NCBI GenBank assembly: GCA_944388745.1
Contig: CALXJZ010000001.1
Coordinates: 5,976 to 69,975 of the forward strand
Length of the DNA: 64,000 bases
Source: an uncultured Clostridia bacterium
Lineage (GTDB): Bacteria; Bacillota; Clostridia; TANB77; CAG-508
Reading direction: 5' to 3'
Shown: one piece after another, positions 1 through 64,000 of the stretch
How the letters are laid out: every line of letters begins with the position of its first letter
Position numbering within the stretch: position 1 is the first letter of the stretch
The notes under the pieces: generated by a model
What the model was told of the DNA's origin: nothing
What the model saw: only the letters and a program-made list of their open reading frames with translations
The model's database searches: none
Translations under genes and position numbers: made by a program

Positions 1-458
1 TAATATTTAAAATTTTCAAATTCATTATATTCTAATTCTACTTGTAATTCTTGTCCTATACATTTTGTCACTTTTCTAGCTTCTTCAATTGCATTTAATA
101 AACTGCTAGAATATGCTCTGACTAATCCACCTGTACCTAATAATATTCCTCCAAAGTATCTTGTGACAATTATTAGTACATTTGCTAAATTATTTTTTTG
201 CAATATAGATAGCATTGGTTGTCCTGCTGTTCCTGATGGTTCTCCATCATCACTTGATTTCTCTATAATTTGACCTTTTTCTATTACTCTATATGCCATG
301 CAGTTGTGTTTTGCGTCAAAATATTTTTTCTTTGTTTGTTTTATTATATTTTCCGCTTCTTCCACATTTTCTATATAGAATAGATTTGCTATAAATTTTG
401 ACTTTTTTTCTGTAATTTCTGCCTGTACATTTTCTTCAATAGTAATAAATTCTTCCAT
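1..458 (-). CDS. IMPACT/YigZ (UPF0029) family protein, N-terminal part; 3' end runs off the window
   Basis: Manual minus-strand translation from ATG at 456-458 gives MEEFITIEENVQAEITEKKSKFIANLFYIEN...GEPSGTAGQPMLSILQ..IVTRYFGGILLGTGGLVRAY, typical of the YigZ/IMPACT fold. GGAGG RBS overlaps the stop of the upstream gene. Not in the ORF track because it is truncated at the edge. Confidence 0.6.
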   Translation of the reverse strand, partial: MEEFITIEENVQAEITEKKSKFIANLFYIENVEEAENIIKQTKKKYFDAKHNCMAYRVIEKGQIIEKSSDDGEPSGTAGQPMLSILQKNNLANVLIIVTRYFGGILLGTGGLVRAYSSSLLNAIEEARKVTKCIGQELQVELEYNEFENFKY

Positions 459-1772
459 CTACTTGTTTACCTCCAGACCTGCTGTGTAGCCTGTTGAATA
501 TGCTATTTGTAAATTAAATCCTCCTGTATAGCTATCTACATCTATTATTTCTCCTGCAAAATATAGTCCTTTAACTATTTTTGATTCCATTGTTTTTGGA
601 TTTATTTCTTTTGTAGAAACTCCCCCACTTGTTATGATTGCTTCTTCTATTGGTCTAAATCCCTTTATTTCAATTTCATAATTTTTTAATAAATAGACTA
701 ATTTTTTTCTTTCTTCTTTTGTTATTTCATTTATTTTTTTATTTTCTGGTATACTGCTCTTTTCAATTATTACTGGAATTAGTTTCTGTGGCAATAATTT
801 GTCTAGGCTATTTTTAAATTGCTTATTTTTTAATTCATTAAAATCTCTTAATACTCTTTCTTCTAATTTTTCTTCGCTCAATGCTGGCTTTAAATCGATT
901 TTTAACACTATTTTTTTGTTTTTCATTTTTTCTAAATTATTTTTGTATCTTGTTAGATGTGCAGAAGAACTTAATATGATTGGACCTGAAACTCCAAAAT
1001 GTGTAAATATCATTTCTCCAAAATCTTCATATATTTTTTTATTTTTTTCAATATCAGTTATTGTTATTGCAACATTTTTTAGTGTTAATCCTTGCAATTT
1101 TCTACATATTTCTACATCATATGTTTCTAATGGTATTAATGATGGTCTAAGTTCTGTAACTGTGTGTCCAACCTTTTTTGCTAAGATATATCCATCTCCT
1201 GTTGAACCAGTTAATGGATAACTTTTGCCTCCTGTTGCAAGTATTACTTTATCTGCTTTTTCAATTTTTTCTGAAACTCCATTTGAAGTTTTTACTCCAT
1301 CAATTTTTAATTTCTGTTCTTTTTTTGTATTTGCTATTTCTGATTCAGTTTCGCTAACTATTAATTCTGTCACTTTTGTATTATATTCTACCTTTATGTT
1401 TTGCTCTTTAAGCTTTTTGGTAAAGCATTTTAAAACATCTAAGGATTTGTCTGTCACTGGAAATATTCTATTTCCTCTTTCTTCTTTTACTTCTAATCCT
1501 TCTTCTTTTAGAAATTTTATAATATCTTGGTTTGTAAAGTTTTGAAAACAACTATATAAAAATTTTCCATTTGTTGGAGTGTTTTCAATAAATTTTGACA
1601 TATCTAAAGAAGATGTAATATTACATCTTCCTTTTCCTGTTATTAATAATTTTCTTCCTAGTGATGGCATTTTTTCTATTAGTGTTACTTGATGACCTTG
1701 TTTACTCGCAGTTATTGCTGCCATCATTCCTGCTGGTCCTCCACCTATTACTATTACTTTCATTTTACTCAC
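459..1772 (-). CDS. HI0933/BaiN-like NAD(P)/FAD-dependent oxidoreductase (aminoacetone oxidase family flavoprotein)
   Basis: N-terminal Rossmann motif VIVIGGGPAGMMAA. 437 aa, typical of the HI0933 family. TAG stop at 459-461. Confidence 0.75.
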   Translation of the reverse strand: MSKMKVIVIGGGPAGMMAAITASKQGHQVTLIEKMPSLGRKLLITGKGRCNITSSLDMSKFIENTPTNGKFLYSCFQNFTNQDIIKFLKEEGLEVKEERGNRIFPVTDKSLDVLKCFTKKLKEQNIKVEYNTKVTELIVSETESEIANTKKEQKLKIDGVKTSNGVSEKIEKADKVILATGGKSYPLTGSTGDGYILAKKVGHTVTELRPSLIPLETYDVEICRKLQGLTLKNVAITITDIEKNKKIYEDFGEMIFTHFGVSGPIILSSSAHLTRYKNNLEKMKNKKIVLKIDLKPALSEEKLEERVLRDFNELKNKQFKNSLDKLLPQKLIPVIIEKSSIPENKKINEITKEERKKLVYLLKNYEIEIKGFRPIEEAIITSGGVSTKEINPKTMESKIVKGLYFAGEIIDVDSYTGGFNLQIAYSTGYTAGLEVNK

Positions 1773-1821
1773 ATTCTTTTATTTTGCCTTACGTTTTATA
1801 TTTTTGATCTCTACTTCCTAA

Positions 1822-2811
1822 TTAAGAATCTTTTGCACTATCCTTTTTTCCTTTTGTTGTAGTTTTTTTAGCTGTTGTTTTAGCAGCTGTTGTTGATTTC
1901 TTAGCAGATGTTTTTGTTGTTGATGCTTTCTTTGTTGTTGATTTCGTTGTATTTGATTTACTTGCTGGTGATTTTTTTGCTGCTGTTGTACTTTTAGTAG
2001 TTGTCTTTTTTGTAGTCTTTCTAGTTTTTTCTGCCTTTTTAACTTCTGGTTGTTCTTCTTTAATCTTATTATCTATAACATCTTTTTCTTTATTGTTTTC
2101 TTCTGGTTCATCTCCATTTAAATATCCAATATCATTTGCTTGTGCTTCTTTTATATATTGATCTAAATTATCTTCAAAGAAAAATTCTATTGCTGGTTCA
2201 TCTTCATCTTTTGTTTCTGTTCTGTTATCCATATTTGCATTTTCTTCAATTAGATTTGACTCATTCTCTTTTTTGTCTGGCTCTATTGTTTCTTGTGACA
2301 TATTGTTTATTTCTTCGCTTTTTTCTGGTTCGTCAAAGAAAAATTCTATATCATTATTATTCTTTTGTTGCTCCTCTTGCTCTTCTACATCTTCTTCATC
2401 CACATTATTCTCTTCTATATCTTCTTCTATATCTTTTTCTATACTTTTTTCGTTTTCTTCTATATATTTTTCATCTTCTATTTCATCATATTCTTTATTA
2501 TTTTCTAATTCTTGAATTTTTTCATTGTCCATATATGTTTCTATGTTATATGATTGATCATCTAAATTTGAATTTTCTTGCTCTTTTTTGAAAATATCTA
2601 CATATTCATCTTCTTTTTTCATTTCTTTTTTCTTATTCTTCATTTCTTGTTTTGCCAACTTTGTTGCTTCTTTTCTTTCTTTTTCAATTCTTCTTTCTTC
2701 CGCTCTTTGGCTGCTACCACTAAAAACCAAAATGGCAACAATTAGAACAATTAAAACCAATAAAACTATTACTACACTCATTTTTACTATCATTCCTTTC
2801 TCAATGTACAA
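1822..2811 (-). CDS. hypothetical membrane-anchored protein with acidic low-complexity repeats and a Lys/Thr/Ala-rich basic tail
   Basis: N-terminal TM helix (VVIVLLVLIVLIVAILVF), long D/E-rich middle, C-terminal TTKKxTTK repeats. No recognisable catalytic motif. Start may be the internal Met (MSVV...). Confidence 0.4.
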   Translation of the reverse strand: MYIEKGMIVKMSVVIVLLVLIVLIVAILVFSGSSQRAEERRIEKERKEATKLAKQEMKNKKKEMKKEDEYVDIFKKEQENSNLDDQSYNIETYMDNEKIQELENNKEYDEIEDEKYIEENEKSIEKDIEEDIEENNVDEEDVEEQEEQQKNNNDIEFFFDEPEKSEEINNMSQETIEPDKKENESNLIEENANMDNRTETKDEDEPAIEFFFEDNLDQYIKEAQANDIGYLNGDEPEENNKEKDVIDNKIKEEQPEVKKAEKTRKTTKKTTTKSTTAAKKSPASKSNTTKSTTKKASTTKTSAKKSTTAAKTTAKKTTTKGKKDSAKDS

Positions 2812-2939
2812 ATCTAGTTGGAATTGTAATTTTTTTCAACCTTATCCTTTGTTTTTAATTAAAAATTTAATATCTATTATTTATATATCACATTTCAACA
2901 TTTTTTTCTATATATTTATATGATATTTTTATCTTTTAA

Positions 2940-4175
2940 CTATTTTTCCATAAATTCAATTGCTTTCATTATTCCCAATTTCCCATATTCATAAGTTAGT
3001 CCACCTTGCATATATGCAATATATGGCTTTCTTAACGGTCCATCACAACTAAGTTCTATTGTTGAACCTTGTGTAAATGTACCTGCTGCCATAATAACTT
3101 TATCTTCATATCCACCCATATCTCCTGGATATGGTATTATATCTGAATCAATTGGTGAACCACTTTGAATTCCTTGACAAAACTTAATTAGTTTATTTTC
3201 TTCTCCTAAATGAACTGTTTGTACTATATCTGCTCTTTTTTCATCATATTTTGGTTCTACATTATATCCTAATTTTTCTAATATGCAACTCGCAAAAACT
3301 GCTGTTTTTAAGCTACTTGCAACCACAGTTGGTGCAAAAAATAGCCCTTTTATAAATAAAGAATTTTGATTTAATGATGGTCCTATCTCTTTTCCTATTC
3401 CTGGTGCTGTTAATCTTTCTGCACATAATTTAATTAATCCTTTTTTTCCAGAAATGTATGCTCCAGATGTTGCAATTCCTGCTCCTAAATTTTTCATTAG
3501 AGATCCTACTATGATGTCTGCTCCTACTTCAATTGGTTCTTTTTCTTCTACAAATTCTCCATAACAGTTATCTACCATTATTATTACTTCTGTATTTACT
3601 TTTCTAATTTCTTTTATTATTTTTTCTATTTTATCAATATTTATACTTTTTCTCGTTGAATATCCTCTTGACCTTTGGATTTCCACAAGTTTCACATCAT
3701 TTGTGGATAATCTTTCTCTTATTTTTTCATAATCAAAATCATTTTCTACTAAATCTATTTGTTCATATTTGATACCATATGCTTTTAAAGAACTTTCGCT
3801 TTTTTCTTTTCCTATCCCAATTACTGTTTGTAATGTATCATATGGTTCTCCTGTTATACTAAGCATTGTGTCATTTGGTCTCAATAACGCTGATAGCGTA
3901 ATTGCTAATGCATGTGTTCCTGAAATCAGTTGTGCTCGAACTATGCTATCTTCTGCTTTGAATATATGACTATATATTTCTTCTATTTTGTCTCTTCCTG
4001 GCTCATCTATTCCATATCCTGTATATGAATTTAGATGTTGCTCTTGTAAATGGCATTCTTGGAATGCGTCTAATACTTTTTTACTGTTTATTTCGCATAT
4101 CTTGTCTATTTCTTTTATTATTGGTGTTATTTCTATTTCTACTTTTTCTTTTACTTCTTGTAAGTTTTGTTTCAT
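2940..4175 (-). CDS. PLP-dependent Cys/Met-metabolism enzyme, YnbB / 'aluminium resistance protein' (Met gamma-lyase-like) family
   Basis: 411 aa; sequence pattern and length match the YnbB family (PF06838-like). RBS AGGAAG precedes the ATG. Confidence 0.7.
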   Translation of the reverse strand: MKQNLQEVKEKVEIEITPIIKEIDKICEINSKKVLDAFQECHLQEQHLNSYTGYGIDEPGRDKIEEIYSHIFKAEDSIVRAQLISGTHALAITLSALLRPNDTMLSITGEPYDTLQTVIGIGKEKSESSLKAYGIKYEQIDLVENDFDYEKIRERLSTNDVKLVEIQRSRGYSTRKSINIDKIEKIIKEIRKVNTEVIIMVDNCYGEFVEEKEPIEVGADIIVGSLMKNLGAGIATSGAYISGKKGLIKLCAERLTAPGIGKEIGPSLNQNSLFIKGLFFAPTVVASSLKTAVFASCILEKLGYNVEPKYDEKRADIVQTVHLGEENKLIKFCQGIQSGSPIDSDIIPYPGDMGGYEDKVIMAAGTFTQGSTIELSCDGPLRKPYIAYMQGGLTYEYGKLGIMKAIEFMEK

Positions 4176-4200
4176 TAAAATTTTCTTCCTTTCTTCGTTA

Positions 4201-4260
4201 TGGTCAGTTTGGGGACAGGTTCGGACTAACCATTTTGGGTTACTTTGGGGACGCCACTTT
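4201..4260 (+). repeat. Family-A dispersed palindromic repeat, copy 1 (TGGTCAGTTTGGGGACAGGTTCGGACTAACCATTTTGGGTTACTTTGGGGACGCCACTTT)
   Basis: Near-identical copies at 22556-22624 (inverted) and 44952-45018. Contains GGTCA..TGACC inverted arms and two T(T)GGGGAC(A/G) cores. Lies 25 nt upstream of the ynbB-like start. Confidence 0.8.
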
Positions 4261-4470
4261 ATTTTCTGTATTTTCGCTTATTATTTTACAATAATTCTCC
4301 TTTTTTTTCAAGGAATTAGGTACTTTAATTTATGCAATTTAAAAATTGAGGAAGTATTTGAATTTATACTTTCTCAATTTTTAATAGACTAATTGTTATT
4401 ACATAAATTACATTATACTATCTTTTAGGTCTGTCCCTTTTGTTTCATTTTGAAACGATTTGGCACGTCC

Positions 4471-7400
4471 CTAAATGACGAATTTCTTGATTAAGAATAC
4501 TCCTCCAGCTATTGTGATTAAAACTATTCCACCTAACATGAAATATGTTCTTGTTGCTCCTGTGCTTATTGATATCATTACTGGTGCATCATCTATGTCA
4601 TCTTCTCCTTCTTTTTGATTGTCTGGTGTTGAGTCTTTGTCTGGTAAATCATAATCATTATCATCTTCTGATATTTCTGCTATGTTTGTCATTACTCCCA
4701 TGTTGTTTTCATTGTTTATCCATGTTAAGACTACTTCTACTTCTGTGTATTCTCCTGGTTGTAATAGGATATCTTGTGGCAATCTTGTTGATATTACATT
4801 ATTTCCTTCATCTGTCCATCCAGGGTTATCTGCTGGGTCAAATCTTAATCCTTCTGGTATATAGTCTGTTATTTCTTTTACATATCCAGGTATGTCCCCT
4901 TCATTTGTTACTCTAATTGAGTATCTGAATTTGACTGTTACTTGGTTTAGTTTCTTTCTATGTAATTCTACTTTTACTATTTCTTCTGGGTCGTCATATG
5001 GCTGATGTCCTGTTACTGTTACTGTTTCTTTTCCGTTTTCTATTACTATTGCTTCTGTTACCCATTTTCTTAATGCTAAGTCAAATTCTTTTACTATTAC
5101 TTTTTCGAAGTCATCATCATCTTGTTGTCCTGGTATGTATTCTCCTGTTTCATCATCTTTATATCCTGGTAAGTTTTCATCATTTGGAAGTTCTACATTA
5201 TCACTTTCTGAGTCTCTATCTGTTATTTCTTCATGATTATCATCTTGGTATTCTGTAATGTCTGCAATATTTGTTATGTTTTCGTTTGTTGGTGCACTTT
5301 CTATTACTCTACACATTACAGGTACTTCTTGATATGATAATTCATATGCACCTTCTTCGTTTATTACAGGTTTGTTAATTAAACTATTTTCTAAATATCT
5401 TGTTGTTAATGTTCTTCCATCTTCAGATACTTCCCATCCATATTGGTCATTGAATTCTCCGTCAACATATTCTAAGTATGGTGGTAAATGGTCTTTGATT
5501 TCAGCTGCATAACCATCTATATCGCCTTCATTATATACTCTTAACATGTATATCACTATGTCATTTTTTTGTACTAATACTGGTTCTTTTGTATGGTTAT
5601 ATATTGCTGTTGTGATTAAGTTTCCTTCTTCATCTTCTGTATTTAATAATGATGTGTCTACTACCGGTTCTCTTGTATATGAACCATCTTCATTTCTTAG
5701 ATATTCATCTTCTTCTATTGTTTGGTCATTACTTACTGCTATTATGAATTTTCTTAGTGCTAAGTCAAATTCTTTTACTATTACTTTTTCGAAGTCATCA
5801 TCATCTTCTTGTCCTGGTATGTATTCTCCTGTTTCATCATCTTTATATGTTGGTCTATCTTCTCCTTCTGGCTCTTCAAATCCTCCATCTGGAGTTGAAT
5901 CTCTGTCATCTGTTTCGTCTCCATTTTTGTCTGCATCTTCTGTTATTTGTGCTAAATTTGTTATTTTCCAATCTGACCTTGCATTGTCTTTTACCTTACA
6001 TGCTATTTGTACTTCTTTATAGTATAATGGTTCTTCTTCATTTACTCTTGTTTCGTCAAATGCTTCTATTAGGTTTTGTCTTTCTTCTGTTTCTTTTTCT
6101 TTTGATAAGTAATCTGTTGTTACTCTATTTCCTTCTATTGTCCATTCATATTGTTGATTTATTAGATGGTTTGGTAAAAATTCTAATTCGTCTGGTAAAT
6201 AGTCTGTTATTTCTTCAGCATATCCTGAAAGTTCAGACTCGTTATATACTCTTATTGTATAGATTACTGTATCTCCTTTTCTTACTTCTACTGGCTCTTT
6301 TGTGTGATTATATGTTGCTGTTGTTATTAAGTTTCCATTTTCATCTTCTGTATTTAATATTGATGCATCTACTACTGGTGCTCTAGAATATGAACCATCT
6401 TCATTTCTTAGATATTCATCTTCTTCTATGTTTTCATCTCTACTTACTGCTACAATGAATTTTCTTAGCGCTAAGTCAAATTCTTTCTTAACATTATCTA
6501 CTGTTATTGTTATTTTACCTGTTGTTTTGTCTATTGTTACTGGAACATTTTCTGTTATTGTTGCTCCTGTGTTGTCTTTTACTACCATTATTGTGTTTTC
6601 TGTATCTATTACATATACTCCGTTTTGTATTGTCTTTGCTACACTTAGTTCGATACTTCCTGTAAATTTATTGTATCCATCTGGTGCGCTTGTTTCTGTT
6701 ATTGTATATGTATCTAGCGTTGTTGTATCTGTTATTTGGAATGTTCCTAAGTTTAATATTCCATTTGAATCTGTCGCTTCTCTATCTTCTCCATTTACAT
6801 TGAATACTGCTCCTGATAGTGGTGTTTCTGTTTCACTATCTACCTTTACTATTTCTAGTTCATAATCTCCTACTATTTTTTCATTGTCTATTTCTATTGT
6901 TATTCTTCCTGTTGTTATATTTATTGTTACTGGAATATTTTGAGTTATTGTTGCTCCTGTGCTATCTTTTACTACCATTGTTGTGTTTTCTGTGTCTATT
7001 ACATATACTCCGTTTTGTATTGTTTTTGCCACACTTAGTTCGATACTTCCTTCAAATTTGTTATATCCTTCTGGTGCACTTGTTTCTGTTATTGTATATG
7101 TATCTAGCGTTGTCGTATCTGTTATTTCAACTGTTCCTAAGCTTAGTATTCCATTTGCATTTGTTGCTTCTCTATCTTCTCCATTTACATTAAATACTGC
7201 TCCTGGTAATACTGTTTCTGTTCCTTGTTCTTTCTTTACAATTTCTACTACATAGTTTCCTTCTATCTTTTCATTGTCTACTGTTATTGTTATTTTACCT
7301 GTTGTTTTGTCTATTGTTACTGGTATGTTTTGTGTTATTTCTGTTCCTTCACTATCTTTTACTACCATTGTTGTGTTTTCAGCATCTATTACATAGTTTT

Positions 7401-10400
7401 CATTATCTAACTTTTTATCTACACTTAATTCTATACTTCCATCAAATTTGTTGTATCCATTTGGTCCTGTTGTTTCTTTTATTACATATGTATCTGGTAT
7501 TTCTGTGTTTGCTATTCCAAATGTTCCTAAGTTTACTATTCCGCTTGCATTTGTTGCTTCTTTGTCTTCTCCATTTACATTGAATATTGCTCCAGTTAGT
7601 TTTGCTCCTGTTTCTCCGTCTTGTTTTACTAACTCTATTTCATAGCTTCCTTCTATCTTTTTGTTTGGTACTGTTACTGTTATCTTTCCATTTTCTAAGT
7701 TGGCATTTACTTTTCCTTCTGCTAATCCTGTTCCTTCTACATTTTTTAATTCTATGTTATTTACTACATATTCTCCATCTTGTATTCCTTTTGTTACTTC
7801 TAGCTCTACACTATTAAATATTTTGTTGTATCCTTCTGGTGCTTCTATCTCTTCTATTTTTATTGTCTCTGTTCCTTCTTCTGTTATTTCTATTCCTTCT
7901 ATTTCTATTTTTCCCTCTGCATTTGTTCTTTCTGTCTTTTCTGTTCCATCTGCTAGTCTTACCTTAAACTCTGCACCTTCTAATACCTTTTCTTCATTTT
8001 CTTGGTCTACCTTTAATATTTCTAAGTTGTATCCTCCTGCTATCTTTTCATTTTCTACTGTTATTGTTACCTTACCTGTTGTTACATCTAATGTTACTGA
8101 AACATTTTCTGTTATTGTTGCTCCTGTGCTGTCTTTTACTACCATTGTTGTATTTTCTGTGTCTACTACATAGTTTCCATTTTCTAACTTTTTAGCTACA
8201 CTTAGTTCTATGCTTCCTTCAAATTTGTTGTATCCATTTGGTCCTGTTATTTCTTTTATTACATACGTATCTGGTGTTTCTATGTTTGTTATTGTAAATG
8301 TTCCTAAGTTTACTATTCCACTTGCATTTGTTGCTGTCTTATCTTCTCCATTTACATTGAATACTGCTCCTGATAGTTTTTCTTCTGTTTTTCCATCTTG
8401 TTTTACTAGCTCTATTTCATAGTTTCCAGTTGCTTTATCTAATATTAGTTTTTCAAAATCGTCATCATCTTGTTGTCCTTTATAGTAATAATTTGAATCT
8501 GCTAAATTTGATTGGTTGTTATTTCCTGTGTAATTTTCCATATTAGTTTGATTTACACTTGGTTCTGTCTCTGGTTCTGAATCTCTATCTAGCCCTTCTT
8601 GGTTTGTTATTGTAACATTACTCTCTGCATCGTATTCTTCCGCAATCCATGCAACATTTGTTAATACTTTTTCTCTTTCTCCTGGCTGTTCTACTACTTC
8701 GCAAGTTATTTCTATTGTTTCTTTGTCTAATTCTCCTCCTGTATATTTAGCTAAATTATCTGTATTGCCTGCTTTTCTAATTAAGTTTACTGTATTTGTT
8801 TCCTCATCATAGCTTTCTAATTCAAAATTTCCACTTACTACTTGTGAGAATTTTAATCCCTCTGGTAATTGATCTACTATTTTTGTTGCTCTTCCTTCTT
8901 TTTCTCCTTCATTATATATTGTAATTTCATATGTTACTATATTTCCTGTTTCTACTTTTACTGGATCTTTTCTATGTTTATATGTCGCTGTTGTTCCATT
9001 TTCTAATGTTGTTGTATCTATATTTGGTATTCTTGTATTACTTCCTGTTAATGTTTCTCCATTTACTTTTGTAATATATTTTCTAAGTGATAAGTCAAAT
9101 TCCTTTTTTACATTATCTACTGTTATCGTTATTTTCTGAGTTGTTTTATCTATTGTTACTGGTATATTTTGTGTAATTTCTGTTCCTGTGCTATCTTTTA
9201 CTACCATTGTTGTGTTTTCTGTATCTACTACATAGTTTCCATTTTCTAATTTTTTGGCTACATTTAGTTCTATACTTCCGTCAAATTTGTTGTATCCATT
9301 TGGTCCTGTTGTTTCTTTTATTACATATGTATCTGGTCTTGTTATATCTGTTATTTCTACTGTTCCTAAACTTAAAATTCCACTTGAATTTGTCGCTGTT
9401 TTATCTTGATTGTTTACATTAAATACTGCTCCCGATAGTTTTTCTCCTGAAACTCCATCTTGTTTTACTATCTCTATTTCATAGCTTCCTTCTATCTTTT
9501 TGTTTGGTACTGTTACTGTTATCTTTCCATTTTCTAAGTTGGCATTTACTTTTCCTTCTGCTAATCCTGTTCCTTCTACATTTTTTAATTCTATGTTATT
9601 TACTACATATTCTCCATCTTGTATTCCTTTTGTTACTTCTAGCTCTACACTATTAAATATTTTGTTGTATCCTTCTGGTGCTTCTATCTCTTCTATTTTT
9701 ATTGTCTCTGTTCCTTCTTCTGTTATTTCTATTCCTTCTATTTCTATTTTCCCCTCTGCATTTGTTCTTTCTGTCTTTTCTGTTCCATCTGCTAGTGTTA
9801 CCTTAAACCTTGCATCTTCTAATACCTTTTCTTCATTTTCTTGGTCTACCTTTAATATCTCTAATCCATATTCTCCTGCTATCTTTTCATTGTCTACTGT
9901 TATTGTTATTTTACCAGTCGTTTTGTCTATTGTTACTGGTATATTTTCAGTAATTTCTGTTCCTTCGCTGTCTTTTACTACCATTGTTGTATTTGCAATA
10001 TCTACTACATATCTTCCATTTTCAATTTTTTTTGCTACATTTAATTCAATGCTTCCTGTAAATCCATTGTATCCACTTGGTGCTGTTACCTCTTTTATTA
10101 CATAGCTATCTCGTGTTGAAGCATTTGTTATTTGTATTGTTCCTAAACTTACTATTCCGCTTGAATTTGTTGCTGTTTTATTTTGTCCATTTACACTAAA
10201 TATTGCTCCAGTTAGTTTTGCTTCTGAAATTTCATCTTGTTTTACTAGTTCTAATTCGTATTCTCCTTGTAAATTAGGTATTTCAATCTCTAATTTTTCT
10301 GGTATTGAAATTTCTTCTTTTTCTGGTATTACTACTGGTTGCTCATCACCATTTGTGTTTGACGCCCATAAAGTAAAGTTCGTTTTATCATAATCTATAT

Positions 10401-11478
10401 TTATCTCTAAACTTATCGTTTTTTGTATAGTTTGTTCTAAAGGTAGAGAAATATAGAAATCCTCTCCTATTAAATCTTCAATTGTTGTTCCTGCTGACAC
10501 TTGGTTTTTATTTTCATTTAGTAAAATGTAGTCATTTGTCTGTGCATTGTTTATTTTTGTAATAAATTCTAAATCAAATGCTTTTATATTATTTTTTGTA
10601 ATATGTATTGGTCCAATTATTGTTCTTGATCCTTGTATTTCATAATCTAATTCCTGTGTATCTATTTGTATTGGTGCTTTTTGTGCATTTGTAATATTGT
10701 CATATTCTGGTGCTTTTTCTTTCGCAATTCTTATTAGGTATTTATATAAAACTTCCGCTTGTACTTGTCTTTGTTGCCCTTCTGGTCTATTTAAATCTGA
10801 CAAAGTTGTATATGTTATTTTATTTTCTGTATAATAAAGCCATCCTGAATTACCTGTTTTATCATATATATTTCCGTTTTCCCCATAATTCGTAAAATAC
10901 CATAATGCTGCTTGTTGTACTGCTTCAATGTCGTCATTTGTTAATGAATATTGATAAGCACTACTATATATTCCTGCTGCATTTAATAAGTTCTCTTTAT
11001 ATTCTTCATTTGAAACTCCATCATAATAAAACATATCTAATATTGCTAATATTGCACTATATTGACTTATGGTTGTCCCATCATCTAGCTCTATTGTGCC
11101 TTCCACTAAGCCTCTTAATATTTCATTTTCTTTTGCAATATCTTCTTTTTCTTGTTTCATATCATAAAATACATCATACGTTGCTCTTTTATCTACATTT
11201 TGAAATCCTACTCCTGCTTTTAAGCAATATATATTATTTTCAGAGTATATATTTGATGTTGCATTTTGATATTCAATTAAATTCCAAATTTTATCTCCTC
11301 CTGAACTCGGATTTCCTATTGCATATCCTATCCCATCACTTTTAAGTTCAGTTATTCCAATGTATTTTGGATTGCTTGATGAATCTGTTGCCAATGATAT
11401 CGCATTTAAGCTAATTATTAGCATTAAAATTAAACTCACAAATACTACGATCACTGTTTTCAAACTTTTCATCTTCAT
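4471..11478 (-). CDS. giant cell-surface adhesin: signal peptide, N-terminal thioester (TQXA-like) domain, tandem SpaA-like prealbumin-fold isopeptide domains and DUF11/CARDB-like repeats, C-terminal TM anchor
   Basis: 2335 aa. Signal peptide MKMKSLKTVIVVFVSLILMLIISLNA. Cys (NIYCLKAGVGF) plus VQQAALWYF resembles the thioester Cys...TQxA(I/L)W motif. At least 8 repeats of G(P/S)NGYNKF.GSIEL.VAKK (SpaA-like). Four repeats of DLALRKF/W...YNHTKEPV...GD.V.Y.IRVYNEG...GYA.EI.D.LP (DUF11-like). Ends ...GGIVLITIAGGVFLIKKFVI without LPXTG. Confidence 0.85.
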   Translation of the reverse strand: MKMKSLKTVIVVFVSLILMLIISLNAISLATDSSSNPKYIGITELKSDGIGYAIGNPSSGGDKIWNLIEYQNATSNIYSENNIYCLKAGVGFQNVDKRATYDVFYDMKQEKEDIAKENEILRGLVEGTIELDDGTTISQYSAILAILDMFYYDGVSNEEYKENLLNAAGIYSSAYQYSLTNDDIEAVQQAALWYFTNYGENGNIYDKTGNSGWLYYTENKITYTTLSDLNRPEGQQRQVQAEVLYKYLIRIAKEKAPEYDNITNAQKAPIQIDTQELDYEIQGSRTIIGPIHITKNNIKAFDLEFITKINNAQTNDYILLNENKNQVSAGTTIEDLIGEDFYISLPLEQTIQKTISLEINIDYDKTNFTLWASNTNGDEQPVVIPEKEEISIPEKLEIEIPNLQGEYELELVKQDEISEAKLTGAIFSVNGQNKTATNSSGIVSLGTIQITNASTRDSYVIKEVTAPSGYNGFTGSIELNVAKKIENGRYVVDIANTTMVVKDSEGTEITENIPVTIDKTTGKITITVDNEKIAGEYGLEILKVDQENEEKVLEDARFKVTLADGTEKTERTNAEGKIEIEGIEITEEGTETIKIEEIEAPEGYNKIFNSVELEVTKGIQDGEYVVNNIELKNVEGTGLAEGKVNANLENGKITVTVPNKKIEGSYEIEIVKQDGVSGEKLSGAVFNVNNQDKTATNSSGILSLGTVEITDITRPDTYVIKETTGPNGYNKFDGSIELNVAKKLENGNYVVDTENTTMVVKDSTGTEITQNIPVTIDKTTQKITITVDNVKKEFDLSLRKYITKVNGETLTGSNTRIPNIDTTTLENGTTATYKHRKDPVKVETGNIVTYEITIYNEGEKEGRATKIVDQLPEGLKFSQVVSGNFELESYDEETNTVNLIRKAGNTDNLAKYTGGELDKETIEITCEVVEQPGEREKVLTNVAWIAEEYDAESNVTITNQEGLDRDSEPETEPSVNQTNMENYTGNNNQSNLADSNYYYKGQQDDDDFEKLILDKATGNYEIELVKQDGKTEEKLSGAVFNVNGEDKTATNASGIVNLGTFTITNIETPDTYVIKEITGPNGYNKFEGSIELSVAKKLENGNYVVDTENTTMVVKDSTGATITENVSVTLDVTTGKVTITVENEKIAGGYNLEILKVDQENEEKVLEGAEFKVRLADGTEKTERTNAEGKIEIEGIEITEEGTETIKIEEIEAPEGYNKIFNSVELEVTKGIQDGEYVVNNIELKNVEGTGLAEGKVNANLENGKITVTVPNKKIEGSYEIELVKQDGETGAKLTGAIFNVNGEDKEATNASGIVNLGTFGIANTEIPDTYVIKETTGPNGYNKFDGSIELSVDKKLDNENYVIDAENTTMVVKDSEGTEITQNIPVTIDKTTGKITITVDNEKIEGNYVVEIVKKEQGTETVLPGAVFNVNGEDREATNANGILSLGTVEITDTTTLDTYTITETSAPEGYNKFEGSIELSVAKTIQNGVYVIDTENTTMVVKDSTGATITQNIPVTINITTGRITIEIDNEKIVGDYELEIVKVDSETETPLSGAVFNVNGEDREATDSNGILNLGTFQITDTTTLDTYTITETSAPDGYNKFTGSIELSVAKTIQNGVYVIDTENTIMVVKDNTGATITENVPVTIDKTTGKITITVDNVKKEFDLALRKFIVAVSRDENIEEDEYLRNEDGSYSRAPVVDASILNTEDENGNLITTATYNHTKEPVEVRKGDTVIYTIRVYNESELSGYAEEITDYLPDELEFLPNHLINQQYEWTIEGNRVTTDYLSKEKETEERQNLIEAFDETRVNEEEPLYYKEVQIACKVKDNARSDWKITNLAQITEDADKNGDETDDRDSTPDGGFEEPEGEDRPTYKDDETGEYIPGQEDDDDFEKVIVKEFDLALRKFIIAVSNDQTIEEDEYLRNEDGSYTREPVVDTSLLNTEDEEGNLITTAIYNHTKEPVLVQKNDIVIYMLRVYNEGDIDGYAAEIKDHLPPYLEYVDGEFNDQYGWEVSEDGRTLTTRYLENSLINKPVINEEGAYELSYQEVPVMCRVIESAPTNENITNIADITEYQDDNHEEITDRDSESDNVELPNDENLPGYKDDETGEYIPGQQDDDDFEKVIVKEFDLALRKWVTEAIVIENGKETVTVTGHQPYDDPEEIVKVELHRKKLNQVTVKFRYSIRVTNEGDIPGYVKEITDYIPEGLRFDPADNPGWTDEGNNVISTRLPQDILLQPGEYTEVEVVLTWINNENNMGVMTNIAEISEDDNDYDLPDKDSTPDNQKEGEDDIDDAPVMISISTGATRTYFMLGGIVLITIAGGVFLIKKFVI

Positions 11479-11710
11479 GCTCCTTTTTTTATAATATATA
11501 TATTATTATAACATTTATATCTATATATATCTTTTGGATATTTTTTACTTATATCATCTAATTTTTACGCTTCTACCATTTTTACGCTTTATTACATTAA
11601 TATTAATTTTTCTTGATTTTTTTGCAATCTTATACATTTTTACAAATCATAATTGTCAAATCCTTACGGATTATTAGGCTAGAAACAAATTTATTAGAAC
11701 AAAAAAAAAC

Positions 11711-11730
11711 GAGTATAACTCGCTTTTTAA
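11711..11730 (-). terminator. rho-independent terminator downstream of topA
   Basis: Minus-strand read AAAAAGCGAGTTATACTCGTTTTTTTTTG: a short GC stem followed by a 9-U tract. Confidence 0.55.
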
Positions 11731-11742
11731 TAAGGTTGATAA

Positions 11743-13796
11743 TTATTTTTTATTTGATACTTTCTTACTTGCTTTTTTATTAGTTTCTTGTAAATCTTTA
11801 TTCTCTTCAGGGTTCCATTTTTCCCCCTTTTTAGGCTTATTCCATGAAATATAATCACAAGATTTAGGATTATTTTCACAAATATAGTAATTTCTTCTTC
11901 TTTTCGTTTTTCTAACTTGTACTTTTCCTCCACATTTAGGACATGGAACATCTATTGTTTCTACAATTGGCTTTGTATTCTTACATTCAGGATATCCTGG
12001 GCATGCTAAGAATTTTCCATATCTTCCATATTTATATACCATCATTCTACCACACTTTTCACATGGTATATCAGATACTTCATCAACTAATTCCACATGC
12101 TCTAACTCTTTTTCTACTTTTTCTATTTCTTTTTCAAATGGTCCATAGAATTCTCTAATCATTTTTTTCCATGGTTCTTTTCCTTCTGCAATTTCGTCAA
12201 ATTCATTTTCTATTTTGGCGGTAAACTCTACATTTATTACATCACCAAAATTTTCTGTCAATAATTTATTTACTATTTTGCCTAGTTCCGTAGGGACTAA
12301 TTGCTTTTGTTCTTTTTCAATATATCTTCTTTCCAATATTGTTGTAATTGTTGGAGAATACGTACTTGGTCTACCTATTCCTTTTTCTTCTAACGCTTTT
12401 ACTAGGCTTGCTTCTGTATATCTTGGTGGTGGTTCAGTAAAGCTTTGTTTAGGATTTATTTTTTCTAATTTAACCTCCTGTTTTTCTTTTAAATCTGGTA
12501 ACATTCCTTCTACTTCTTGTTCTTTTTGGTCTGTACCTTCAACATAAAGTTTCATAAATCCTTCAAATTTTATCCTTTGCCCATTTGCTTTAAATGTATA
12601 TTGATTTGCATCAATTGTTACAGCCATTGTATCGAATATTGCTGCTGCCATTTGACTTGCCATGAATCTATTATATATTAATTTATATAACTTATATTGG
12701 TCTTTTGTTAATGATTCTTTTATTGCATCTGGTTCTAAATCACTATATGTTGGTCTTATACCTTCATGCGCATCTTGTGAGTCCTTTCCAGTTTTGTAAT
12801 ATCTATTTTCATAGTATTTTTCACCATATGTTCCTACAATATGTTCTTTTGCCGCTTTTCTCGCTTCTTCTGAAATTCTTGTTGAGTCTGTTCTCATATA
12901 TGTAATTAGACCAACTGTGCCTTTTTCTGGTATTTTTACTCCTTCATATAGTCCTTGTGCAATTGACATTGTCTTTTTTAAAGTAAATCCTAATTTTCTT
13001 GATGCTTCTTGTTGCATTGTGCTTGTTGTAAACGGTGGTGCTGGTGTTCTTTTTCTTTCTCCTTTTTTTACTTCTTCTATTATATATTTTGCTTTTTCTA
13101 TATCTTTTAATATTTTATCTACTTCTTCTTGTGAATGTATATCTAATTTTTTGCCATTTTTTCCATAAAATCTTGCTTCAAAACCTTTTTTGCTTTCTTC
13201 ATCTAATAAATCTACATATATGTTCCAATATTCTTCTGGTATGAATTTTTCGATTTCTTCTTCTCTGTCAACAATCAATTTTACAGCAACTGATTGCACT
13301 CTTCCTGCTGATAATCCTCTTTTTACTTTTTTCCATAGAACAGGACTCATTTTATATCCAACAATTCTATCTAATACTCTTCTTGCTTGTTGTGCATCTA
13401 CTAGGTTTGTGTCTATTTCTCTTGGATTTTTTATCGCATTTTGTACTGCTGTTTTTGTTATTTCATTAAATGTAACTCTTGACATTTTATCTTTATCTTC
13501 TGATAAAATATATGCTAAATGCCATGCAATTGCTTCTCCTTCACGGTCAGGGTCAGTTGCAAGATATACTTTTTTTGCTTTTTTTGCTTCTTGTTTTAAT
13601 GATTTTATTAAATCACCTTTTCCTCTTATATTAATATATTCAGGTTCAAAATCATGTTCTATATCAATACCCATTTTTGATTTCGGTAAATCTCTTATAT
13701 GTCCCATTGAAGCTAATACTTTTGTACTTCCTCCTAGGAATCTTTTTATAGTATTTGCTTTTGCTGGTGACTCAACTATTACTAATTTATCTGCCA
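11743..13796 (-). CDS. topA: DNA topoisomerase I
   Basis: Toprim N-terminus LVIVESPAKANTIKRFLG, the active-site Tyr region, and C-terminal Cys4 zinc-ribbon repeats (CEKCGRMM...CPGYPEC, CPKCGGK...C). The ORF track's start at 13860 is an RBS read-through; the true ATG is about 13796 with a GGAGAGAA SD. Confidence 0.9.
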
Positions 13797-13943
13797 TAAA
13801 ATTCTCTCCTTTTGTATGTTGATTAAATCTCAAACGAAGTTCGCCACTGTGCGACGTCAAAATTGTAATTATTTTTCAACTACTTCTACTTATAGTATTC
13901 TAGACTAATTTCATACAATTTGCAAGTATTTGAAATAATTTTA

Positions 13944-14267
13944 TTATATTTGAATAGCTTTTTTCCATAAATCATATACAATATCTTCTACACTAATTGG
14001 AGTTACTTCATTTTCTTTAAATAATGTTAATATTTCTTCAATCTTTTTTTCATCATTTGATAAATATGTAATTTCTTTTTCTTCTGTTTTTGTATCGTTA
14101 TTTTTATACTCTGTTTTTATTACTTTAATTCCAAATCTTGCTTTTTCACCTTTCATTATTTCATCTTCATTGATTATTTTATAATATTCTAATTTAATTG
14201 GATAATTTATCCCAGCCTCCTCTAGTTCTTCTTTTTTTATAAAAGTGCTTGTATAAAAAATTTTCAA
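13944..14267 (-). CDS. hypothetical small protein
   Basis: 107-aa ORF with coding-like composition. No recognisable motif. Confidence 0.4.
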   Translation of the reverse strand: MKIFYTSTFIKKEELEEAGINYPIKLEYYKIINEDEIMKGEKARFGIKVIKTEYKNNDTKTEEKEITYLSNDEKKIEEILTLFKENEVTPISVEDIVYDLWKKAIQI

Positions 14268-14533
14268 TTGCTTGCCCCTTTCTCTTTTGTTTTTGTAAGC
14301 CTTGTAAATTATATGCTTGCCTTTTAATAATACTATGATTTTCTAAGGGTTGCAAGAACTTTTCATCGCAAGTTTTGCTATATTTTTATATAAAATTACA
14401 TATTTTGATTTTCTTTTTATCTTTTTTATTTTTTTCTACAAATTTCTCATTCAATTATAATATTTAATTTTTAAAATAATTTTCTATTATTTTTATACAT
14501 AATATATTGTGTCGTAAAATTTCATATTGTTTT

Positions 14534-15061
14534 TTATTCTTTTAATTCTTTTTTATATATTTTATAATCATTCATATTTTCTTCTACTAAATCCCAGAAT
14601 TTTTTTGAATGATTCATTTCTCTTAAGTGGCACATTTCATGTAATACCACATATTCAATTACTTTTTCTCCTTTGTTTGCTAATTTTAAATTTATTGTAA
14701 TATTTCTTTTACTAGAACAACTTCCCCATGCATATTTGATATCTTTTATTCTAACTTTATTTGGCATCACGTATAATGTCTTAGAATATTTCTCTATACT
14801 TTTTTCTATTACAAATTTTAGTCTTTCAACATCTTTTGCTTCTATTTTTTCTTCTTTTTTTGGCTTCTGTTCATATCTTTTGACATTTTCATAAATCCAT
14901 TTTGACTTTTTATTTATAAATTCTTGTATGTATTTGTCTTTTATTCTTATTGGTGCTTTAACTATTACTTTTCCTTCTTTTATATGTATATACATGTTTT
15001 TTATTTTTGATTTTACCATTGTATATGGTATTTTTTCTCCATTATATTCTATTTCATTCAT
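14534..15061 (-). CDS. DUF45/YgjP-like (M48-related) zinc metallohydrolase
   Basis: C-terminal VLHEMCHLREMNHSKKFWDLVEE is the HExxH...H..FW signature of the YgjP/DUF45 family. Likely start at the internal Met with an AGAGGAAGA SD; the ORF track extends to 15082. Confidence 0.7.
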   Translation of the reverse strand: MNEIEYNGEKIPYTMVKSKIKNMYIHIKEGKVIVKAPIRIKDKYIQEFINKKSKWIYENVKRYEQKPKKEEKIEAKDVERLKFVIEKSIEKYSKTLYVMPNKVRIKDIKYAWGSCSSKRNITINLKLANKGEKVIEYVVLHEMCHLREMNHSKKFWDLVEENMNDYKIYKKELKE

Positions 15062-15110
15062 TATTTCTTTTCTTCCTCTCAAAACAAAGCTGACTGTAAT
15101 TATTTTTCAA

Positions 15111-16322
15111 TCACTTTTTAAATTGTACTAAATCATCCACATCCATCTTAGTTGCTCTTGTAACTGCATTATATCCATATTTGTTTTTCAATTGGTCTAT
15201 TACCTTGTCTAGTTTTTCTTGTTTTTCATTTTTATTTTCATTAAATAACGAAATCTGTTCATCTTTTTTATCTGTCAAATTATCTACTCTAACTCCCACA
15301 AGCCTTATTTCTTGTCCTTTATGATACATTTCGTGTAATAATTCTTTTGCAGTCATATATATTTGTTTTGTTGTATCAGTTACTTCAGGTAGCTTTTTTT
15401 GATGTGATGTATCTTCAAAGTTTTTGGTTCTTAATTGAACATTAACTGTACTTGCAAATAATTTTTCTTTTCTTAATCTGTATGCTACTTGTTCTGATAT
15501 CGTTAAGACTATTTCTTCTAATTTATCTATATCTGAAATATTTTTAGGTAATGTTACTGAATTTCCTATGCATTTAGGTTTTTCTGGCAAGTATTTTACT
15601 TCTGATGAATCTATTCCATTTGCATATTCCCACATTAAAATTCCATGTTTTCCAAATTTCTTTTCTAGTTTTGTTTTATCAGTTTTCGCTAGGTCTCCTA
15701 TTGTTTTTATTTGCATGTTATATAGTTTTGGGACTGTTTTCTTTCCTAGCATGAATAATTCTGAAACAGGTAATGTCCACATTTTTTGCGGTATTTCTTC
15801 TTTCCACAAGGTGTGTACCCTATCTGGTTTTGTAAAGTCTGATGCCATTTTTGCAAGTAATTTATTGTTTGCAACTCCAACATTTACTGTAAATCCTAAT
15901 TCTTCTCTAACTCTTCTGTTTATTTCATATCCTTTATTTAGTAAGGTATCATTTCTTAAATAATTTGTCATATCTAAGAAGCATTCATCTATACTGAATC
16001 TTTCTATTTTGTCTGTATATTCTAATAATAATTGATATAACTGATTTGAATATTTACGGTATATTGGAAAGTTTGAAGGAAATATTTTTAGGTTTGGACA
16101 TTTTATTCTTGCTTGGTATATTGTATCTGCCGTTTTTACTCCACATTCTTTTGCTTTCATACTTTTTGCTAAAACAATTCCTGACCTTTTGCTTTCATCT
16201 CCTCCAATTATTGCTGGTATTTGTCTTATATCTATTTCGCTTCCTTGTTTTAGCATTTCTACTGCTGTCCAACTTAAAAATGCATTGTTTACATCTACAT
16301 GCAATATTTGTTTTTCCATCAA
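15111..16322 (-). CDS. dinB: Y-family DNA polymerase (DNA polymerase IV-like)
   Basis: ILHVDVNNAFLS ... SIDECFLDMT ... palm/finger motifs of the UmuC/DinB family; about 400 aa. Confidence 0.8.
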   Translation of the reverse strand: MMEKQILHVDVNNAFLSWTAVEMLKQGSEIDIRQIPAIIGGDESKRSGIVLAKSMKAKECGVKTADTIYQARIKCPNLKIFPSNFPIYRKYSNQLYQLLLEYTDKIERFSIDECFLDMTNYLRNDTLLNKGYEINRRVREELGFTVNVGVANNKLLAKMASDFTKPDRVHTLWKEEIPQKMWTLPVSELFMLGKKTVPKLYNMQIKTIGDLAKTDKTKLEKKFGKHGILMWEYANGIDSSEVKYLPEKPKCIGNSVTLPKNISDIDKLEEIVLTISEQVAYRLRKEKLFASTVNVQLRTKNFEDTSHQKKLPEVTDTTKQIYMTAKELLHEMYHKGQEIRLVGVRVDNLTDKKDEQISLFNENKNEKQEKLDKVIDQLKNKYGYNAVTRATKMDVDDLVQFKK

Positions 16323-16367
16323 ATCACCTTCTCTCCGATATTTAATTTAGTATTTATTAGTCACTTT

Positions 16368-16396
16368 ATTATAGAATATTTGTTTGTCTTTGTCAA
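16368..16396 (-). promoter_or_regulatory. consensus sigma-A promoter for the dinB-like gene (TTGACA, 17 nt, TATAAT)
   Basis: Minus-strand read TTGACAaagacaaacaaatattcTATAAT about 45 nt upstream of a GGAGAG SD and the ATG. No GAAC-N4-GTTC LexA box seen. Confidence 0.6.
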
Positions 16397-16404
16397 TATT
16401 TTAA

Positions 16405-16434
16405 AGGGATTTAGAGCTCCGTCCCCTAATCCCT
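16405..16434 (-). repeat. GGGGACG-core hairpin (AGGGATTAG GGGACGGAGCT CTAAATCCCT) overlapping the gdpP stop codon
   Basis: 9-bp inverted arms with a loop carrying the same TAGGGGACG core as the family A/B repeats. No strong U-tract follows. Confidence 0.55.
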
Positions 16435-18453
16435 CTCTGAGAAATATTCATTTATTCTGTTTATTAATTCTTGTTTTGTTTCTTCTATTGTCATTCCTTC
16501 TACTTGTGCTCCGGCAAGTGTTATATGTCCACCTCCGCCTAGTTTTTCTAAGATAATTTGTACATTGATGTCTCCTATTGAACGTCCACTTATACATACT
16601 TTGTCTCCTAAGTTTCCTATTACAAATGATGCTGTGATGTCACTTATTGTTAATAGTTCATCTGCTGCTTTTGCACAAATTAGACTTACATCTTTGGTTT
16701 TTTTGTCATATATAGATATTGCTATTGTGTCATTTACTATTTCTGCTTTTTTGACTACATCTGCTATTTTATTGAAGCTTTTTAAGTCACTTTGAAACCA
16801 TTTTTTCACTCTTATTATATCTACTCCACACCTACGTAAATATGCTGCCGCTTCAAATGTTCTAACACCTGTTTTAAATGTAAAGTTTTTAGTATCCATC
16901 ATTATTCCTGCATATAGGCTTTCTGCTTCTCTTTCTCTTAGATTTACTTTTACATCTGCATATTGCAATATCTCTGTTACTAATTCTGCTGCTGAAGATG
17001 CATAAACTTCTTGGAATGTTAGTGTCGCTTTTTCTACATAGTCTGTGCTTCTTCTATGATGGTCGATTACTACTATTTTTTCTGTTTTGTCTAATAATTC
17101 CGGTGCTTCCACATAATTTACTTTGTTTGTGTCTACTATAACTAACAATGTTTCTTCATTTATATTTTCAATTGCCACTTCTTTATTTATCATTATGTCT
17201 TCATATTCGCTATCTTTTTCAATGGATTTTAAGAAATTTTCTATTTGTGTGACATTTTTGTCATATACTATATAAGCATCTTTATCCAATGCTTTTGCTA
17301 ATCTATATATTCCCATACATGATCCTATTGCATCCATATCTGGATTTGTGTGTCCCATTATCATGACTTTTTGAGAATTTAGTATTAAGTTTTCTAATGC
17401 GTGTGCTACAACTCTTGCTTTTACTTTTGTTCTTTTTTCTACTTCTTGTGCTCTTCCTCCAAAGAATTTGTATATTTCATTTTCTCTTATTACTGCTTGG
17501 TCTCCTCCACGTCCTAATACTATGTCCATTGCAGTTTGTGCTGATTTATATTTTTCTTTATCTGTTGAGCCTTCATTTGATACTGCAATACTAAGTGTGA
17601 ATTGTGTTTTATCATTTATATTTATTTCTTTTATTTTATCTAATATACTAAATTTATCTTCTTTTACCTTTTCTAAATATCTTTGCTCAAAGAAATATAC
17701 ATATCTATCTTTTTCTATTTTTAACAATACTCCATTTGTCTCATTTGCCCATTCATATATGCATTTATCTATCTCTGCTGTTGCTTGTGGCTTTTCTTCG
17801 CTTTCTAGTCTTTGTATTGTTTCCTCATAATTGTCTATCATTATTATTGCTATACATGATTTTGAGTCTTTATATTCCTTTTGTAACTTGATATTTTCTG
17901 AGTCATCTATGAAATATAAAATTATCATATACTCTTTTTTAGATTTTTTTTCTTTGTTCTTGTTTTTATTATATTTTACATATTTTGCAATTACTTTATA
18001 GTCTTTTTCGCCTATCATTACTTGCTTAGTAATTTCTTTTTTACTATCTTTCTCATTGTCTTTTTTTATTGCATCTTTTACGTCTAGGCTAATATCATCT
18101 ATATATGTGTTTATATCTATATTTGCAAATTCAGTTGTAAATTTTGAACTTTTCCATATCACATTTCCGTCATTTTCCATGATTATTAATGGAAATGGTG
18201 AATTTATTAAACTTGTTTTTGCTGCTGTATCTACTGTTAATGTTAAGTCCTGTAAAGTTTCTGATATTTCGCTTTTTCTTTTCTGGTTTGTATAGTATGT
18301 ATATGCTAATAACAATAGGTATCCAATTATTGCATATATTGTCACTTCTGGTGCTTGCCAACATATAACTATTAGTAAAATAAGTATTAATGCTAAATAT
18401 ATTTTTGTTCTAGATGTTATTGTATCTAAAACTTTTCTATTTGTATTTTGCAT
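16426..18453 (-). CDS. gdpP: cyclic-di-AMP phosphodiesterase GdpP (TM, PAS, degenerate GGDEF, DHH-DHHA1)
   Basis: Two N-terminal TM helices. DHH motif region MIMGHTNPDMDAIGS...VIDHHRRS. DHHA1 GGGH (KLGGGGHITLAGAQ). About 675 aa, as expected for GdpP/YybT. Confidence 0.85.
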   Translation of the reverse strand: MQNTNRKVLDTITSRTKIYLALILILLIVICWQAPEVTIYAIIGYLLLLAYTYYTNQKRKSEISETLQDLTLTVDTAAKTSLINSPFPLIIMENDGNVIWKSSKFTTEFANIDINTYIDDISLDVKDAIKKDNEKDSKKEITKQVMIGEKDYKVIAKYVKYNKNKNKEKKSKKEYMIILYFIDDSENIKLQKEYKDSKSCIAIIMIDNYEETIQRLESEEKPQATAEIDKCIYEWANETNGVLLKIEKDRYVYFFEQRYLEKVKEDKFSILDKIKEININDKTQFTLSIAVSNEGSTDKEKYKSAQTAMDIVLGRGGDQAVIRENEIYKFFGGRAQEVEKRTKVKARVVAHALENLILNSQKVMIMGHTNPDMDAIGSCMGIYRLAKALDKDAYIVYDKNVTQIENFLKSIEKDSEYEDIMINKEVAIENINEETLLVIVDTNKVNYVEAPELLDKTEKIVVIDHHRRSTDYVEKATLTFQEVYASSAAELVTEILQYADVKVNLREREAESLYAGIMMDTKNFTFKTGVRTFEAAAYLRRCGVDIIRVKKWFQSDLKSFNKIADVVKKAEIVNDTIAISIYDKKTKDVSLICAKAADELLTISDITASFVIGNLGDKVCISGRSIGDINVQIILEKLGGGGHITLAGAQVEGMTIEETKQELINRINEYFSERD

Positions 18454-18532
18454 CTTTCTTCTCCTTTTATTTATTCTTATTTATTTTACTAGGGTTTATG
18501 CATTTTGTCAAGAACTATCGTCGTTTTCTTAT

Positions 18533-18580
18533 GTAAATTAAAAGTTGAGATAAAAACTATTATACATTTTCATCTCAACT
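18533..18580 (-). terminator. rho-independent terminator after acpP
   Basis: Inverted repeat AAGTTGAGAT..N20..ATCTCAACTT followed on the minus strand by TTTTAATTT. Confidence 0.55.
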
Positions 18581-18623
18581 TCTATTTACATTATAGAATC
18601 TATTATAGTAATCTATACATTAA

Positions 18624-18866
18624 TTATTTTACATTTTCTTTAATGTAGTCAACTACATCTCCTACTGTAACAACTTTTTCAGCATCACTATCTGGAATTT
18701 CAATATCAAATTCTTCTTCTAATGCCATTACTAATTCAACTATATCTAAAGAATCAGCACCTAAATCATCAATAAAAGAAGCTTCCATTGTTACTGCTGT
18801 ATCAGCTACTCCTAATTGTTCTACAATAATTCCTTTTACTTTTTCTAAAATTTCTTCTGAACTCAT
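18624..18866 (-). CDS. acpP: acyl carrier protein
   Basis: [20 protein letters not shown] phosphopantetheine-attachment motif. True start is MSSEEILEK (about 18866) after a GGAGGTGAA SD; the ORF track's extension to 18917 translates the RBS. Confidence 0.85.
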
Positions 18867-19220
18867 ACCTTCGAGTTCACCTCCTCTCAAGTTTGTAATG
18901 CTTAATTTATATTTCATTTATATTATATGTTTTTGCATTTGTCAAGCATATTGTTAAAATATTTTTATTTTGTACTATTAAGTCAAGAAAAATGTATATT
19001 TTACTAATAATATAATACTCCTTTTGTTTTATATTATCTTTATGTGTACTACTTGTATAGCTAAAAAACCACTCAAATCAAAAAGCCAAAAGCATTGTAT
19101 ATTAACACTTCTAGCTTTTAGCCGTAAAATTTTAAATTACATTTTATCATTTTTTATTCAAGAAAGTAATAAAAACAATAAACTTTTCTTATTATTGTAA
19201 ATATACTAGTACAAATTTAT

Positions 19221-20354
19221 TTATCTCTCCTCATCTCTATCAGCATGTTTTGTATCTTTTAAAGCTTCTTTAAATATTTTTTCTTCTTTTTCATCTACGT
19301 AATCTTTTACAATATCATATTTATAAGCATTTCTAAATTTTTCAGAATTTTCAGAAGACTTTTGAATTTTTTCGCTATTCTCTTTTTCTATTTTTTTAAC
19401 GTTTCTTTTTTCTTTCCAATCTTTATATCTTTTCCTTATCTCCCACCACTTAAATTTTTTAGCTGGGTGTATATCTTCCGTATTAACATCATTAAATTCT
19501 CTCTCTTCTGAAGGTTGTGTAGGAGCATTCTTTTGCATATTTTCTTGGTAAACTTTAGCTCCAGGTATCTTTTCAATTGCTTTCTCATAGGTTGCAATTC
19601 TCTTATCATACCCTTTTGAAATATTTTTTAATGTTTTAGCTACCCTTATATCACCATCTTTAGTATGAGAAAATCCTTGTTCTTCTATAAGTTTATCTAA
19701 AAAATCTTTATCAATTCCCACATTATTTTTTATGCAAAAATCCATAAACATTTTCTTATTACTAGATTTTTTACTCATAGCTGTCGGAAATTCAACATTA
19801 TTAATTTCATCTATTCTTTTTTTATCTTTTACTGGATCTAATTTTTTTAGTTCATCATCCAATTCTTTAACTCTTTCTGTAGCACGTACCATTCCTTTAA
19901 GATTATTTTCCAATGCAGGATGATTTTTAACTAAATTTATTATTAAATCAACTTGCTCTTTTTCTTTGTTATATTTCTTTAATTTTCTATTATATCTTTT
20001 TTCTATAATAGAATTAATATATGAACTAAATTCTGGATCTTTGCTTAATTCTGCAATATATGAATCTACTTTTTCCTTACTTTTTTTCAATATTTCTTTC
20101 ATTTTGCTAACATTAACTTTTAATTTTTCAATTTCTTGTTCTGCTATTTTTATTGCTGCATCTGCATTTTTTTCAGCAACTTTATCTTTATCTTCTATTG
20201 CTCTTTGCTTATTTCTTTCTGCATCTTCCTTTGTCCTAGTTAATTGTTTCATTTGATTATTAGCTTTTTTTACATGTTCATTTAATTTAGAAATCTTCTC
20301 ATATGATTTCTTATCCTGATTATATTTTTGATTTAATTTATCGTTTAATTCCAT
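19221..20354 (-). CDS. hypothetical K/E-rich coiled-coil protein
   Basis: 377 aa, heptad-rich charged sequence, no catalytic motifs. Its AAGGGGGA SD overlaps the stop of the upstream 49-aa ORF. Confidence 0.5.
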   Translation of the reverse strand: MELNDKLNQKYNQDKKSYEKISKLNEHVKKANNQMKQLTRTKEDAERNKQRAIEDKDKVAEKNADAAIKIAEQEIEKLKVNVSKMKEILKKSKEKVDSYIAELSKDPEFSSYINSIIEKRYNRKLKKYNKEKEQVDLIINLVKNHPALENNLKGMVRATERVKELDDELKKLDPVKDKKRIDEINNVEFPTAMSKKSSNKKMFMDFCIKNNVGIDKDFLDKLIEEQGFSHTKDGDIRVAKTLKNISKGYDKRIATYEKAIEKIPGAKVYQENMQKNAPTQPSEEREFNDVNTEDIHPAKKFKWWEIRKRYKDWKEKRNVKKIEKENSEKIQKSSENSEKFRNAYKYDIVKDYVDEKEEKIFKEALKDTKHADRDEER

Positions 20355-20372
20355 CTAATTCATCCCCCTTAA

Positions 20373-20522
20373 CTATTCATCTTCTTCGTTATCAACATCT
20401 AATATTTCATCACAATCCATTATAAGATCTTCTAGTTCAACTTTTAAATCTACTAAATCTTCTGCATTCAATCCCTCTAAATCTCCTCTAGATATCTCCA
20501 TCTCATTTAATTCATCATACAT
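20373..20522 (-). CDS. small acidic protein (49 aa), translationally coupled to the coiled-coil gene
   Basis: Manual translation MYDELNEMEISRGDLEGLNAEDLVDLKVELEDLIMDCDEILDVDNEEDE. GGAGG SD 9 nt upstream. Below the ORF-track size cut-off. Confidence 0.45.
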   Translation of the reverse strand: MYDELNEMEISRGDLEGLNAEDLVDLKVELEDLIMDCDEILDVDNEEDE

Positions 20523-20575
20523 AACTTATAACCTCCATATGATTAGTAATTATTCATCATCTATTATAAATTATA

Positions 20576-20610
20576 TCAAAAAAACATAATTCTTGCAATA
20601 GAATTATGTT
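20576..20610 (-). terminator. rho-independent terminator after trmFO
   Basis: 11-bp perfect inverted repeat AACATAATTCT(TGCAA)TAGAATTATGTT followed on the minus strand by TTTTTTTG. Confidence 0.65.
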
Positions 20611-20636
20611 AATTTTTCACTTTTTTAATAAAAATG

Positions 20637-22034
20637 TCATATTTTAGTAATATTTGTAATACTTCTTTCTGCTAATTTCATATATCTTACTTTTTTATCT
20701 TTTATCTTTTTGCCTTCTAATTCTGGTAATATACCAAAATTTGCATTCATTGGTTGGAACTTCTCATTAGGTGTAGAAATATATTTAGCTAAAGCTCCTA
20801 TTACTGTAAATTCTGAAAAAACTATGTCATGATTTTTTTCTCCGTCCCCAAGTCCTCGTTTTCCAAAATTTTGCCATCTACAAACTGCATTTAGCCCTGC
20901 GACTAAACCAGATGAAATTGACTCAACATATCCTTCTACTCCTGTTATCTGTCCTGCACAATATATATTTTTATTAGTTTTTAAATTATATGTTTCATCT
21001 AATAATTTACTAGAATTTATGTATGTATTTCTGTGCATTACACCATATTTAACAAATTCTGCATTTTCTAGTCCTGGTATCATACTAAATACTCTTTTTT
21101 GTTCTCCATATTTTAAATTTGTTTGAAATCCTACTAAATTATATATACTTGCTTGTTTATCATCTTGTCTTAGTTGCACTAAAGCATATGGTCTTTTTGC
21201 AGTTCTTGGATCATCAAATCCCACTGGCTTTAATGGTCCAAATCTCAAAGTATCTATTCCTCTTTTTGCCATTATTTCTATAGGCATACATCCTTCAAAT
21301 AATTCTCTTTTTTCAAATTCGTGCAATGTCACTACTTCAGCATTTACAAGTTCTTGCCAAAATCTTTCATACTCTTCTTTTGACATTGGCAAATTAATAT
21401 AACTCTGTTCTTCACTTTCTTGTTTTGCTATTCTTTTCTTCCACTGTTCAATTGTTTCTTCTTTTCTTTTTTCTTGGCTATATCTATCTCCATAAAATGC
21501 TATGTCAAAATTGATACTATCTTTTGATACTATTGGAGCTGCAGCATCATAAAAATATAACTTGTCTTGTCCAGTTATTTCTTGGATTTGCTTTGCTAAT
21601 CCATCAGATGTTAATGGTCCTGTCGCAACTATAACAATTCCTTCTTTAGCTATATCTTCAATGTCTGTTACTTCTTCATTTATAATTTCGATTAATTCAT
21701 TATTTTTTATTGACTCTGTAACTTTATGAGAAAATTCTTCTCTATCTACTGCTAAGGCTTGTCCAGCTGGCACTCCTGTTTCATCTGCAATTTTTATCAA
21801 TAAAGAATCTAATCTTCTTAATTCTTCTTTTAATAATCCACATGCATTTGTTAATAAATTAGATTTAAAAGAATTGCTACAAACTATTTCAGCTAAATCT
21901 TTATTACTATGTGCAGGTGAAAATTTTTTAGGTTTCATTTCAAAAAGTTTTACTTTTATTCCTCTTTTTGCAACTTGGTATGCTGCCTCACATCCAGCTA
22001 ATCCTCCACCTATTATTGTGATATACTCCTTCAT
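20637..22034 (-). CDS. trmFO: methylenetetrahydrofolate--tRNA-(uracil54-C5)-methyltransferase TrmFO (Gid)
   Basis: N-terminal ITIIGGGLAGCEAAYQ FAD-binding fold, about 465 aa, Cys-containing catalytic region typical of TrmFO. Ends with a TGA stop, showing TGA is a stop in this organism. Confidence 0.85.
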   Translation of the reverse strand: MKEYITIIGGGLAGCEAAYQVAKRGIKVKLFEMKPKKFSPAHSNKDLAEIVCSNSFKSNLLTNACGLLKEELRRLDSLLIKIADETGVPAGQALAVDREEFSHKVTESIKNNELIEIINEEVTDIEDIAKEGIVIVATGPLTSDGLAKQIQEITGQDKLYFYDAAAPIVSKDSINFDIAFYGDRYSQEKRKEETIEQWKKRIAKQESEEQSYINLPMSKEEYERFWQELVNAEVVTLHEFEKRELFEGCMPIEIMAKRGIDTLRFGPLKPVGFDDPRTAKRPYALVQLRQDDKQASIYNLVGFQTNLKYGEQKRVFSMIPGLENAEFVKYGVMHRNTYINSSKLLDETYNLKTNKNIYCAGQITGVEGYVESISSGLVAGLNAVCRWQNFGKRGLGDGEKNHDIVFSEFTVIGALAKYISTPNEKFQPMNANFGILPELEGKKIKDKKVRYMKLAERSITNITKI

Positions 22035-22450
22035 CTTTCTTCTCCATTTTCTCCTCTATTATTTTGATGCCTTTTAGCTATTTCTCCATGATTTTCTTTC
22101 ATCATTTGCTCATCTTTCTTTTTTCTTTCTTCCGTTTCTCTTCTAACTTCAGTAATATCAAATTCTTCTAATCCATATTTTTGGATATAACCCTTTCTAA
22201 ATTCCAAATAATTCAATTTATCTCTAAATGTAGCATAAGCATTTTCATCAATATCAAAGGCTTCTTCCTTTAAATCTTCAAAACATTGAATAACCTTTTT
22301 AAGCCCTTCTATTCTTTTATCTAAATCTGACTTAGGAATTTTATTATAACTATCTATACTATCAATTAAATTTAAATTCAATTCTTTAGCTCTTTTTAAA
22401 GTTTCTCTTTCTTCAAATTTTTGATACCCATTCTTTTTCATCATTATCAC
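22031..22450 (-). CDS. hypothetical charged protein (139 aa); overlaps the trmFO start by 4 nt
   Basis: ORF with an ATGA overlap to trmFO. No recognisable motifs. Confidence 0.45.
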   Translation of the reverse strand: MIMMKKNGYQKFEERETLKRAKELNLNLIDSIDSYNKIPKSDLDKRIEGLKKVIQCFEDLKEEAFDIDENAYATFRDKLNYLEFRKGYIQKYGLEEFDITEVRRETEERKKKDEQMMKENHGEIAKRHQNNRGENGEER

Positions 22451-22555
22451 ACACCTTTAAGAAAATCATTTTATCTTTTTTGAGTCATCACCACTTAATT
22501 ATGTATCTGAAATCACTATATCATAAACTCAACTGTTTTTCAACATTGGTTATTA

Positions 22556-22624
22556 GTGCCGTCCCAAAACTAACCAAAAATGGTCACTCCGAACCTGTCC
22601 CCAAAGTGACCACAATGACCAAAA
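22556..22624 (-). repeat. Family-A dispersed palindromic repeat, copy 2 (inverted relative to copies 1 and 3)
   Basis: The reverse complement reads TTTTGGTCATTGTGGTCACTTTGGGGACAGGTTCGGAGTGACCATTTTTGGTTAGTTTTGGGACGGCAC. Lies between the SNF2 helicase stop and the 139-aa gene start. Confidence 0.8.
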
Positions 22625-25600
22625 TTAATTAAATAAATTCATTATTTCTTCTTTTGATAATTTGTTTATAAATGATGTTTTTGTGCTTAGCATATTGTCT
22701 ACTAACTCTGATTTTTTTTGTTGTAACTCATATATCTTTTCTTCTATTGAATTTTTTGTTATTAGTTTATATACTTGCACATTATTTTTTTGTCCAATTC
22801 TATAGGCTCTGTCTGTTGCTTGATTTTCTGTTGATATATTCCACCATGGATCATAATGTATTACCATATCAGCACCTGTTAGGTTTAATCCTGTTCCTCC
22901 TGCTTTTAACGATATCAAGAATATTTTTATATCTGAATTACTGTTAAATTCATCTACCATTCTAATTCTTTCATCTACTTTTGTGCTTCCTGTTAGTTTA
23001 TAATACTCAATATTTTTCTTTTTTAATTTTTCTTCTATTATTGGGAACATTGATGTATATCCTGAAAATAGTAATATTTTGTGTCCCCCTTCTATTGCAT
23101 CTTGTACTATTTCCATACATTGATTAAGTTTTCCGCTTCCTTCTTTATAGTCTTTGATAAACAGACTTGGATGGCAACATATTTGTCTTAATCTTGTTAA
23201 TACTGCTAATATTTGCATATGACTTTTTTCATATCCATTTAGTTCTATTTCTTGGAATAAGTCTTGTTTTGCTTGTGCCAAATATGTTAGATATATATTT
23301 CTTTGCTCTTCTTCCATTTCATTATTTAATACTGTTATTGTTTTATCTGGCAATTCTGTTAGTACTTCTTTTTTATTTCTTCTTAGTACAAATGGTTCTA
23401 TTAGCATTTTTAATTTTGCCATTGCTTTCTCATCATTGTCTTTTACTATCGGTACTTCATACATTGTTTTAAATTGCTTATATGTAAATAAATATCCTGG
23501 CATGATGAAGTCAAATATTGACCATAATTCTGCTAATGAGTTTTCTATTGGCGTTCCTGTTAACGCATATCTTGTGTCTGCTTTTATTTGTTTTATTGCT
23601 TTTGCATTTTGTGTATTACTATTTTTTAAATATTGTGCTTCATCTGCTATTATATATCTAAATTGATATTTCTTATCTTTATATAAATCAATATCTCTTT
23701 TTAATAGGTCATATGATGTAATTACTAAATCATAGTTTTCTATTTCTTTTATTTGTCTTTTTCTTTCTGATAAAGTTCCCCTAATTACTAATATTTTTAA
23801 ATCTTTTGCAAATTTGTTTGCTTCATTTTGCCAATTTAATGTCAGTGAACTTGGTGAAACTACTAAACTTGCTCTTTTAGTTTCTTTTTGAAAATTGCTC
23901 TTTTCTTTTTGTTCTATTAATTCATTTTTGTTCTCTTCAGAATTTTCTACTCCGTCTTTACTTCTGGCTTTTTCTACATAATCAACAATTACAGATAACA
24001 TTTGAATAGTTTTTCCAAGTCCCATATCATCTGCAAGTATTCCGCCAAATTCATATGAATCTAAAATCTTTAACCATTTGAATCCTGTTTTTTGATAATA
24101 TCTTAAAACATTATTTAAATTTTCTGGTATTTGGATCTCATCTTCTAAATGGTCTTTATCTAAATTATTTACTATTTCCCTATATTCACCATTTTTTGTT
24201 ACTTGAATTCCTTTTTTACTTTTTAATAGCTGGTTTAGATATAAACTTCTATAAGCTGGTAAAACCACTTCTCCTTTTTCTAGTTCTTTATAATCAATAT
24301 CCATTCCAGTAACAAGCTTGTCTAAAAAGTCAATCTCTTTATTATCTTCTAAGTTTAAAAAACTACCATCTTTTAGTCTATGATATTTCTTTTTTAATTG
24401 ATATTTTTCCATTATCTTTTGTAATTCTTTTATATCTATGTCTAAATCATTTAAATCTATTGATAATAAGTTATTTTCTACTTTTACTCCAATATTGCCA
24501 ATTTTTGCTTGTCTTATTTGTTTCGTCTTAAATTTTTCAGTAACTAAAACTTCAAATCTTTTCATATATACATTTATATCTTCTGTCAAAAATTCATAAA
24601 TTTTGTCATTATCAGGTAATATAAATCTTAGATTCTTTGTATCTAGCATAAATCCTGTTTTTCTAAATATGTTTAATGCTTTCGTCTCTTGAATCATGTT
24701 TCTTGGAAATTTTAGTTCTTGTTTTTCATCTAATGGATTAAATTCATTATTTTCATAACAAAATAGTACATCTGCAACTAGATAATCTTTCTCGTCAAAA
24801 TCTAAATATACCTTTACTACTAATTCTTTTGGTTTGTATTTTTCAATTTCTTCTTCTGATATATTTTCAATTGTTATTGCTGCTCTTACTTTTGGCATTA
24901 TTATTGAAAATAGCTGTGTTAATTCTTCTTTTCCCAAAACTATTTCTGTCATATAATTTTGCCTAAAAAATTCTAATAGCTTTAAATTGGCATTTTCAAA
25001 TTCTTTGCTACATCTATATATTTTTTTACTATCTAAAATGTATTTGTATTCTTTCCCTTTTAAAATACTAACATTAAATATTTCTACATTTGGCAAAATT
25101 ACATATTGATTATCTGATTTCTTTTTTAATGTAAAAGATATTTTTGGGTCTTCATTTGCAAATTCGATTTTTTCATTTAAATAGTCTCTTTGAAATTCTA
25201 CTTGTTTTCCTTGTAATATTTCAAATAAATCATCTATTCCACTATTTCCTAGCAAAATGCTTGTTTCACTTAATGCTTTTCCATAATAACGATAATTACT
25301 GTTTGAATTTGAATTTGCATATTTTATAATTTCTGCATATTTTAATAAAAAATCAAGTAATTTTTGACTTTCTTCATCAAACATTTCTTTAGTATGTACG
25401 AATTGTAGTTTTTCTCCATATTTATAAAATTCTTTTTCCATCATTCTTGTATAAAATTCTGATAGATTTTTTATCTTATACATTCTTTTGTTTCCAATTT
25501 TAAATTCTACTTTCATGTCTCCCAAAAATTTGTCATAGATTACTTTAGGCTCTAAATGAATTGTTCCTTTATTTTTTAATTCTTCATCATCACTATCAAT

Positions 25601-26032
25601 TCCATCTATTTCTTCGTTATAAAACGTGTTTACCATTTGTCTGAAGTTTCTGTATTGCATATTATTACTTGTATTTAGTTTTTCTTTTCTTTCATTTATT
25701 ATATTTTCTGGCTTTTCGTATTTTCTTCTATAATTTTCGTCTTCTGCAAATGTCATAACAGATGCTAATGTATGTTTGCAAACTCCATAGTGATTATAAT
25801 AGTCTTGACAATTACAAGTAATGTCGTCTATTTCTCCATTACTTACTGATATATATGTTTTATATGGTTCAGAGCCTACTACCATTCCTCTTATAGCAAA
25901 GTTATTACTGTCTTGATATTCTACTTCTATTATTTCAACTCTTCCTAATGATTTATACATTCTTGCTTTTTGTGTTCTTTTTTCTCCAGCATCTTGACAC
26001 AAACTGTCTAATATTTGTTGGCTTACTATCAT
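22625..26032 (-). CDS. SNF2-family DEAD/H helicase with N-terminal SWIM zinc finger
   Basis: SWIM CxC..CxH (ITCNCQDYYNHYGVCKHTLASV). Motif I LADDMGLGKTIQ, motif II DEAQYLKN, C-terminal HELICc (QATDRAYRIGQ). Confidence 0.85.
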   Translation of the reverse strand: MIVSQQILDSLCQDAGEKRTQKARMYKSLGRVEIIEVEYQDSNNFAIRGMVVGSEPYKTYISVSNGEIDDITCNCQDYYNHYGVCKHTLASVMTFAEDENYRRKYEKPENIINERKEKLNTSNNMQYRNFRQMVNTFYNEEIDGIDSDDEELKNKGTIHLEPKVIYDKFLGDMKVEFKIGNKRMYKIKNLSEFYTRMMEKEFYKYGEKLQFVHTKEMFDEESQKLLDFLLKYAEIIKYANSNSNSNYRYYGKALSETSILLGNSGIDDLFEILQGKQVEFQRDYLNEKIEFANEDPKISFTLKKKSDNQYVILPNVEIFNVSILKGKEYKYILDSKKIYRCSKEFENANLKLLEFFRQNYMTEIVLGKEELTQLFSIIMPKVRAAITIENISEEEIEKYKPKELVVKVYLDFDEKDYLVADVLFCYENNEFNPLDEKQELKFPRNMIQETKALNIFRKTGFMLDTKNLRFILPDNDKIYEFLTEDINVYMKRFEVLVTEKFKTKQIRQAKIGNIGVKVENNLLSIDLNDLDIDIKELQKIMEKYQLKKKYHRLKDGSFLNLEDNKEIDFLDKLVTGMDIDYKELEKGEVVLPAYRSLYLNQLLKSKKGIQVTKNGEYREIVNNLDKDHLEDEIQIPENLNNVLRYYQKTGFKWLKILDSYEFGGILADDMGLGKTIQMLSVIVDYVEKARSKDGVENSEENKNELIEQKEKSNFQKETKRASLVVSPSSLTLNWQNEANKFAKDLKILVIRGTLSERKRQIKEIENYDLVITSYDLLKRDIDLYKDKKYQFRYIIADEAQYLKNSNTQNAKAIKQIKADTRYALTGTPIENSLAELWSIFDFIMPGYLFTYKQFKTMYEVPIVKDNDEKAMAKLKMLIEPFVLRRNKKEVLTELPDKTITVLNNEMEEEQRNIYLTYLAQAKQDLFQEIELNGYEKSHMQILAVLTRLRQICCHPSLFIKDYKEGSGKLNQCMEIVQDAIEGGHKILLFSGYTSMFPIIEEKLKKKNIEYYKLTGSTKVDERIRMVDEFNSNSDIKIFLISLKAGGTGLNLTGADMVIHYDPWWNISTENQATDRAYRIGQKNNVQVYKLITKNSIEEKIYELQQKKSELVDNMLSTKTSFINKLSKEEIMNLFN

Positions 26033-26090
26033 AATCTCTCACCTATTATTTTATATTTTCTCGGCTAAAGATTATATAATAATTTTTGGA

Positions 26091-26115
26091 AAAAAGCAAG
26101 TGGGTAACATCCCAC
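26091..26115 (-). terminator. short terminator hairpin after the Spo0E-like gene
   Basis: Minus-strand GTGGGATGTTACCCAC followed by TTGCTTTTTTCC. Confidence 0.45.
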
Positions 26116-26190
26116 AAAATAGATAGTAGGTACACACCAAAAAACTCTCAAACTTTCTAGTTCAAGAGTCTTCAATTTACTTTTTCTATG

Positions 26191-26349
26191 TCACCGCCCA
26201 CAACAGTTTTTTTTATTATTTTTAGCATAATACTTAGCTATAAGCTCGTCCAATTCTATACTCAATTGATAAATTACGCTATAATCCTCTCCATCTTCTA
26301 TGCTTTTATTCAATTTATCCCTTAATTTACAAATTTCATCATCTAACAT
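26191..26349 (-). CDS. Spo0E-like sporulation regulatory aspartyl-phosphate phosphatase family small protein (52 aa)
   Basis: Manual translation MLDDEICKLRDKLNKSIEDGEDYSVIYQLSIELDELIAKYYAKNNKKNCCGR. Matches the Spo0E-family pattern (L..IE..R..L......S.....SQ.LD.LI..Y). AAAGGAGAG SD. A TGTCGAA (0A-box-like) sequence about 120 nt upstream. Confidence 0.5.
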   Translation of the reverse strand: MLDDEICKLRDKLNKSIEDGEDYSVIYQLSIELDELIAKYYAKNNKKNCCGR

Positions 26350-26490
26350 ACATCATCTCTCCTTTTCTTTAATTTATCTTCCGTATATTTATAAATTACC
26401 ACATTATTTTTCTCAAGTCAAGTATTTTCAATGGTTTTTGCCAACTTTCGTACGACGAGTTTTTGTATTTTTCGACATTTTACAACACAT

Positions 26491-26531
26491 AAAAACGGTA
26501 AAAATCCTATTTAGAATTTACTACCGTTTTT
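26491..26531 (-). terminator. rho-independent terminator after the M16 peptidase gene
   Basis: AAAAACGGTA..N21..TACCGTTTTT: a 10-bp stem with a U-tract. Confidence 0.6.
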
Positions 26532-26549
26532 TCAACATTTTTTTCTTAG

Positions 26550-27851
26550 CTATTTTTCAACAATTGACAAAACCATTCTATCCTCTCTAAAAACTTGTTT
26601 TAAAACTTGCTCAGCATACTCCTTTGAAACACTATCAATTTCATCCAAATAATCAAAACTATTAATACCTTTAAAGAAATCTGCTAAAAACATTCTAGAA
26701 ATATCAGTCACATCATTATATTCCTTAACATATCCGCCATAAATCATCTTTCTAATTCTTTCAAAATCCTGTTCATTTATTCCATTTTCCTTTAAATTTT
26801 TAACCTCTTTTTTAAATTCCTCATAAACCTTATCAGGATCACTTGATTGCCCATCAATTAAGACATGTGCATAAATATTTGTAAATTCATAACTTAGTCC
26901 TGGTTGAGCATAAATAATTCCATCCTTATATAATTTTTGAAATAAACTTGAACTTCTTCCCATTATTAAATTTAGTAGTATTTCAACAGCTATATGTTTT
27001 TTAACTAGATCTGATTTATTTTGATTACAATTATCTTGAATTGTATCCTTTATTCCTATTGTATAAAGTGGCTGACTTACTTCTAGTTTTTGCTCAATTT
27101 TTTCTTGTACTATTGTTTCTGGTTCTTCTGGATATATTCTTTTTATTTCTCCATTCGCTTTTTTATCAATTAATCTTTTTTTAACTTCTTCAAGCATTTC
27201 TTCTGGTTTAAAATCTCCACAGATAACCATTACCATGTTTGATGGATTATAAAATGTATTATAACATTTATATAAAATATCTTTATCTATTTTGCTAATT
27301 GTTTCTATTGTTCCAACTATGTCTATTTTCACGGGACATTCATGATACATTGCATTCATCGCATTTAAATAAACTTTCCAATCAGGAGAATCATCATACA
27401 TCCCAATCTCTTGTCCTATTATACCTTTCTCTTTTTCCACATTTTCATCTGTAAAATATGGATGTTGAACATAATCCATCAATTCATCCATTGCTTCATA
27501 AAAATTATCTGTACATTCAAATAAATATGCTGTATGGTCATTTGTTGTATATGCATTAGCATCTACTCCCAAAGCTGTTAATACATCCAAGCTATTTGTA
27601 CCATTTTCTTGTTCAAACATCTTATGCTCTAAAAAGTGTGCTACTCCATTTGGCACAACTGTTGATTTTTCTTCTCCAGGAACTACAAATTCATTTTCTA
27701 ATGAACCATAATGTGTTCCCCATATCATATATTTCTTTTTCGTACCTGGTTTTGGTATTATTATAACTGTTAATCCATTTTCTAATTTTTCTTTATATAC
27801 TTTTTCTTTAACCTTTAAATTTTCTATAAGTTGCATATTTTTCCCTCCCAT
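26550..27851 (-). CDS. M16-family zinc peptidase (insulinase-like), catalytic subunit
   Basis: HxxEH zinc-binding motif (AHFLEHKMF), about 430 aa. Paired with an adjacent inactive-type M16 paralog. Confidence 0.8.
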   Translation of the reverse strand: MGGKNMQLIENLKVKEKVYKEKLENGLTVIIIPKPGTKKKYMIWGTHYGSLENEFVVPGEEKSTVVPNGVAHFLEHKMFEQENGTNSLDVLTALGVDANAYTTNDHTAYLFECTDNFYEAMDELMDYVQHPYFTDENVEKEKGIIGQEIGMYDDSPDWKVYLNAMNAMYHECPVKIDIVGTIETISKIDKDILYKCYNTFYNPSNMVMVICGDFKPEEMLEEVKKRLIDKKANGEIKRIYPEEPETIVQEKIEQKLEVSQPLYTIGIKDTIQDNCNQNKSDLVKKHIAVEILLNLIMGRSSSLFQKLYKDGIIYAQPGLSYEFTNIYAHVLIDGQSSDPDKVYEEFKKEVKNLKENGINEQDFERIRKMIYGGYVKEYNDVTDISRMFLADFFKGINSFDYLDEIDSVSKEYAEQVLKQVFREDRMVLSIVEK

Positions 27852-27852
27852 T

Positions 27853-29121
27853 TTAGTCTTTTAAAAAGTAAATTGTATTTATACTTACTGAATTTGCTAT
27901 TTTAACAATATCATCTTTTTGAACTTTTTGTACAATTTCTTTATATTCTTCTGGACTTATCTTATTATTTGATAATTCTTGTCCAAAATAATATGTGATA
28001 CATGTGTCTTGTTCATCATCAATTAAATCTATTGTTGATATTATCCCTTTTTTAGCATTTTCTATATCTTCTTCAGTAAAGTCTCCTTTTTTCATATCAT
28101 CAATTTGTTTTCTTACAATTTCTAATGCTTTTTCATAGTTGCTTATTTCTATTCCACAATTTATAAATATATTGCTTTTTTGTCTTATATAACTAGAACT
28201 TGCAACATATGCCAGATGTGCTTTTTCTCTTACATTTTGGAACATTTTAGAATTTGCTGTTCCACCTAAAATACTATTATATAACAAAGCATCATATTTT
28301 TGTTCTTCATCTTCTAATTTAATATCCAATCCTAAAACCAATTTACCTTGTGTTACTTCCATTGATTCTGTAACAACATTTTCTTTTTCTGTACTTTTAG
28401 TTATCAATTTTGGCATTACGTATTTTGGTTCTCTTTCTTGTAAATTTTTGATATTTTCGTTTTCTTCGATAATTTCTTCAATATCATCTGGCAATATTCC
28501 AGAGACAAGAATATCAATTTTACAATTTTTAATTAGCTCTTGATAATATTCATATAGATTTTTTCCATTAATTGCATATAAATCTTCGACATATCCAAAC
28601 TTATATAATCCATATGGCTCATCTTTATACATTTCTTCAATACATCTATTTAAAGCATATCTTGCTTTATTATCTATTTTTCCTTCTATTCTTTGCTTAA
28701 TAGTATTTTTTTCTTGCTCTACATATTCTTTTTTGAATTCTCCATTTTCGATATATGGATTAAATACTATTTCAAGTATCTTTTCAAGTGTAGTTTTCAA
28801 CATTTTTTCCTTTTGTTGTGGAATAAAATCATCATTTATTGTCTCCATATAGAATTTTAAAACTTGATTATCTCCAATTTTATCTAATCCACAGTCAAAA
28901 CTTGCTCCATACATTTCTTCCATTTGCTTACTTATTTCTTCTTGTGAAGGCATATTTTTAGAACCTCTTCTTAAAATTGTTGATATTAATGCATTTCTAG
29001 TTACATTTTCTCTTGTTAGTTCTGTTGTTAAAAATACTGCCACTAGGTTTGTTTTAAATTTATTTGTATTAAGTTCATGAAATTCTATTCCTTTTTTTAT
29101 TTCTTTTTCTTGATATTGCAT
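27853..29121 (-). CDS. M16-family peptidase-like protein (non-catalytic partner; no HxxEH)
   Basis: Same length and architecture as the neighbouring M16 gene, and the typical two-gene arrangement. Confidence 0.7.
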   Translation of the reverse strand: MQYQEKEIKKGIEFHELNTNKFKTNLVAVFLTTELTRENVTRNALISTILRRGSKNMPSQEEISKQMEEMYGASFDCGLDKIGDNQVLKFYMETINDDFIPQQKEKMLKTTLEKILEIVFNPYIENGEFKKEYVEQEKNTIKQRIEGKIDNKARYALNRCIEEMYKDEPYGLYKFGYVEDLYAINGKNLYEYYQELIKNCKIDILVSGILPDDIEEIIEENENIKNLQEREPKYVMPKLITKSTEKENVVTESMEVTQGKLVLGLDIKLEDEEQKYDALLYNSILGGTANSKMFQNVREKAHLAYVASSSYIRQKSNIFINCGIEISNYEKALEIVRKQIDDMKKGDFTEEDIENAKKGIISTIDLIDDEQDTCITYYFGQELSNNKISPEEYKEIVQKVQKDDIVKIANSVSINTIYFLKD

Positions 29122-29227
29122 AAATTTTCCTCCTTTTTATTGACTTTCAATTTTTACTTTAATATTATTTATTATACACTTATTTTTTAATTTTATAAAT
29201 TTTATTTACTATTCTAACAATTATAAC

Positions 29228-29274
29228 AAAAAAATTGGAAGTTTTCGCATTATATGTACATCTTTAACTTCCAA
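29228..29274 (-). terminator. rho-independent terminator after rpsU
   Basis: TTGGAAGTT..N22..AACTTCCAA 9-bp stem followed on the minus strand by TTTTTTTG. Confidence 0.6.
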
Positions 29275-29296
29275 TCCAATCCTTTTTATTTTCATA

Positions 29297-29467
29297 CTAA
29301 AATTTTCTTTTTCTTGCTGCTTCTGATTTTTTCTTTCTCTTTACACTAGGTTTTTCATAGTGTTCTCTTTTACGTACTTCCTGAAGTACTCCATTTCTTG
29401 CGCATTGTCTTTTAAATCTTCTTAGTGCGTCTTCTATATTTCCATTATTAACTTTTATTTCTGACAT
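29297..29467 (-). CDS. rpsU: 30S ribosomal protein S21
   Basis: Manual translation [56 protein letters not shown] (56 aa). GGAGGGGAATAAAAA SD. Below the ORF-track size cut-off. Confidence 0.85.
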
Positions 29468-29565
29468 TTTTTATTCCCCTCCTTCCGGTCCATACGAAAA
29501 GTGTATGTGGGATAACCCTATTTAACGTTATTTATTATATCCTAAAGGCCCATTATTGTCAATAG

Positions 29566-30204
29566 TTAAGAAGTAAATAATGATGCTATCGCATTGAAAA
29601 GTGGATTTTCAAATAACAATTCTCTCATCCAACCATTTGTAAATGGTATATACCATAAAGCTATTCCTATTAATATTACAACTATTATTGTTAATATTAA
29701 TGCTATAATATCCTTTTTAGTTATTTCTTTCATTTCTTCTCTTTTAGGTTTATTTTTATATAGTTCCTTACATAATTCAATTATTCCAGGAAATGAACCC
29801 ACTTTATGTTTTTTCATTCGTTCATTAAATTCATACACTTCTTTTTTACTGTTTCGTTGTGATTCATGAATTTTGTTTTCTTTCATATTACTTGTAGCAT
29901 TATTCATATTTCGTTTTATATTCCCATTTAAAATAGTATCATTATTTTGCTTTTGATTATATTTTTTATATAATTCTGCCTGTTCTTGTTTTTCTAATTC
30001 AGCATCATATTGCTCTTTCATAAATTCATCTGTTAAAACACTATATGCCTCATTTATTTCTTTTATTTTTTCTTCGGCATAATTCTTTTTTTGATCTGAA
30101 TATAAGTCTGGATGATATTTTTTTACCAATACTTTATATGCTTTTTCTATTACTTCTTTCGAGGCTTTTTTATTAACCTCTAATATTTCATAGTAATTTT
30201 TCAT
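29566..30204 (-). CDS. J-domain (DnaJ-like) protein with C-terminal transmembrane segment
   Basis: N-terminal DYYEILEVNKKASKEVIEKAYKVLVKKYHPD (HPD motif) and a C-terminal hydrophobic helix. Confidence 0.7.
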   Translation of the reverse strand: MKNYYEILEVNKKASKEVIEKAYKVLVKKYHPDLYSDQKKNYAEEKIKEINEAYSVLTDEFMKEQYDAELEKQEQAELYKKYNQKQNNDTILNGNIKRNMNNATSNMKENKIHESQRNSKKEVYEFNERMKKHKVGSFPGIIELCKELYKNKPKREEMKEITKKDIIALILTIIVVILIGIALWYIPFTNGWMRELLFENPLFNAIASLFTS

Positions 30205-30263
30205 TGCTATTCCCTACTTTTCTTTTTTTCTTTAGTGTTTTCATTTTATCTCAAAAAAAAGAA

Positions 30264-30282
30264 AATAGCAATACATTTTTGC
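30264..30282 (-). terminator. terminator after the cohesin-domain gene
   Basis: Minus-strand TAGCAAAAATGTATTGCTA followed by TTTTCTTTTTTTTG. Confidence 0.5.
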
Positions 30283-30308
30283 TACTTTCTTTAGTCTAAA
30301 CTTGTTTT

Positions 30309-31118
30309 CTATACTGCTCGCCTATATTTAATATAAAATATTATCGCAGATATAATAGAAATAACGACCGCTATTGCAATTATACTTGTAAATCCTGCAT
30401 ATGGTAATGTTTTATTTGCTGTTGTACTTTGATCTACATTTGAACCATTAACTCTTGTATTATTTCTTATTGATGTATTATCACTAGAACCATTTCCACC
30501 TGTTGTACTGTTATTTTCAACTGTATTACTTCCTCCTGCTGTATTATTATTTCCTGATGTATTATTTCCTCCTGTTGTATTATTATTTCCTGATGTATTA
30601 TTTCCTCCTGTTGTGTTATTATCATTATTATTTTCTTCTTCTATGTTAATTGTAGATAATATTCCTGTTCCATCTATAGTTGTATACCCTGATGAACCTT
30701 GTATACTATCTAAAGAAATTGTAGTATTCCCGATTTCAGCATCATCTTTCACTTTAAAATTGATTGTAGCTGTATTAGTCCTTTCTTGTACAACTTCTCC
30801 TGTACTAGTATTAGCTACCATATTCCCCTCATTTTCAAACACTTCCCAACCTGAAGCCGCTGTTACATTAACAAATTCTAATACATTTTGATCATAAATA
30901 ATTTTTGTTTGATATGCACCTATTCCTTGATCTCCACTAGTTACATTAATATTATCAATTATAATATCTACTGAAAATGTGTCTCCTGGATTTAATGTTA
31001 TAGTTGAAGCTTCTAATTGTAACTCAAAGCTTTCTCCTTCTGCAAATGAATTTGTTGAAAATAAAGTTAATATCATGCATAAAATACTTAATATCGCTAA
31101 TAATTTTGTTCGTTTCAT
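30309..31118 (-). CDS. cell-wall-anchored single-cohesin-domain protein (anchoring-scaffoldin-like), N/T/G-rich linker, LPxxG-type sorting signal
   Basis: Signal peptide. About 140 aa with the cohesin-like pattern (NPGDTFSVDIIIDNI...GIGAYQTKIIYDQNVLEFVNV...ATINFKVKDDAEIGNTTISL). Low-complexity NNTTGGNNTSG linker. C-terminal LPYAG, hydrophobic helix, then KYRRAV. Supported by two adjacent dockerin-bearing genes. Confidence 0.55.
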   Translation of the reverse strand: MKRTKLLAILSILCMILTLFSTNSFAEGESFELQLEASTITLNPGDTFSVDIIIDNINVTSGDQGIGAYQTKIIYDQNVLEFVNVTAASGWEVFENEGNMVANTSTGEVVQERTNTATINFKVKDDAEIGNTTISLDSIQGSSGYTTIDGTGILSTINIEEENNNDNNTTGGNNTSGNNNTTGGNNTSGNNNTAGGSNTVENNSTTGGNGSSDNTSIRNNTRVNGSNVDQSTTANKTLPYAGFTSIIAIAVVISIISAIIFYIKYRRAV

Positions 31119-31282
31119 TTGTATTCCCCCATCATTAAAATCTTACAATTATATTTTGACATATTTTTTAATTATTTTCAAGTGTTTTTCTTATTATTTT
31201 ATTATACCAATACTTAAAAATATTAATCTCCTTACAGTTAATTGAATTTGCAGATTTTATTACAGTTATGTTACAATTTTCT

Positions 31283-34200
31283 TTACATATCTTCTACTAT
31301 AATTCTTTTTAGCATCAACATGTCTGTTACATCTACATTTCCATCTTCATTCATATCTGCTAATAATAAAGCTCGTCCTGTTAGTATCCATTCTGTTCTA
31401 CTTCCTGCAACTAAATGTCTCTTTAACATTAGTAAATCTGTTACATCTATCCTTCCATCTTGGTTTACATCTCCAATTTCTATTTTTTCTATGTTTATTA
31501 TTTCTACAATTGCCTGTATCTCATTTCCTGCTAAATCTTTTATTGTTATTGTTTCATTTGTGTTTTCACTATATTTTTTTGTTAGTATTTTTTTATTTTC
31601 TGATAGTATCCATCCTTCTACTTCTTGTATTTCTTCATTTGATGTTATTGTTACTATTACAGGATCTTCTGTTATTTCTTTTGTACTATACTCTATATTT
31701 ATTATTGGTGCTGTATTGTCAAAGTTAAATGCTTCACTTTTTGTTATTGTTTCATTTTCTAAATTATCTTCTGCATATATCCACAAATACCATTTTCCAT
31801 CTCCTGTACTTTTTGTGATTGTTTGTCCATTTTCAAAACTTTCTGTAAAACTTTCTTTTGTAGGCTCTGTCTCACTTTGTGTCCATTGGTATTTTAAACT
31901 TATATCTTTTACACCAACCTCTTCTTGGTTATCTGCTACACCTACTTTTACACTATATCCCTTTTGTGGATTTTCACTTCCATTAGGTTCAAATGTTATC
32001 TCTGGTCCTTCATTATCAATTATATATCTTTGTCCATTTTCTTCTGCGTATTTATGCCCTTCTGTATCTGACTTTGTATATATAATTAAATTATCGCAAT
32101 GTTCAAAAGCCTCACTTTCTATAGTTCCTACGTTTTCTGGAATAACTATGCTTTTTAAATCACTACAATCATAAAACGCTTGACTTCCTATCTTTGTTAC
32201 ACTAAGGGGAAGTATTATGTTTTTTAAACTGATACATCTTGAAAAAGCCATCGTCTCTATAGTAGTTACTCCTTCTGGTATTATTATACTTTCCAAATTA
32301 CTACATTCATCAAAAGTTGCATATTCTAATGTAGTTACACTATCTGGTATAATTACTTTTACCAAATTAGTACATTGATAAAATGCTCTTTCTTTTATAG
32401 AAATAACTCCTTCTGGAATACTATATTCACTTATATCTTCCTTTCCTTCTGGAAATTTTATTAACTCTGTTTTTTCTTTATTAAATAAGATTCCATTTTC
32501 ACTTATGTAATTATTATTATATGAATTCACATTAATACTTTGTAGATTGCTACATCCATAAAATACATCATCACCTATGCTTGTTACTCCTCGTGGAATT
32601 TCTATATTTGTTAAATTACTACATCTTGCAAATGCATTATTTCCTATAACAGTCACTGTATCTGGAATTACTATATTATTCAAATTTATACAATAATTAA
32701 AAGTATATGATTCTATGGTCTTTATATTATTAGATAAAACTACATTTTCTAAATTAATACAGTTAGAAAATGCTTCACTATCAATAACAGTTACACTATT
32801 TGGAATATTTATACTTTTTAAACTAGTACAGTAGGCAAATGCTCTAAAACCTATACTTGTTATACTTTCTGGAATATTTATATTTTTCAAATTAGTACAA
32901 TTATAAAACATACAATTACCTATAGTTGTTATTTTATTGTCTACAACTACATTTTCTATAAAAGTAGTATATTGATTATTGTGCCAGTCACTTTGTTCAT
33001 TATATTCCCAGTTTTTTATTTCTCCTTCTCCTGTTATTGTCAATGTTTTATCTTCTAAAGTCCATTTAGCAATTACACTTTCATCTTGATTTACTGATAT
33101 GTCCCAAGATTTTTCTTCTTCAATTTGATATTCTGTAGAAGTTTCATACGCTATTCCATTTAAAATATATGGTACTTTATGTTCTTCTGCATATTTATGC
33201 CCTATACTATCTGCTTCAACATATAATATTAATTGATTACATCCAGAAAATGCACTTTCCCCTATACTCGTTACACTAGTAGGAATATTTATATTTACTA
33301 AACTAGCACAGTTTGAGAAAGCTTGATTCTCTATACTTATTACTCCTTCTGAAATATTTACACTTCTTAAATTACTACAATTATAAAAAGTAGAATATTT
33401 TATATCTGTTACATTTTCTGGTATATTTATACTTTCTAAACTACTACAACCATAAAAGGCTAGCTCACCTATACTTGATACATTTTGAGGTATTTCTATA
33501 TTTTTTAGAATAGTACATCTTCGAAATGCATTTTCGCCTATACTTTCCATACTGTCTGGTAATCTTATACTTTCCAAAGTGTTACAATTTGCAAATGCAT
33601 AACTTTGTATTCTTTTTATACCTCCTGCAAAGTATATGTTTTGCAAATTATTACAATTATAAAAAGTATAATCTCTTATAGTTGTCACCTTGTCTGGAAT
33701 AGTTATGTTTTCTAAATTAGTACATCCATAAAATGAATAAGATTCTATGTTTTCAACACTGTTAGGTATAATAATACTTTCTAGGCTTGTATTACCATAA
33801 AAAGCATAATAATAAATAGTTGTTACAGTATCTGGTATTTCATATTCTCTTAAATCTTTCTTTCCTCCCGGAAAACAAATAAGTTCATCTTTTTCTTTAT
33901 TAAATAATACTCCATTTTCATCAATAAATTGATTATTATTTTCATTGACATTTATTTTCTCTAGATTAGTACAACCGGCAAAAGCTCCGTAACCTATACT
34001 TATCACATTAATCGGAATATCTATACTTGTTAAATTACTACATCCTGAAAATGCATAGTATGATATACTTGTTAAACTTTCTGGAATTTCTATACTCGTT
34101 AAATTATTACATCCTGAAAATGCATTCTCTCCTACTCTTGTTACTCCTTCCGGAATTTTTATTTTATCTAAACTACTACATTTTGAAAACGCACTATTTT

Positions 34201-34636
34201 TTATATTTATTACTCCAACTGGAATATTTATACTCTCTATACTACTACAATTTGAAAATGCATAACTTCCTATATTGGTTATACCTTCTTCTATACTTAC
34301 ACTTTCTATAATATTAGTATATTGTGTATTATGCCAATCTTCTTCTACATCATATTTCCAATCTTTCATTTCGCCTGTTCCAGATACTGTTAATTTCTTA
34401 TCTTCTAAAGTCCATTTGGCAATCACACTTCCATCTCCATTTGCAGATATATCCCATGTTTCTTCTCCTTTTATTTCATTATTTTTTGATATCACTTCTG
34501 TTGTATCTGTGCTTTCTGTTGGTGTATCTGCCGCAAATGACTCTTTTTGAAATAGAGGTGTTATTGGCATTCCTAATTGAAATATCATTGTTAATATTGC
34601 AATTATTGATATAGTTTTTCCTATTCCCTTTTTCAT
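31283..34636 (-). CDS. secreted BspA-type leucine-rich-repeat protein with C-terminal Ig-like and type-I dockerin module
   Basis: More than 25 repeats of ..SV.SIG..AF.GC..L.SI.IP... (BspA/Treponema-type LRR). C-terminal duplicated Ca-binding dockerin loops DVNQDGRIDVTDLLMLKRHL and DMNEDGNVDVTDMLMLKRII. Confidence 0.8.
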   Translation of the reverse strand: MKKGIGKTISIIAILTMIFQLGMPITPLFQKESFAADTPTESTDTTEVISKNNEIKGEETWDISANGDGSVIAKWTLEDKKLTVSGTGEMKDWKYDVEEDWHNTQYTNIIESVSIEEGITNIGSYAFSNCSSIESINIPVGVINIKNSAFSKCSSLDKIKIPEGVTRVGENAFSGCNNLTSIEIPESLTSISYYAFSGCSNLTSIDIPINVISIGYGAFAGCTNLEKINVNENNNQFIDENGVLFNKEKDELICFPGGKKDLREYEIPDTVTTIYYYAFYGNTSLESIIIPNSVENIESYSFYGCTNLENITIPDKVTTIRDYTFYNCNNLQNIYFAGGIKRIQSYAFANCNTLESIRLPDSMESIGENAFRRCTILKNIEIPQNVSSIGELAFYGCSSLESINIPENVTDIKYSTFYNCSNLRSVNISEGVISIENQAFSNCASLVNINIPTSVTSIGESAFSGCNQLILYVEADSIGHKYAEEHKVPYILNGIAYETSTEYQIEEEKSWDISVNQDESVIAKWTLEDKTLTITGEGEIKNWEYNEQSDWHNNQYTTFIENVVVDNKITTIGNCMFYNCTNLKNINIPESITSIGFRAFAYCTSLKSINIPNSVTVIDSEAFSNCINLENVVLSNNIKTIESYTFNYCINLNNIVIPDTVTVIGNNAFARCSNLTNIEIPRGVTSIGDDVFYGCSNLQSINVNSYNNNYISENGILFNKEKTELIKFPEGKEDISEYSIPEGVISIKERAFYQCTNLVKVIIPDSVTTLEYATFDECSNLESIIIPEGVTTIETMAFSRCISLKNIILPLSVTKIGSQAFYDCSDLKSIVIPENVGTIESEAFEHCDNLIIYTKSDTEGHKYAEENGQRYIIDNEGPEITFEPNGSENPQKGYSVKVGVADNQEEVGVKDISLKYQWTQSETEPTKESFTESFENGQTITKSTGDGKWYLWIYAEDNLENETITKSEAFNFDNTAPIINIEYSTKEITEDPVIVTITSNEEIQEVEGWILSENKKILTKKYSENTNETITIKDLAGNEIQAIVEIINIEKIEIGDVNQDGRIDVTDLLMLKRHLVAGSRTEWILTGRALLLADMNEDGNVDVTDMLMLKRIIVEDM

Positions 34637-34867
34637 GTGTAGTTCCCCTTTCTTTGTTACACTTTCTTTCTCTTAAATCTATTTTACTTTACTTATAATA
34701 TATAAATTTTTTTATACTTTGTAAATATAGCTTTTGCTTGGTAGCGTGAATGTATATTAATTCTACTTACGGCTACTATTCTTTTACTTTTTCTTTTTAA
34801 TTATTAAGTTTTTATTACATTTTTGTTTAATTATTATTTTTTTTTAATCTCTTAACATTATTATCAG

Positions 34868-34894
34868 CAAAAAAATAGACGTACCTCGTACGTC
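34868..34894 (-). terminator. rho-independent terminator after the second dockerin gene
   Basis: Minus-strand GACGTACGAGGTACGTC hairpin followed by TATTTTTTTGC. Confidence 0.65.
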
Positions 34895-34949
34895 CGTAGT
34901 CTGTTTTCTTTTGAAAACATATCATTTATTTTCAATTTTCATATTATTA

Positions 34950-37900
34950 TTACATGTTCTCTACAATTATTCTTTTTAACATCAACATATCTGTTATATC
35001 TACATTTCCGTCTTCATTCATATCTGATGCTAGGAAATAATTTCCTGTTAATATCCAATTCACTTTATTTCCTGCTACTAGATGTCTTTTTAACATTAAG
35101 AAGTCCGTTACATCTTTTTTTCCATCTTGATTGATATCTCCTATTACTATCTCCGGTTCTTCTTCAATATTATTAATCTCAATTATCACTTGCGTTTCAT
35201 TTCCAACTAAATCTTTTATAGTTATAGTCTCTTTTGTATTTGCACTATATTCTTTTGTCAATGTCTTTTTATCACTTGATAATGTCCAACCTTCTACTCC
35301 TTGTATTTCTTCATTTGATGTTATTGTTACTTTTACATTCTTTCTTGTTGGATTTTTTGTACTATAATTAACTGTTAAAATTGGTGATACTTCATCTTTT
35401 TCATTTACCTCTATTGTAAATGTTGAACCTTTTAAAATCCCTTCATTAATTGTAACCATTGCTTTTTTAGCTGTACTAGAATGATGTAAAGTTAATATTA
35501 TTTTAGTTCCATCTTCGTTCAATTTACAATTATATACCTGCAAACCTTCTTCAGAATATGCCTTACTTTCTTTATTTTGGGCTTGCAAAAATATTTTTGG
35601 CAAACTAATTTCTTCTCCTATCTCTCCATTTGAAATCAGTGCTTGATTACTTACATTATATCCACTTATATCTGATATTTCTTCTAGCACACTTACATCT
35701 GAAATACAATTATTCCACGCACCAAATTTCTTCAAATTCTTTAATTCTTTTACTACTTCTATATTATCTATTTTATTTCCTTCTCTTTCCAAACTTCCTT
35801 GTATTAATTTGTCAAAATATACTTCTTCTAAATTTTTCAAACTTGAAAGGTTAGTAATATCCGTCAAATTATTTGTTTGTAAATTTAAATACTTTAAATT
35901 TTCACAATCTAGTATAGGAATCTCTTTTAAATTATTATATTTTAAATCTAATCTTTCTAGTTCTATTAATCCATTTAATGGAGTAATATCTATTATCTTG
36001 TTAAAACTCAAATCTAAATTTGTTAATTTTTTTAAATTATTCAAACTACTAATATCTCTTATATTATTCCAACTTAAATTTAAAATCTCCAATTTTTCTA
36101 AATCCTTCAAACACTCAATATCAGTTATATTATTCCTTTTTAAATTTAATGTTGTTAAACTAGTCAAGTTTTCCAATCCTGTAATATTATTTATTTCTTT
36201 ATCTGATAAATCTAATTCTGTTATATATTCTATATCTTCTTCTAATATATTAATTTCCAAACTATCATCATTATTTTCATAAATAAATATTCCTATTTTA
36301 TCAAGCAAACTATTATAAAAGTTCTTATCTTTTAATGATATTACTATTTCATCTTTTTCATCATTAAAAACTGGATATCCATCATTTTTATTTTCAGAAT
36401 CCAAAACAAATACATCATCACTATTATTTAATAAATTGACAAAATCTTCTGTTTTCATAAAATTACTGTCTTTTGATATTATATTATTTAGAACATTCCC
36501 TGTATATGTTGATTTTAAATAATAACAATTGCTTATCGTTCCAGTGTTAGTATTTATAATATTTACAGTTTTAGCAGTATTAAGTTGACTAATAGTATAA
36601 CAATTTGTAATACTTCCATCATTTTGATATATTAATCCCATTACTTTTGGTGAAATATTTAATCCATCACGTACCTCACTTGAAATTTCTCCTTTTGAAT
36701 AACAATTATATATCTCACCTGAATAATTTAATACCGCTATACCAGCTGAAACAAGATTATATGCTCCTGTCCTACTAACACCATTTGATTTTCCAATAGA
36801 AGTAGTTACACTACCATAATTAGCACATCTATTTACAGTACCACATTGGTTGCTACTTATAATTCCTCCTGCCGAAACAACTCCCTTAATATTTCCAAAA
36901 TTGATACAATCTATAAGATTTCCCCCATTACTTTGGACAATCCCTGCAATTTCTGAAGCAGTATATTCATAATTTTCGGGATCTTCATTTTTATGATGAC
37001 TAATAATTTCTCCATAATTATTACATCTTTTTACAAAAACTTTTTCTTTTTTTCCTCCTGTTGTTGCAACTATTCCTGCAACTCCATCAGCACCTTCTAC
37101 ATTTCCATAATTATGACAATTTACTATGATTGCCATAGAATTTTCTGATACAATTGTGCTTTGCCCACTTATTCCTCCTACATCAGAATTGCCTCTATTT
37201 ATTGTAGATTCTATTTTTCCATAATTTAAACAATCTTTTATTCCACTAGTATTATCTCCACATATTCCTCCTATAAAACGTTTACCTCTTACGTTTCCAT
37301 TATTAATACAATCTATAACTATATTATCATATTGTGTAGTTTTATTACATCCTACGATTCCTCCAACATACTCTCTATTTTCTATCCTAGCTTCATTTAT
37401 ACTCTCTTTTACAATTCCGTTATTTAATCCTACTATTCCTCCCACAAAAGTTAACTCGTCTGTATCTATTATTACATCAGAATTATTATTACACTTAAAA
37501 ATAGTTCCAGAATTTTTACCTACTATTCCTCCTACATAATTATACGATATATAAGCGTTTAAACTAACTGAACCGTTACTAACACTATCTCTCATTTCTC
37601 CACTATTACTTCCTACAATACCACCAATATTTGTCTCAGTCCCATGTATATCAAGCATAGTCTCTACATTTTCTATAATTCCTCTATTTGTTCCTACTAA
37701 TCCTCCTACACCCCAATCGTTAGCTTCATTTCCAATAACTGTTCCAGAAGATATATTTAAATTTTTTATAGTTCCATTGTTATCTGAAAAGAAACCTTTA
37801 CCCAAATTATTGCTATCACTTATATATAAATTACTTATTATATGGTTTCTTCCATCAAATGTACCTTCAAAAGCATAAGAATCATTTCCAATTGGTGTCC

Positions 37901-38153
37901 ATTGATTATTTTCATTACCTTCTAAATCAATATCAGCAGTTAATACAACTGTCTTTTCTTCATAGGTATTTCCATTATTAACATCATTAGCAAATGCAAT
38001 TAATTCTTCCTTGGTTGAAATTTCTAAATCCGCTGTTATTTCATCCGCTGCCAACACTTTTATATTTAACTCTGATATCATTGGTAATATTAATTGAAAT
38101 ATCATTGTTAATATTACAATTATTGATATAGTTTTTCCTATCCCTTTTTTCAT
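34950..38153 (-). CDS. secreted GLUG/beta-helix-repeat plus internalin-type LRR protein with C-terminal Ig-like and type-I dockerin module
   Basis: Signal peptide nearly identical to that of the 31283..34636 gene. Gly-rich parallel beta-helix/GLUG-like repeats (GGIVG.N.G.I..C.N). Listeria-type 22-aa LRRs (LNLSWNNIRDISSLNNLKKLTNLDLSFNKI). Dockerin DINQDGKKDVTDFLMLKRHL and DMNEDGNVDITDMLMLKRII. Confidence 0.75.
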   Translation of the reverse strand: MKKGIGKTISIIVILTMIFQLILPMISELNIKVLAADEITADLEISTKEELIAFANDVNNGNTYEEKTVVLTADIDLEGNENNQWTPIGNDSYAFEGTFDGRNHIISNLYISDSNNLGKGFFSDNNGTIKNLNISSGTVIGNEANDWGVGGLVGTNRGIIENVETMLDIHGTETNIGGIVGSNSGEMRDSVSNGSVSLNAYISYNYVGGIVGKNSGTIFKCNNNSDVIIDTDELTFVGGIVGLNNGIVKESINEARIENREYVGGIVGCNKTTQYDNIVIDCINNGNVRGKRFIGGICGDNTSGIKDCLNYGKIESTINRGNSDVGGISGQSTIVSENSMAIIVNCHNYGNVEGADGVAGIVATTGGKKEKVFVKRCNNYGEIISHHKNEDPENYEYTASEIAGIVQSNGGNLIDCINFGNIKGVVSAGGIISSNQCGTVNRCANYGSVTTSIGKSNGVSRTGAYNLVSAGIAVLNYSGEIYNCYSKGEISSEVRDGLNISPKVMGLIYQNDGSITNCYTISQLNTAKTVNIINTNTGTISNCYYLKSTYTGNVLNNIISKDSNFMKTEDFVNLLNNSDDVFVLDSENKNDGYPVFNDEKDEIVISLKDKNFYNSLLDKIGIFIYENNDDSLEINILEEDIEYITELDLSDKEINNITGLENLTSLTTLNLKRNNITDIECLKDLEKLEILNLSWNNIRDISSLNNLKKLTNLDLSFNKIIDITPLNGLIELERLDLKYNNLKEIPILDCENLKYLNLQTNNLTDITNLSSLKNLEEVYFDKLIQGSLEREGNKIDNIEVVKELKNLKKFGAWNNCISDVSVLEEISDISGYNVSNQALISNGEIGEEISLPKIFLQAQNKESKAYSEEGLQVYNCKLNEDGTKIILTLHHSSTAKKAMVTINEGILKGSTFTIEVNEKDEVSPILTVNYSTKNPTRKNVKVTITSNEEIQGVEGWTLSSDKKTLTKEYSANTKETITIKDLVGNETQVIIEINNIEEEPEIVIGDINQDGKKDVTDFLMLKRHLVAGNKVNWILTGNYFLASDMNEDGNVDITDMLMLKRIIVENM

Positions 38154-38399
38154 GTATAGCTTTCCTCCCTTTATACTACTTTCCTATAAAATATTTTTTT
38201 CTTACTTATACTATATAAAGTTTCTCACACTTTGTAAATATGCTTTTTTTCTAGCATTATGAATATATGATATTATAACTTACGGATACTATCTTTTTGC
38301 TTTCTTTTTAATTTTTTTAAATTTTTATTACAATTTTATTTCACTACAATTATTTATACTATTATTTTAAATAAAACTCCGTATTTTAACCTATTCATC

Positions 38400-38428
38400 T
38401 TGAAACTCCAACATTTTTGTTATATAAT
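38400..38428 (+). promoter_or_regulatory. sigma-A promoter for leuS (TTGAAA, 17 nt, TATAAT)
   Basis: cTTGAAActccaacatttttgtTATATAAT, about 50 nt upstream of the leuS SD/ATG. No T-box leader recognised. Confidence 0.55.
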
Positions 38429-38480
38429 ACAATTCATATAATAAAAATTTGAAAATAAAAAATATGAAAGGGGCTTTAAT

Positions 38481-40871
38481 ATGGGCTACAATTTTACAGA
38501 AATCGAAAAAAAATGGCAAAACTATTGGGACGAGCATAAAACTTTTTATACAGATGTATGGGATTTTTCTAAACCTAAATTTTACGCATTAGACATGTTT
38601 CCATACCCATCAGGACAAGGACTACATGTTGGTCACCCAGAAGGATATACTGCAACAGATATAATGTCTAGAATAAGAAGAATGCAAGGATATAATGTTT
38701 TACATCCAATGGGATGGGATGCTTTCGGTTTACCTGCAGAACAATATGCAATAAAAACAGGAAATCATCCGGCAGAATTTACAAAGGCTAATATTGCAAC
38801 TTTTAAAAGACAATTAAAAATGTTAGGATTTTCTTTTGATTGGGATAAAGAAATTTCTACATGTGACCCAGATTTTTATAAATGGACTCAATGGATTTTT
38901 AAACAATTATATAATGACGGTTTAGCAAAACTTGTTGAGATGCCTGTAAATTGGTGTGAAGGTTTAGGTTGTGTACTTTCAAATGATGAAGTTATTAATG
39001 GTAGAAGTGAAAGAGGAGACTTCCCTGTTGTTCGTAAAAATATGAAGCAATGGGTTTTAGATATTCCTCAATATGCTGAAATATTGTTAGACGGATTAGA
39101 TGATATTGATTGGCCTGAATCAACTAAAGAAATTCAAAGAAATTGGATTGGAAAATCTGAAGGTGCAGAAGTTATATTCAAGATTGCCGATTTTGATAAC
39201 ACAGAATTTACTGTATTTACCACAAGACCGGATACTTTATTTGGTGCCACATATTGCGTTATTGCTCCTGAACTTGATTTAGTAGATAAAATAACAACTA
39301 ATGAGCAAAAAGAAGCAGTAGAAAAATATAAACAAGAAGCTGCTAGTAAATCAGACTTAGAAAGAACTGAATTAAATAAAGAAAAAACGGGTGTATTTAC
39401 TGGAAGTTATGCTATTAATCCTGTAAATGGTAGAAAAATTCCTATCTGGATTTCTGATTATGTACTTTCTACATATGGTACAGGTGCAATTATGGCCGTT
39501 CCTGCTCACGACCAAAGAGATTATGAATTTGCAAGTAAATTTGGTATAGAAATAATCCCTGTATTAGAAGGTGGAGATATTTCAAAAGAAGCATTTACTG
39601 GAGATGGATTACATATCAATTCTGATTTTCTTGATGGATTAGATAAAGAAACATCTATCAAAAAAATGATTGAATATCTTGAATCTCATAAGATTGGAAA
39701 GAAAAAGATTAATTATAAACTACGTGAATGGATATTTGCAAGACAACGCTATTGGGGAGAACCAATTCCAATTGTATATTTAGATGATGAAATGAGAGCA
39801 TTAGCAGATGATGATTTACCTCTAGTTTTACCAGAACTTGAAGATTATGCTCCTTCAAAAACAGGTGCATCACCACTAGATAAAGCAACAGATTGGGTAA
39901 ATACTACATTTGAAGGGAAACCTGCTAAAAGAGAAACAAGTACAATGCCTGGTTCTGCTGGTTCAAGTTGGTATTTCTTAAGATATATTGACCCTAAAAA
40001 CAATGACGAATTCGCAAATAAAAAATTACTTGAATACTGGATGCCTGTTGATTTATATGTAGGCGGTCCTGAACATGCCGTTGGGCATTTACTATATTCA
40101 AGATTTTGGAATAATTATTTATATAATAAAGGACTTGTTCCAGTAAAAGAACCATTTGCAAAACTTCGCCATCAAGGTATGATTTTAGGTACTAATGGTG
40201 AAAAGATGAGTAAATCAAAAGGAAATGTTATCAATCCTGATGATATGGTTAAACAATATGGTGCAGATAGTTTAAGATTATATGAAATGTTTATGGGACC
40301 AATAGATGCCGTTAAACCTTGGGATGTCAACGGTATTGAAGGTACAAAGAAATTCTTAGACCGTGTTTGGAGATTATATGTAGAATCTGGAAAAATTCAA
40401 AATACTTCAAACAAAAATCTAGAAAAAGATTATCATTTTACAGTAAAAAAAGTTACAAATGATTATGAAACAATGAATTTTAACACAGCTATTTCTCAAA
40501 TGATGATTTTCATAAACAATGTTAATAAGGAAGAAATTTTTCCATTAGAATATGCTGAAGGATTTTTAAAATTACTAAATCCAATTGCACCACATATTAC
40601 TGAAGAATTGTGGAACATCTTAGGTCATGACAATACCATTAGCTATGAAAAATGGCCAACTTATGATGAAGCTAAAACTATTGACGATGAAATTACTTTA
40701 CCAATTCAGTTTAATGGTAAATTGAAAGCTACTATTCAAATTCCATTAGATGAAGATGCAAGTGTAATCAAGCAAAAAGTTCATGAAGCAATTGATTCTA
40801 AATTAGATGGAAAAACTATTGTAAAAGAAATCTATGTAAAAAATAAAATTTACAATATAGTTGTGAAATAA
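38481..40871 (+). CDS. leuS: leucine--tRNA ligase
   Basis: HIGH-class motif ([16 protein letters not shown]), KMSKS ([10 protein letters not shown]), editing-domain sequence; 796 aa. Confidence 0.95.
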
Positions 40872-40973
40872 CTTGTAACAAAAATGTAACTAATACTTAA
40901 TACTTTTGACATTCTCTTTCTTCGACTTTTGTTGTATAATTTAATGGAGAATATATTAAGGAGTTTTGTCGAT

Positions 40974-42089
40974 ATGAGTATAGAAACAGATTTAAGAAAA
41001 GATGGAATAGAAGTAACAAAAAAACTAGATACGCTGCAAATCAATTCTATTGCAAATAATATCGCAATGAAATTATGCGAAACTTTTCCTGAATATAACT
41101 TAAACCAAAATGAACTTTTCATACGTTTATCACGTTTAGATATGTATAGAGCTAAAATGCCTGAAGGAATGGCAGAAGCAAATTATTTCTATAAAAATAC
41201 ATCTATATATTTTAATGAACATATTCCAGATGATGACCTAGAAGAATTTGCAATTCATGAGTGTATACACTATTTACAAGAAGTAAAAGATAAAAAAAAC
41301 TATTTAATTAGAATGGGGCTTTGTGATTATACTGAATTTAAAATATATGGATTAGGACTAAATGAAGCAGCTGTTCAATTAATGGCATCCAAAGTAAATG
41401 GCATTCCAAAAGAATATGTTAAATATTTTGGAATTAGTTTTGAAACAATTAGTCCTTCATACTATCCTTTAGAATGTTGTTTAGTAAATCAACTAGCTTA
41501 TTTAGTTGGTGAAGATGTTTTATTTGAAAGTACATTAAATAGTAATGATAACTTTAAGCAGGCTTTTGCAGATGCTACTTCACCTAAAGCTTTTATGGCT
41601 ATTCAAAATGCAATTGATGAAATTTTATATCATGAAGAAGATATTATTAAATTAAATAATAAAATTTCAAATATAGATGACAGAAATAAAAAAGTTGATG
41701 GTATGCTAAAGAAAATTGATGAACTAAAAAGTGAAATTTCTCTTATTTTCTTTAGAACTCAAAACTTAATTATTTCAAGTTATTTTGATAACAGCTTTAA
41801 TAAAATTACTAATCTTGAAGAAGTTGAAAATTATAGGAGAAAACTATATACATTTAAAGATTATTTAGGCTCTAGCGAAGGTTATACGTTTTTTAATGAT
41901 TACTATGTTTCAAAAATGGAACAACTTGAAGAGAAATATAATGCTCTTGAAAATGGTGAAACATTGCAAGTTGAAACTGCTATTAAAGTTATTTCTAAAA
42001 AAGAAAATATGTTTAGACGTTTTATCGCTACTATTAAAAAATTGTTATTTGGAGGAATTGGAGCTCAAGAAAATAATTCAAATAATTAA
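40974..42089 (+). CDS. hypothetical HExxH-motif protein (putative zinc-dependent peptidase fold) with C-terminal coiled coil
   Basis: FAIHECIHYLQE (HExxH) followed by GLNEAAVQ (candidate third ligand Glu). Start taken at MSIETDL after an AAGGAG SD; the ORF track begins at 40929. Confidence 0.45.
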   Translation: MSIETDLRKDGIEVTKKLDTLQINSIANNIAMKLCETFPEYNLNQNELFIRLSRLDMYRAKMPEGMAEANYFYKNTSIYFNEHIPDDDLEEFAIHECIHYLQEVKDKKNYLIRMGLCDYTEFKIYGLGLNEAAVQLMASKVNGIPKEYVKYFGISFETISPSYYPLECCLVNQLAYLVGEDVLFESTLNSNDNFKQAFADATSPKAFMAIQNAIDEILYHEEDIIKLNNKISNIDDRNKKVDGMLKKIDELKSEISLIFFRTQNLIISSYFDNSFNKITNLEEVENYRRKLYTFKDYLGSSEGYTFFNDYYVSKMEQLEEKYNALENGETLQVETAIKVISKKENMFRRFIATIKKLLFGGIGAQENNSNN

Positions 42090-42205
42090 TGTTGCAAAAT
42101 TCTAAAAAAGATGATATACTGGTTACATAAAATTTTGCAATCCTGTTTTTCAGGTTGATATATAGACATTTATTATAAAATAATTATTTTAAGGAGGTAT
42201 TGTAA

Positions 42206-42961
42206 ATGATATTTTGGATTATTTGGATTTGTGGGCTTATATTAACAGTTATGATATTTAAAATTTCTAAACGGTATACAGATAATTTTGGTAGAATTAA
42301 GCTACAAAAAGAAAATACCACAAAAGTACAACTACTTTCAATATTAAGTATGGTTACACTTGATGCATTAACCCCCACTGGAATGGTATATTTGATATTG
42401 ATAAGACAATATGGTGTTCGTTCTTTTGGACTTATAGCATTCTTTTTTATTATTTTTATAACTCTTGTAATATTTCTTATTTTTTCTTGTAAACTTGACT
42501 TTTTTCATAAAACAGTATCAAGAGTTATTTTGAGAATTGCATTTGTCCTTTCAATAATAGGATGGGGAGTTATATTTTATATTTATGACTTAAATATAGA
42601 AGTAGTTACAGAAACTTTTACAGAAACAGAAGAAAGAGAACTTTTATCTTTTAATAATGTACCTATTAAAGATGTCTCTGTCCATATTGGTCGATTTTAT
42701 GGTGAAATAACTTCTTCAGATGAAATTCCGTACTGGTATTTAGATGACAATACCAATGAAGGTTTGTATGATTCTGCTCCACCATCAGATTCAAGAATAA
42801 AATTAATTGAAGATGATGAAACATCTTATCTTGAAATTGTCACCTCTACGACAATAACAACTGAATATAATAATTATAACGGAACTCAGAGAACCTTAGA
42901 TGAGGAAACATCTGTGGAATATAAGTTTTATTTACCACAATCACAATTTTCAAATAATTAA
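42206..42961 (+). CDS. hypothetical integral membrane protein
   Basis: Four predicted TM helices in the N-terminal half, a hydrophilic C-terminal domain, GGAGG SD. Confidence 0.5.
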   Translation: MIFWIIWICGLILTVMIFKISKRYTDNFGRIKLQKENTTKVQLLSILSMVTLDALTPTGMVYLILIRQYGVRSFGLIAFFFIIFITLVIFLIFSCKLDFFHKTVSRVILRIAFVLSIIGWGVIFYIYDLNIEVVTETFTETEERELLSFNNVPIKDVSVHIGRFYGEITSSDEIPYWYLDDNTNEGLYDSAPPSDSRIKLIEDDETSYLEIVTSTTITTEYNNYNGTQRTLDEETSVEYKFYLPQSQFSNN

Positions 42962-42965
42962 TGTT

Positions 42966-43006
42966 AAAAATACAGTAAAAGTTTGCTAAACTTTTACTGT
43001 ATTTTT
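42966..43006. terminator. bidirectional rho-independent terminator between convergent genes
   Basis: Perfect 18-bp inverted repeat AAAATACAGTAAAAGTTT(GC)TAAACTTTTACTGTATTTT flanked by A/T tracts on both sides. Confidence 0.75.
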
Positions 43007-43008
43007 AA

Positions 43009-44313
43009 TTAATCTTGTAGAAATTGCACTATTTTATTTGCCGCTTCTCTACCTGATTGAGCTGCCCAAGCAACTGTTCCTTTTATTCCAGCTAAATCGC
43101 CACCAGAAAAAACTTTAGGATTTGAAGTTTGGTAATTTTCATTTATTGATATATTTCCCCATTTATTTAGCTCTAAACCTAAATTAGAAACAAATCCTTC
43201 TGGTTTTGAACCTAAAGCCATAACAACATAGTCAACATCTTCAATATAATTACTATTTTCAATATTTACTGGTACTAATCTAGTTTCTCCTTCTTTTTGT
43301 ACTAACTCTGTTTTAATTAATTCTACTTTTTCTACTTTTTTATCACCAATAATTTTAACCACATTATTCTGGAATAAAAATTCAATACCTTCATTAATTG
43401 CATCTTCTACTTCTTTATCTTCAGCTGGCATTTGTTCTCTTGCTCTTCTATATATTACTTTTACTTCTTTTGCTCCCTTTTTATTAATTGTTCTTGCACA
43501 GTCCATTGCAACATTTCCGCCACCAACAACAGCAACTTTCTTATCCTTGTAGTCTGGATGTAAATTATATTCTAATAATTCATTACCACCATATACACCT
43601 TCTAAATCTTCTCCTTCAATTCCCATTTTAGAAGATACATTTGCACCAATACTTAGGAAAATAGCATCAAATTCTTTTTCTAAATTTTCTAATTTTAGAT
43701 TTTTTCCTAATTCTTGATTATATTTTACTTCAATTCCTAATTCTAAGATATTATTTACAGTTTGTTTTACTATCTCCTTTGGAAGTCTAAATTCAGGAAT
43801 TCCATGTACTAATAATCCACCTAAATAATTATATTTTTCGAATATTGTTACTTTAATTCCAGATTTGGCTAAAAATGCACTACAAGTTAAACCTGCTGGA
43901 CCTCCACCTATTACTGCAACTTTTTTACTAGATAACTCTTCATTTTTTTCTTTATTTTCAGTTATCTCATTTTTATAACATTCTAATAAACTATGTCCTT
44001 GCTCCGTTATTGCTTTATCAAATGTAAATGCTTCTAAATCACCAATTGCAACTGGCTCTCCTTTTATTCCTCTAACACATGAACCTTGGCATTGTTTTTT
44101 GTGTGGGCAAATTCTTCCGCATACTCCTTGTAATACTGTTGTTTCTGACAATATTTTATATGCTTCAAAATAGTTTTCTTCTTTTACTTGTTTTATAAAT
44201 TCTGGTATATTGTTACCTAAAGGACATCCTTTTAATGAACATGGTTTTACTTTACAATTTAAACAATAATTTGCTTTTTCCTTTGCTTCATTTATTAATA
44301 GCATTTTTTTCAT
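43009..44313 (-). CDS. NAD(P)H-dependent glutamate synthase small-subunit-like (GltD family) FeS/FAD oxidoreductase
   Basis: N-terminal Cys clusters (CLNCKVKPC...C..C; CGRICPHKKQCQGSC), then the GltD-type FAD/NAD fold KVAVIGGGPAGLTCSAFLA ... VAVVGGGNVAMDCART. Confidence 0.8.
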   Translation of the reverse strand: MKKMLLINEAKEKANYCLNCKVKPCSLKGCPLGNNIPEFIKQVKEENYFEAYKILSETTVLQGVCGRICPHKKQCQGSCVRGIKGEPVAIGDLEAFTFDKAITEQGHSLLECYKNEITENKEKNEELSSKKVAVIGGGPAGLTCSAFLAKSGIKVTIFEKYNYLGGLLVHGIPEFRLPKEIVKQTVNNILELGIEVKYNQELGKNLKLENLEKEFDAIFLSIGANVSSKMGIEGEDLEGVYGGNELLEYNLHPDYKDKKVAVVGGGNVAMDCARTINKKGAKEVKVIYRRAREQMPAEDKEVEDAINEGIEFLFQNNVVKIIGDKKVEKVELIKTELVQKEGETRLVPVNIENSNYIEDVDYVVMALGSKPEGFVSNLGLELNKWGNISINENYQTSNPKVFSGGDLAGIKGTVAWAAQSGREAANKIVQFLQD

Positions 44314-44389
44314 TCCTCTCTCAATTAATTATTATATGGTTTGCATTTTATTTATACTAATTTTATTATTAGTTGTCAATTACTGACTT

Positions 44390-44948
44390 TTAGGTCAAAT
44401 TTTTATATTCATTAATAACTAATTTTAAATCTTTTATAAAATCAATTTTCTTAGTTTCATCTCTTAAAAGTGCAGCCGGATGCCATGTTGGCATATATTT
44501 AATTCCTTTTTTCTCAACCCATTTTCCTCTAGATTGTGTTATGCCATACTCATGTCCTAATATATTTTTTAATGCCACACTTCCGCAATAAAACAATTAT
44601 TTTAGGTTTAACTAAAATAACTTGGTTTCTTAAATAATTCATACAGCTATCGGCTTCATCTTGTTCTGGATTTCTATTTGAAGGTGGTCTACATTTAACA
44701 ATATTTGCAATATATACTTCGTCACGCTTTAATCCGACCATTTGAAAGGCCAAATTCATAAGTTGTCCTGCACGACCTACAAAAGGTTCTCCTAATCTAT
44801 CCTCGTCTGCTCCTGGACCTTCTCCTATAAACATTAAATCCGCATTTTTATTTCCAGTTCCAAAAACTATGTTATGCCTTCCTTTATATAATTTACACTT
44901 ATTACAATTAATTATTGAATTTTCTAGTTCTTCCCATGTTTCAAACAT
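44390..44948 (-). CDS. udg: family-4 uracil-DNA glycosylase, interrupted by a single +1 frameshift near 44585
   Basis: [24 protein letters not shown] (family 4 UDG) in ORF 44550..45002. The C-terminal part (...[11 protein letters not shown]...) is in the overlapping ORF 44390..44596. Removing one C from ttgCggaag on the coding strand restores ...[18 protein letters not shown].... True start is MFETWEEL at about 44948. Confidence 0.7.
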
Positions 44949-44951
44949 TTT

Positions 44952-45018
44952 GCTCACTTTGGTCACTTTGGGGACAGGTTCGGACTGACCATTTTTGGTC
45001 ATAAAAGGGACGCCACTT
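44952..45018 (+). repeat. Family-A dispersed palindromic repeat, copy 3
   Basis: GCTCACTTTGGTCACTTTGGGGACAGGTTCGGACTGACCATTTTTGGTCATAAAAGGGACGCCACTTTTC, ending 4 nt upstream of the udg ATG. It explains the spurious N-terminal extension [18 protein letters not shown] in the ORF track. Confidence 0.8.
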
Positions 45019-45122
45019 TTCTATCTCCAATTTTCCATTTTCTCCTTTTCTTTTTTCTCCTCTTTTCCTACTTTCTTCCATTGTATCTTCTTAGATTTCT
45101 CATGTATCTCTTATAACTTGTC

Positions 45123-46043
45123 TTAATTAACGCATTTTTCAATCAATTTAATTTTTCTTGTGTTCTTTGTATCTATTCTTGCCTTTGTACCAATTGGAAT
45201 TACAGTTTTTGTTTCTGTATGTCCAAAGTTATTTGACTTGATTATTGGAAAATTATATTCATTATCTAAAACATCTAATATCACTTTTTCTAAAGATATT
45301 CCACTTTCATGTTCATAATTTCCAATCCACAATCCTTTTATTTTATCAAATACTCCATTTTGTTTCATGTAATATAGAAAATTGCTCATAATTACTGGCG
45401 TTGTATCAATTCCCAATTCTTCTAAAAATAATATTTTATCTGTAAAATCAATTGAATATTTCCCTGAAACTAGACCTCTTGTTAACTTTAAATTTCCTCC
45501 TATTAACTTACCTTCTGCAACTCCTTCTTTTAAAGTTTCATATTTTTCTACCTCTACTCCTAGCTCTAAACTTCCATCTACAAATCTTTTCATTACTTCA
45601 TTATAACTATAATTTGTTTCATCTGTTGCAATTGTTTTAAAGTTTGTTCCACTAAAAGTTACAAGCCCAGTTTTAGCTGTTATTATATTTGTTAATGAAG
45701 TTATATCACTATATCCACAAATTATTTTAGGATTGTTCTTTATTAAATCATAATCTAAATATTCAAAAGTTGAATTTGAATTTTCTCCACCTTTTGCACA
45801 CCATATCATTTTTACATCTTTATCTCTAAACATTTCGTTTATATCTTCTGCCTTTTCTCTTGCCGTGCTACTATATCCATTAGTATTAGAAAAAAGATTT
45901 TTTGAATATTTTACTTTAAATCCTGCATCTTCTACAATTTTTCTAGCTCGCTCTAATTCTTCAATATTTTCGTCTATTATTGGATTTGATGGTGCTACTA
46001 CACCAATTACATCTCCTTTTTTTAGTCTTTGTGGAATTAGCAT
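45123..46043 (-). CDS. ldcA: LD-carboxypeptidase (S66 family, muramoyltetrapeptide carboxypeptidase)
   Basis: GDVIGVVAPS N-terminus, GYSDITSL Ser-nucleophile motif, about 306 aa. Confidence 0.8.
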   Translation of the reverse strand: MLIPQRLKKGDVIGVVAPSNPIIDENIEELERARKIVEDAGFKVKYSKNLFSNTNGYSSTAREKAEDINEMFRDKDVKMIWCAKGGENSNSTFEYLDYDLIKNNPKIICGYSDITSLTNIITAKTGLVTFSGTNFKTIATDETNYSYNEVMKRFVDGSLELGVEVEKYETLKEGVAEGKLIGGNLKLTRGLVSGKYSIDFTDKILFLEELGIDTTPVIMSNFLYYMKQNGVFDKIKGLWIGNYEHESGISLEKVILDVLDNEYNFPIIKSNNFGHTETKTVIPIGTKARIDTKNTRKIKLIEKCVN

Positions 46044-46201
46044 TTTTGTTTTCTCCTTTCTCTTGTTTAGATTATATCACATTGTAAAAACTCAAAGATT
46101 TTTTGCCACTTTTTGCGGGGTTCTTTTTTGAAAAATTGCCACTTTTTGCAGGTTAAAATTAATATAATGAAATTTTTATTTTCCCGATAAATTGTAATTT
46201 G

Positions 46202-46810
46202 TTAGTTTCTTTTTAACAATAACTTAATTCCAAATCCTATTATAACTAAACCTACTACAATATTTAAAATTTTAGATATTATATCTGGTATGAAATTTGA
46301 TAATATCATTCCTAATACAGCAACTATTGTTAAGAATATTAAAGTAGCAGAAACTAAACCTACTGAAAAAACAGCTAATTCTTTTTTCCCAAACTTTTCT
46401 TCAATAATTTTAGTTGTTAATACACTTCCCCAAAAGACTATTGTTATTGGATTAGATAATGTTAATATTATTCCTTGTATAAATGCACTTGAAGAATTTG
46501 GTTTTAAATTTAAACCTGGTATAATATTTATACCAAACACATTTAAAATAATATTTAAACCAAACAATATTAAAACTAGCGAACCTATTATTTTTACTAT
46601 TTTCTCAACTTTTTTATTACCTAATAATTTACTAGCACCTAAACTTGCTAACAATATATAAAAAGCATCTACTAAAGCTATTGCAATTACTAATGATAAT
46701 GCTACTAAAAAACCTGTATTCTGTGCAGTATTAAAAACCATTAAACACATTGGTCCAACTGCGAACTGTAATAACATACCAAATTTTAGTCCTTCTAAAT
46801 ATCTTTTCAT
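46202..46810 (-). CDS. LysE/RhtB-family amino-acid exporter
   Basis: About 200 aa, six TM helices, typical LysE length and N-terminal pattern. Confidence 0.7.
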   Translation of the reverse strand: MKRYLEGLKFGMLLQFAVGPMCLMVFNTAQNTGFLVALSLVIAIALVDAFYILLASLGASKLLGNKKVEKIVKIIGSLVLILFGLNIILNVFGINIIPGLNLKPNSSSAFIQGIILTLSNPITIVFWGSVLTTKIIEEKFGKKELAVFSVGLVSATLIFLTIVAVLGMILSNFIPDIISKILNIVVGLVIIGFGIKLLLKRN

Positions 46811-46870
46811 AATTACTATCTCCCTTACAACTTACTAGTTATTATTATATTTTTATTTTGTACAAAATTA

Positions 46871-48169
46871 TTAAGAATTTCCACCCAACTCATCATATTT
46901 TTTCTCAATACTAGAGTATTCTTCTGGTTTCAAACCAACTCTAGTTTCCATATATTTTCCAACTAAAACATAAATAATTGTAAAAATAACGCCCAAGATA
47001 ATCATACAATAAGCAGTTGTTGTCTTTGTTAACAAGAAAGCTGCAAACAAACTAATAATCATCCTAAAAATACTCTTAAATAAATTCTTAGCTGCAAATA
47101 TCTTAGTATCTATTGATTGATTTGCAAAATTTCTCAAATATCTATCAATTATTGTATTAAATACTCCAACGCAAAAACTATATAACAAAAATGCAAGTAT
47201 AACTATCAATAATAATACAATATTTCCTTCTGCCTTTATACCAAAAATACCTGCAAATATTGTGCTTACAGAAACCAATATTGAAATAATATATAATGAT
47301 TTATTTCTATACTTATTATGAAATTGATTTTGTTTTTTTGATGCATATGCACTGATAAATGCTCCTATTGCCGCTATAATTCCAATAATTACTGAAGATA
47401 ATCTTAAATCTTCCTGCAAACTCACATGATATGTTGATAATGGCCATATCAAAGCATCGACTAATGATGCACATAAAATTAACGCTTTCAACCTTTCAGA
47501 TTTTAATATAAAGGCAAACCCATCTCTTACATCTTTTATCTGTTCTATATACATTAATTTGCTACTACTTTTTTTCTTTTTCCTAACAGGTTCAATAAAT
47601 CCAATTGATAAGATAGTAACAAATATTAAAATAACTAATGAACAAACAACTGGTATATATCCATTTATTGCGAACAAAAATCCTGCAATTATTTTTGAAA
47701 TTGAGTTTATAAAATAATATCCTGATGTTCCTTTTGCATTTATCTTAGAATATATTTGACTTTTATATCTTGATGGTGGTATTGATTCATTTAGCAAACT
47801 TGGCTCTGCAACATTTTTTATAGAAAATGCAATTGCACCAAAAAATTCTGCAACTATTAAGTCAAACAGGTTTCTACTAAGCATTATAACTACCATATAA
47901 ACACAATTTAGAACATTTGCTAGTATTATGCTGTTTTTTCTTCCCAAAAATTCTACAATTATATTTGCTGGAATTTGTACTATTATACTAAAAAACGCAT
48001 AAAATGTACTTTTTAACACAACATCTGATGCACTAATTCCTTTAACCTGTGTTAAAAATAGGAAGTCTATTGTATAGAAAAATAGAAAATCCCATCCTAA
48101 CTGCTTATATATTGGAAATATCCACATATTAGTTTTTCTCATCATTCGTTTTTCTTCTTTACTCGCCAT
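46871..48169 (-). CDS. MFS-family transporter
   Basis: 12 predicted TM helices; EFLGRK loop motif between TM2 and TM3. Confidence 0.65.
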   Translation of the reverse strand: MASKEEKRMMRKTNMWIFPIYKQLGWDFLFFYTIDFLFLTQVKGISASDVVLKSTFYAFFSIIVQIPANIIVEFLGRKNSIILANVLNCVYMVVIMLSRNLFDLIVAEFFGAIAFSIKNVAEPSLLNESIPPSRYKSQIYSKINAKGTSGYYFINSISKIIAGFLFAINGYIPVVCSLVILIFVTILSIGFIEPVRKKKKSSSKLMYIEQIKDVRDGFAFILKSERLKALILCASLVDALIWPLSTYHVSLQEDLRLSSVIIGIIAAIGAFISAYASKKQNQFHNKYRNKSLYIISILVSVSTIFAGIFGIKAEGNIVLLLIVILAFLLYSFCVGVFNTIIDRYLRNFANQSIDTKIFAAKNLFKSIFRMIISLFAAFLLTKTTTAYCMIILGVIFTIIYVLVGKYMETRVGLKPEEYSSIEKKYDELGGNS

Positions 48170-48186
48170 AAAATTTTCTCCTTTGA

Positions 48187-49035
48187 TTATTTTTCAATCA
48201 TAATAAAAGCTGCACATAAACCATATCCCTGCTTCTCAACTCTAAATGAATGTATCAAATCTGAGTGACACACACTACATATTCCACTATCTACAATATT
48301 TTCTTCCTTTAAGCCAACTTTTTGCAAAATTATTTTATTTATCAAAACTGTATCTATATTCCATTTCTCATTTGGAATTTTCTCCTGTATTATATCACAT
48401 AATTGGTCATTTTTTAAGTCTTTATATTCATTTTCAAACATTTCTTTAACATCTCTATCTACTTCAAAATGACATTTCCTAATACTTGGACAAATACAAC
48501 ATATTATATCTTCTGGATTACAACCAAATTCATTTTTCATTTTTTCAACTGTTTTAACTGAAATCCTTTGAATTGTTCCTTTCCAACCAGAATGTGTATT
48601 TGCTATTACTTCCTTTACTGGGTCATAAAATAACAGTAATATACAATCTGCATTTGTAGTCTCCAATATAATATCTTTCTTGTTTGTAATTAGTCCATCT
48701 GTTTTAGAATAATCGCTTGTTTCAAATTCTGGTCTATCCTTATACCTCTTATTTTTTACAACTTTTATTTCGTCTGTATGGTCTTGTGCAGGCTTAATAA
48801 TCTTTGTATAATCATCATTTACTTCTTCAAAAAATTTCTTATATGTATTAATATTTTTCTCATATCTTTCTTTTGGTAACTCTTTTTTATCAGGAGTCAA
48901 AGTTCTAAAATCGTTGTTAATTCCTAAGGTATATGCATGTTTTATTTTATCTTTATATTCCAATAATCTCCTAAACTGCAAATATTCAATTCCATTCTTT
49001 TTAACATGAATTACATTTTCATTTGATAAATCCAC
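48187..49035 (-). CDS. pgeF: peptidoglycan editing factor PgeF / YfiH (DUF152, purine nucleoside phosphorylase LACC1 family)
   Basis: ILLLFYDP...HSGWKGT...CICPSI..CHFEV conserved motifs. Apparent GTG start with an AAGGAGG SD. Confidence 0.8.
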   Translation of the reverse strand: MDLSNENVIHVKKNGIEYLQFRRLLEYKDKIKHAYTLGINNDFRTLTPDKKELPKERYEKNINTYKKFFEEVNDDYTKIIKPAQDHTDEIKVVKNKRYKDRPEFETSDYSKTDGLITNKKDIILETTNADCILLLFYDPVKEVIANTHSGWKGTIQRISVKTVEKMKNEFGCNPEDIICCICPSIRKCHFEVDRDVKEMFENEYKDLKNDQLCDIIQEKIPNEKWNIDTVLINKIILQKVGLKEENIVDSGICSVCHSDLIHSFRVEKQGYGLCAAFIMIEK

Positions 49036-52000
49036 TGTTTTCCTCCTTTATACATGTCTCATTGAGAAACGTCCCCATTGAGACATTTTGTGGAACATAG
49101 TTATAATTATTATCCTTATTTTGCGGATTAAAACCACAAATTGCTTTATATTCACAATACTCACAAGGAGTTTTACCCTTTTTATTATATGGTTTTATTT
49201 CTATATTTCCATTAAATATCTCTTTTGCAATCTGTTTTATAGTTATATTTATATAATCTTGTAAAACTTTAAATTCTTCTTTACTCACACCATTTGTCCA
49301 CTTTTTATTTACTGAACCTGACTGCGTAATTGCTGCTGGTACTAGCTTTGAGCTTCCAGATGATAATGTATTATCATTCATCTTTATTATTTTTACATCT
49401 GCGACTATAAGCCCTTTCATCTTAAAGTTTTTTTGTATCATATTTTCAATTTCTTCTTCAGATATCCTTTTATCAGCTTTAATCATTTGCTCTAATAATG
49501 AAAAATAAAATATTCCCGCAGGCATAATATCTTCTTCTTTGCAAATTGCATCCATATATGTCAATAGCTGAATTTGCAAACCTGCATACACTTCATTTAA
49601 ATCTATATTCTTGCTTGAAGATTTATAATCTATAATTCTTAAATATTTCCCATCTTCTTCGTCTGCTGTATCAATTCTGTCAATTTTTCCTGTAATTTCA
49701 ACTCTTTTTCCATCTTCTAACTCTAAAATTATAGGTTTATACTTTCCATTTTTGCCGAATTCAACTTCTGTTCCTTCTATACTAAAATCACTATGTATTA
49801 TTGTTTGAATTATATATTTCAAGGCTTTTGATACAATTCTTTTTAATCTTCTTACTAATACTTTATATTTTACTGTTGCTGTAAACATGTAGTTTTTAGA
49901 ATCTTCTAAGTTTTCTTCTATTATCTCTGACACTAATTCAAATATTTTATCTTCTTCTAATTCTGCTAGATTAATATTTTCTTTTCTAGTTGTCTCAAAA
50001 AATTCATCAATTGTTTCATGCATAAATGAACCTGTATCAAAGGTATGTATTTTTAGTTCTTCCTTTTCTTTTAGTTTTAAGCCATATTGCAAATAATATG
50101 AAAATGGACAACTTCTATATTTTTCTAATCTTGATACACTTGTATTTAATGTATTTCCATATAATTTTTCAATATTTTCTTTCTGAAGTTTTTCTGGTTG
50201 ATTTGTATAAAACAATGCCTGTAAGTCCTTATTTAAAACTTCCTTCCAGTTGATTTTGTGTTTATAGTATTTATATATTAAATACCATATATCTTCAATT
50301 TTTTCCTTGTTTTTTAATCTTGCAATATTTTGTAATAGCTCTTCATATGTAACTTTTGCATTTGCAATTTCATATTTTTTCTCTATTACATCACTTTCTT
50401 CTTTCAAATTTGGATATATTCTTTTTAACTTATTTATGTATGTAGAAGGTCTTAATGATTTTCCTTCTTTATCTGTTGAACAATATGATATATATATGCT
50501 ATTTTCTGCTGTTGTAAATGCTTTATATATGTTAAAGTTTTCTTCATATAGATTTTCAACAGTTCCTTTTGCAATTTCTAGCCCTTCATTTTTTAGATAT
50601 TCTCTATCTTCATCATTGAAAAAGCCTTCATCTTTGTTCACACTTGGAAATTGTCCATCATTTACACCAATTAAAAATACTGTTTTTACTCTATGACTCC
50701 TTGAACGGTCAACGTCTGCAAATGTTACTTGGTCTTGTGTTCCTGGTATTTTCCCAAGCCCACTATTTTGCATACCAACTTTTAATATTTTGCTATATTG
50801 GTCTAATGTCATTTTGTCATCTGCAAATGTTAACACAATTTCATCCATAATTTCTAGTATTAGTTTATAACTTTGGATATATTCTTCAGCTAATTCAATA
50901 AGTTCTTTTTCTTTTAACTCTTTTACCTTTTGCTCAATTTTCTCTTCAATATTTTGCTCTTGTAAAAATTCATATAAACATCTACATATATTTTGTGCTG
51001 TTTTTTCTTCGTTAATTTGTTGTTTCAATTTTATCAGTGGTTCTACTATTTGCTTTCTTAATTCCTCTAATCTTTCAATTTCTTGAACTTTATCCACATT
51101 TTGTTTATCATATGTGAATTCTTTTTTCCATTTATTTTGTTTTATTCCCCATTTGGTACAATAATTTTCTAATTTAAATATTTCGTCTTTTTCAATATCA
51201 AAAAATCCAGATTTTAAATAGAAAAATACACTTTCTGTTGTGAAATTTTTATTTAATATCTCAATAATTGATAATATGTATTGTGTAATTATATTTTGAT
51301 TTAAATCTCTTTTTTCATCAATAAATACTGGTATATTATATTTTAAAAATATACTTCTTACCAATGATGAATATTCTTCTATATTTTTGGTTATTATTGC
51401 AATATCTTTATATCTTAACCCTTCATCTCTTACTAATCTTGTGATTTGTCTTGCTACTTGCTCTATTTCACTATATGGATTTTGGGCTAAAAACATATTG
51501 ATATTTTGGTTTTCTTTTTGATATTTTTGTATTTTTATATTCCCTATATTATCACTTAAATGTTGTAATTCTTCTGTTTTAAATCTATATTGTTTTTTCA
51601 AACAGACTGGTTCTTCTAACTTAAATCCATTTTCATCTATTAAATTGATAATCTTTTTTAAAGTTTGTTTATTAGAATAAAATATATCTGTATCAGGATT
51701 TGTATTCATTTCTAAGTTATCTATACACATTGTGATGTTTACTTGTTTTGCCTGTTCAATTAATTTTTTTATAACTTCATATTCTTGTCCGAGTAAATCC
51801 TGCAAATTCATCTAAATATATTATGCTATCTTTAATAAAATTTGTTTGTTCAACATTTTGACTAAGTATTGTTAATAAATCTGTATCTTCTATGTATTTT
51901 CCTTGTATTTGCTCTTCAAATTTTTCATAGATTAATATCATATCTGATAATTTTGCTTGCAAATAATTGTCTTCTGTTTTTTCTTGTTCTTCTTTTAAAT

Positions 52001-52396
52001 TTTCAATTGTAATTCCATGTTTTTTTAATTCTTTTATTGTATTCATACTTAATTCAATATTTTCATCTGATTTTCCTAGAAATTTTAAATCTTTTTTGTA
52101 CTTATTTAATATAGAATATATAAGTATTGCTTTTCCACATTTTGAAATTTGAGTTTTATTTGCTCCACCTATCTCATTTATAACTCTATATGCTAACCTA
52201 CTTAATGTTACAACTTCTGCATTTAATACTGCGTCTCGATTTACTGCTTCCATTAGCTTCTTTTCAGCAGTAAATGAAAATTGCTCTGGTGTTATCATAT
52301 ATATTTTTTTCTCTTTATCTATTAAATTTGCTATCTCTTTAAAGCAAAACTCACTTTTTCCTGTTCCTGGTTTGCCATATATAATTCTTAAACTCA
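49019..52396 (-). CDS. addB: ATP-dependent helicase/deoxyribonuclease subunit B (AddB/RexB), interrupted by a single +1 frameshift near 51791
   Basis: N-terminal ORF (51777..52412) has P-loop IIYGKPGTGKSE. The 930-aa ORF 49019..51811 carries the C-terminal RecB-nuclease/Fe-S Cys cluster (CEYCEYKAICGF). Combined length about 1140 aa. Removing one C from actCggaca restores a single frame. Probable TTG start at about 52396 after GGAGGTG. Confidence 0.8.
49053..49087 (-). repeat. Family-B REP-like hairpin repeat (ATGTCTCA | TTGAGAAACGTCCCCAT | TGAGACAT)
   Basis: Perfect 8-bp inverted arms around a conserved GGGGACGTTTCT-containing loop. Lies in the last codons of addB and just upstream of the pgeF RBS. 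Confidence 0.8.
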
Positions 52397-52410
52397 AATT
52401 TTTCACCTCC

Positions 52411-52443
52411 ATGTCTCATTGGGGACGTTTCTAAGTGAGACAT
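52411..52443 (+). repeat. Family-B REP-like hairpin repeat (ATGTCTCA | TTGGGGACGTTTCTAAG | TGAGACAT)
   Basis: Same element in the opposite orientation, immediately 5' of the addB start. Followed by a second small hairpin TGTCCCATTTTGGACA. Confidence 0.8.
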
Positions 52444-52469
52444 TTTGTCCCATTTTGGACACATCTTCT

Positions 52470-53336
52470 CTATGCTTCTCGCCTCCAATAAAATAAATAT
52501 TGTTGTGCTAACCCTGCCAAATCACCAAATTTCTCTTGAGCTATTTTTTCAATTTGTTTTTTATTTACCTTTGTTTCATCTTCGTTATGGATATATAAAT
52601 CATTCATAACTCTTCTAACCCAAACATCAATTGGGAAAACTTCAAATCTTTTCAAATCTGAAAATAGCAAAATACAATCTGCAACCTTTGGTCCAACTCC
52701 TGATAAACTTAGTAATTGTTCTCTTACTTCCATAGTATTTGGATTGTTCTTCATTTCTTCTAAATCCACTTTTTTATCCAATATCATCTGTGTTGTTTCA
52801 TATAATCTTATATCTCTAAATCCTAGTCCTAACTCTCTATATTCTTGAACTGTAACATCTTTTAAATCTTTAGCAGTTGGAAAAGTATAATATTTTGTAT
52901 CATTCCATTCTATCTCTTTTCCATATTTTTTTGATAATCTTTCTATAATTCCTTTGATTCTTGGAATATTGTTATTTGCAGAAATTATAAAAGATATTAT
53001 TGTTTCCCATAAATCTTGATTTAATATCCTTATTCCCTGTCCATATTCTATACTTTTCTTCATATTTTCATCTATTTTTTCTAGCTTACTCTTTATTTTT
53101 TGATAATCTCTGTTTAAATCAAAATATTTTTCTACTGTTTCTTTTATATCTTCTTTACAAATCCCTTTGAAGATAACTTCATTTCCTGTTTTGGCAACGT
53201 TTAAAACATTATCTCCAAATACACCTGTATAGCTTCCATCTTGCTGTTCATTCCATCTAAAGCATTGTCCACACTCAAATATATCTTTTAATTCAAATGA
53301 ATCTATATTACTTATTTTATATTCTTGTTCTCTCAT
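52470..53336 (-). CDS. ogg: 8-oxoguanine DNA glycosylase / DNA lyase (Ogg, HhH-GPD superfamily)
   Basis: HhH-GPD motif LLSLSGVGPKVADCILLF with catalytic Lys and Asp. About 288 aa, matching the Clostridial/archaeal-type Ogg. Confidence 0.8.
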   Translation of the reverse strand: MREQEYKISNIDSFELKDIFECGQCFRWNEQQDGSYTGVFGDNVLNVAKTGNEVIFKGICKEDIKETVEKYFDLNRDYQKIKSKLEKIDENMKKSIEYGQGIRILNQDLWETIISFIISANNNIPRIKGIIERLSKKYGKEIEWNDTKYYTFPTAKDLKDVTVQEYRELGLGFRDIRLYETTQMILDKKVDLEEMKNNPNTMEVREQLLSLSGVGPKVADCILLFSDLKRFEVFPIDVWVRRVMNDLYIHNEDETKVNKKQIEKIAQEKFGDLAGLAQQYLFYWRREA

Positions 53337-53434
53337 TTTTTATTCTTCCTTTTATATTCTTTTTTCACATACATTATACAATAAATTCGCACTTTTGAAC
53401 ATAGTTTTTAACAAATCTATCTCCAAATAAAAAA

Positions 53435-53466
53435 ATGTCGCATAAGAAACGTCCCCATTGCGACAT
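53435..53466 (-). repeat. Family-B REP-like hairpin repeat (ATGTCGCA | TAAGAAACGTCCCCAT | TGCGACAT)
   Basis: Arms carry a compensatory T:A to G:C change relative to copies 49053 and 52411. Overlaps the stop codon of the YitT gene. Confidence 0.8.
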
Positions 53467-54335
53467 TACTCTTTTTTAAATCCCAATCCCACTACTTCTC
53501 TTGAATTCGTTATTATTATAAAAGATTTAGGATCTATTTTTTTTGCAATCACTTTTATTCGATTCACATCTCCTCTTGAAGCTGCACACATTAAAATTAA
53601 CTTGTCTTCATTTGTATACATCCCTTTTCCATATATTCCTGTTGCTCCTCTTTGTACCTTTTCTCCAACTTCTTCTGCTATCTCCTCGGTTTTATCCGAT
53701 ATTATTAATAATAACTTTGTAAAATTTATTCCTTCAAATAATATATCAATTATTTTTCCCATTAAATATATTGAAATCGCTGAATACAAGCCTATTTCTA
53801 TCTCTCTGAAAAATACAACATTTAATGCCACAATTATAATATCTATTATCATAATTAAATTTCCCACTTTAACATTTGGTTTATATTCTTTTACAATAAA
53901 ACTTACTATATCACTTCCACCTGTTGATGAATTTACTTTTAATATTATTGCAGTTCCTAGACCTAACAAAATTCCTCCATATATACATGCTAAAAACCTA
54001 TCATTTGTTAAAGGTTCAAATTTGTCAAAAAAGTCAATGAAATATGATAAAGCAATCGTTCCTATTAATGATTTTACAAAAAAACTTTTTCCCACCTTAA
54101 AAAATGCCATCATAAATAGCGGAACATTTATTAAAAGTATCATTGTTCCCATTGGAATTTTTAATAGATAATATGTTATTGTAGCAATACCAGCTACTCC
54201 ACCTGAAGATAATTGGTTTGGTAATAGAAATAGCGAAACTCCTAATGCCATTATTAATGCTCCTATTATTGTTAAAACTATTTCTATTATTATTTTCGGT
54301 ATATTATATTTTTCTTCTATATGCATAAAAACCAC
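53466..54335 (-). CDS. YitT-family membrane protein (DUF161/DUF2179)
   Basis: N-terminal TM region with GGxAGI..I motif (SSGGVAGIATITYYL) and a C-terminal DUF2179-like domain; 289 aa. Confidence 0.75.
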   Translation of the reverse strand: MVFMHIEEKYNIPKIIIEIVLTIIGALIMALGVSLFLLPNQLSSGGVAGIATITYYLLKIPMGTMILLINVPLFMMAFFKVGKSFFVKSLIGTIALSYFIDFFDKFEPLTNDRFLACIYGGILLGLGTAIILKVNSSTGGSDIVSFIVKEYKPNVKVGNLIMIIDIIIVALNVVFFREIEIGLYSAISIYLMGKIIDILFEGINFTKLLLIISDKTEEIAEEVGEKVQRGATGIYGKGMYTNEDKLILMCAASRGDVNRIKVIAKKIDPKSFIIITNSREVVGLGFKKE

Positions 54336-54379
54336 CTTTACCTTATTATTGGTAAATAGTGGCTTTTTTATTCACAAAG

Positions 54380-54498
54380 ATGTCGCGTTGGGGACGTTTC
54401 TCATGCGACATTCTTTTAGATTATAGCATAATACTAATTTTTAACACTCAATGTCGCATGAGAAACGTCCCCAACGCGACACGCCCCCAATGAGACAT
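54380..54498. repeat. BIME-like composite: two identical 32-nt family-B units in inverted orientation (54380-54411, 54451-54482) plus a truncated third unit (54483-54498)
   Basis: ATGTCGCGTTGGGGACGTTTCTCATGCGACAT and its exact reverse complement are separated by 39 nt. Followed by GCCCCCAATGAGACAT, which overlaps the radical-SAM gene stop. Confidence 0.8.
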
Positions 54499-55553
54499 TA
54501 TTCCTCTAAGAAATCATGATATGTCTTAGTAATTTCAATTTTTGATTTTCCTGGTTTAATGTTTTCATCTTGTTTTAATACTAAATCAACATCATATGTA
54601 TCTTTTAATTTAATAACATTTTCTTTTTTATGTCCAATTACATTATTACTATCAACTGGATTTACTGTTACTTCTACTTCTTTTACTTTTACATTTAATT
54701 TCTTTATTTTAGCAACTATTGCGTCATACCATAAACCTGATTCTACTAATTGTCTAAATGCTGGATGATATGGACCTGCAACTACCTCACTATTTTTTTC
54801 TTCTGGTGATGTTATTTCATCTGTATTTTGTAATCCAACTCTTATTACTTCAATTTTCTTTTTTACAAACATTGATACTAATTCTTTACAAGTTTCTACT
54901 GCTTGTGCTAATGGTAATGGTTGATATTCTCCGTTTTCATATTCTTTCTCTAATTTTGTATTTTTTACAACTAAAACGGGATAGATTCTTACCATTTTAG
55001 GTCTTAATTTGATTAATGCTTTTGCTGTATTAATTTCATCAATTTTTGTACTTTCAGGTAATCCTACCATCATTTGATGACCTAGCTGAAATCCATATCT
55101 TTTTATTAATTTAGATGCTTTTTTTACATCTTCAAAAGTGTGTCCCCTATTTGCTCTTTTTAATATATAGTCATTTGCTGATTGTACTCCTAATTCTATT
55201 GTTTTGACTTTGTAATTCTTTAATCTCTTTAGAGTTTCTTTATCTATACAATCAGGTCTTGTTGAAATTCTTATGCTTTCTACTTTTCCTGCTTTTATAT
55301 ACTCATATGCAACTTCTAATAATTCTTCTTGTTTTTCTTTTTCTATTGCTGTAAAACTTCCTCCAAAAAAAGCTATTTCTATTTGTACATCTTCATTTTT
55401 TATGCTTTTAAGGTAATCTTCTATTATATTTTTTGCTTCTTCTTTAGTCATATTTTTCTTTTGACCACTAATTGATTTTTGGTTACAAAATATGCAATCA
55501 TTTGGACATCCTAAATGTGGTACAAATATTGGGATAATATATAACTTTTTCAT
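54498..55553 (-). CDS. radical SAM protein, TIGR01212 (YhcC/ELP3-like) family
   Basis: CPNDCIFC (CxxxCxxC) near the N-terminus; about 350 aa. Confidence 0.75.
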   Translation of the reverse strand: MKKLYIIPIFVPHLGCPNDCIFCNQKSISGQKKNMTKEEAKNIIEDYLKSIKNEDVQIEIAFFGGSFTAIEKEKQEELLEVAYEYIKAGKVESIRISTRPDCIDKETLKRLKNYKVKTIELGVQSANDYILKRANRGHTFEDVKKASKLIKRYGFQLGHQMMVGLPESTKIDEINTAKALIKLRPKMVRIYPVLVVKNTKLEKEYENGEYQPLPLAQAVETCKELVSMFVKKKIEVIRVGLQNTDEITSPEEKNSEVVAGPYHPAFRQLVESGLWYDAIVAKIKKLNVKVKEVEVTVNPVDSNNVIGHKKENVIKLKDTYDVDLVLKQDENIKPGKSKIEITKTYHDFLEE

Positions 55554-55601
55554 GCTATTACCTCTTTTCTTACTTTTTCCTTCTAATCTTTCTACTTTTA
55601 A

Positions 55602-56276
55602 TTAATTTAAATCTTCTAAAGCCTTTTTTGCAGCTTGCATATGTGCTTCTTTTTTACTTTTCCCCTTTCCTTTTGCAAGGACTTTTCCATCTACACTTAC
55701 TTGTGCTTCAAAACTTTTGTTATGGTCTGGTCCTTCTTCTTTTGTTATTTCATATACTATTTTTACATCTCCATGTTCTTGTAGTTTTTCTTGTAATACT
55801 GTTTTATAGTCTTTGTCTCCTACATGTTTTGTTGCTAATTCTATTTCATCTTTCAAGTTGGTAATTATGAATTTTTCTGCTTGCTCTAAACCACCATCTA
55901 AGTAGATTGCTGCAATTACTGCTTCAACACTATCTGCTAATATTGCTGGTCTATTTTTTCCTCCTGTTATTTGTTCTGATTTTCCAAGATATAAGAAATC
56001 ACTAAAATTATGCTTTTTTGCAATTTTATAAAGACTCTTTTCACATACTACTGTAGCTCTAACTTTAGTCATTTCTCCTTCTTTTAGCTTAGGATAATTA
56101 TTATATAGATATTTGCTTGATATAAACTCTAAAATACTATCTCCTAAAAATTCTAGTTTTTCATTGCTTTCAACCTTTTTCTCATACGCATATGATGTAT
56201 GTGTTAATGCTTTTTTTAATAGTTCTTTTTGTTTAAAGGTATATCCTATTTCTTTTTCTATATCGTCTAACACCAT
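55602..56276 (-). CDS. rnc: ribonuclease III
   Basis: RNase III signature ERLEFLGDSILE and a C-terminal dsRBD. True start MVLDD at about 56276 after AAAGGAGGGAG; the ORF track's extension to 56300 translates the RBS. Confidence 0.85.
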   Translation of the reverse strand: MVLDDIEKEIGYTFKQKELLKKALTHTSYAYEKKVESNEKLEFLGDSILEFISSKYLYNNYPKLKEGEMTKVRATVVCEKSLYKIAKKHNFSDFLYLGKSEQITGGKNRPAILADSVEAVIAAIYLDGGLEQAEKFIITNLKDEIELATKHVGDKDYKTVLQEKLQEHGDVKIVYEITKEEGPDHNKSFEAQVSVDGKVLAKGKGKSKKEAHMQAAKKALEDLN

Positions 56277-56451
56277 AATTAATTTTCTCCCTCCTTTCAT
56301 CTATTTTTTCACACTACTATTATATACTATTTTCTAAATTTTGCAAGTAGTAAGAGTTCCAAAAATTTCTTACAAAAATATATGGACAGATGAATTTTGT
56401 TATTGTATAATAAATGTGTATTATTTTAAAAGTAGAAAGTGAGAAAATATT

Positions 56452-57819
56452 ATGGCAAAGGATAATAATTCTTTCCAAAAAGAGGAACGTAATTTAATAG
56501 ATGTTTTTAACGAATTGCAAGAACTTCAACGTAACCCAAAAGCAAGACAAGCCTATCAAAAAGAATCACGTAAATCAAAGTTTTCTTTTCACTCAAAGTC
56601 TGACCAAACTAAAACATTTCAAAAAACTTATGATTTAAAATTGTCTCATATTATTATTGGTTGTTCTGCTTTAGTTATTGGTATGGCTATTTTCTTTCCA
56701 AAAACTTCTGCTTTTACTGAAAGTTACGCAAAGGAAGAAAATATTGAAGCTGTTTCAGAATATGAGTTAAATCGTCACCGTTTAAATATGCAAACTATTA
56801 TCTCTGAAAATTCTGGGATGGATAGGGTTAAAGAACAAGTTACTGAAGAACGTGATGTTGATTTTGAAACTACATATCAAAATAACGCAACACTACCAAA
56901 AGGTGAAGAAGTTACACTTCAAGAAGGTAGTCTTGGTAAAGATAATGTAACAGTTGTTAAAACATATGAAAATGGTACTTTTGTTGAAGAAGTTATTTTA
57001 GCTAAAGAAAGATTAGTAGAACCAGTATCTAAAATAATTGATATTGGTACTTCTGAATTCTTGGCAAAACATAAAGTTCACATTGGTGATATAATGTATT
57101 TTGTAAATAAAGGTAATTTAAAAGAAGCACCTGATGATACTTCTAAAGATGTTGCTGAAGTTCAAGAAAGCTTAGATGTTAAATTATTAGAATTACCAAG
57201 TGAAGAATGGTGTAAAGTTTCTTTTGATGGTATTGAAGGATATATTAAAACTTCAAATCTAACATCTGCATCATCTACACCAAATATTGTTGAAAAGAAT
57301 CGTATTCAAAGAATTTTAATAAAAGTAAATATAAATATGGAATTAAATGAAGTAAGTGGTCTTACATTAAATGATTATAAGAAAATATTTACAAATATAC
57401 CTAATGATAAAAATAATATTTTTGAAGATAATTATACTGCTTTCTATAATGCAGAGAAAAAATATAATATTAATGGTATTTTCTTAGCATCAATGGCAAT
57501 TCATGAAAGTGCATGGGGAACTTCTCAAATAGCTCAAGATAAAAACAATTTATTTGGCTATGGTTCTTATGATGAATCTCCTTATGAGTCTTCTTATGAT
57601 TTTGATAGTTATGAAGAAGGTATTGAAACAGTTGCAAAATCTTTAGTTAAATATTATTTGAATCCATCAGGAACTAAAATTTATGATGGTGAAACTGCAG
57701 CCGCTTGGTATTATAATGGACCTACATTACAAGGGGTTAATACTAGATATGCAAGTGACAAAGATTGGTATACTAAAGTTTATAATTATATGGAAATGCT
57801 ATATAATAGACTTAAATAA
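56452..57819 (+). CDS. cell-wall hydrolase: N-terminal TM, G5 domain, SH3-like domain, C-terminal mannosyl-glycoprotein endo-beta-N-acetylglucosaminidase domain
   Basis: G5-like segment (VTEERDVDFETTYQNNATLPKGEEVTLQEGSLGKDNVTVVKTYENG). Glucosaminidase motif block (GIFLASMAIHESAWGTSQIAQDKNNLFGYG...). Confidence 0.7.
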   Translation: MAKDNNSFQKEERNLIDVFNELQELQRNPKARQAYQKESRKSKFSFHSKSDQTKTFQKTYDLKLSHIIIGCSALVIGMAIFFPKTSAFTESYAKEENIEAVSEYELNRHRLNMQTIISENSGMDRVKEQVTEERDVDFETTYQNNATLPKGEEVTLQEGSLGKDNVTVVKTYENGTFVEEVILAKERLVEPVSKIIDIGTSEFLAKHKVHIGDIMYFVNKGNLKEAPDDTSKDVAEVQESLDVKLLELPSEEWCKVSFDGIEGYIKTSNLTSASSTPNIVEKNRIQRILIKVNINMELNEVSGLTLNDYKKIFTNIPNDKNNIFEDNYTAFYNAEKKYNINGIFLASMAIHESAWGTSQIAQDKNNLFGYGSYDESPYESSYDFDSYEEGIETVAKSLVKYYLNPSGTKIYDGETAAAWYYNGPTLQGVNTRYASDKDWYTKVYNYMEMLYNRLK

Positions 57820-57857
57820 TTATTATGTACAAAATATTTGATTACTAAAAGAAAGGA

Positions 57858-58706
57858 ATGATAAAACAAATGAAAATTAAGAAGAAAATTCAAGTAAAAA
57901 ATGAAAGATTACTATTTGCTATTTTACTTATTGCTTTGTTTATCATTTTTATACTATATTATAATTTTGTATTTTCAGAAGTATTAGCAAGAAATTCTTT
58001 TGCTAATCAAATGATAGAAATTGCTAACCAAAATGAAAATCCAATCTTTACAGTTCAAAGAATTTTATTATATAGTAGTGCAAATGCAATTGATAATTCA
58101 GATGACTTATCCTTAAAAAATATGAGTATATTACAATATACTGATATTTCGATATATATTGACAATTTGGGAACAATATCTGATTTAACAGATGAAAATA
58201 CAATAAGAGAACTTTATATTGACAATATAAATATAAAAACTAATTCTGATATGGGTAATCAAGTTCTAAATTACAAAAATCCACTAAGTTTTGGAAAATA
58301 TGAAAATCTAGAAACTACTGATAGAATTGATTTCAATATTGTAAATACTAATTCAGAAAATGAAAATCATGATTATTCTACACCGACATTCTATACTGAT
58401 TGCTCTAATCCTATTTCATTAGGATATATAAATAAAGATATTTTGACTAACTATGCTGCAACTCAAGATTCTAATACTGTTTCTTTTAATGGAAAGGTTT
58501 TACAAGAAGCAAACGTTAATTTAGATAACATTGGTTATAATTTAAGTTTTAGAATTAATATTGTTAATAATTTAGGCCAAAAATTTATATATAATATGTC
58601 TTTAGATGTTGATCTAAATGATGATAACGGCGGAATTTATAACGGATATATCTATAAAGGAAAAAATGCTTCAGGAAAAGAATATCAATTTTTTAAAGAG
58701 ATGTAG
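57858..58706 (+). CDS. hypothetical N-terminally membrane-anchored Asn-rich protein
   Basis: 282-aa ORF co-oriented with and 38 nt downstream of the glucosaminidase gene. One N-terminal TM. Confidence 0.45.
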   Translation: MIKQMKIKKKIQVKNERLLFAILLIALFIIFILYYNFVFSEVLARNSFANQMIEIANQNENPIFTVQRILLYSSANAIDNSDDLSLKNMSILQYTDISIYIDNLGTISDLTDENTIRELYIDNINIKTNSDMGNQVLNYKNPLSFGKYENLETTDRIDFNIVNTNSENENHDYSTPTFYTDCSNPISLGYINKDILTNYAATQDSNTVSFNGKVLQEANVNLDNIGYNLSFRINIVNNLGQKFIYNMSLDVDLNDDNGGIYNGYIYKGKNASGKEYQFFKEM

Positions 58707-58712
58707 AACACT

Positions 58713-58760
58713 AAATCCAGAAAATATCTATTTTCTGGATTTTTCTATTTTCTGGATTTT
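58713..58760. terminator. bidirectional terminator between convergent genes
   Basis: AAATCCAGAAAATA(TCT)ATTTTCTGGATTT perfect inverted repeat with a T-tract, followed by a partial second copy TTCTATTTTCTGGATTTT. Confidence 0.65.
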
Positions 58761-58780
58761 AATTAGTCAAAAAATTATAC

Positions 58781-59813
58781 CTATTTTTCCACCTTATTAC
58801 TTTTATTAAATTCTTCAATCATCTTATCAACAGCTTTATTCTCAACAAATTTCTCAGCCTGTATTAATGTATATTCAAATAGCAAGGCATCACTACTTCC
58901 ATGTGCTTTTACAACAGGTTTCTTGACTCCTAAAAATAATGCTCCACCATATGATTTATAATCCATCTTTTTAGAAAATCTTTTTATTGCTGGCAAACAA
59001 GGTATAGCAGCTATTTTTGTTAATAAATTACTAGTTAAACTTTCTGTTAAAGTTCTTTTTACAAATTTACCTAATCCCTCAGTTGTTTTTAAAAATACAT
59101 TTCCTGTAAAACCATCTGTTACTATTGCATCTATCTTTCCAGAAAAAGCATCTCTTCCCTCTACATTTCCTACAAAATTTATATCTAATTCTTCAGATTT
59201 TTCTTTTAAAAGATTATAACTTTCTCTAACTAATTCATTTCCTTTTGTTTCTTCGGTTCCTATATTTAATAAACCTATTGCTGGTCTTTCAATTCCATAT
59301 GTATTTTTTAAATATATACTAGACATTTGAGCAAATTGTAATAAATTTATTGGCTTACAATTTGTATTAGAACCTGCATCAATTAAAAGTAATTGACTCT
59401 TATATGCTGGTAATATTCCTGCCAATGCTGGTCTATCTATTCCTTTTATTCTTCCTACAATTAAAGTTGCACCGAGTTAATAATGCTCCTGAATTTCCAG
59501 CTGATATAAATACGTCTCCTTCATCTTCTTTTAACATTCTAAATCCTACAACCATTGATGAATCTTTTTTATGTTTTATTGCAACAGTTGGAGTATCACA
59601 CATTTCTATTGTTTCTGTTGCATTTCTAATTTTTAATCTATCAGAAATTTCTTCTATTTCTTTACCATAAAACTCCTTTACTTTACTTCTTATTACATCT
59701 TCTTTTCCTACTAATATTACTTCTGCTTTTATTTTATTAATGGCATTTACTGCTCCTTTTATATTTGCATCTGGTGCGTTGTCTCCTCCCATAGCATCTA
59801 GTACTATTTTCAT
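58781..59813 (-). CDS. plsX: phosphate acyltransferase PlsX, interrupted by a single +1 frameshift near 59474
   Basis: The N-terminal ORF (59433..59813) ends FISAGNSGALLT. The C-terminal ORF (58781..59425) begins ...AGILPAY. Removing one C from actCggtgc restores [29 protein letters not shown], which aligns to the canonical PlsX GAL..G....[11 protein letters not shown]. Confidence 0.8.
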
Positions 59814-59917
59814 TGTAATTCCTCCTAATTTTGTCTTACTCCATATTATTTATGACATATCTATTTTATTATTATTTTAGTAAAATTACAAGTGATTTCG
59901 CTAATTTTATTAGAAAT

Positions 59918-60548
59918 TTAATTATGTTCTGTGTCTATCCATTCACATTTATTCTCTAAAGTTTTATATAAATTATATTTTTCAGCTTCTTTAGCATAAC
60001 CCTTCCATGCAAAAAAAGACTGTCTCCACTTATTTAATTGTTCTATATCATTCTCATTTGTTCTATACTGTTTATTCCAATTTTTAATTCTTTTTTTCAT
60101 TCTCTGAATATTTGCTCTTTTTAACAATTTATGTGTTGTATAAATTTTATATCCACAAAATATCACTCCGACTTTCAAAGGAAAATATGAGGTTTTTTTG
60201 TTCAGCTCCAAATGCAATTCTGTTTTCACAAATTCTTCTATCTCCTTCAAAATCTCTTTTGCTCTTCCTTTACTTTCCAAAATTAAAACAATATATTTCT
60301 CTTTCTTTAGGTATATATACCTTAAATTTACTATATTTTCCTACTTCATATTTCCTTTGCTTTAAATCTGTTCCTATTCTATATATATTGTCTTCTAAAT
60401 ACATTCCAAAATATATTCTATCTTTTTTATTTTTTTTACTTTTTGATGTTCTTTCATATGCTTCTTTAAATTTATAAAAATCTATTGCTTTGTCATAAAT
60501 ACTGTATATTTTTTTACCTCACGGTATGGTTATAAATTTCTTTAACAT
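59918..60548 (-). pseudogene. decayed retroelement reverse transcriptase (group-II-intron/retron-like): retains domain 0/RT1 and RT7/thumb, lacks RT2-6 including YADD, has an in-frame TGA
   Basis: Manual translation: MLKKFITIP(TGA at 60519-60521)GKKIYSIYDKAIDFYKF...KYEVGKYSKFKVYIPKEREKYIV (RT1-like Y.P.P.RRV.IPK), directly joined to ...KTELHLELNKKTSYFPLKVGVIFCGYKI (RT7 EKT.I....GF.FLGY.I) and a K/R-rich thumb. TGA is a genuine stop here (trmFO ends in TGA). Confidence 0.5.
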
Positions 60549-60900
60549 TTCACTACTAAACACCGTCCTTGAACTGAGCGCTACTTTGAGTGGCAATATA
60601 ATTGCTTCATGTTAAAGTACCAAACAGAGAATGCGCCTGACCTGCCGAGTAGATGTTGAAGTTATTAACGCCGAACAGAGAAAAGAATACACGAAAACAG
60701 TTGACACTTTGCAATTTATAACCAAATTTTAATACCTAATAAATTTTTTTTGGTCAGGACTACAGAGACCAGTACACTGTACTACAACTTCTGGTATCGC
60801 ACTAGTTCCATATTACCGGTCTAAATGTAAGGTTGGACGACGCCTGACCTGTAGGGTAGACGCTGAGGAAAACGCCGAACAGAGAATCTCTTATTATCAT
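60549..60900 (-). other. GC-rich structured non-coding segment with two diverged copies of a roughly 55-nt repeat (R1 60836-60890, R2 60628-60681) and a partial third, located 5' of the RT pseudogene
   Basis: Local GC content is far above the surrounding sequence. R1 and R2 are about 80% identical (CGCCTGACCTG...GTAGA.G.TGA.G..A..AACGCCGAACAGAGAA). Palindrome AGTACACTGTACT at about 60771-60783. R1 overlaps the last 30 codons of the 225-aa ORF. Confidence 0.5.
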
Positions 60901-61479
60901 TGGGTTGTTTGTGTTTGAACCATTCTGAAAACTATATGTTGCTCCATACCAGTTTTGAGTCTCCGCTATAGCTCTACCTAGAGTTGTTGTTTTATCAACA
61001 GTATTAGAAATCACATCAACATACTTTTTCATATTCTCATCTTGCAATGCCTCTTCTAATCTGTAACGATAAGATGTTGCTTCTGCTGAGGTTTTATTTC
61101 TACTTTCAAATAATGTAGCAGTTTGCATATACCCTCCTGTATCTTGTACACCTGATTCATTACCTGTAGAAGTAGTACCATAAGAATTAAGTGAAGTTGC
61201 ATTAGAACCATATCTACTTTGTGCTAAATATGCTACTGCTCCCCAATCTAAAGAAGTGGTTAAATGTGGTTCTAGGTTAGATGTTCCAAGTGTTGAATCT
61301 CCATTTCTTAAATTATAACAAAGATCAAAAGATTCCGATACATTTACATTTGTAAGTGTGGTTGCTTTATCTATTACCTGTATTCCTGCCATACTTATTG
61401 TGTTACTACAAATTATTATAGCTATAATCATTATAAACGAAACTATTATTTTTTTCATATGTAAATTTTCTCCTTTCAT
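60802..61479 (-). CDS. hypothetical secreted protein; C-terminus probably altered by the adjacent inserted element
   Basis: Signal peptide (MKKIIVSFIMIIAIIICSNTISMAG), Ser/Thr/Gly-rich mature region. The last about 30 codons are translated from the GC-rich repeat R1. Confidence 0.45.
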   Translation of the reverse strand: MKGENLHMKKIIVSFIMIIAIIICSNTISMAGIQVIDKATTLTNVNVSESFDLCYNLRNGDSTLGTSNLEPHLTTSLDWGAVAYLAQSRYGSNATSLNSYGTTSTGNESGVQDTGGYMQTATLFESRNKTSAEATSYRYRLEEALQDENMKKYVDVISNTVDKTTTLGRAIAETQNWYGATYSFQNGSNTNNPMIIRDSLFGVFLSVYPTGQASSNLTFRPVIWN

Positions 61480-61497
61480 ATAAATTTAATTTTATTA

Positions 61498-63003
61498 CTA
61501 TTTATTGCTAGGGTCATACTTAGCAACCCAGATTCCTGATAATTTTTCGCCATTACTATCTGTATCTTGATCAAATGCTGGATGTACAATAAATCCTTCT
61601 GGCAGAGAATTTCCATATTTTTCTGTATCTAATGGTTTATTATTTGTATCAATAAATATAATTTCCGTATCTTCATTTGGATTATCTGGCAAGCGATATG
61701 CATATCTAGGTACCCATACCCACCACGCTTCAAATCCATTTGCTGTTGTTTTAACATTTGCCCATATTTTATTTTCATAGTCATACCATTTATTATCACT
61801 ATTAAATTCTTCTAGATTTTGCACTTCTGATAATAAAGTTTGACTTTCTACTGTATTACCATCACTAGAATATTTTATTAAGTATGTATATTCTTCATCG
61901 AATCCTGATAAATCTGGTGTTAACACCTTTTGAGACATTTCTAAATCATCACTTTTATCTTTTCCATAACTTGGATCAAATTTTGCCATCCATATTCCTT
62001 TTAACTCCTTATCAGTTGTAAATGCTGGATGTACTTGATATCCTTCCGGTAAAACTCCTCCATATTCTTCTTTTAGTGGCTTATTATCAGTATCAACATA
62101 AATTATATCTATATCTTCTGGATTAGTCGTGTCAGTTGTTTCATTAATTTTATATGCATATTTTGGTATCCATACCCACCAGGCTTCATATCCATTTGCT
62201 GTTGTCTTTATATTTGCCCATATACTATTTGCATAATCATACCATGTATAAGTTATATCTCCATCTTCAATATAACTTATTACTTCTTGATTCATATGTA
62301 ATGTTATTCCAACTTCATATGTTCCTGAAAAATCATTATTATAATATACCGCACTAGTAGTTAAAGCATTAAATCCCTTTAAGTTCGGTGCATAATAACT
62401 TTCTCCATTTACTGTTACTACTTCGCTTTCATCACCTATCACATAATCTTCTTCATTCATTTTCATGTCATACCCAACATCCATAACTCTACAACCATAT
62501 TTATAGCTATGAACTGCTTTACCTCTTAATCTTGTGACTTTTACTTTAAAAAGTGTATCTGTTAATTGGTCATATATATATGTTTCTCCATTTTGAGCAA
62601 CATCATCTGGGACATAATATAATCCTTTAACATCACCAGTTTCGTCTATTAAATAATCTAATAAATTTTCAATATAATATTCTTTTGTAGGTTCTTTAGT
62701 TGTTGGCATTCCTTCTCTTATATATACTATCTCCATTTTTAAACTTGTTGGCAATGTTCTTGTTTCAACTGGTTCTGTAAATATTGGAATATCTTCATTT
62801 GCTAAAAATTCTTTACTATTTTGAATTTCTTTAATGGTTAATCTTTCATCAAGACCTGTCATTTCAGTTGAAAATGCCGCCCATGTTGCATTAGTAATTA
62901 TTCCATTTTCTCCATATAAAGTTGCAATTGAAATACTCGATAATATCAATAAAACTACATTTTTTCGTCGTTTTATTTGCAATGTTTTTATTGTTATTAA
63001 CAT
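61498..63003 (-). CDS. hypothetical secreted protein with two tandem roughly 160-aa repeats
   Basis: Internal duplication of the motif WYDY.N.IWAN.KTTANG.EAWWVW.P.YAY...D..II..DT.NKPL..E.YG..LPEG..VHPAF...G.W.AK.DPS. Signal-like N-terminus. No known catalytic motif. Confidence 0.5.
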   Translation of the reverse strand: MLITIKTLQIKRRKNVVLLILSSISIATLYGENGIITNATWAAFSTEMTGLDERLTIKEIQNSKEFLANEDIPIFTEPVETRTLPTSLKMEIVYIREGMPTTKEPTKEYYIENLLDYLIDETGDVKGLYYVPDDVAQNGETYIYDQLTDTLFKVKVTRLRGKAVHSYKYGCRVMDVGYDMKMNEEDYVIGDESEVVTVNGESYYAPNLKGFNALTTSAVYYNNDFSGTYEVGITLHMNQEVISYIEDGDITYTWYDYANSIWANIKTTANGYEAWWVWIPKYAYKINETTDTTNPEDIDIIYVDTDNKPLKEEYGGVLPEGYQVHPAFTTDKELKGIWMAKFDPSYGKDKSDDLEMSQKVLTPDLSGFDEEYTYLIKYSSDGNTVESQTLLSEVQNLEEFNSDNKWYDYENKIWANVKTTANGFEAWWVWVPRYAYRLPDNPNEDTEIIFIDTNNKPLDTEKYGNSLPEGFIVHPAFDQDTDSNGEKLSGIWVAKYDPSNK

Positions 63004-63030
63004 ATATTTTTTTTACATAATTGTTACAGT

Positions 63031-63073
63031 CAAAAAAAGCAAAAGAATTAGGAATTTCTTCCTAATCCTTTTG
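63031..63073 (-). terminator. rho-independent terminator of tuf
   Basis: Minus-strand GCAAAAGGATTAGGAAGAAATTCCTAATTCTTTTGC followed by TTTTTTTGAC. Confidence 0.75.
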
Positions 63074-63099
63074 CTATATATTTTTTTAAATTTTTCAAA

Positions 63100-64000
63100 T
63101 TATGCTAATATATCAGCAACAACTCCTGAACCAACTGTTCTACCACCTTCACGGATAGCAAATCTTAATCCTTTTTCAATAGCGATAGGTGTAATTAATT
63201 CGATTGTCATTGATACGTTATCTCCTGGCATAACCATTTCTGTTCCAGCAGGTAATTCGATAACACCTGTAACGTCTGTTGTTCTGAAATAGAATTGTGG
63301 TCTATATCCATTGAAGAATGGTGTATGTCTTCCACCTTCTTCTTTTGTTAAAACGTATACTTCTGATGTGAATTTTGTATGTGGATGAATTGTTCCTGGT
63401 TTACAAAGAACTTGTCCTCTTTCGATATCTTTTCTATCAATTCCTCTTAATAATGCTCCGATATTATCTCCAGCTTCAGCTTGATCTAATAATTTTCTGA
63501 ACATTTCTACACCTGTAACAACTGTTTTCTTTCTTTCTGTTGTTAAACCGATGATTTCAACTTCGTCAGAAACTTTAACTGTTCCTCTTTCTACTCTACC
63601 TGTTGCAACTGTTCCACGTCCTGTAATTGTGAATACGTCTTCAACTGGCATTAAGAATGGTTGATCAACTGGTCTTTCTGGTGTTGGGATATAGTTATCA
63701 ATTGCATCTAATAATTCTTTCATAGGTGCATATACTGGATCATTAGGATCAGTAGATGTACTTTCTAGAACTTTTAATGAAGATCCTTTTATAATTGGAA
63801 TTTCATCTCCTGGGAAATCATATTCTGTTAATAAGTCTCTAACTTCCATTTCAACTAATTCTAATAATTCTGGATCGTCTACCATATCACATTTATTTAA
63901 GTAAACAACGATGTATTTAACACCAACTTGTCTAGCTAATAAGATGTGTTCTCTTGTTTGTGGCATAGGTCCATCAGCTGCTGAAACTACTAATACTGCA
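63100..64000 (-). CDS. tuf: elongation factor Tu, C-terminal about 300 aa; 5' end beyond the window
   Basis: Near-universal EF-Tu sequence (...[10 protein letters not shown]..., [13 protein letters not shown], domains II/III to the C-terminal ...GSGVVADIL). Confidence 0.95.

Follow-up and report, generated by a model that had tools for sequence, protein, structure and literature searches.

The 64,000-nt stretch analysed here (hereafter, the window) is positions 5,976-69,975 of contig CALXJZ010000001.1, assembly GCA_944388745.1, from an uncultured Clostridia bacterium. Its host lineage is an uncultured group of gut Clostridia with a GC content of ~28%, and at consecutive gene junctions the window carries short hairpins with a conserved loop sequence. 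What are these hairpins, and what placed them there? The original prediction described them as REP-like; REP/RAYT and TIRtron systems are known mainly from Proteobacteria. We consider it likely that the hairpins are non-autonomous TIR (terminal inverted repeat) copies of a single-copy, chromosomally fixed HUH/Y1 tyrosine-transposase locus, a 'TIRtron'; we use this term where such repeats border the gene of a TIRYT (TIR-associated tyrosine transposase) or of a protein like the group-1 RAYTs.

The hairpins, designated family B, are genuine copies of a small DNA repeat. The 12-mer GGGGACGTTTCT has five exact matches in the window, at 49065 (-), 52421 (+), 53445 (-), 54390 (+) and 54461 (-), compared to 0.01 expected from shuffles, and the pattern ATGTCKC-N14-20-GMGACAT, with 0 matches expected, occurs at 49054-49086, 52411-52443, 53435-53466 and 54380-54411. 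Trained on 100 distinct family-B copies, a covariance model detects only the five copies in the 64-kb window, at 48.9-55.7 bits. The predicted set of five copies and one partial unit, in both orientations at successive junctions, holds, except that the first copy starts at 49054 rather than 49053; the gene calls (pgeF-like Cu-oxidase_4, AddB, OGG, YitT and radical SAM, all on the minus strand) are also correct.

The full TIR is ~57 bp long and divides into two modules. In module 1, an imperfect hairpin of 8 bp, ATGTCNCA...TGNGACAT, carries GGGGACGTTTCT, the conserved block, in its 15-17-nt loop and is followed by a T-run; module 2 is a repeat of the arm and GGGAC box, TGTCC-N6-GGACA-CATCTTC. 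In the window, the copies are solo TIRs, of either one or both modules, except for one pair that forms a TIR dimer. The minus-strand copy at 49054-49086 (48.9 bits) is a solo hairpin consisting of module 1 only (ATGTCTCA, loop ATGGGGACGTTTCTCAA, TGAGACAT); it occupies the final codons of the addB ORF, encoding the peptide NVSMGTFLNET, just upstream of the pgeF ribosome-binding site (RBS), and is kept at the same junction in the related loci L019 and L104. A full-length, two-module solo TIR, detected by both the pattern and the covariance model, lies on the plus strand at 52411-52467 (hairpin 52411-52443, TTTT, then TGTCC-CATTTT-GGACA and CATCTTC), within an insertion of 76 nt (52400-52475) at the ogg/addB junction, and abuts the addB RBS. 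The solo TIR at 53410-53466 (-; 55.7 bits) is a 56-57-nt insertion at the junction of the yitT stop codon and ogg, with the hairpin at 53435-53466, a T-run and a degenerate module 2; the last base of the stop codon is the start of the hairpin.

Between the radical-SAM gene and yitT, two convergent module-1 units, 54380-54411 (+) and 54450-54481 (-), form a MITE/REPIN-like dimer (54380-54481), in which 54381-54412 and 54450-54481 are perfect inverted repeats of 32 nt separated by a 37-nt spacer. The dimer folds at -42 kcal/mol as single-stranded DNA (z = -13.5), and its arrangement recurs in L018 and L063. A partial unit recognized by sequence at 54483-54498 (-), with the left arm and G-box only (ATGTCTCATTGGGGGCG), abuts the dimer on its outer side as well as the radical-SAM stop codon; this half-unit is also present in L063, and similar outer half-units are found in L037, L059, L071 and L103.

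The compensatory stem changes that had been proposed hold for the window copies (TCA/TGA versus GCA/TGC), and 88.4% of stem cells are paired among the 100 distinct copies, but only a single pair truly covaries in this set (GC 42, UA 11, CG 10, unpaired 36), and that pair is broken in 36% of the distinct variants. Cognate arms pair at -5.95 kcal/mol versus -4.82 kcal/mol for chimeric arms, with 0 of 2000 resamples reaching the observed value, a shuffle statistic that is inflated by kinship among the copies. Stem covariation is real, resting mainly on one base pair, and is weaker than the five window copies suggested.

Dyads strung along one operon could be operators, conserved because a regulator of the DNA-repair operon pgeF-addB-ogg-yitT binds ATGTCNCA...TGNGACAT. 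All five window copies fall in a 5.5-kb segment of a single run of co-directional genes, related genomes carry the element at three of the four junctions too, the arms constitute a dyad, and module 2 (TGTCC-N6-GGACA) resembles the site of a dimeric helix-turn-helix protein. The distribution of the element beyond the window makes this explanation extremely improbable. The motif scan for further copies identified at least 175 exact cores in at least 104 loci of 27 species-level metagenome-assembled genomes (MAGs), mostly outside genes, with at least 43 copies in one MAG; these are fragmented genomes of uncultured Clostridia of ~28% GC, and the counts are lower bounds. The element is found at unrelated loci rather than being restricted to one operon, occurs in both orientations, is gained and lost between genomes that are 90-95% identical, contains an asymmetric conserved block, and flanks a transposase gene.

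Among the matches listed, 170 of the 180 copies are located outside ORFs, the remaining 10 being within ~50 nt of an ORF end, and the junctions are tandem in 105 cases, convergent in 26 and divergent in 9. This placement between co-directional genes, along with the conserved T-run (GACATTTTT) after the hairpin and the very stable hairpin formed by the dimer, would fit host-selected RNA signals, that is, intercistronic terminators, attenuators or mRNA-stabilising hairpins, with the transposase link being incidental; the E. coli REPs, for which mRNA stabilisation and transcription termination have been reported (summarized in PMC6006769), provide a precedent. We nevertheless regard this possibility as very unlikely. 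Although the T-run is on one strand only, the orientation of the copies relative to transcription is near-random (60:45, among the matches listed), and a 15-17-nt loop with a stability of -7 to -9 kcal/mol (DNA parameters) is poorly suited to an intrinsic terminator. A terminator scan picked out nothing but module 2 in a single copy, a yield not above that of shuffles, and there is no matching Rfam family; moreover, RNA signals leave both the inverted pairing and the flanking of the Y1 gene unexplained. Secondary effects of the copies on mRNA are possible.

The repeat is probably mobile. Presence or absence at orthologous junctions, one of the comparisons suggested by the original prediction, is polymorphic: genomes whose flanks are 90-95% identical precisely lack the window copies at 52400-52475 and 53410-53466. 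The former is missing in L019 and L104 (flanks 94-96% identical), the latter is shared by the window and L104 and missing in L019, and a copy present in L036 and L081 is missing in L060. Neighbouring copies are predominantly paired in inverted orientation, with 54 of 75 pairs convergent (+ then -), mostly 43-300 bp apart, and 6 divergent, among the matches listed.

Conceivably, these are MITEs of a conventional DDE insertion sequence with TG...CA ends, mobilised by an unseen DDE transposase. The elements start with TGTC and end with GACA, the dimers have 32-57-bp TIRs, and the internal subrepeats resemble multiple transposase-binding sites. Furthermore, 52400-52475 is bordered by an 11-bp direct repeat in which 9 of 11 positions match (TTTTCACCTCC / TTCTCGCCTCC); this looks like a target duplication and counts against the HUH/Y1 explanation, target duplications not being expected in HUH/Y1 transposition. 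However, target-site duplications (TSDs) were found at the ends of none of 43 distinct dimers among the matches listed, nor at the 53410-53466 insertion when the window and L104 were compared to L019. Also among the matches listed, a Y1/HUH gene is the only gene between long TIR pairs, in several genomes, and none of the pairs was seen to enclose a DDE gene, so that we consider a DDE origin highly unlikely.

The RAYT-type gene, for which a search had been proposed, was found in the closest relatives. In L036, L081, L069 and L099, inverted copies of the element flank an ORF of 256-259 aa; in L036, the locus from the closest relative, the 256-aa gene lies between 57-bp inverted TIRs that match the window copy 52411-52467, and both ends of the 1011-nt contig L108 fall inside TIRs. 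No Y1 gene was found inside the 64-kb window, and the link is drawn from relatives 92-96% identical over the stretches in common with it. The element flanks a single HUH transposase gene in these close relatives and therefore probably represents a relative, in Clostridia, of the REP/RAYT and TIRtron systems.

By sequence and structural model, the gene product is an HUH/Y1 protein. It matches Pfam Y1_Tnp at 57-60 bits (cut-off 23), and the HVH and Y-x3-NP motifs are invariant in 27 homologs. The sole match in a PDB sequence search was 4ER8 (E. coli TnpA-REP), which is also the best Foldseek match of the AlphaFold model (pLDDT 87.5; target-normalised TM-score 0.74, rmsd 2.5 A). The Y1_Tnp fold, the hairpins and the lack of TSDs would equally be expected of PATEs, palindrome-associated derivatives of ordinary multi-copy IS200/IS605 elements rather than of a domesticated RAYT/TIRYT-type system. 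Here too, we see very little likelihood: the best NCBIfam model is REP_Tyr_transpos (72-74 bits, below its cut-off of 80), whereas the IS200 model scores only 24-25 bits (cut-off 55), Y-x3-NP is the class-2 (RAYT-like) signature (PMC6006769), the ends are inverted repeats instead of distinct left and right ends, and tnpB is absent near the Y1 gene. The gene also occupies one conserved radA-adjacent locus even at 56-60% protein identity: the homologs P0073 and P0093 have the same synteny (mreB, a miaB-like gene, a small ORF, the Y1 gene, radA and disA), are flanked by 44-71-nt inverted repeats with GGGGAC or GGGAC boxes, and have extra repeat copies in nearby spacers. This conserved position is new information.

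For the TIRtron that we favour, a mechanism can be suggested by analogy. As in IS200/IS605 TnpA and E. coli TnpA-REP, the enzyme would probably recognise the hairpin on single-stranded DNA; its catalytic tyrosine would cut and rejoin the strand, by which segments bounded by TIRs would be moved or copied and no target duplication would arise, and the copies would afterwards persist or decay in intergenic spacers. We found no biochemical study of any TIRYT in the literature. A solo TIR has one end only, which is a point against mobilisation.

Judging from sequence features, the arrangement appears to match TIRtron/TIRYT, corresponding to RAYT group 1 or TnpAY1 subclass 2.1, three designations that are probably equivalent. 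TIRtrons carry the TIR motif GGGGWSAS and are accompanied by moderately abundant solo, dimeric and grouped TIR repeats (Di Nocera et al. 2013, PMC3733652); subclass 2.1 proteins have a C-terminal HTH and were equated with TIRYT by Quentin et al. (2018, PMC6006769), who found no REP-like secondary structures near the genes, and Bertels et al. (2017, PMC5581495) reported group 1 from Clostridia. The literature found on these three groups does not name any member of the Firmicutes in which such a repeat family is dispersed. Like TIRtrons, the Clostridial system has a RAYT-like HUH/Y1 gene between long inverted repeats that are not canonical REPs, a long protein (~256 aa) with a helical C-terminal extension, TIR sequence dispersed as single, dimeric and grouped copies, and boxes of the GGGG(A/T)(C/G)A(C/G) type. 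These boxes read GGGGACAG in the family-A elements and L105; some family-B TIRs carry GGGGACAC at their inner end. Unlike in TIRtrons, the main family-B box, GGGGACGT, fits 6 of the 8 positions of GGGGWSAS, and, unlike in TIRtrons or subclass 2.1, it lies in the loop of a clear hairpin within the TIR.

The REP-like label is borne out by the linkage to a RAYT-type gene and the inverted pairs. As in REP/REPIN-RAYT systems (E. coli TnpA-REP 4ER8, Pseudomonas REPINs), short imperfect palindromes outside genes, some extending into ORF ends, form inverted doublets as a unit, target duplications are lacking, a single-copy Y1 gene flanked by repeats is vertically inherited at a fixed locus, and 4ER8 is the best structural match of the protein. 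The label fails in that the GTAG or CGTC tetranucleotide at the stem foot is absent from family-B elements and the conserved sequence is in a large 15-17-nt loop instead of the stem and head; in addition, the unit has two modules and 57 bp, and the protein is under the NCBIfam RAYT cut-off and has an additional C-terminal domain. Solo and paired copies of the 57-bp TIR of a TIRtron is therefore a better description than canonical GTAG REPs. The HUH/Y1 fold, hairpin-containing ends and putative transposition without target duplication are common to IS200/IS605 elements and PATEs, whereas the inverted-repeat ends, single-copy fixed-locus gene, class-2 Y motif and low IS200 score set the Clostridial system apart from IS200/IS605. 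In HUH Rep origins of rolling-circle plasmids, geminiviruses and circoviruses, the nick site is in a hairpin loop. There, as here, a variable stem presents an invariant loop sequence, but this is only an analogy, with no evidence of loop cutting here, and the Clostridial protein, unlike HUH Rep proteins, is a relative of Y1 transposases.

The suggestion that the hairpins of the window form one superfamily is upheld by the GGGGAC-in-loop architecture common to family B, the three family-A sites and the hairpin at 16405-16434. The intergenic family-A elements are at 4190-4258 (+; TGGTCAG, loop TTTGGGGACAGGTTCGGA, CTAACCA, a T-run, then GGTTAC..GGGGACGCCAC), 22555-22625 (-) and 44947-45017 (+). 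A match at 20843, inside an ORF, was set aside as probably unrelated to the hairpin families. The hairpin at 16405-16434 (-; AGGGATTAG, loop GGGACGGAGCT, CTAAATCCCT), which is also intergenic, defines family C, two-module versions of which are present in L024 and L087.

Exactly five copies of the 12-mer GGGGACGTTTCT are present in the window (49065-, 52421+, 53445-, 54390+ and 54461-), against a chance expectation of 0.01 in dinucleotide-preserving shuffles, and the stem-loop pattern ATGTCKC-N14-20-GMGACAT has four matches where none is expected. The fifth copy is a perfect 32-nt inverted partner of the fourth, and a half-unit, ATGTCTCATTGGGGGCG, lies on the minus strand at 54483-54498, so that the five copies and one partial of the original prediction are all present. 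A covariance model of these hairpins (family B), built from 100 distinct copies and run with filters off, recovers the same five copies and no additional degenerate ones in 64 kb; a span of 5.5 kb thus holds every family-B copy of the window. The neighbouring genes are all on the minus strand and encode an MFS transporter, a pgeF-like protein, AddB, OGG, YitT, a radical-SAM protein and RNase III, and the gene calls agree with the identities first proposed at the junctions (pgeF, addB, ogg, yitT and radical-SAM). The copies lie close against these genes: the one at 49054 falls within the final codons of the addB ORF, the one at 52411 adjoins the addB ribosome-binding site (RBS), and the one at 53435 starts on the third base of the yitT stop codon. 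Both in the window (49019-49086) and in L104, a locus of a related metagenome-assembled genome (MAG) (5195-5245), the repeat is read through by the AddB ORF, which thus has a repeat-encoded C-terminus (NVSMGTFLNET...); in L104 it stops at a TAG directly after the repeat, and in the window it runs for 12 codons beyond that stop and overlaps the pgeF start.

Read in one orientation, all copies share the layout (A/G/T)TGTC-NNN-TT GGGGACGTTTCT N2-4 TG(A/C)GACAT TTTT. A complete unit is found in the closest relative of the window, the CAWVDV MAG (96% identity over its locus L063), where another locus, L036, carries a 57-bp terminal inverted repeat (TIR), ATGTCTCATTGGGGACGTTTCTGTGTGAGACATTTTGTCCATTTTGGGACATATCTTC, at 3100-3157 and its inverse at 4130-4187. 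The TIR consists of two modules, the first an 8-bp hairpin with a 15-17-nt loop, the second a repetition of the arm together with a GGGAC box (TGTCC-N6-GGACA, followed by CATCTTC). The copies in the window fit this scheme as a module-1-only copy (49054-49086), a full two-module solo TIR (52411-52467), a solo TIR with a degenerate module 2 (53410-53466) and a dimer (54380-54481).

As single-stranded DNA, single units fold with -7 to -9 kcal/mol (z between -2 and -4.4) and the dimer with -42 kcal/mol (z = -13.5). Across the 100 distinct copies, and in statistics inflated by kinship among them, the stem positions pair in 88.4% of cells (shuffles give 85.0%, slid controls 17-50%), and cognate arms fold at -5.95 kcal/mol versus -4.82 kcal/mol for chimeric arm combinations, the observed mean being reached in 0 of 2000 resamples. 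Four of the eight stem pairs are invariant, and pair 6-28 alone covaries on both sides (GC 42, UA 11, CG 10; broken in 36 variants); hybrid stems, with left and right arms of different types, are frequent. From the pairing, the covariation and the arm folding together, we conclude that the family-B hairpin is a real but imperfect palindrome. The compensatory stem changes described initially hold in the lineage of the window and are weaker across the family, where they come down to that single covarying pair.

A scan of species-representative genomes with the pattern GGGGACGTTTCT-N1-4-TGMGACAT detected at least 175 exact cores at no fewer than 104 loci in at least 27 assemblies, and the listed assemblies are all uncultured Clostridia, 'Clostridium sp.' or Bacillota gut MAGs of 26-30% GC. 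One MAG contains at least 43 cores, the copy number per genome being a lower bound. This distribution excludes an operon-specific operator, the reading under which the motif would be confined to the operon where it was noticed. Among the matches listed, window included, 170 of 180 copies lie outside ORFs and the remaining 10 no more than about 50 nt from the end of an ORF; the copies listed occupy 105 tandem, 26 convergent and 9 divergent junctions. Insertion beside an RBS, suggested by several copies that adjoin one, was considered and rejected, with RBS-complement words upstream of TGTC numbering 26 versus 21 for the reverse in 162 distinct flanks, and the sole positional signal in these flanks is 'not C' at -1.

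A primary function in RNA is unlikely. Orientation relative to transcription is near random (60:45 among the matches listed), terminator features are poor, the single terminator-like site equalling the shuffle expectation, and no Rfam family matches the window at the gathering score; at E<1, Rfam yields spurious sub-threshold miRNA-precursor matches only, and these fall on the long hairpin of the dimer. Nor is there an excess of promoter-like sites (47 vs 50.5 in shuffles). The right arm (TTGAGACA / GCGACA) can act as a -35-like hexamer located 16-18 nt from a -10-like hexamer, as at 49078-49107 (+), 54405-54432 (+) and 54457-54428 (-), and the best such site, TTGAGA-18-TATAAT, matches at 11 of 12 positions and is antisense to addB.

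The search for an associated RAYT or tnpA-REP gene led to the loci of relatives. The longest repeat pairs there enclose an ORF of 256-259 aa (3552-4325 in L069 and 2472-3251 in L099), and the 57-bp TIRs of L036 surround the corresponding gene at 3316-4086; homologs of this RAYT-like, element-flanked Y1 gene are present also in L081 and, as partial copies, in L031 and L086; tblastn detects none in the window. The protein matches Pfam Y1_Tnp with 57-60 bits (cut-off 23). Its best NCBIfam model is the RAYT equivalog REP_Tyr_transpos (NF047646), which nevertheless scores 71.7 and 74.4 bits, below the curated cut-off of 80, and the IS200 model (NF033573) reaches 24-25 bits (cut-off 55). The motifs H60-V-H62 and Y119-IHQ-N123-P124 (Y-x3-NP) are invariant in 27 sequences. 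A single-sequence PDB search retrieved nothing relevant, and the sole match of a profile search was 4ER8, E. coli TnpA-REP (E = 0.013). The same structure is the best Foldseek match (E = 2e-6, target-normalised TM-score 0.74, rmsd 2.5 A) of an AlphaFold model of the protein (pLDDT 87.5, pTM 0.81), followed by the IS200, IS608 and ISDra2 transposases. In the model, residues ~140-256 form an extra helical C-terminal domain of about 115 residues, in which weak HTH_23 matches are found for 3 of 20 members.

RAYT-like genes bounded by long TIRs instead of REPs have been described as TIRtrons, encoding TIRYTs (Di Nocera 2013, PMC3733652); the motif GGGGWSAS is common to only some of those TIRs, and for some the sequence recurs in moderate numbers as single, dimeric or grouped copies. 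The present system resembles them in both respects, with a RAYT-like HUH/Y1 gene within long TIRs (in the loci of relatives, the gene being absent from the window) and a TIR sequence dispersed as single, dimeric and grouped copies. The family-B loop box GGGGACGT matches GGGGWSAS at 6 of 8 positions, and exact matches occur in a second family of hairpins in the window, family A (GGGGACAG), in the TIR of L105 (GGGGACAG) and at the inner end of some family-B TIRs (GGGGACAC; L080, L029 and L107). In the classification of Quentin 2018 (PMC6006769), Y-x3-NP is the signature of the RAYT-like class 2 of TnpAY1, and TIRYTs constitute subclass 2.1, long proteins with C-terminal HTH-like domains (Bac_DnaA_C, HTH_23 or HTH_28-like extensions) and no REP-like hairpins near their genes. 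Group 1 RAYTs occur in Clostridia and are flanked by 16-mers repeated about 12 times per replicon (Bertels, PMC5581495). The Y1 protein shares the HUH motif, Y-x3-NP and the Y1_Tnp core fold with class 2. Its placement in subclass 2.1 or group 1, which their authors defined by MCL clusters or profiles, is tentative: the C-terminal extension is helical, and HTH_23 is weakly matched there in 3 of 20 members. The system fits the TIRYT/TIRtron class.

Family B is similar to REPs and REPINs in that its members are short imperfect palindromes, extragenic, present in many copies and often arranged as inverted doublets. In canonical REPs, however, a 5-13-bp stem has an unpaired GTAG or CGTC at its foot (PMC3733652), whereas family B has no conserved tetranucleotide before its stem, where the base is A, G or T, and CGTC is confined to the loop, on the complementary strand of GGGGACG. 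Lacking either tag at the stem foot, family B is not a canonical REP. The original reading as REP-like elements is supported and refined to the TIRYT/TIRtron type.

Among the matches listed, 54 of 75 neighbouring pairs are convergent (+ then -) and 6 divergent; the convergent pairs are mostly 43-300 bp apart with their TGTC ends facing outward, and tandem groups occur as well, for example in L065 and L069. Comparison of orthologous junctions revealed presence/absence polymorphism at two sites. At ogg/addB, 76 nt of the window (52400-52475) are missing from L019 and L104, with flanks 94-96% identical; in these empty sites the ogg stop and the addB start overlap (TTGA), and in the window ogg ends at a TAG within the insert. 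The insertion at 52411 is bracketed by an imperfect 11-bp direct repeat, TTTTCACCTCC / TTCTCGCCTCC (52400-52410 and 52476-52486; 9 of 11 positions matching), which duplicates the addB RBS, present as a single copy in the empty sites. A search for the donor of the 11-nt left flank at the 52411 copy found no copy that carries it. At yitT/ogg, 56-57 nt (53410-53466) are shared by the window and L104 and missing from L019. The two cases differ in their distribution across the three genomes and thus represent separate events. Less precise is a third case, in which L036 and L081 have a copy that L060 lacks.

We consider two other transposition-based readings unlikely. Were the repeats DDE-type MITEs, target-site duplications of fixed length would accompany them; none was detected at the ends of 43 distinct dimers among the matches listed or at 53410-53466, the one exception being the 9/11 direct repeat at 52400-52475, which looks like a target duplication and is not expected of a Y1 enzyme. 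Nor was a DDE gene seen between the repeat pairs listed. Were they ordinary IS200/IS605 PATEs, distinct left-end and right-end hairpins and several identical copies would be expected, whereas the ends here are inverted repeats; the model scores, with the IS200 model below its cut-off, and the fixed locus of the gene also argue against this origin. Integron attC sites, CRISPR repeats and dif sites were likewise set aside, there being no matching cores and the associated gene being a Y1 transposase.

In L036, L081, L069 and L099, the Y1 gene has radA on one side and a miaB-like gene plus a small ORF on the other. The same synteny is conserved in L105 and L107, down to 56% protein identity, and the TIR-flanked arrangement is found also in L069, L099, L105, L107 and L109. 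The protein family comprises at least 928 members (E <= 1e-5) of about 256-260 aa, all derived from metagenomes or MAGs. The homolog P0073 (60% identical) is encoded in the order mreB, miaB-like gene, small ORF, Y1 gene, radA, disA, within 44-nt inverted repeats containing GGGGACAGTCCCC and TGTCGCAT. P0093 (56% identical) has the same synteny and 71-nt inverted repeats (GCAAA-TAGGGACGTTTCT-TTTGC, GCTCC-TTTT-GGAGC, then AATTGGGGACACATCTT). P0050 lies at another locus, outside the radA synteny, and its repeat, doubled on each side, keeps the stem TGTCGCAT/ATGCGACA with a different loop, TAGGTTCGTTTGTCT. All three genes are repeat-flanked, with extra copies in adjacent spacers, so that stems and loops change between protein clades while the architecture remains constant. 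With the REPIN-RAYT systems of Bertels and Rainey, where a single-copy RAYT gene is inherited vertically at a fixed locus between its repeats, the present system shares the repeat flanks and the fixed locus, in a comparison that draws on fragmented MAGs and includes P0050 as the one homolog at another position.

Downstream of the Y1 gene in L036 (4100-4190), a short ORF with a strong RBS (GGGAGG) and an ATG start runs through the right-hand TIR and ends just past the radA start codon; judging from this arrangement, the TIR may affect radA translation. Many Y1 homologs are known only from contigs of ~0.9-1.4 kb. L108, a 1011-nt contig, has both ends inside TIRs, in keeping with a TIR that is repeated in its genome.

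The simplest reading of these observations is that the dispersed hairpins are solo and paired TIR copies of a single-copy Y1/HUH transposase locus. The copies would have been produced, and probably are still moved, by the Y1 enzyme acting on single-stranded DNA hairpins, and would be tolerated in intergenic spacers. The structurally solved relatives IS608, ISDra2 and E. coli TnpA-REP act on single-stranded DNA hairpins. Two difficulties for this explanation are the 9/11 direct repeat at 52400-52475 and the movement of a solo TIR, which has only one end. We regard as rather improbable a different role for the enzyme, that of a host-retained HUH nuclease fixed beside radA/disA, not the remnant of a jumping gene, which would recognise GGGGACG... 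in the hairpin loop, like Rep proteins at origins, and nick or rejoin there, the hybrid stems being products of loop-to-loop strand exchange. Such loop recognition would give TIRYTs a geometry unlike that of IS200/IS605 or of E. coli RAYT; with a host-retained nuclease, the dispersed hairpins could be sites of a DNA-repair or replication-linked function.

The novelty is modest: a populous Clostridial family, its conserved position beside radA, precise gain and loss events, and a defined TIR of two modules, the first of them a hairpin with a conserved box in the loop. Work on REP/RAYT-type systems has so far been almost entirely in Proteobacteria; TIRYTs, or group 1 RAYTs, have been catalogued only, and the literature searched, where TIRYTs are rarely discussed, yielded no biochemical work. 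The Clostridial lineage offers a compact, well-populated example, with its 928 or more protein homologs and defined 57-bp TIR, clear solo and dimer derivatives, and gain and loss datable between near-identical genomes; the conserved hairpin loop points to a concrete substrate for assays in vitro. The repeats also matter in practice, for the quality of gut Clostridia MAGs. The short Y1 contigs and the ends of L108 indicate that the repeats appear to break short-read metagenome assemblies, 1-kb contigs ending inside TIRs, and the repeats extend or truncate annotated ORFs, as at the AddB C-terminus.

The suggestion that the hairpins of the window form one superfamily gains from family A (4190-4258, 22555-22625 and 44947-45017; also in L001, L032, L035 and L040), which shares the plan of family B: TGGTCAG - TTTGGGGACAGGTTCGGA - CTGACCA - T-run - GGTYA..GGGACGCCAC. 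For family A, no cognate Y1 gene was found. A further family, C, at 16405-16434, reads AGGGATTAG - GGGACGGAGCT - CTAAATCCCT and has a second module, CAGGGATTTAGGGACGGACC, in L024 (about 2230-2300) and L087 (about 2655-2730); many family-B dimers of the CAYVCM MAG have the same box, GGGGACGGAGC, as their central hairpin. A match to TGGGGACG at 20843 falls inside an ORF and was dropped.

The addB gene itself consists of two overlapping minus-strand ORFs (51777-52412 and 49019-51811), with a one-base frame change near GGATTTACTCGGACAAGAATATGAAG in the region 51777-51811 and an ATG of the second ORF at 51811. The sequence of the split is identical in the window, L019 and L104, which are separate species-level MAG assemblies, so an error confined to one assembly does not explain it; the gene may be split and conserved as such, be a pseudogene shared by the three, or contain a recoding site. 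In L104, about 250 extra bases (5245-5460), missing from the window and L019, separate the addB-end repeat from the pgeF start and include a GC-rich segment, GCAGTACCGCGTAGCGACCAAACGAGCC... Elsewhere in the window, very long minus-strand ORFs contain diverged coding repeat arrays at 4546-10255 and 31276-35386, with periods of 390/777 nt and 69 nt, which probably encode repetitive surface proteins.

Follow-up and report, generated by a model that had tools for sequence, protein, structure and literature searches.

A probable REPIN/BIME-type doublet of REP-like repeats in uncultured gut Clostridia, with a RAYT/TIRYT-type partner in related genomes

The composite repeat located between a radical-SAM gene and yitT in the 64,000-nucleotide stretch of DNA analysed here (the window) is probably a REPIN/BIME-type doublet built from REP-like units, for which related genomes encode a partner of the RAYT/TIRYT type. 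In uncultured gut Clostridia, these units make up a dispersed and polymorphic family of mobile repeats in intergenic DNA, and in related genomes the same units flank an apparently single-copy class-2 HUH-Y1 transposase gene (RAYT/TIRYT-like) next to radA. Insertion, loss and inversion are backed by direct comparative evidence. Recognition and cleavage of single-stranded hairpins by the Y1 enzyme would be expected by analogy and from the anatomy of the system. The REP-like family appears to be undescribed; a literature search for the motif GGGGACGTTTCT returned no paper. A first-pass annotation of this DNA had interpreted the composite in similar terms, and its interpretation is largely supported, with the corrections given below.

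The doublet and its surroundings

A repeat search of the window revealed two 32-nt arms at 54381–54412 and 54450–54481, which are 100% complementary and separated by a gap of 37 nt. The first-pass annotation had described two exact inverted units at 54380–54411 and 54451–54482, separated by 39 nt. The perfect inverted repeat is real, but its true limits are shifted by one base: at the earlier coordinates 31 of the 32 positions pair, and the outermost A (54380) is opposite a C (54482). In terms of the repeat unit, the left arm (54380–54411, plus strand) is a full unit of the G subtype, ATGTCGC-GTTGGGGACGTTTCTCAT-GCGACAT, with a predicted hairpin of its own of 7–8 bp and a loop of 16–18 nt. The right arm (54451–54482) is a G-subtype unit on the minus strand (GTGTCGCG...GCGACAT), which differs from the left arm at the outermost base only. 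The spacer between them (54412–54450) is AT-rich; because the palindrome runs one base into it on either side, 37 of its nucleotides are unpaired.

Adjacent to the right arm, a half unit is found at 54483–54498 on the minus strand. Its sequence, ATGTCTCATTGGGGGC (plus-strand letters GCCCCCAATGAGACAT, the reverse complement), contains the 5' stem arm and the start of the loop of a T-subtype unit, and corresponds to the 5' half of the T-subtype units at 52411 and 49086 with one or two mismatches. As it is the 5' part of the TGTCTC subtype, the half unit is not derived from the neighbouring arm. The truncated third unit proposed earlier thus exists, but it is of a different subtype from the arms and is absent from the orthologous locus L069. 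Its first A (54498) is the third base of the TAA stop codon (54498–54500, minus strand) of the radical-SAM gene (54498–55553), so the repeat block abuts this gene and the half unit overlaps the stop codon.

The composite had been placed exactly between the yitT start and the radical-SAM stop; the left end of the doublet is 45–54 nt from the yitT start. The interval contains an older, conserved hairpin followed by a U-run (54326–54376, minus strand; −17.9 kcal/mol, z = −3.8), with the yitT ribosome-binding site in its 3' arm. This hairpin is part of the pre-insertion spacer and not of the repeat, and is kept in relatives that do not have the doublet.

Fold prediction for 54375–54500, the check suggested in the first-pass annotation, yielded −42.6 kcal/mol (z = −13.1) for DNA and −70.9 kcal/mol (z = −12.9) for minus-strand RNA. 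The predicted structure is one long hairpin of 101–103 nt. The hairpin that had been anticipated is confirmed, but its size had been overestimated at about 120 nt; the half unit remains outside. A 30-nt unit pattern matched the window three times with at most three mismatches, against an expectation of 0.00 from 100 shuffles.

An independent metagenome scaffold (L190), retrieved via the exact YitT protein, is 100% identical to the window over the whole region, which means that the doublet is not an assembly artefact. The same doublet is carried by L069, a 91%-identical orthologue. An apparent insertion of about 100 nt in addB of L190 was discarded, as the stretch is a scaffold gap of Ns. Scans of 53300–54700 detected no terminator-like sites, and promoter-like sites at chance level. 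Over the whole window, Rfam gave no matches reaching the gathering threshold; in a local E-value scan, matches resembling microRNA precursors and a Wolbachia sRNA were far below threshold and driven by the long hairpin alone.

The repeat unit and its distribution

The unit is an imperfect palindrome of 32–33 nt, present in the 64 kb as five full copies and the half copy, or about one per 12 kb. The copies outside the doublet are solo. A T-subtype unit (49054–49086, minus strand) is located at the 3' end of addB, upstream of the ribosome-binding site of the next gene. Between ogg and addB there is a two-module element (52411–52467, plus strand), in which a T-subtype unit (52411–52443) is joined to a second module, TTTGTCCCATTTTGGACACATCTT. 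A G-subtype unit (53435–53466, minus strand) is situated directly past the yitT stop codon. Their stems are of two subtypes, TGTCGC...GCGACA and TGTCTC...GAGACA; the change that distinguishes them is compensated.

When species-representative genomes were scanned for exact matches to ATGTCNCNNTGGGGACGTTTCT, at least 107 stretches were identified; among the matches listed, all are from about 30 metagenome-assembled genomes (MAGs) of uncultured Clostridia, Clostridium or Bacillota from animal gut. The window and the 107 loci listed contain 184 cores, with 153 of the 184 outside crude ORF calls and 119 of the 184 units being solo. When 131 distinct units are aligned, the loop shows little or no variation in its columns. 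In the stem, the paired columns 7 and 29 contain G:C in 54 units, C:G in 27 and U:A in 21, and are unpaired in 28. Overall, 91.6% of cells are paired, against 86.6% in shuffles (none of 500 reaches the observed value) and 21–52% when the partner is slid.

In the complete solo element the second module is directly 3' of the unit and reads TTT-TGTCCCATTTGGGACA(C/T)ATCT (47 cases). The trinucleotides at the 5' flank of the unit are TAA, AAA, TTT, AGA and similar; no GTAG or GTGG tetranucleotide is found at this position. A second repeat family of the window has TTTGGGGAC in common with the unit of the doublet.

Doublets at related loci

The window and the 107 loci listed contain 33 close pairs of units, 19 of which are convergent like that in the window and 14 tandem; there are no divergent pairs. 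The paired, BIME-like organisation suggested in the first-pass annotation, which had proposed a comparison with other paired occurrences, is thus recurrent, although its units do not carry the GTAG tag of E. coli REPs. At least five convergent pairs are present in BRZ_GP__bin67, the MAG of the closest relative, and one doublet is present in the window itself. The core-to-core spacing is 59–62 nt, as in the window, for 11 of the 19 convergent pairs. Their arms are also very similar to each other, with zero or one mismatch in 16 of the 19, versus 1–14 for tandem neighbours.

The spacers of the doublets are AT-rich and weakly related between loci. Even in the orthologous doublet of L069, which has identical arms, the spacer has diverged. 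At two unrelated loci (L001 and L044), the doublets including their spacers are 92% identical over 103 nt, with 600-nt flanks on either side that show no homology; therefore, at least some doublets have been copied whole. Spacer homology between non-orthologous doublets reaches z = 6.5 for this pair and z = 3.8 for L043 and L044, with most comparisons at z = 1–3. As the homology is marginal for most of them, we do not claim a common master copy of all doublets. A candidate spacer flip between L018 and L058 was rejected, the two loci being collinear over 1303 nt and differing only in contig orientation.

None of the 19 doublets is bordered by a target-site duplication; 13 lack any flanking direct repeat, and the longest such repeat is 4 nt. 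Short direct repeats are in fact rarer at the 19 doublets than at random positions. Elements of the IS200/IS605 type have a strong lagging-strand bias. The orientation of the units with respect to GC skew, used as a proxy for the replication strand, is biased 64:40, which is too weak to favour or disfavour a lagging-strand mechanism.

Turnover between related genomes

Comparison with four close relatives (L011, L082, L069 and L067, 90–95% identical to the window) revealed filled and empty sites. L011, L069 and L067 do not contain the two-module element at 52411, and ogg overlaps addB in these three. At filled sites, an imperfect duplication of 12–13 nt (TTTTTCACCTCC and CTTCTCGCCTCC) brackets the insertion; it leaves the stop codon of ogg intact, as well as the ribosome-binding site of addB. 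The unit at 53435 is missing in L011 and is of the T subtype in L082; the filling of the post-yitT site by different subtypes in close relatives suggests that it was targeted more than once or that one copy replaced another. In relatives in which YitT is only 60% identical, this position is taken by a variant unit. The site at 49054 contains an additional 99 nt in L069 and 255 nt in L067.

The doublet at 54380 is present in L069 and in L010. As far as the left arm, the latter is a 98% match to the window, and its contig ends within the spacer. The part of the spacer that can be compared is inverted, being the reverse complement of the window spacer at 25 of 27 positions. The inversion polymorphism that the first-pass annotation had proposed to look for is thus observed.

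Synteny of the radical-SAM gene and yitT is conserved in 67 of 80 more distant relatives from the human gut, with YitT 53–73% identical. The doublet is absent in all 11 of the syntenic distant loci whose spacer was read. Nine of these spacers contain only the conserved hairpin and U-run ahead of the yitT start; in L109 and L110 the spacer contains an unrelated insertion of about 450 nt. The empty distant spacers and the retention of the hairpin at 54326–54376 in the window lead us to conclude that the doublet is a lineage-specific insertion between the stop codon and the older hairpin.

A candidate partner enzyme

Searches by tblastn with E. coli RayT and IS200-type queries located an ORF between inverted units. 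It encodes a Y1 protein of 257–289 amino acids and is found at nine loci, corresponding to eight MAGs, as L091 and L020 adjoin each other on a single contig. The protein scores 60–64 bits on Pfam Y1_Tnp (cut-off 23). Its best NCBIfam model is REP_Tyr_transpos, at 69–72 bits, below the 80-bit equivalog cut-off, and the NCBIfam IS200 model gives 20–24 bits (cut-off 55). The HUH motif HVHL and the motif YIHQNP are invariant in an alignment of 20 sequences, the latter agreeing with the class-2 Y1 signature Y---NP (Quentin et al. 2018, PMC6006769). The only match of the 20-sequence profile in the PDB is E. coli TnpA-REP (4ER8), at a marginal E-value of 0.048; a PDB search with a single sequence gave nothing relevant.

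The Y1 proteins extend about 120 residues past the core. For these C-terminal 120 residues, no Pfam domain scored above cut-off; a weak match to HTH_26 (E = 0.0037, 17.9 bits, cut-off 22) was found in one of two proteins. The enzyme is a putative member of TnpA-Y1 subclass 2.1. Proteins of this subclass are long, with an HTH-like C-terminal extension, and have been equated with the TIRYTs (Quentin et al. 2018, PMC6006769). RAYT Group 1 of Bertels et al. 2017 (PMC5581495) falls into it almost completely (291 of 292 sequences).

The gene is bracketed in a characteristic manner: a unit and second module, about 170 nt, the gene, and again a second module and unit. The flanking units are convergent, as they are in the doublets, and were present on both sides of the gene in all genomes examined. 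The chromosomal context is fixed, consisting of mreB, a MiaB-like radical-SAM gene, a 108-aa ORF, the Y1 gene, radA and disA. The gene appears to be single-copy in related genomes and is not repeated in the genomes sampled. The first-pass annotation had linked the paired repeats to RAYT activity. This link gains substance from the inverted copies of the doublet's unit that bracket the Y1 HUH gene in related MAGs, but no Y1 or other RAYT gene is located within the 64-kb window. BRZ_GP__bin67, the MAG with the closest orthologue (L069), encodes the enzyme (L091 and L020), and the gene is also found in metagenomes of the project that yielded the scaffold identical to the window. Judging from close relatives, the source genome may well contain the gene too.

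The protein family has 1137 members at E ≤ 1e-5, for which the only source name seen was 'transposase'. Contigs of about 1 kb carry many of the members, a pattern that would result if the flanking repeats interrupted assembly. The only other transposase match was an IS200-like fragment in L041, which is unrelated to the units.

Stop codons and gene context

In 37 of 176 units (21%), an ORF of 80 codons or more terminates directly before the TGTC. Other stop offsets nearby account for 0–7 cases each, and no such abutment occurs at the other end of the unit. Within the window, the unit at 53435 abuts the yitT stop and the half unit abuts the radical-SAM stop; in L069 the doublet itself adjoins a stop codon. 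The 3' flank of the unit is TTT in 131 of 176 units, and a TTTT tail follows most solo units but not the doublet. With respect to co-directional flanking genes, 65 units point with transcription and 32 against. Some units adjoin a ribosome-binding site or supply the start codon of radA. In E. coli, REPs within 15 nt of a stop codon have been reported to lower translation of the upstream gene. The gene context described here may arise from targeting, from selection at the RNA level or from loss of spacer sequence in compact genomes.

Comparison with known systems

The arrangement resembles the REPIN-RAYT systems of Pseudomonas and enterobacteria (Bertels and Rainey 2011, PMC3116915). In both, an inverted REP pair folds together with its short spacer into a single long hairpin, drift affects the spacer but leaves the arms near-identical, numerous singlets exist beside the doublets, and an apparently single-copy Y1 gene occupies a fixed chromosomal position flanked by the same repeats. 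The host differs, being an uncultured Clostridia lineage with 27% G+C. The unit also has another design, with a large conserved loop on a short covarying stem instead of a long stem with a 5' GTAG. Further differences are the second module of the solo element, TGTCCCATTTGGGACACATCT, and the exact adjoining of stop codons by one fifth of the units.

With the REP and BIME sequences of E. coli, the repeats share the organisation as mosaics of inverted palindromic units and the location in intergenic spacers of co-directional genes, but there is no GTAG and there are no Y, Z1 and Z2 unit types. The HUH and Y---NP catalytic motifs align with those of E. coli TnpA-REP (RayT, 4ER8). Compared to that protein of 165 amino acids, the one described here is 90–120 residues longer at its C-terminus. 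Canonical REPs are marked at the base of their hairpin by a conserved 5' GT[AG]G (PMC6006769). This tag is what the RAYT of E. coli reads.

The long class-2 Y1 protein with its C-terminal extension is what the enzyme has in common with TIRYTs, subclass 2.1 and RAYT Group 1. TIRYTs, or TIRtrons, are RAYT-like genes flanked by inverted repeats containing GGGGWSAS, and some have moderately abundant repeat families that occur as dimers or clusters (Di Nocera et al. 2013, PMC3733652). Here too, inverted repeats with a run of G residues flank the gene: the motif in the unit, GGGGACGT, agrees with GGGGWSAS at six of eight positions. The window's second repeat family has GGGGACAG, which agrees at all eight. 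For subclass 2.1 genes, no REP-like sequences were found nearby (PMC6006769), and for RAYT Group 1, which has been reported in Clostridia, the flanking 16-mers occur about 12 times (Bertels et al. 2017, PMC5581495). In contrast to the descriptions of such systems, in which repeats are missing or moderately abundant and subclass 2.1 genes have no REP-like hairpins nearby, the repeat that flanks the gene here is a hairpin unit present about every 12 kb in the window.

IS200/IS605 elements and their transposase-less derivatives resemble the present system in their Y1 HUH enzyme, in having subterminal hairpins that differ between the two ends, and in inserting beside a short sequence without target duplication. 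They differ from it in that the enzyme found here is far below the IS200 cut-off, its gene is not repeated in the genomes sampled, and the units have no strong strand bias.

Proposed mechanism and alternative explanations

Transposing what is known of such systems to the doublet, we propose the following mechanism. In a sub-lineage of uncultured gut Clostridia, the doublet would have been inserted behind the stop codon of the radical-SAM gene, ahead of the older hairpin in the yitT leader. In single-stranded DNA the unit would fold, presenting its conserved loop, TTGGGGACGTTTCT, on a stem that is free to covary; the Y1 enzyme may recognise this loop, and then cut and rejoin single strands without generating target duplications. 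The doublet would be a transposase-less miniature of the unit-RAYT-unit arrangement. If it is moved or copied as one long hairpin, the arms would stay identical and the spacer would drift, and recombination or strand switching between the identical arms could flip the spacer. The half unit, outside the hairpin, would be the remnant of a unit of a different subtype. At the RNA level, a hairpin of about −70 kcal/mol past a stop codon in the radical-SAM/yitT transcript may be an obstacle to 3' exonucleases, cause ribosomes to stall at termination or recruit RNase III, effects that have been reported for E. coli REPs.

Some of the observations count against this mechanism. Y1 transposition normally proceeds without target duplication, and the element at 52411 is bracketed by an imperfect duplication of 12–13 nt. 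The REP_Tyr_transpos score below cut-off, the marginal match to 4ER8, the units without a GT[AG]G tag, the weak orientation bias of 64:40 and the absence of a Y1 gene from the window are also unfavourable. The stop-codon abutment, the TTTT tail and the 65:32 direction could be due to selection at the RNA level instead of targeting by a transposase. In an alternative explanation based on such selection, the units would be primarily host RNA elements, hairpins at 3' ends (weak terminators, mRNA stabilisers or modulators of translation termination) that are kept in place by selection and have only an incidental or historical connection with the Y1 gene. The 37 of 176 units directly past a stop codon, with neighbouring offsets at 0–7, would agree with this, as would the TTT at the 3' flank, the 65:32 direction and the variant unit that is found after yitT where YitT is only 60% identical. 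We nevertheless consider it unlikely. A consensus scan of 53300–54700 gave no terminators, the loop of the unit is 16–18 nt with just four G:C stem pairs, one third of the units are oriented against transcription and the doublets are symmetric. Site occupancy varies among genomes that are 90–95% identical, the combination of a conserved loop and a covarying stem argues for a protein that recognises the sequence specifically, and no genome examined has the Y1 gene without these units at its flanks.

Measuring about 100 nt in all and ending in perfect inverted repeats of 32 nt, the composite also has the appearance of a classical MITE, that is, a deletion derivative of a DDE insertion sequence mobilised in trans, and one solo insertion does have a duplication of about 12 nt. 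However, we rejected a DDE-type MITE as very improbable because target duplications are absent at all 19 doublets. Furthermore, the 119 solo units among 184 are unexpected for MITE terminal repeats, each arm is itself a hairpin with covariation, and the sole transposase found between inverted units is the Y1 HUH enzyme. Just as improbable is an explanation in which a nucleoid or regulatory protein binds to the units as arrays of sites, with TTGGGGAC as half-site, and the units spread by recombination instead of transposition. Half motifs of the form TGTCNC-N-TTGGGGAC do recur in tandem and as the second module (47 cases), and the second repeat family of the window also contains TTTGGGGAC. The precise insertions, when compared with the empty sites, however, require DNA breakage, and the only candidate binding protein found is the Y1 enzyme.

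Within the preferred reading, a REPIN/BIME-type doublet with a Y1 partner, a more far-reaching and quite tentative proposal can be made. Class-2 Y1 transposases of the long type with a C-terminal extension have been described as domesticated, single-copy genes that lack a REP population. In gut Clostridia, such an enzyme might maintain a dense population of two-module hairpins placed, to the nucleotide, past stop codons, amounting to a single-strand DNA insertion system that reshapes the 3' ends of genes, and sometimes their ribosome-binding sites or start codons.

Implications

REPIN-RAYT systems are studied as long-lived, vertically inherited replicators, with Proteobacteria supplying the examples known in detail. 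In Clostridia, the only RAYT group to have been reported is Group 1, whose genes have been described as single-copy and unable to duplicate, with modestly repeated flanking 16-mers (PMC5581495). The repeats described here point to a comparable system in low-G+C, uncultured gut Firmicutes that may follow a different recognition logic, in which the loop is conserved, the stem is free to vary and the GTAG tag is missing. Different from known REP systems are the host phylum, the putative loop-based recognition, the two-module solo element and the exact abutment of stop codons. The filled and empty sites, the spacer inversion and the candidate enzyme are all directly testable.

The repeats also have practical consequences. 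As the units overlap stop codons, ribosome-binding sites and even start codons, they affect gene calling. They also break MAG assemblies, with many Y1 genes on short contigs and one contig ending inside the doublet.

Variation and placement of the repeat units

The site 3' of the yitT stop codon (window 53435-53466) is occupied differently in genomes that are 90-95% identical. The window and two related loci (L069 and L067) carry a G-subtype unit, L082 has a T-subtype unit followed by an intact module 2, and L011 (BRZ_GT__bin15) is empty. Such differing occupancy at this level of identity implies either that one copy has replaced another at this position or that units have inserted there repeatedly.

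Some doublets in related loci are much longer, perfect palindromes (L034 4985-5196, L066 4130-4285 and L042), the longest reaching about 210 nt. They contain extra GGGAC-type modules, or their palindrome runs on into what would otherwise be flanking DNA; these features hint that doublets are created or extended by hairpin-templated copying.

The unit on the 3' side of the Y1 transposase gene overlaps the apparent start of radA (L020 about 515-560, L192 3340-3375 and L047 about 3368). Its end reads GCGAC-ATG-GCAAAAAG, so its last bases provide what appears to be the ATG with which radA starts. Other genomes have the ribosome-binding site GGAGG immediately 3' of this unit.

A second repeat family

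A second family of repeats, with copies of about 70 nt that are 84-85% alike, is present in the window at 4190-4258 (plus strand), 22555-22625 (minus strand) and 44947-45017 (plus strand), and outside it at L001 4045-4062 and L028 5936-5953. The hairpin has the form GGTCA[C/G]-TTTGGGGACAGGTTCGGA-[C/G]TGACC and is followed by ATTTTTGGT...GGGACGCCAC. The family contains an exact match to GGGGWSAS, the motif reported in the repeats flanking TIRYT genes (PMC3733652), which suggests that it is another Y1-associated family in the same genome.

The yitT leader and the upstream spacer

Directly 5' of the yitT start, on the minus strand, lies a conserved hairpin with a U-run (window 54326-54376), the 3' arm of which contains the yitT ribosome-binding site, AGGTGG. 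The predicted RNA fold has an energy of −17.9 kcal/mol (z = −3.8), and human-gut relatives without the doublet have the same arrangement of hairpin and U-run before yitT. The hairpin may be the terminator of the upstream gene or an element of translational control.

In L109 and L110, the spacer between the radical-SAM gene and yitT holds about 450 nt of unrelated inserted sequence (about 3550-4000), the ends of which form a long inverted repeat (CTTCAAGTAATACATATTTTTTAACTTAATAT / ATATTAAGTTAAAAAATATGTATTACTTGAAG). In L011 (7846-8000), similarity to the window ends a short way 5' of the hairpin in the yitT leader and gives way to different sequence; judged from this alignment, the radical-SAM/yitT junction of this genome is rearranged or interrupted.

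Other features of the window

The addB gene (window 49019-52412, minus strand) is split near 51785 into two overlapping open reading frames of 211 and 930 amino acids, the shorter of which carries the Walker A motif, by a one-base frame change within ...DEFAGFT/GQEYEV.... Since the frame change is common to four related species (L011, L082, L069 and L067), which differ there by substitutions without insertions or deletions, and is also found in L190, an independent, identical metagenome scaffold, it is conserved and no sequencing error.

Long, diverged direct-repeat families, with periods of 69, 390 and 777 nt, among others, are located inside very large minus-strand open reading frames (window 4500-10300 and 31200-38400), which look like genes for repetitive surface proteins.

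Follow-up and report, generated by a model that had tools for sequence, protein, structure and literature searches.

What is the short GC-rich segment at 60549-60900, which overlaps the 3' end of a gene for a small secreted protein and lies next to the fossil of a reverse transcriptase (RT) gene? The window, i.e. the whole 64,000-nt stretch of DNA that was analysed, comes from an uncultured Clostridia bacterium (contig CALXJZ010000001.1), and the initial annotation had offered as candidates for this segment a retron msr/msd-like RNA, the remains of group II intron domain I, or the attachment-site repeats of a lost element. Our analysis indicated that it is, with high confidence, the nucleic-acid half of a chromosomal diversity-generating retroelement (DGR), namely its variable region (VR), template repeat (TR) and spacer RNA, without the protein half. 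DGRs are known bacterial systems by which the end of one protein gene is rewritten after a template copy. This reading draws directly on homology, synteny, two deletions, adenine-specific patterns, RNA covariation and the comparison of hypervariable with frozen VRs. The proposal that the segment belongs functionally with the neighbouring RT fossil was borne out.

The description of the segment as a GC-rich island was accurate, GC content being 40-47% in 100-nt windows across 60550-60900, versus 27.8% for the whole window. The two repeats of about 55 nt and about 80% identity are also real, with limits that a repeat search (families D1 and D2) refined to 60841-60886 for R1 and 60634-60682 for R2 (plus-strand coordinates); in local alignment, 38 of 46 aligned bases were identical (83%), with one 3-nt gap. 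This repeat is orthologously conserved among relatives and is therefore not due to chance. All parts of the locus are read on the minus strand, where the 5' to 3' order is a 501-aa repeat protein, the 225-aa secreted protein, a block containing a palindrome, R2, about 130 nt of conserved sequence, two RT fragments and plsX. The coding and repeat features are the following:

63003-61498, minus strand: 501-aa repeat protein, first in the order
60802-61479, minus strand: target (variable-protein) gene, 225 aa, intact ORF (from the ORF and its homologues)
60841-60886, minus strand: VR, which is R1 (repeat search and alignment)
60870-60850, minus strand: variable tract of the VR, TTC CTC AGC GTC TAC CCT ACA
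60849-60841, minus strand: GC-rich 3' boundary of the VR, GGTCAGGCG, at the end of VR/TR homology
60757-60787, minus strand: conserved block 3' of the target stop codon, GTAGTAC...CTGTAGTNCTG, with the 13-nt palindrome (9 loci)
60634-60682, minus strand: TR, which is R2, non-coding (repeat search and alignment)
60666-60643, minus strand: tract of the TR, AAT AAC TTC AAC ATC TAC TCG GCA

The VR (60886-60841) thus lies inside the 225-aa ORF, and the non-coding TR (60682-60634) lies close to the RT remnant, which starts at about 60500, on the same strand. A DGR is recognised by two near-identical repeats, of which one (the VR) closes a protein gene and the other (the TR) is non-coding and lies near the RT gene, all on one strand; this arrangement is present in the window.

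The last 30 or so codons of the 225-aa ORF are read from R1, as had been noticed. The accompanying suggestion that an element had inserted into this ORF, or replaced its 3' end, was not upheld, R1 being genuine conserved coding sequence with a hypervariable core. Indeed, alignment with orthologues, which had been proposed as a way of finding where homology stops, revealed no break: the 91 homologues, each about 220 aa long and all of them from uncultured gut Clostridia and Bacillota, align end to end through the last residue. Their C-terminus reads RDSLFGV-(7-10 hypervariable aa)-GQA-xxxx-TFRPVIWN, and the N-terminus of the 225-aa protein is a hydrophobic segment resembling a signal peptide (putative). 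Pfam and NCBIfam scans assigned no family to this target, whether FGE-sulfatase, DUF1566 or any other Pfam domain, and gave nothing useful for the RT fragments; the profile of the target family returned only noise against PDB sequences. A C-type-lectin-like fold is expected for most DGR targets. The AlphaFold model of the target (pLDDT 77) had the Thermus DGR variable protein TaqVP as its top three Foldseek matches in the PDB, at an E value of 0.17, which is not significant and does not demonstrate a C-type-lectin-like fold in this protein.

Homologous loci, designated here by L and a number, include intact ones, in which the TR, a 120-aa protein and a 358-aa RT stand between the target gene and plsX. 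The order fusA-tuf-660aa-target-VR-TR-RNA-Avd-RT-plsX-acpP was found in L003, L004 and L089-92. The 120-aa protein is Avd, as it scored 93.9 bits against NF033474 DivGenRetAVD (cut-off 80) and also matched PF22296 bAvd; it is present in L003, L004, L081 and L089-92. The L003-type RT carries IGNYTSQ and YMDD, and its best match among solved structures, over the full length, was 8ub7_A (E 2.8e-43), a chain labelled only 'Reverse transcriptase' and presumably the RT of the Bordetella phage DGR (bRT). The VRs differ in 15 of the 15 listed members compared from the L003-type cluster (38 proteins grouped at 90% identity), the rest of the protein being near-identical. Judging from these sequences, the L003-type loci appear to be an active DGR family, and the RT remnants of the window descend from an RT with the DGR motifs IGNYTSQ and YMDD. 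Elsewhere, L001, L002 and L084 have the target with no TR or RT downstream, and L086 has undergone a separate decay, with loss of avd and of the RT N-terminus.

The TR itself has the composition of a template. In the frame of R1, R2 reads GTT AAT AAC TTC AAC ATC TAC..., which is AAY-rich, like a DGR template. Mismatches between TR and VR fall at TR adenines in 9 of 9 cases in L003, 10 of 10 in both L004 and L015, 12 of 12 in L021 and 17 of 18 in L045. The VR/TR pair of the window departs from this adenine-only rule, only four of its eight substitutions being at TR adenines, with a 3-nt gap in addition. The comparison with relatives points to the TR as the origin of this departure. In four relatives, the tract of the TR has the consensus AAT AAC AAC AAC AAC AAC ACA ACA, from which the tract of the window differs by seven changes, all at adenines. 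Between the TR of the window and the consensus TR, 7 of 16 adenines differ versus 1 of 27 other bases (Fisher p 0.002), and these seven changes in the 24 columns of the tract compare with 7 in 164 columns of the flanks (p 0.0004). The VR tract of the window, in turn, differs from the consensus TR at adenines only, with one codon missing, according to a manual codon comparison rather than a tool count. The VR and TR of the window would thus be independent adenine-mutagenised versions of an ancestral template, and the non-adenine mismatches between them would arise because both copies were mutagenised independently. These non-adenine differences are best explained by a TR that changed at adenines, and not by infidelity of the RT.

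Overwriting of the TR could have occurred through misdirected retrohoming of cDNA into the TR or through VR-to-TR gene conversion. Database ORFs ending in ...GQANSLFGTLT are VR::TR hybrids, and suggest that VR-TR recombination may occur in this target family, unless they are assembly collapses. The VR is shorter than the TR by 3 nt in the window, 6 nt in L081 and 3 nt in L015, and longer by 3 nt in L083; such differences, in whole codons, fit the known slippage on AAC runs (PMC5758913). JGI metagenome contigs were also scanned for VRs templated by the mutated TR of the window, and none was found.

Several smaller motifs had been pointed out in the segment, with mixed outcomes. What had been taken for a truncated third repeat (60601-60632) agrees at just 12 of 16 bases, at 60616-60631, a resemblance that is lost in relatives; this stretch is the conserved 3' flank of the TR. 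The GTGCG pentamer following the TAG stop codon is present, but relatives have TAGTGCAAT, TAGTACAAT or TAGCAGGA at that place, and neither the third repeat nor the pentamer is meaningful. The perfect palindrome, 13 nt long, does occur at 60771-60783 (AGTACACTGTACT), but its palindromy is not conserved, the same position reading AGTACAGTATACT in L003 and AGTACTGAAAACT in L015, and alifold applied to the region 3' of the target stop codon gave neither a supported hairpin at the palindrome nor any covariation support. The block that surrounds it (60757-60787) is nevertheless conserved in nine loci, including L001 and L002, which have no TR or RT, and may take part in target-site recognition. As a candidate for an IMH-like element, the GC-rich GGTCAGGCG closes the VR/TR homology, and is followed, past the stop codon, by this conserved block devoid of a covariation-supported hairpin.

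The claim that the segment contains structured RNA held up. The RNA features, most of which lie 3' of the TR, are the following:

60713-60724, minus strand: arm 1 of a 12-bp duplex bracketing the TR, UGGUUAUAAAUU (perfect inverted repeat I20)
60609-60617, minus strand: 3' flank of the TR, CUUUAACAU, proposed template strand (pairs 9/9 with AUGUUAAAG)
60593-60605, minus strand: stem-loop Ha, GCAAU-UAU-AUUGC, directly 3' of the TR (position of the Avd-binding stem-loop of BPP-1)
60551-60592, minus strand: stem-loop Hb, which is P1 of RT-14, with an outer 4-bp stem and an inner 6-bp stem
60565-60574, minus strand: conserved loop of Hb, GUUCAAGGAC (loop consensus GUUYAMGGAC)
60540-60548, minus strand: proposed primer strand, AUGUUAAAG, one spacer base before arm 2 (pairing comparison)
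60527-60538, minus strand: arm 2 of the TR-bracketing duplex, AAUUUAUAACCA, in the RT-14 'linker' (inverted repeat and comparison)
60509-60525, minus strand: short stem-loop Hc, ACC-GUGA-GGU, then an A-run (position of the cPRT Stop stem-loop and A-minor adenosines)

Arm 1 of the long-range duplex lies about 115 nt past the VR, ahead of the TR. In L045, all 12 pairs of this duplex are kept with six double substitutions, while there is one double substitution in L015 and a G.U pair in L083. Of 20000 shuffles, 5 reached a complement equal to that of L045. In sequences this rich in AT, a thermodynamic test (RNAduplex with shuffles) could not tell the long-range helix from background; support for it comes from the in-register comparative count, which could. 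The 9-bp template:primer duplex is likewise kept, with two double changes in L021 and three in L045. At the place of Ha, hairpins with unrelated stems occur in L015 (7 bp), L021 (6 bp, GUAA loop) and L045 (6 bp). The inner stem of Hb is fully paired (6/6) in 10 sequences with four unrelated stem sequences, and comparative counts among relatives revealed covariation in Ha, in the outer stem of Hb and in a further stem-loop, Hd, which is P3 of RT-14. Hc is kept in L003, L086 and L021, with a longer hairpin in L045. Both Hd and the terminator are deleted in the window; on reading the sequences, a hairpin and a U-run were seen between Hd and avd in L003, L004, L081, L083, L086 and L021, and a U-run directly after Hd in L045.

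This spacer resembles a known RNA motif. Motifs RT-1 to RT-19 were found near RT genes, and RT-10 was tied to the BPP-1 DGR; other RT motifs were speculated to serve other DGRs, and the role of RT-14 was left open (Weinberg et al., 2017, PMC5737381). The whole RT-14 model (RF02921) could be aligned immediately 3' of the TR in five relatives, i.e. L003 (42.2 bits), L045 (41.2), L004 (40.7), L021 (37.9) and L086 (34.5), and matched the window without the last stem (25.7 bits). The spacer RNA is RT-14-like and not a scored member of the family, all these scores being below the gathering score of 48.1. No RT-14 match was found outside the six TR-adjacent loci in about 49 kb searched. The Infernal/Rfam scan that had been recommended for group II and retron models therefore gave a divided answer, with RT-14 matches below the gathering score and no retron or group II model at E <= 10. 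The same is true of the observations that had been named in advance as contradicting the initial annotation, namely orthologues aligned through the C-terminus and the lack of any ncRNA hit or transcription: the former was found, yet the RT-14 model matches, below threshold. The conserved 'linker' of RT-14 (UAAAG..AUUUAU..CC) is present. Compared with the locus, the RT-14 model lacks the TR-proximal hairpin Ha and the upstream partner of the linker; described as 'single-stranded' in RT-14, the linker is paired here with the 3' flank of the TR and with a segment 5' of the TR. A scan of 60400-61600 for promoters and terminators returned sites no more frequent than in shuffles. A mini-ORF, 'MLKKFITIP', at 60546-60517 was rejected, being inside the RNA.

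Decay of the protein half could be reconstructed in detail by comparison with L003. BLASTN gave three collinear blocks, in which window positions 62249 to 60495 correspond to L003 2565-4344, 60515 to 60279 to L003 4789-5025, and 60290 to 58803 to L003 5475-6980. The resulting features are the following:

60495-60515, minus strand: junction of deletion 1, about 445 bp (BLASTN against L003)
60273-60500, minus strand: N-terminal RT remnant, about aa 11-85 of the intact 358-aa RT, ending in a stop codon
60279-60290, minus strand: junction of deletion 2, about 450 bp (BLASTN against L003 and tblastn)
59918-60289, minus strand: C-terminal RT remnant, aa 236-358, out of frame with the N-terminal remnant

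Deletion 1, which has TATTTAT microhomology at both ends, took the 3' arm of Hd and the intrinsic terminator, together with the whole avd gene and the opening codons of the RT. Deletion 2, between the copies of an imperfect 12-nt repeat, removed RT aa 86-235, which presumably contain motifs 1-5; IGNYTSQ was lost with them, and YMDD lies at the 3' edge of the deletion. With the L003 RT as query, tblastn recovered aa 7-85 and aa 236-357, each at 96% identity. Across the 64-kb window, tblastn found no match to Avd, and no other RT or Avd is present there. The DGR is thus dead in cis, with the RT palm and Avd gone, its RNA truncated and its template eroded. In L081, whose target is 97% identical, the same junction of deletion 2 is found with avd retained. 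This junction is common to L081 and to the lineage of the window, which differ in VR and TR, and recurrent deletion, recombinational spread, or change after RT loss are possible explanations.

The dead locus recurs in three independent assemblies and is therefore no assembly artefact. Indeed, the 501-nt stretch 60960-60460, which holds the VR and the mutated TR together with the RNA remnant and junction 1, shows no difference in L094 and a single one in L095 and L096, at a base outside the VR and TR. The VR is identical in the window and in these three loci, which come from independent samples; the identity of this stretch across samples indicates that the VR is frozen in the lineage of the window. 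The RT palm, avd, the terminator and the last stem-loop being deleted, and 7 of the 16 TR adenines having been overwritten, the VR stays frozen in the form ...FGV-FLSVYPT-GQA... Of the features that define a DGR, an intact RT of the DGR clade, Avd and hypervariability of the VR are absent from the window. The locus is a DGR member by descent and not by function, and, since these features are no longer present in working form, it is best filed as a DGR remnant. Taken further, we regard it as rather probable that the TR was overwritten with adenine-mutagenised sequence and that, with stepwise microhomology deletions (first the RT palm, then avd and the 3' end of the RNA), the locus is a natural record of a chromosomal DGR that eroded its own template, died and left a frozen VR, RT-14 being the spacer RNA used by a clade of clostridial DGRs, in which the 'linker' pairs on either side of the TR.

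It could be argued that the cassette still works as an orphan, a second DGR elsewhere in the genome supplying RT and Avd in trans so that the tail of the target is still diversified. Supply of DGRs in trans, and their action on distant targets, are known to occur (Wu et al., PMC5758913). The window has kept an intact target ORF, both duplexes (bracketing and template:primer) and the stem-loops Ha, Hb and Hc, and lineages with the same RT deletion have different VR alleles. Such a cassette would, however, have to operate without Hd and the terminator, and with 7 of 16 TR adenines lost; half of the VR/TR substitutions are at non-adenines, the same VR is found in four independent assemblies, and the 64-kb window offers no other RT or Avd. 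We therefore consider continued diversification in trans very unlikely.

A retron, in which the GC-rich structured segment would be the msr/msd RNA priming msDNA synthesis by the adjacent RT, is scarcely credible. It is true that a structured RNA lies immediately 5' of the RT gene, and that Weinberg et al. (PMC5737381) speculated that many RT-n motifs may be retron RNAs. No retron RNA family matched at E <= 10, however, and the orthologous L003-type RT scored 63.6 bits against the retron model NF038233, far under its cut-off of 235. This RT is also much closer to 8ub7 than to the PDB chains deposited as 'Retron-type reverse transcriptase' (E about 1e-16); in relatives, a DGR Avd stands between the RNA and the RT, and of the two repeat copies one is a coding VR and the other its adenine-rich TR. 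That the segment is what a group II intron left behind (domain I and a decayed RT), or consists of the attachment-site repeats of a lost mobile element, can practically be discarded in spite of the weak similarity of the RT to the group II RT/maturase (111.5 bits against TIGR04416) and of direct repeats flanking about 150 nt, given that the cut-off of TIGR04416 is 300 bits, that no group II RNA model matched at E <= 10 in 59000-62000, that the RT has just 358 aa, that the locus occupies the same chromosomal site (tuf...plsX) in diverged genomes, and that one repeat, the VR of a VR/TR pair, encodes a conserved protein C-terminus with a hypervariable core. The RNA scans, the intact relatives, the synteny and the VR/TR pattern thus led to rejection of all three initial candidates.

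For the DGR itself, a mechanism can be proposed for intact relatives, in which priming, the stop duplex and Avd binding are assigned by analogy with BPP-1. The TR and spacer would be transcribed as a discrete RNA ending at the intrinsic terminator ahead of avd, and this RNA would be bound by RT-Avd. A segment of the spacer would pair with the 3' flank of the TR and prime cDNA synthesis in cis. The RT would then copy the TR, with misincorporation opposite adenines and occasional slippage on the AAC run, until synthesis halts at the 12-bp duplex bracketing the TR. Finally, the cDNA would replace the VR, so that 7-10 residues near the C-terminus of the secreted protein would be rewritten.

The GC island hence becomes an annotated locus, belonging to a small secreted protein family of uncultured gut Clostridia, with no known domain, in which a DGR generates diversity or once did. 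Active and dead copies of one element at one chromosomal site constitute a natural comparison, which could serve the study of what the variable protein binds and of what follows once diversification stops. The analysis also links RT-14 to the spacer RNA of DGRs, and adds, from Bacillota, independent evidence by covariation for two duplexes, the cPRT Stop and the template:primer one, structurally seen so far only in Bordetella phage. It leaves the current understanding of DGRs unchanged, and a decayed member of this kind is of modest interest.

With regard to variable proteins of known DGRs, Treponema TvpA and Bordetella Mtd have a C-terminal VR. Thermus TaqVP (5vf4) shares with the target a C-terminal VR and a motif of the ...FRPV type just ahead of the stop codon, and, as in DGR variable proteins, the AAC and AAT codons of the TR encode the variable residues. 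The target differs from these proteins in having no significant sequence or fold match to them and a very short VR, of 7-10 variable residues.

The BPP-1 DGR (mtd-VR/avd/TR/Sp RNA/brt) is the closest reference for the locus as a whole. In both, the target gene ends in a VR that has a non-coding TR as its partner; intact relatives further share with BPP-1 adenine-only mismatches, Avd, and an RT closest to 8ub7, which we take to be bRT. At the RNA level, both have a TR-proximal stem-loop, a segment pairing with the 3' flank of the TR, a 12-bp duplex across the TR, a short stem-loop with adenosines after it, and a further stem-loop on the 3' side, which binds the RT in BPP-1. Cryo-EM of the Bordetella phage RNP shows these RNA elements, which have been predicted in 207 other DGRs, and the counterpart of the 12-bp duplex is there the 'cPRT Stop' avd:Sp duplex (bioRxiv 10.1101/2023.10.23.563531). 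By analogy, the RNA elements of the locus would correspond one-to-one with those of this RNP, and the geometry of BPP-1, i.e. a primer strand, then 1-2 nt, then the stop duplex, is matched. The gene order differs, being target-VR-avd-TR-Sp-RT in BPP-1 and target-VR-TR-RNA-avd-RT here, and this places the upstream strand of the bracketing duplex between genes instead of inside avd. BPP-1 is a phage element, whereas the present one is chromosomal and comes from uncultured gut Clostridia; its RNA ends ahead of avd at a terminator of its own, and its target is a small secreted protein without a known domain. The window has, in addition, lost avd, the core of the RT and the last stem of the RNA.

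Lastly, non-canonical mutagenesis has been described in DGRs, about 7% of which have indels and about 23% differences at positions other than adenines (Wu et al., 2018, PMC5758913). The present family shares with these cases VR/TR length differences in multiples of 3 nt beside AAC runs, as well as non-adenine differences; those of the window depart from them in that adenine changes in the TR itself, rather than infidelity of the RT, are their best explanation.

Decay of the diversity-generating retroelement (DGR) is recurrent in this clade, in which two relatives of the window locus, L015 and L086, decayed independently. In L015 (6963-7278), an ORF starts immediately after the spacer RNA and, as judged from its sequence, encodes a putative IS256-type transposase; avd and the N-terminus of the reverse transcriptase (RT) are absent from L086 (3300-3950). 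The features considered below, in the window and in L003, a syntenic relative with an intact DGR, are the following:

Window 59433-59813 and 58781-59425, minus strand: plsX ORFs of 126 aa and 214 aa, respectively.
Window 60757-60787, minus strand: conserved direct repeat GTAGTAC-N15-17-CTGTAGTNCTG, a short way 3' of the target stop codon.
Window 61498-63003, minus strand: 501-aa protein upstream of the target, with tandem repeats of ~150 aa.
L003 4379-4412: intrinsic-terminator-like hairpin and U-run, UUGUACAGU-AUC-ACUGUACAA-UUUUU, between the spacer RNA and avd.

The window plsX is broken into its two ORFs by a 1-nt insertion near 59474, where the sequence reads AACTCGGTGC, as against AACAGGTGC in L003 and L089, another relative with an intact DGR. 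The identical frameshift is carried by L095, an independent assembly of the window lineage, which excludes a sequencing error of the window record. Within the 5' part of the gene, a weak match to the Rfam model mycoplasma_FSE (59556-59646, minus strand) reached 24.7 bits (E 9.2) vs a gathering score of 88, and is most likely due to chance. Upstream of the target, the number of repeats in the ~150-aa-repeat protein differs among strains (354, 501, 655 or 660 aa). At window 62959-63034, ~190 nt known from L003 are missing from the window and L095 lineages; in L003, this stretch holds the native promoter region of the repeat-protein gene along with its start codon and codons 1-20. The ORF of the window and L095 lineages begins at another ATG than in L003.

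Seven target homologues from relatives, outside the window (P0015, P0106, P0109, P0110, P0115, P0119 and P0132, with P0109 found on 13 contigs) end in ...GQA(N)SLFGTLT, the translated 3' flank of the template repeat (TR), in place of ...TFRPVIWN, which indicates hybrid genes between variable region (VR) and TR. These reflect either recurrent VR-TR recombination with deletion of the spacer, or assembly collapse. The direct repeat following the stop codon was also present at equivalent positions of L001, L002, L015 and L021, and is retained even where the target locus has no downstream TR or RT. Finally, equivalents of the terminator-like hairpin were found in L004, L081, L083, L086 and L021; this location between spacer RNA and avd suggests that the TR RNA is a discrete transcript, separate from avd-RT.
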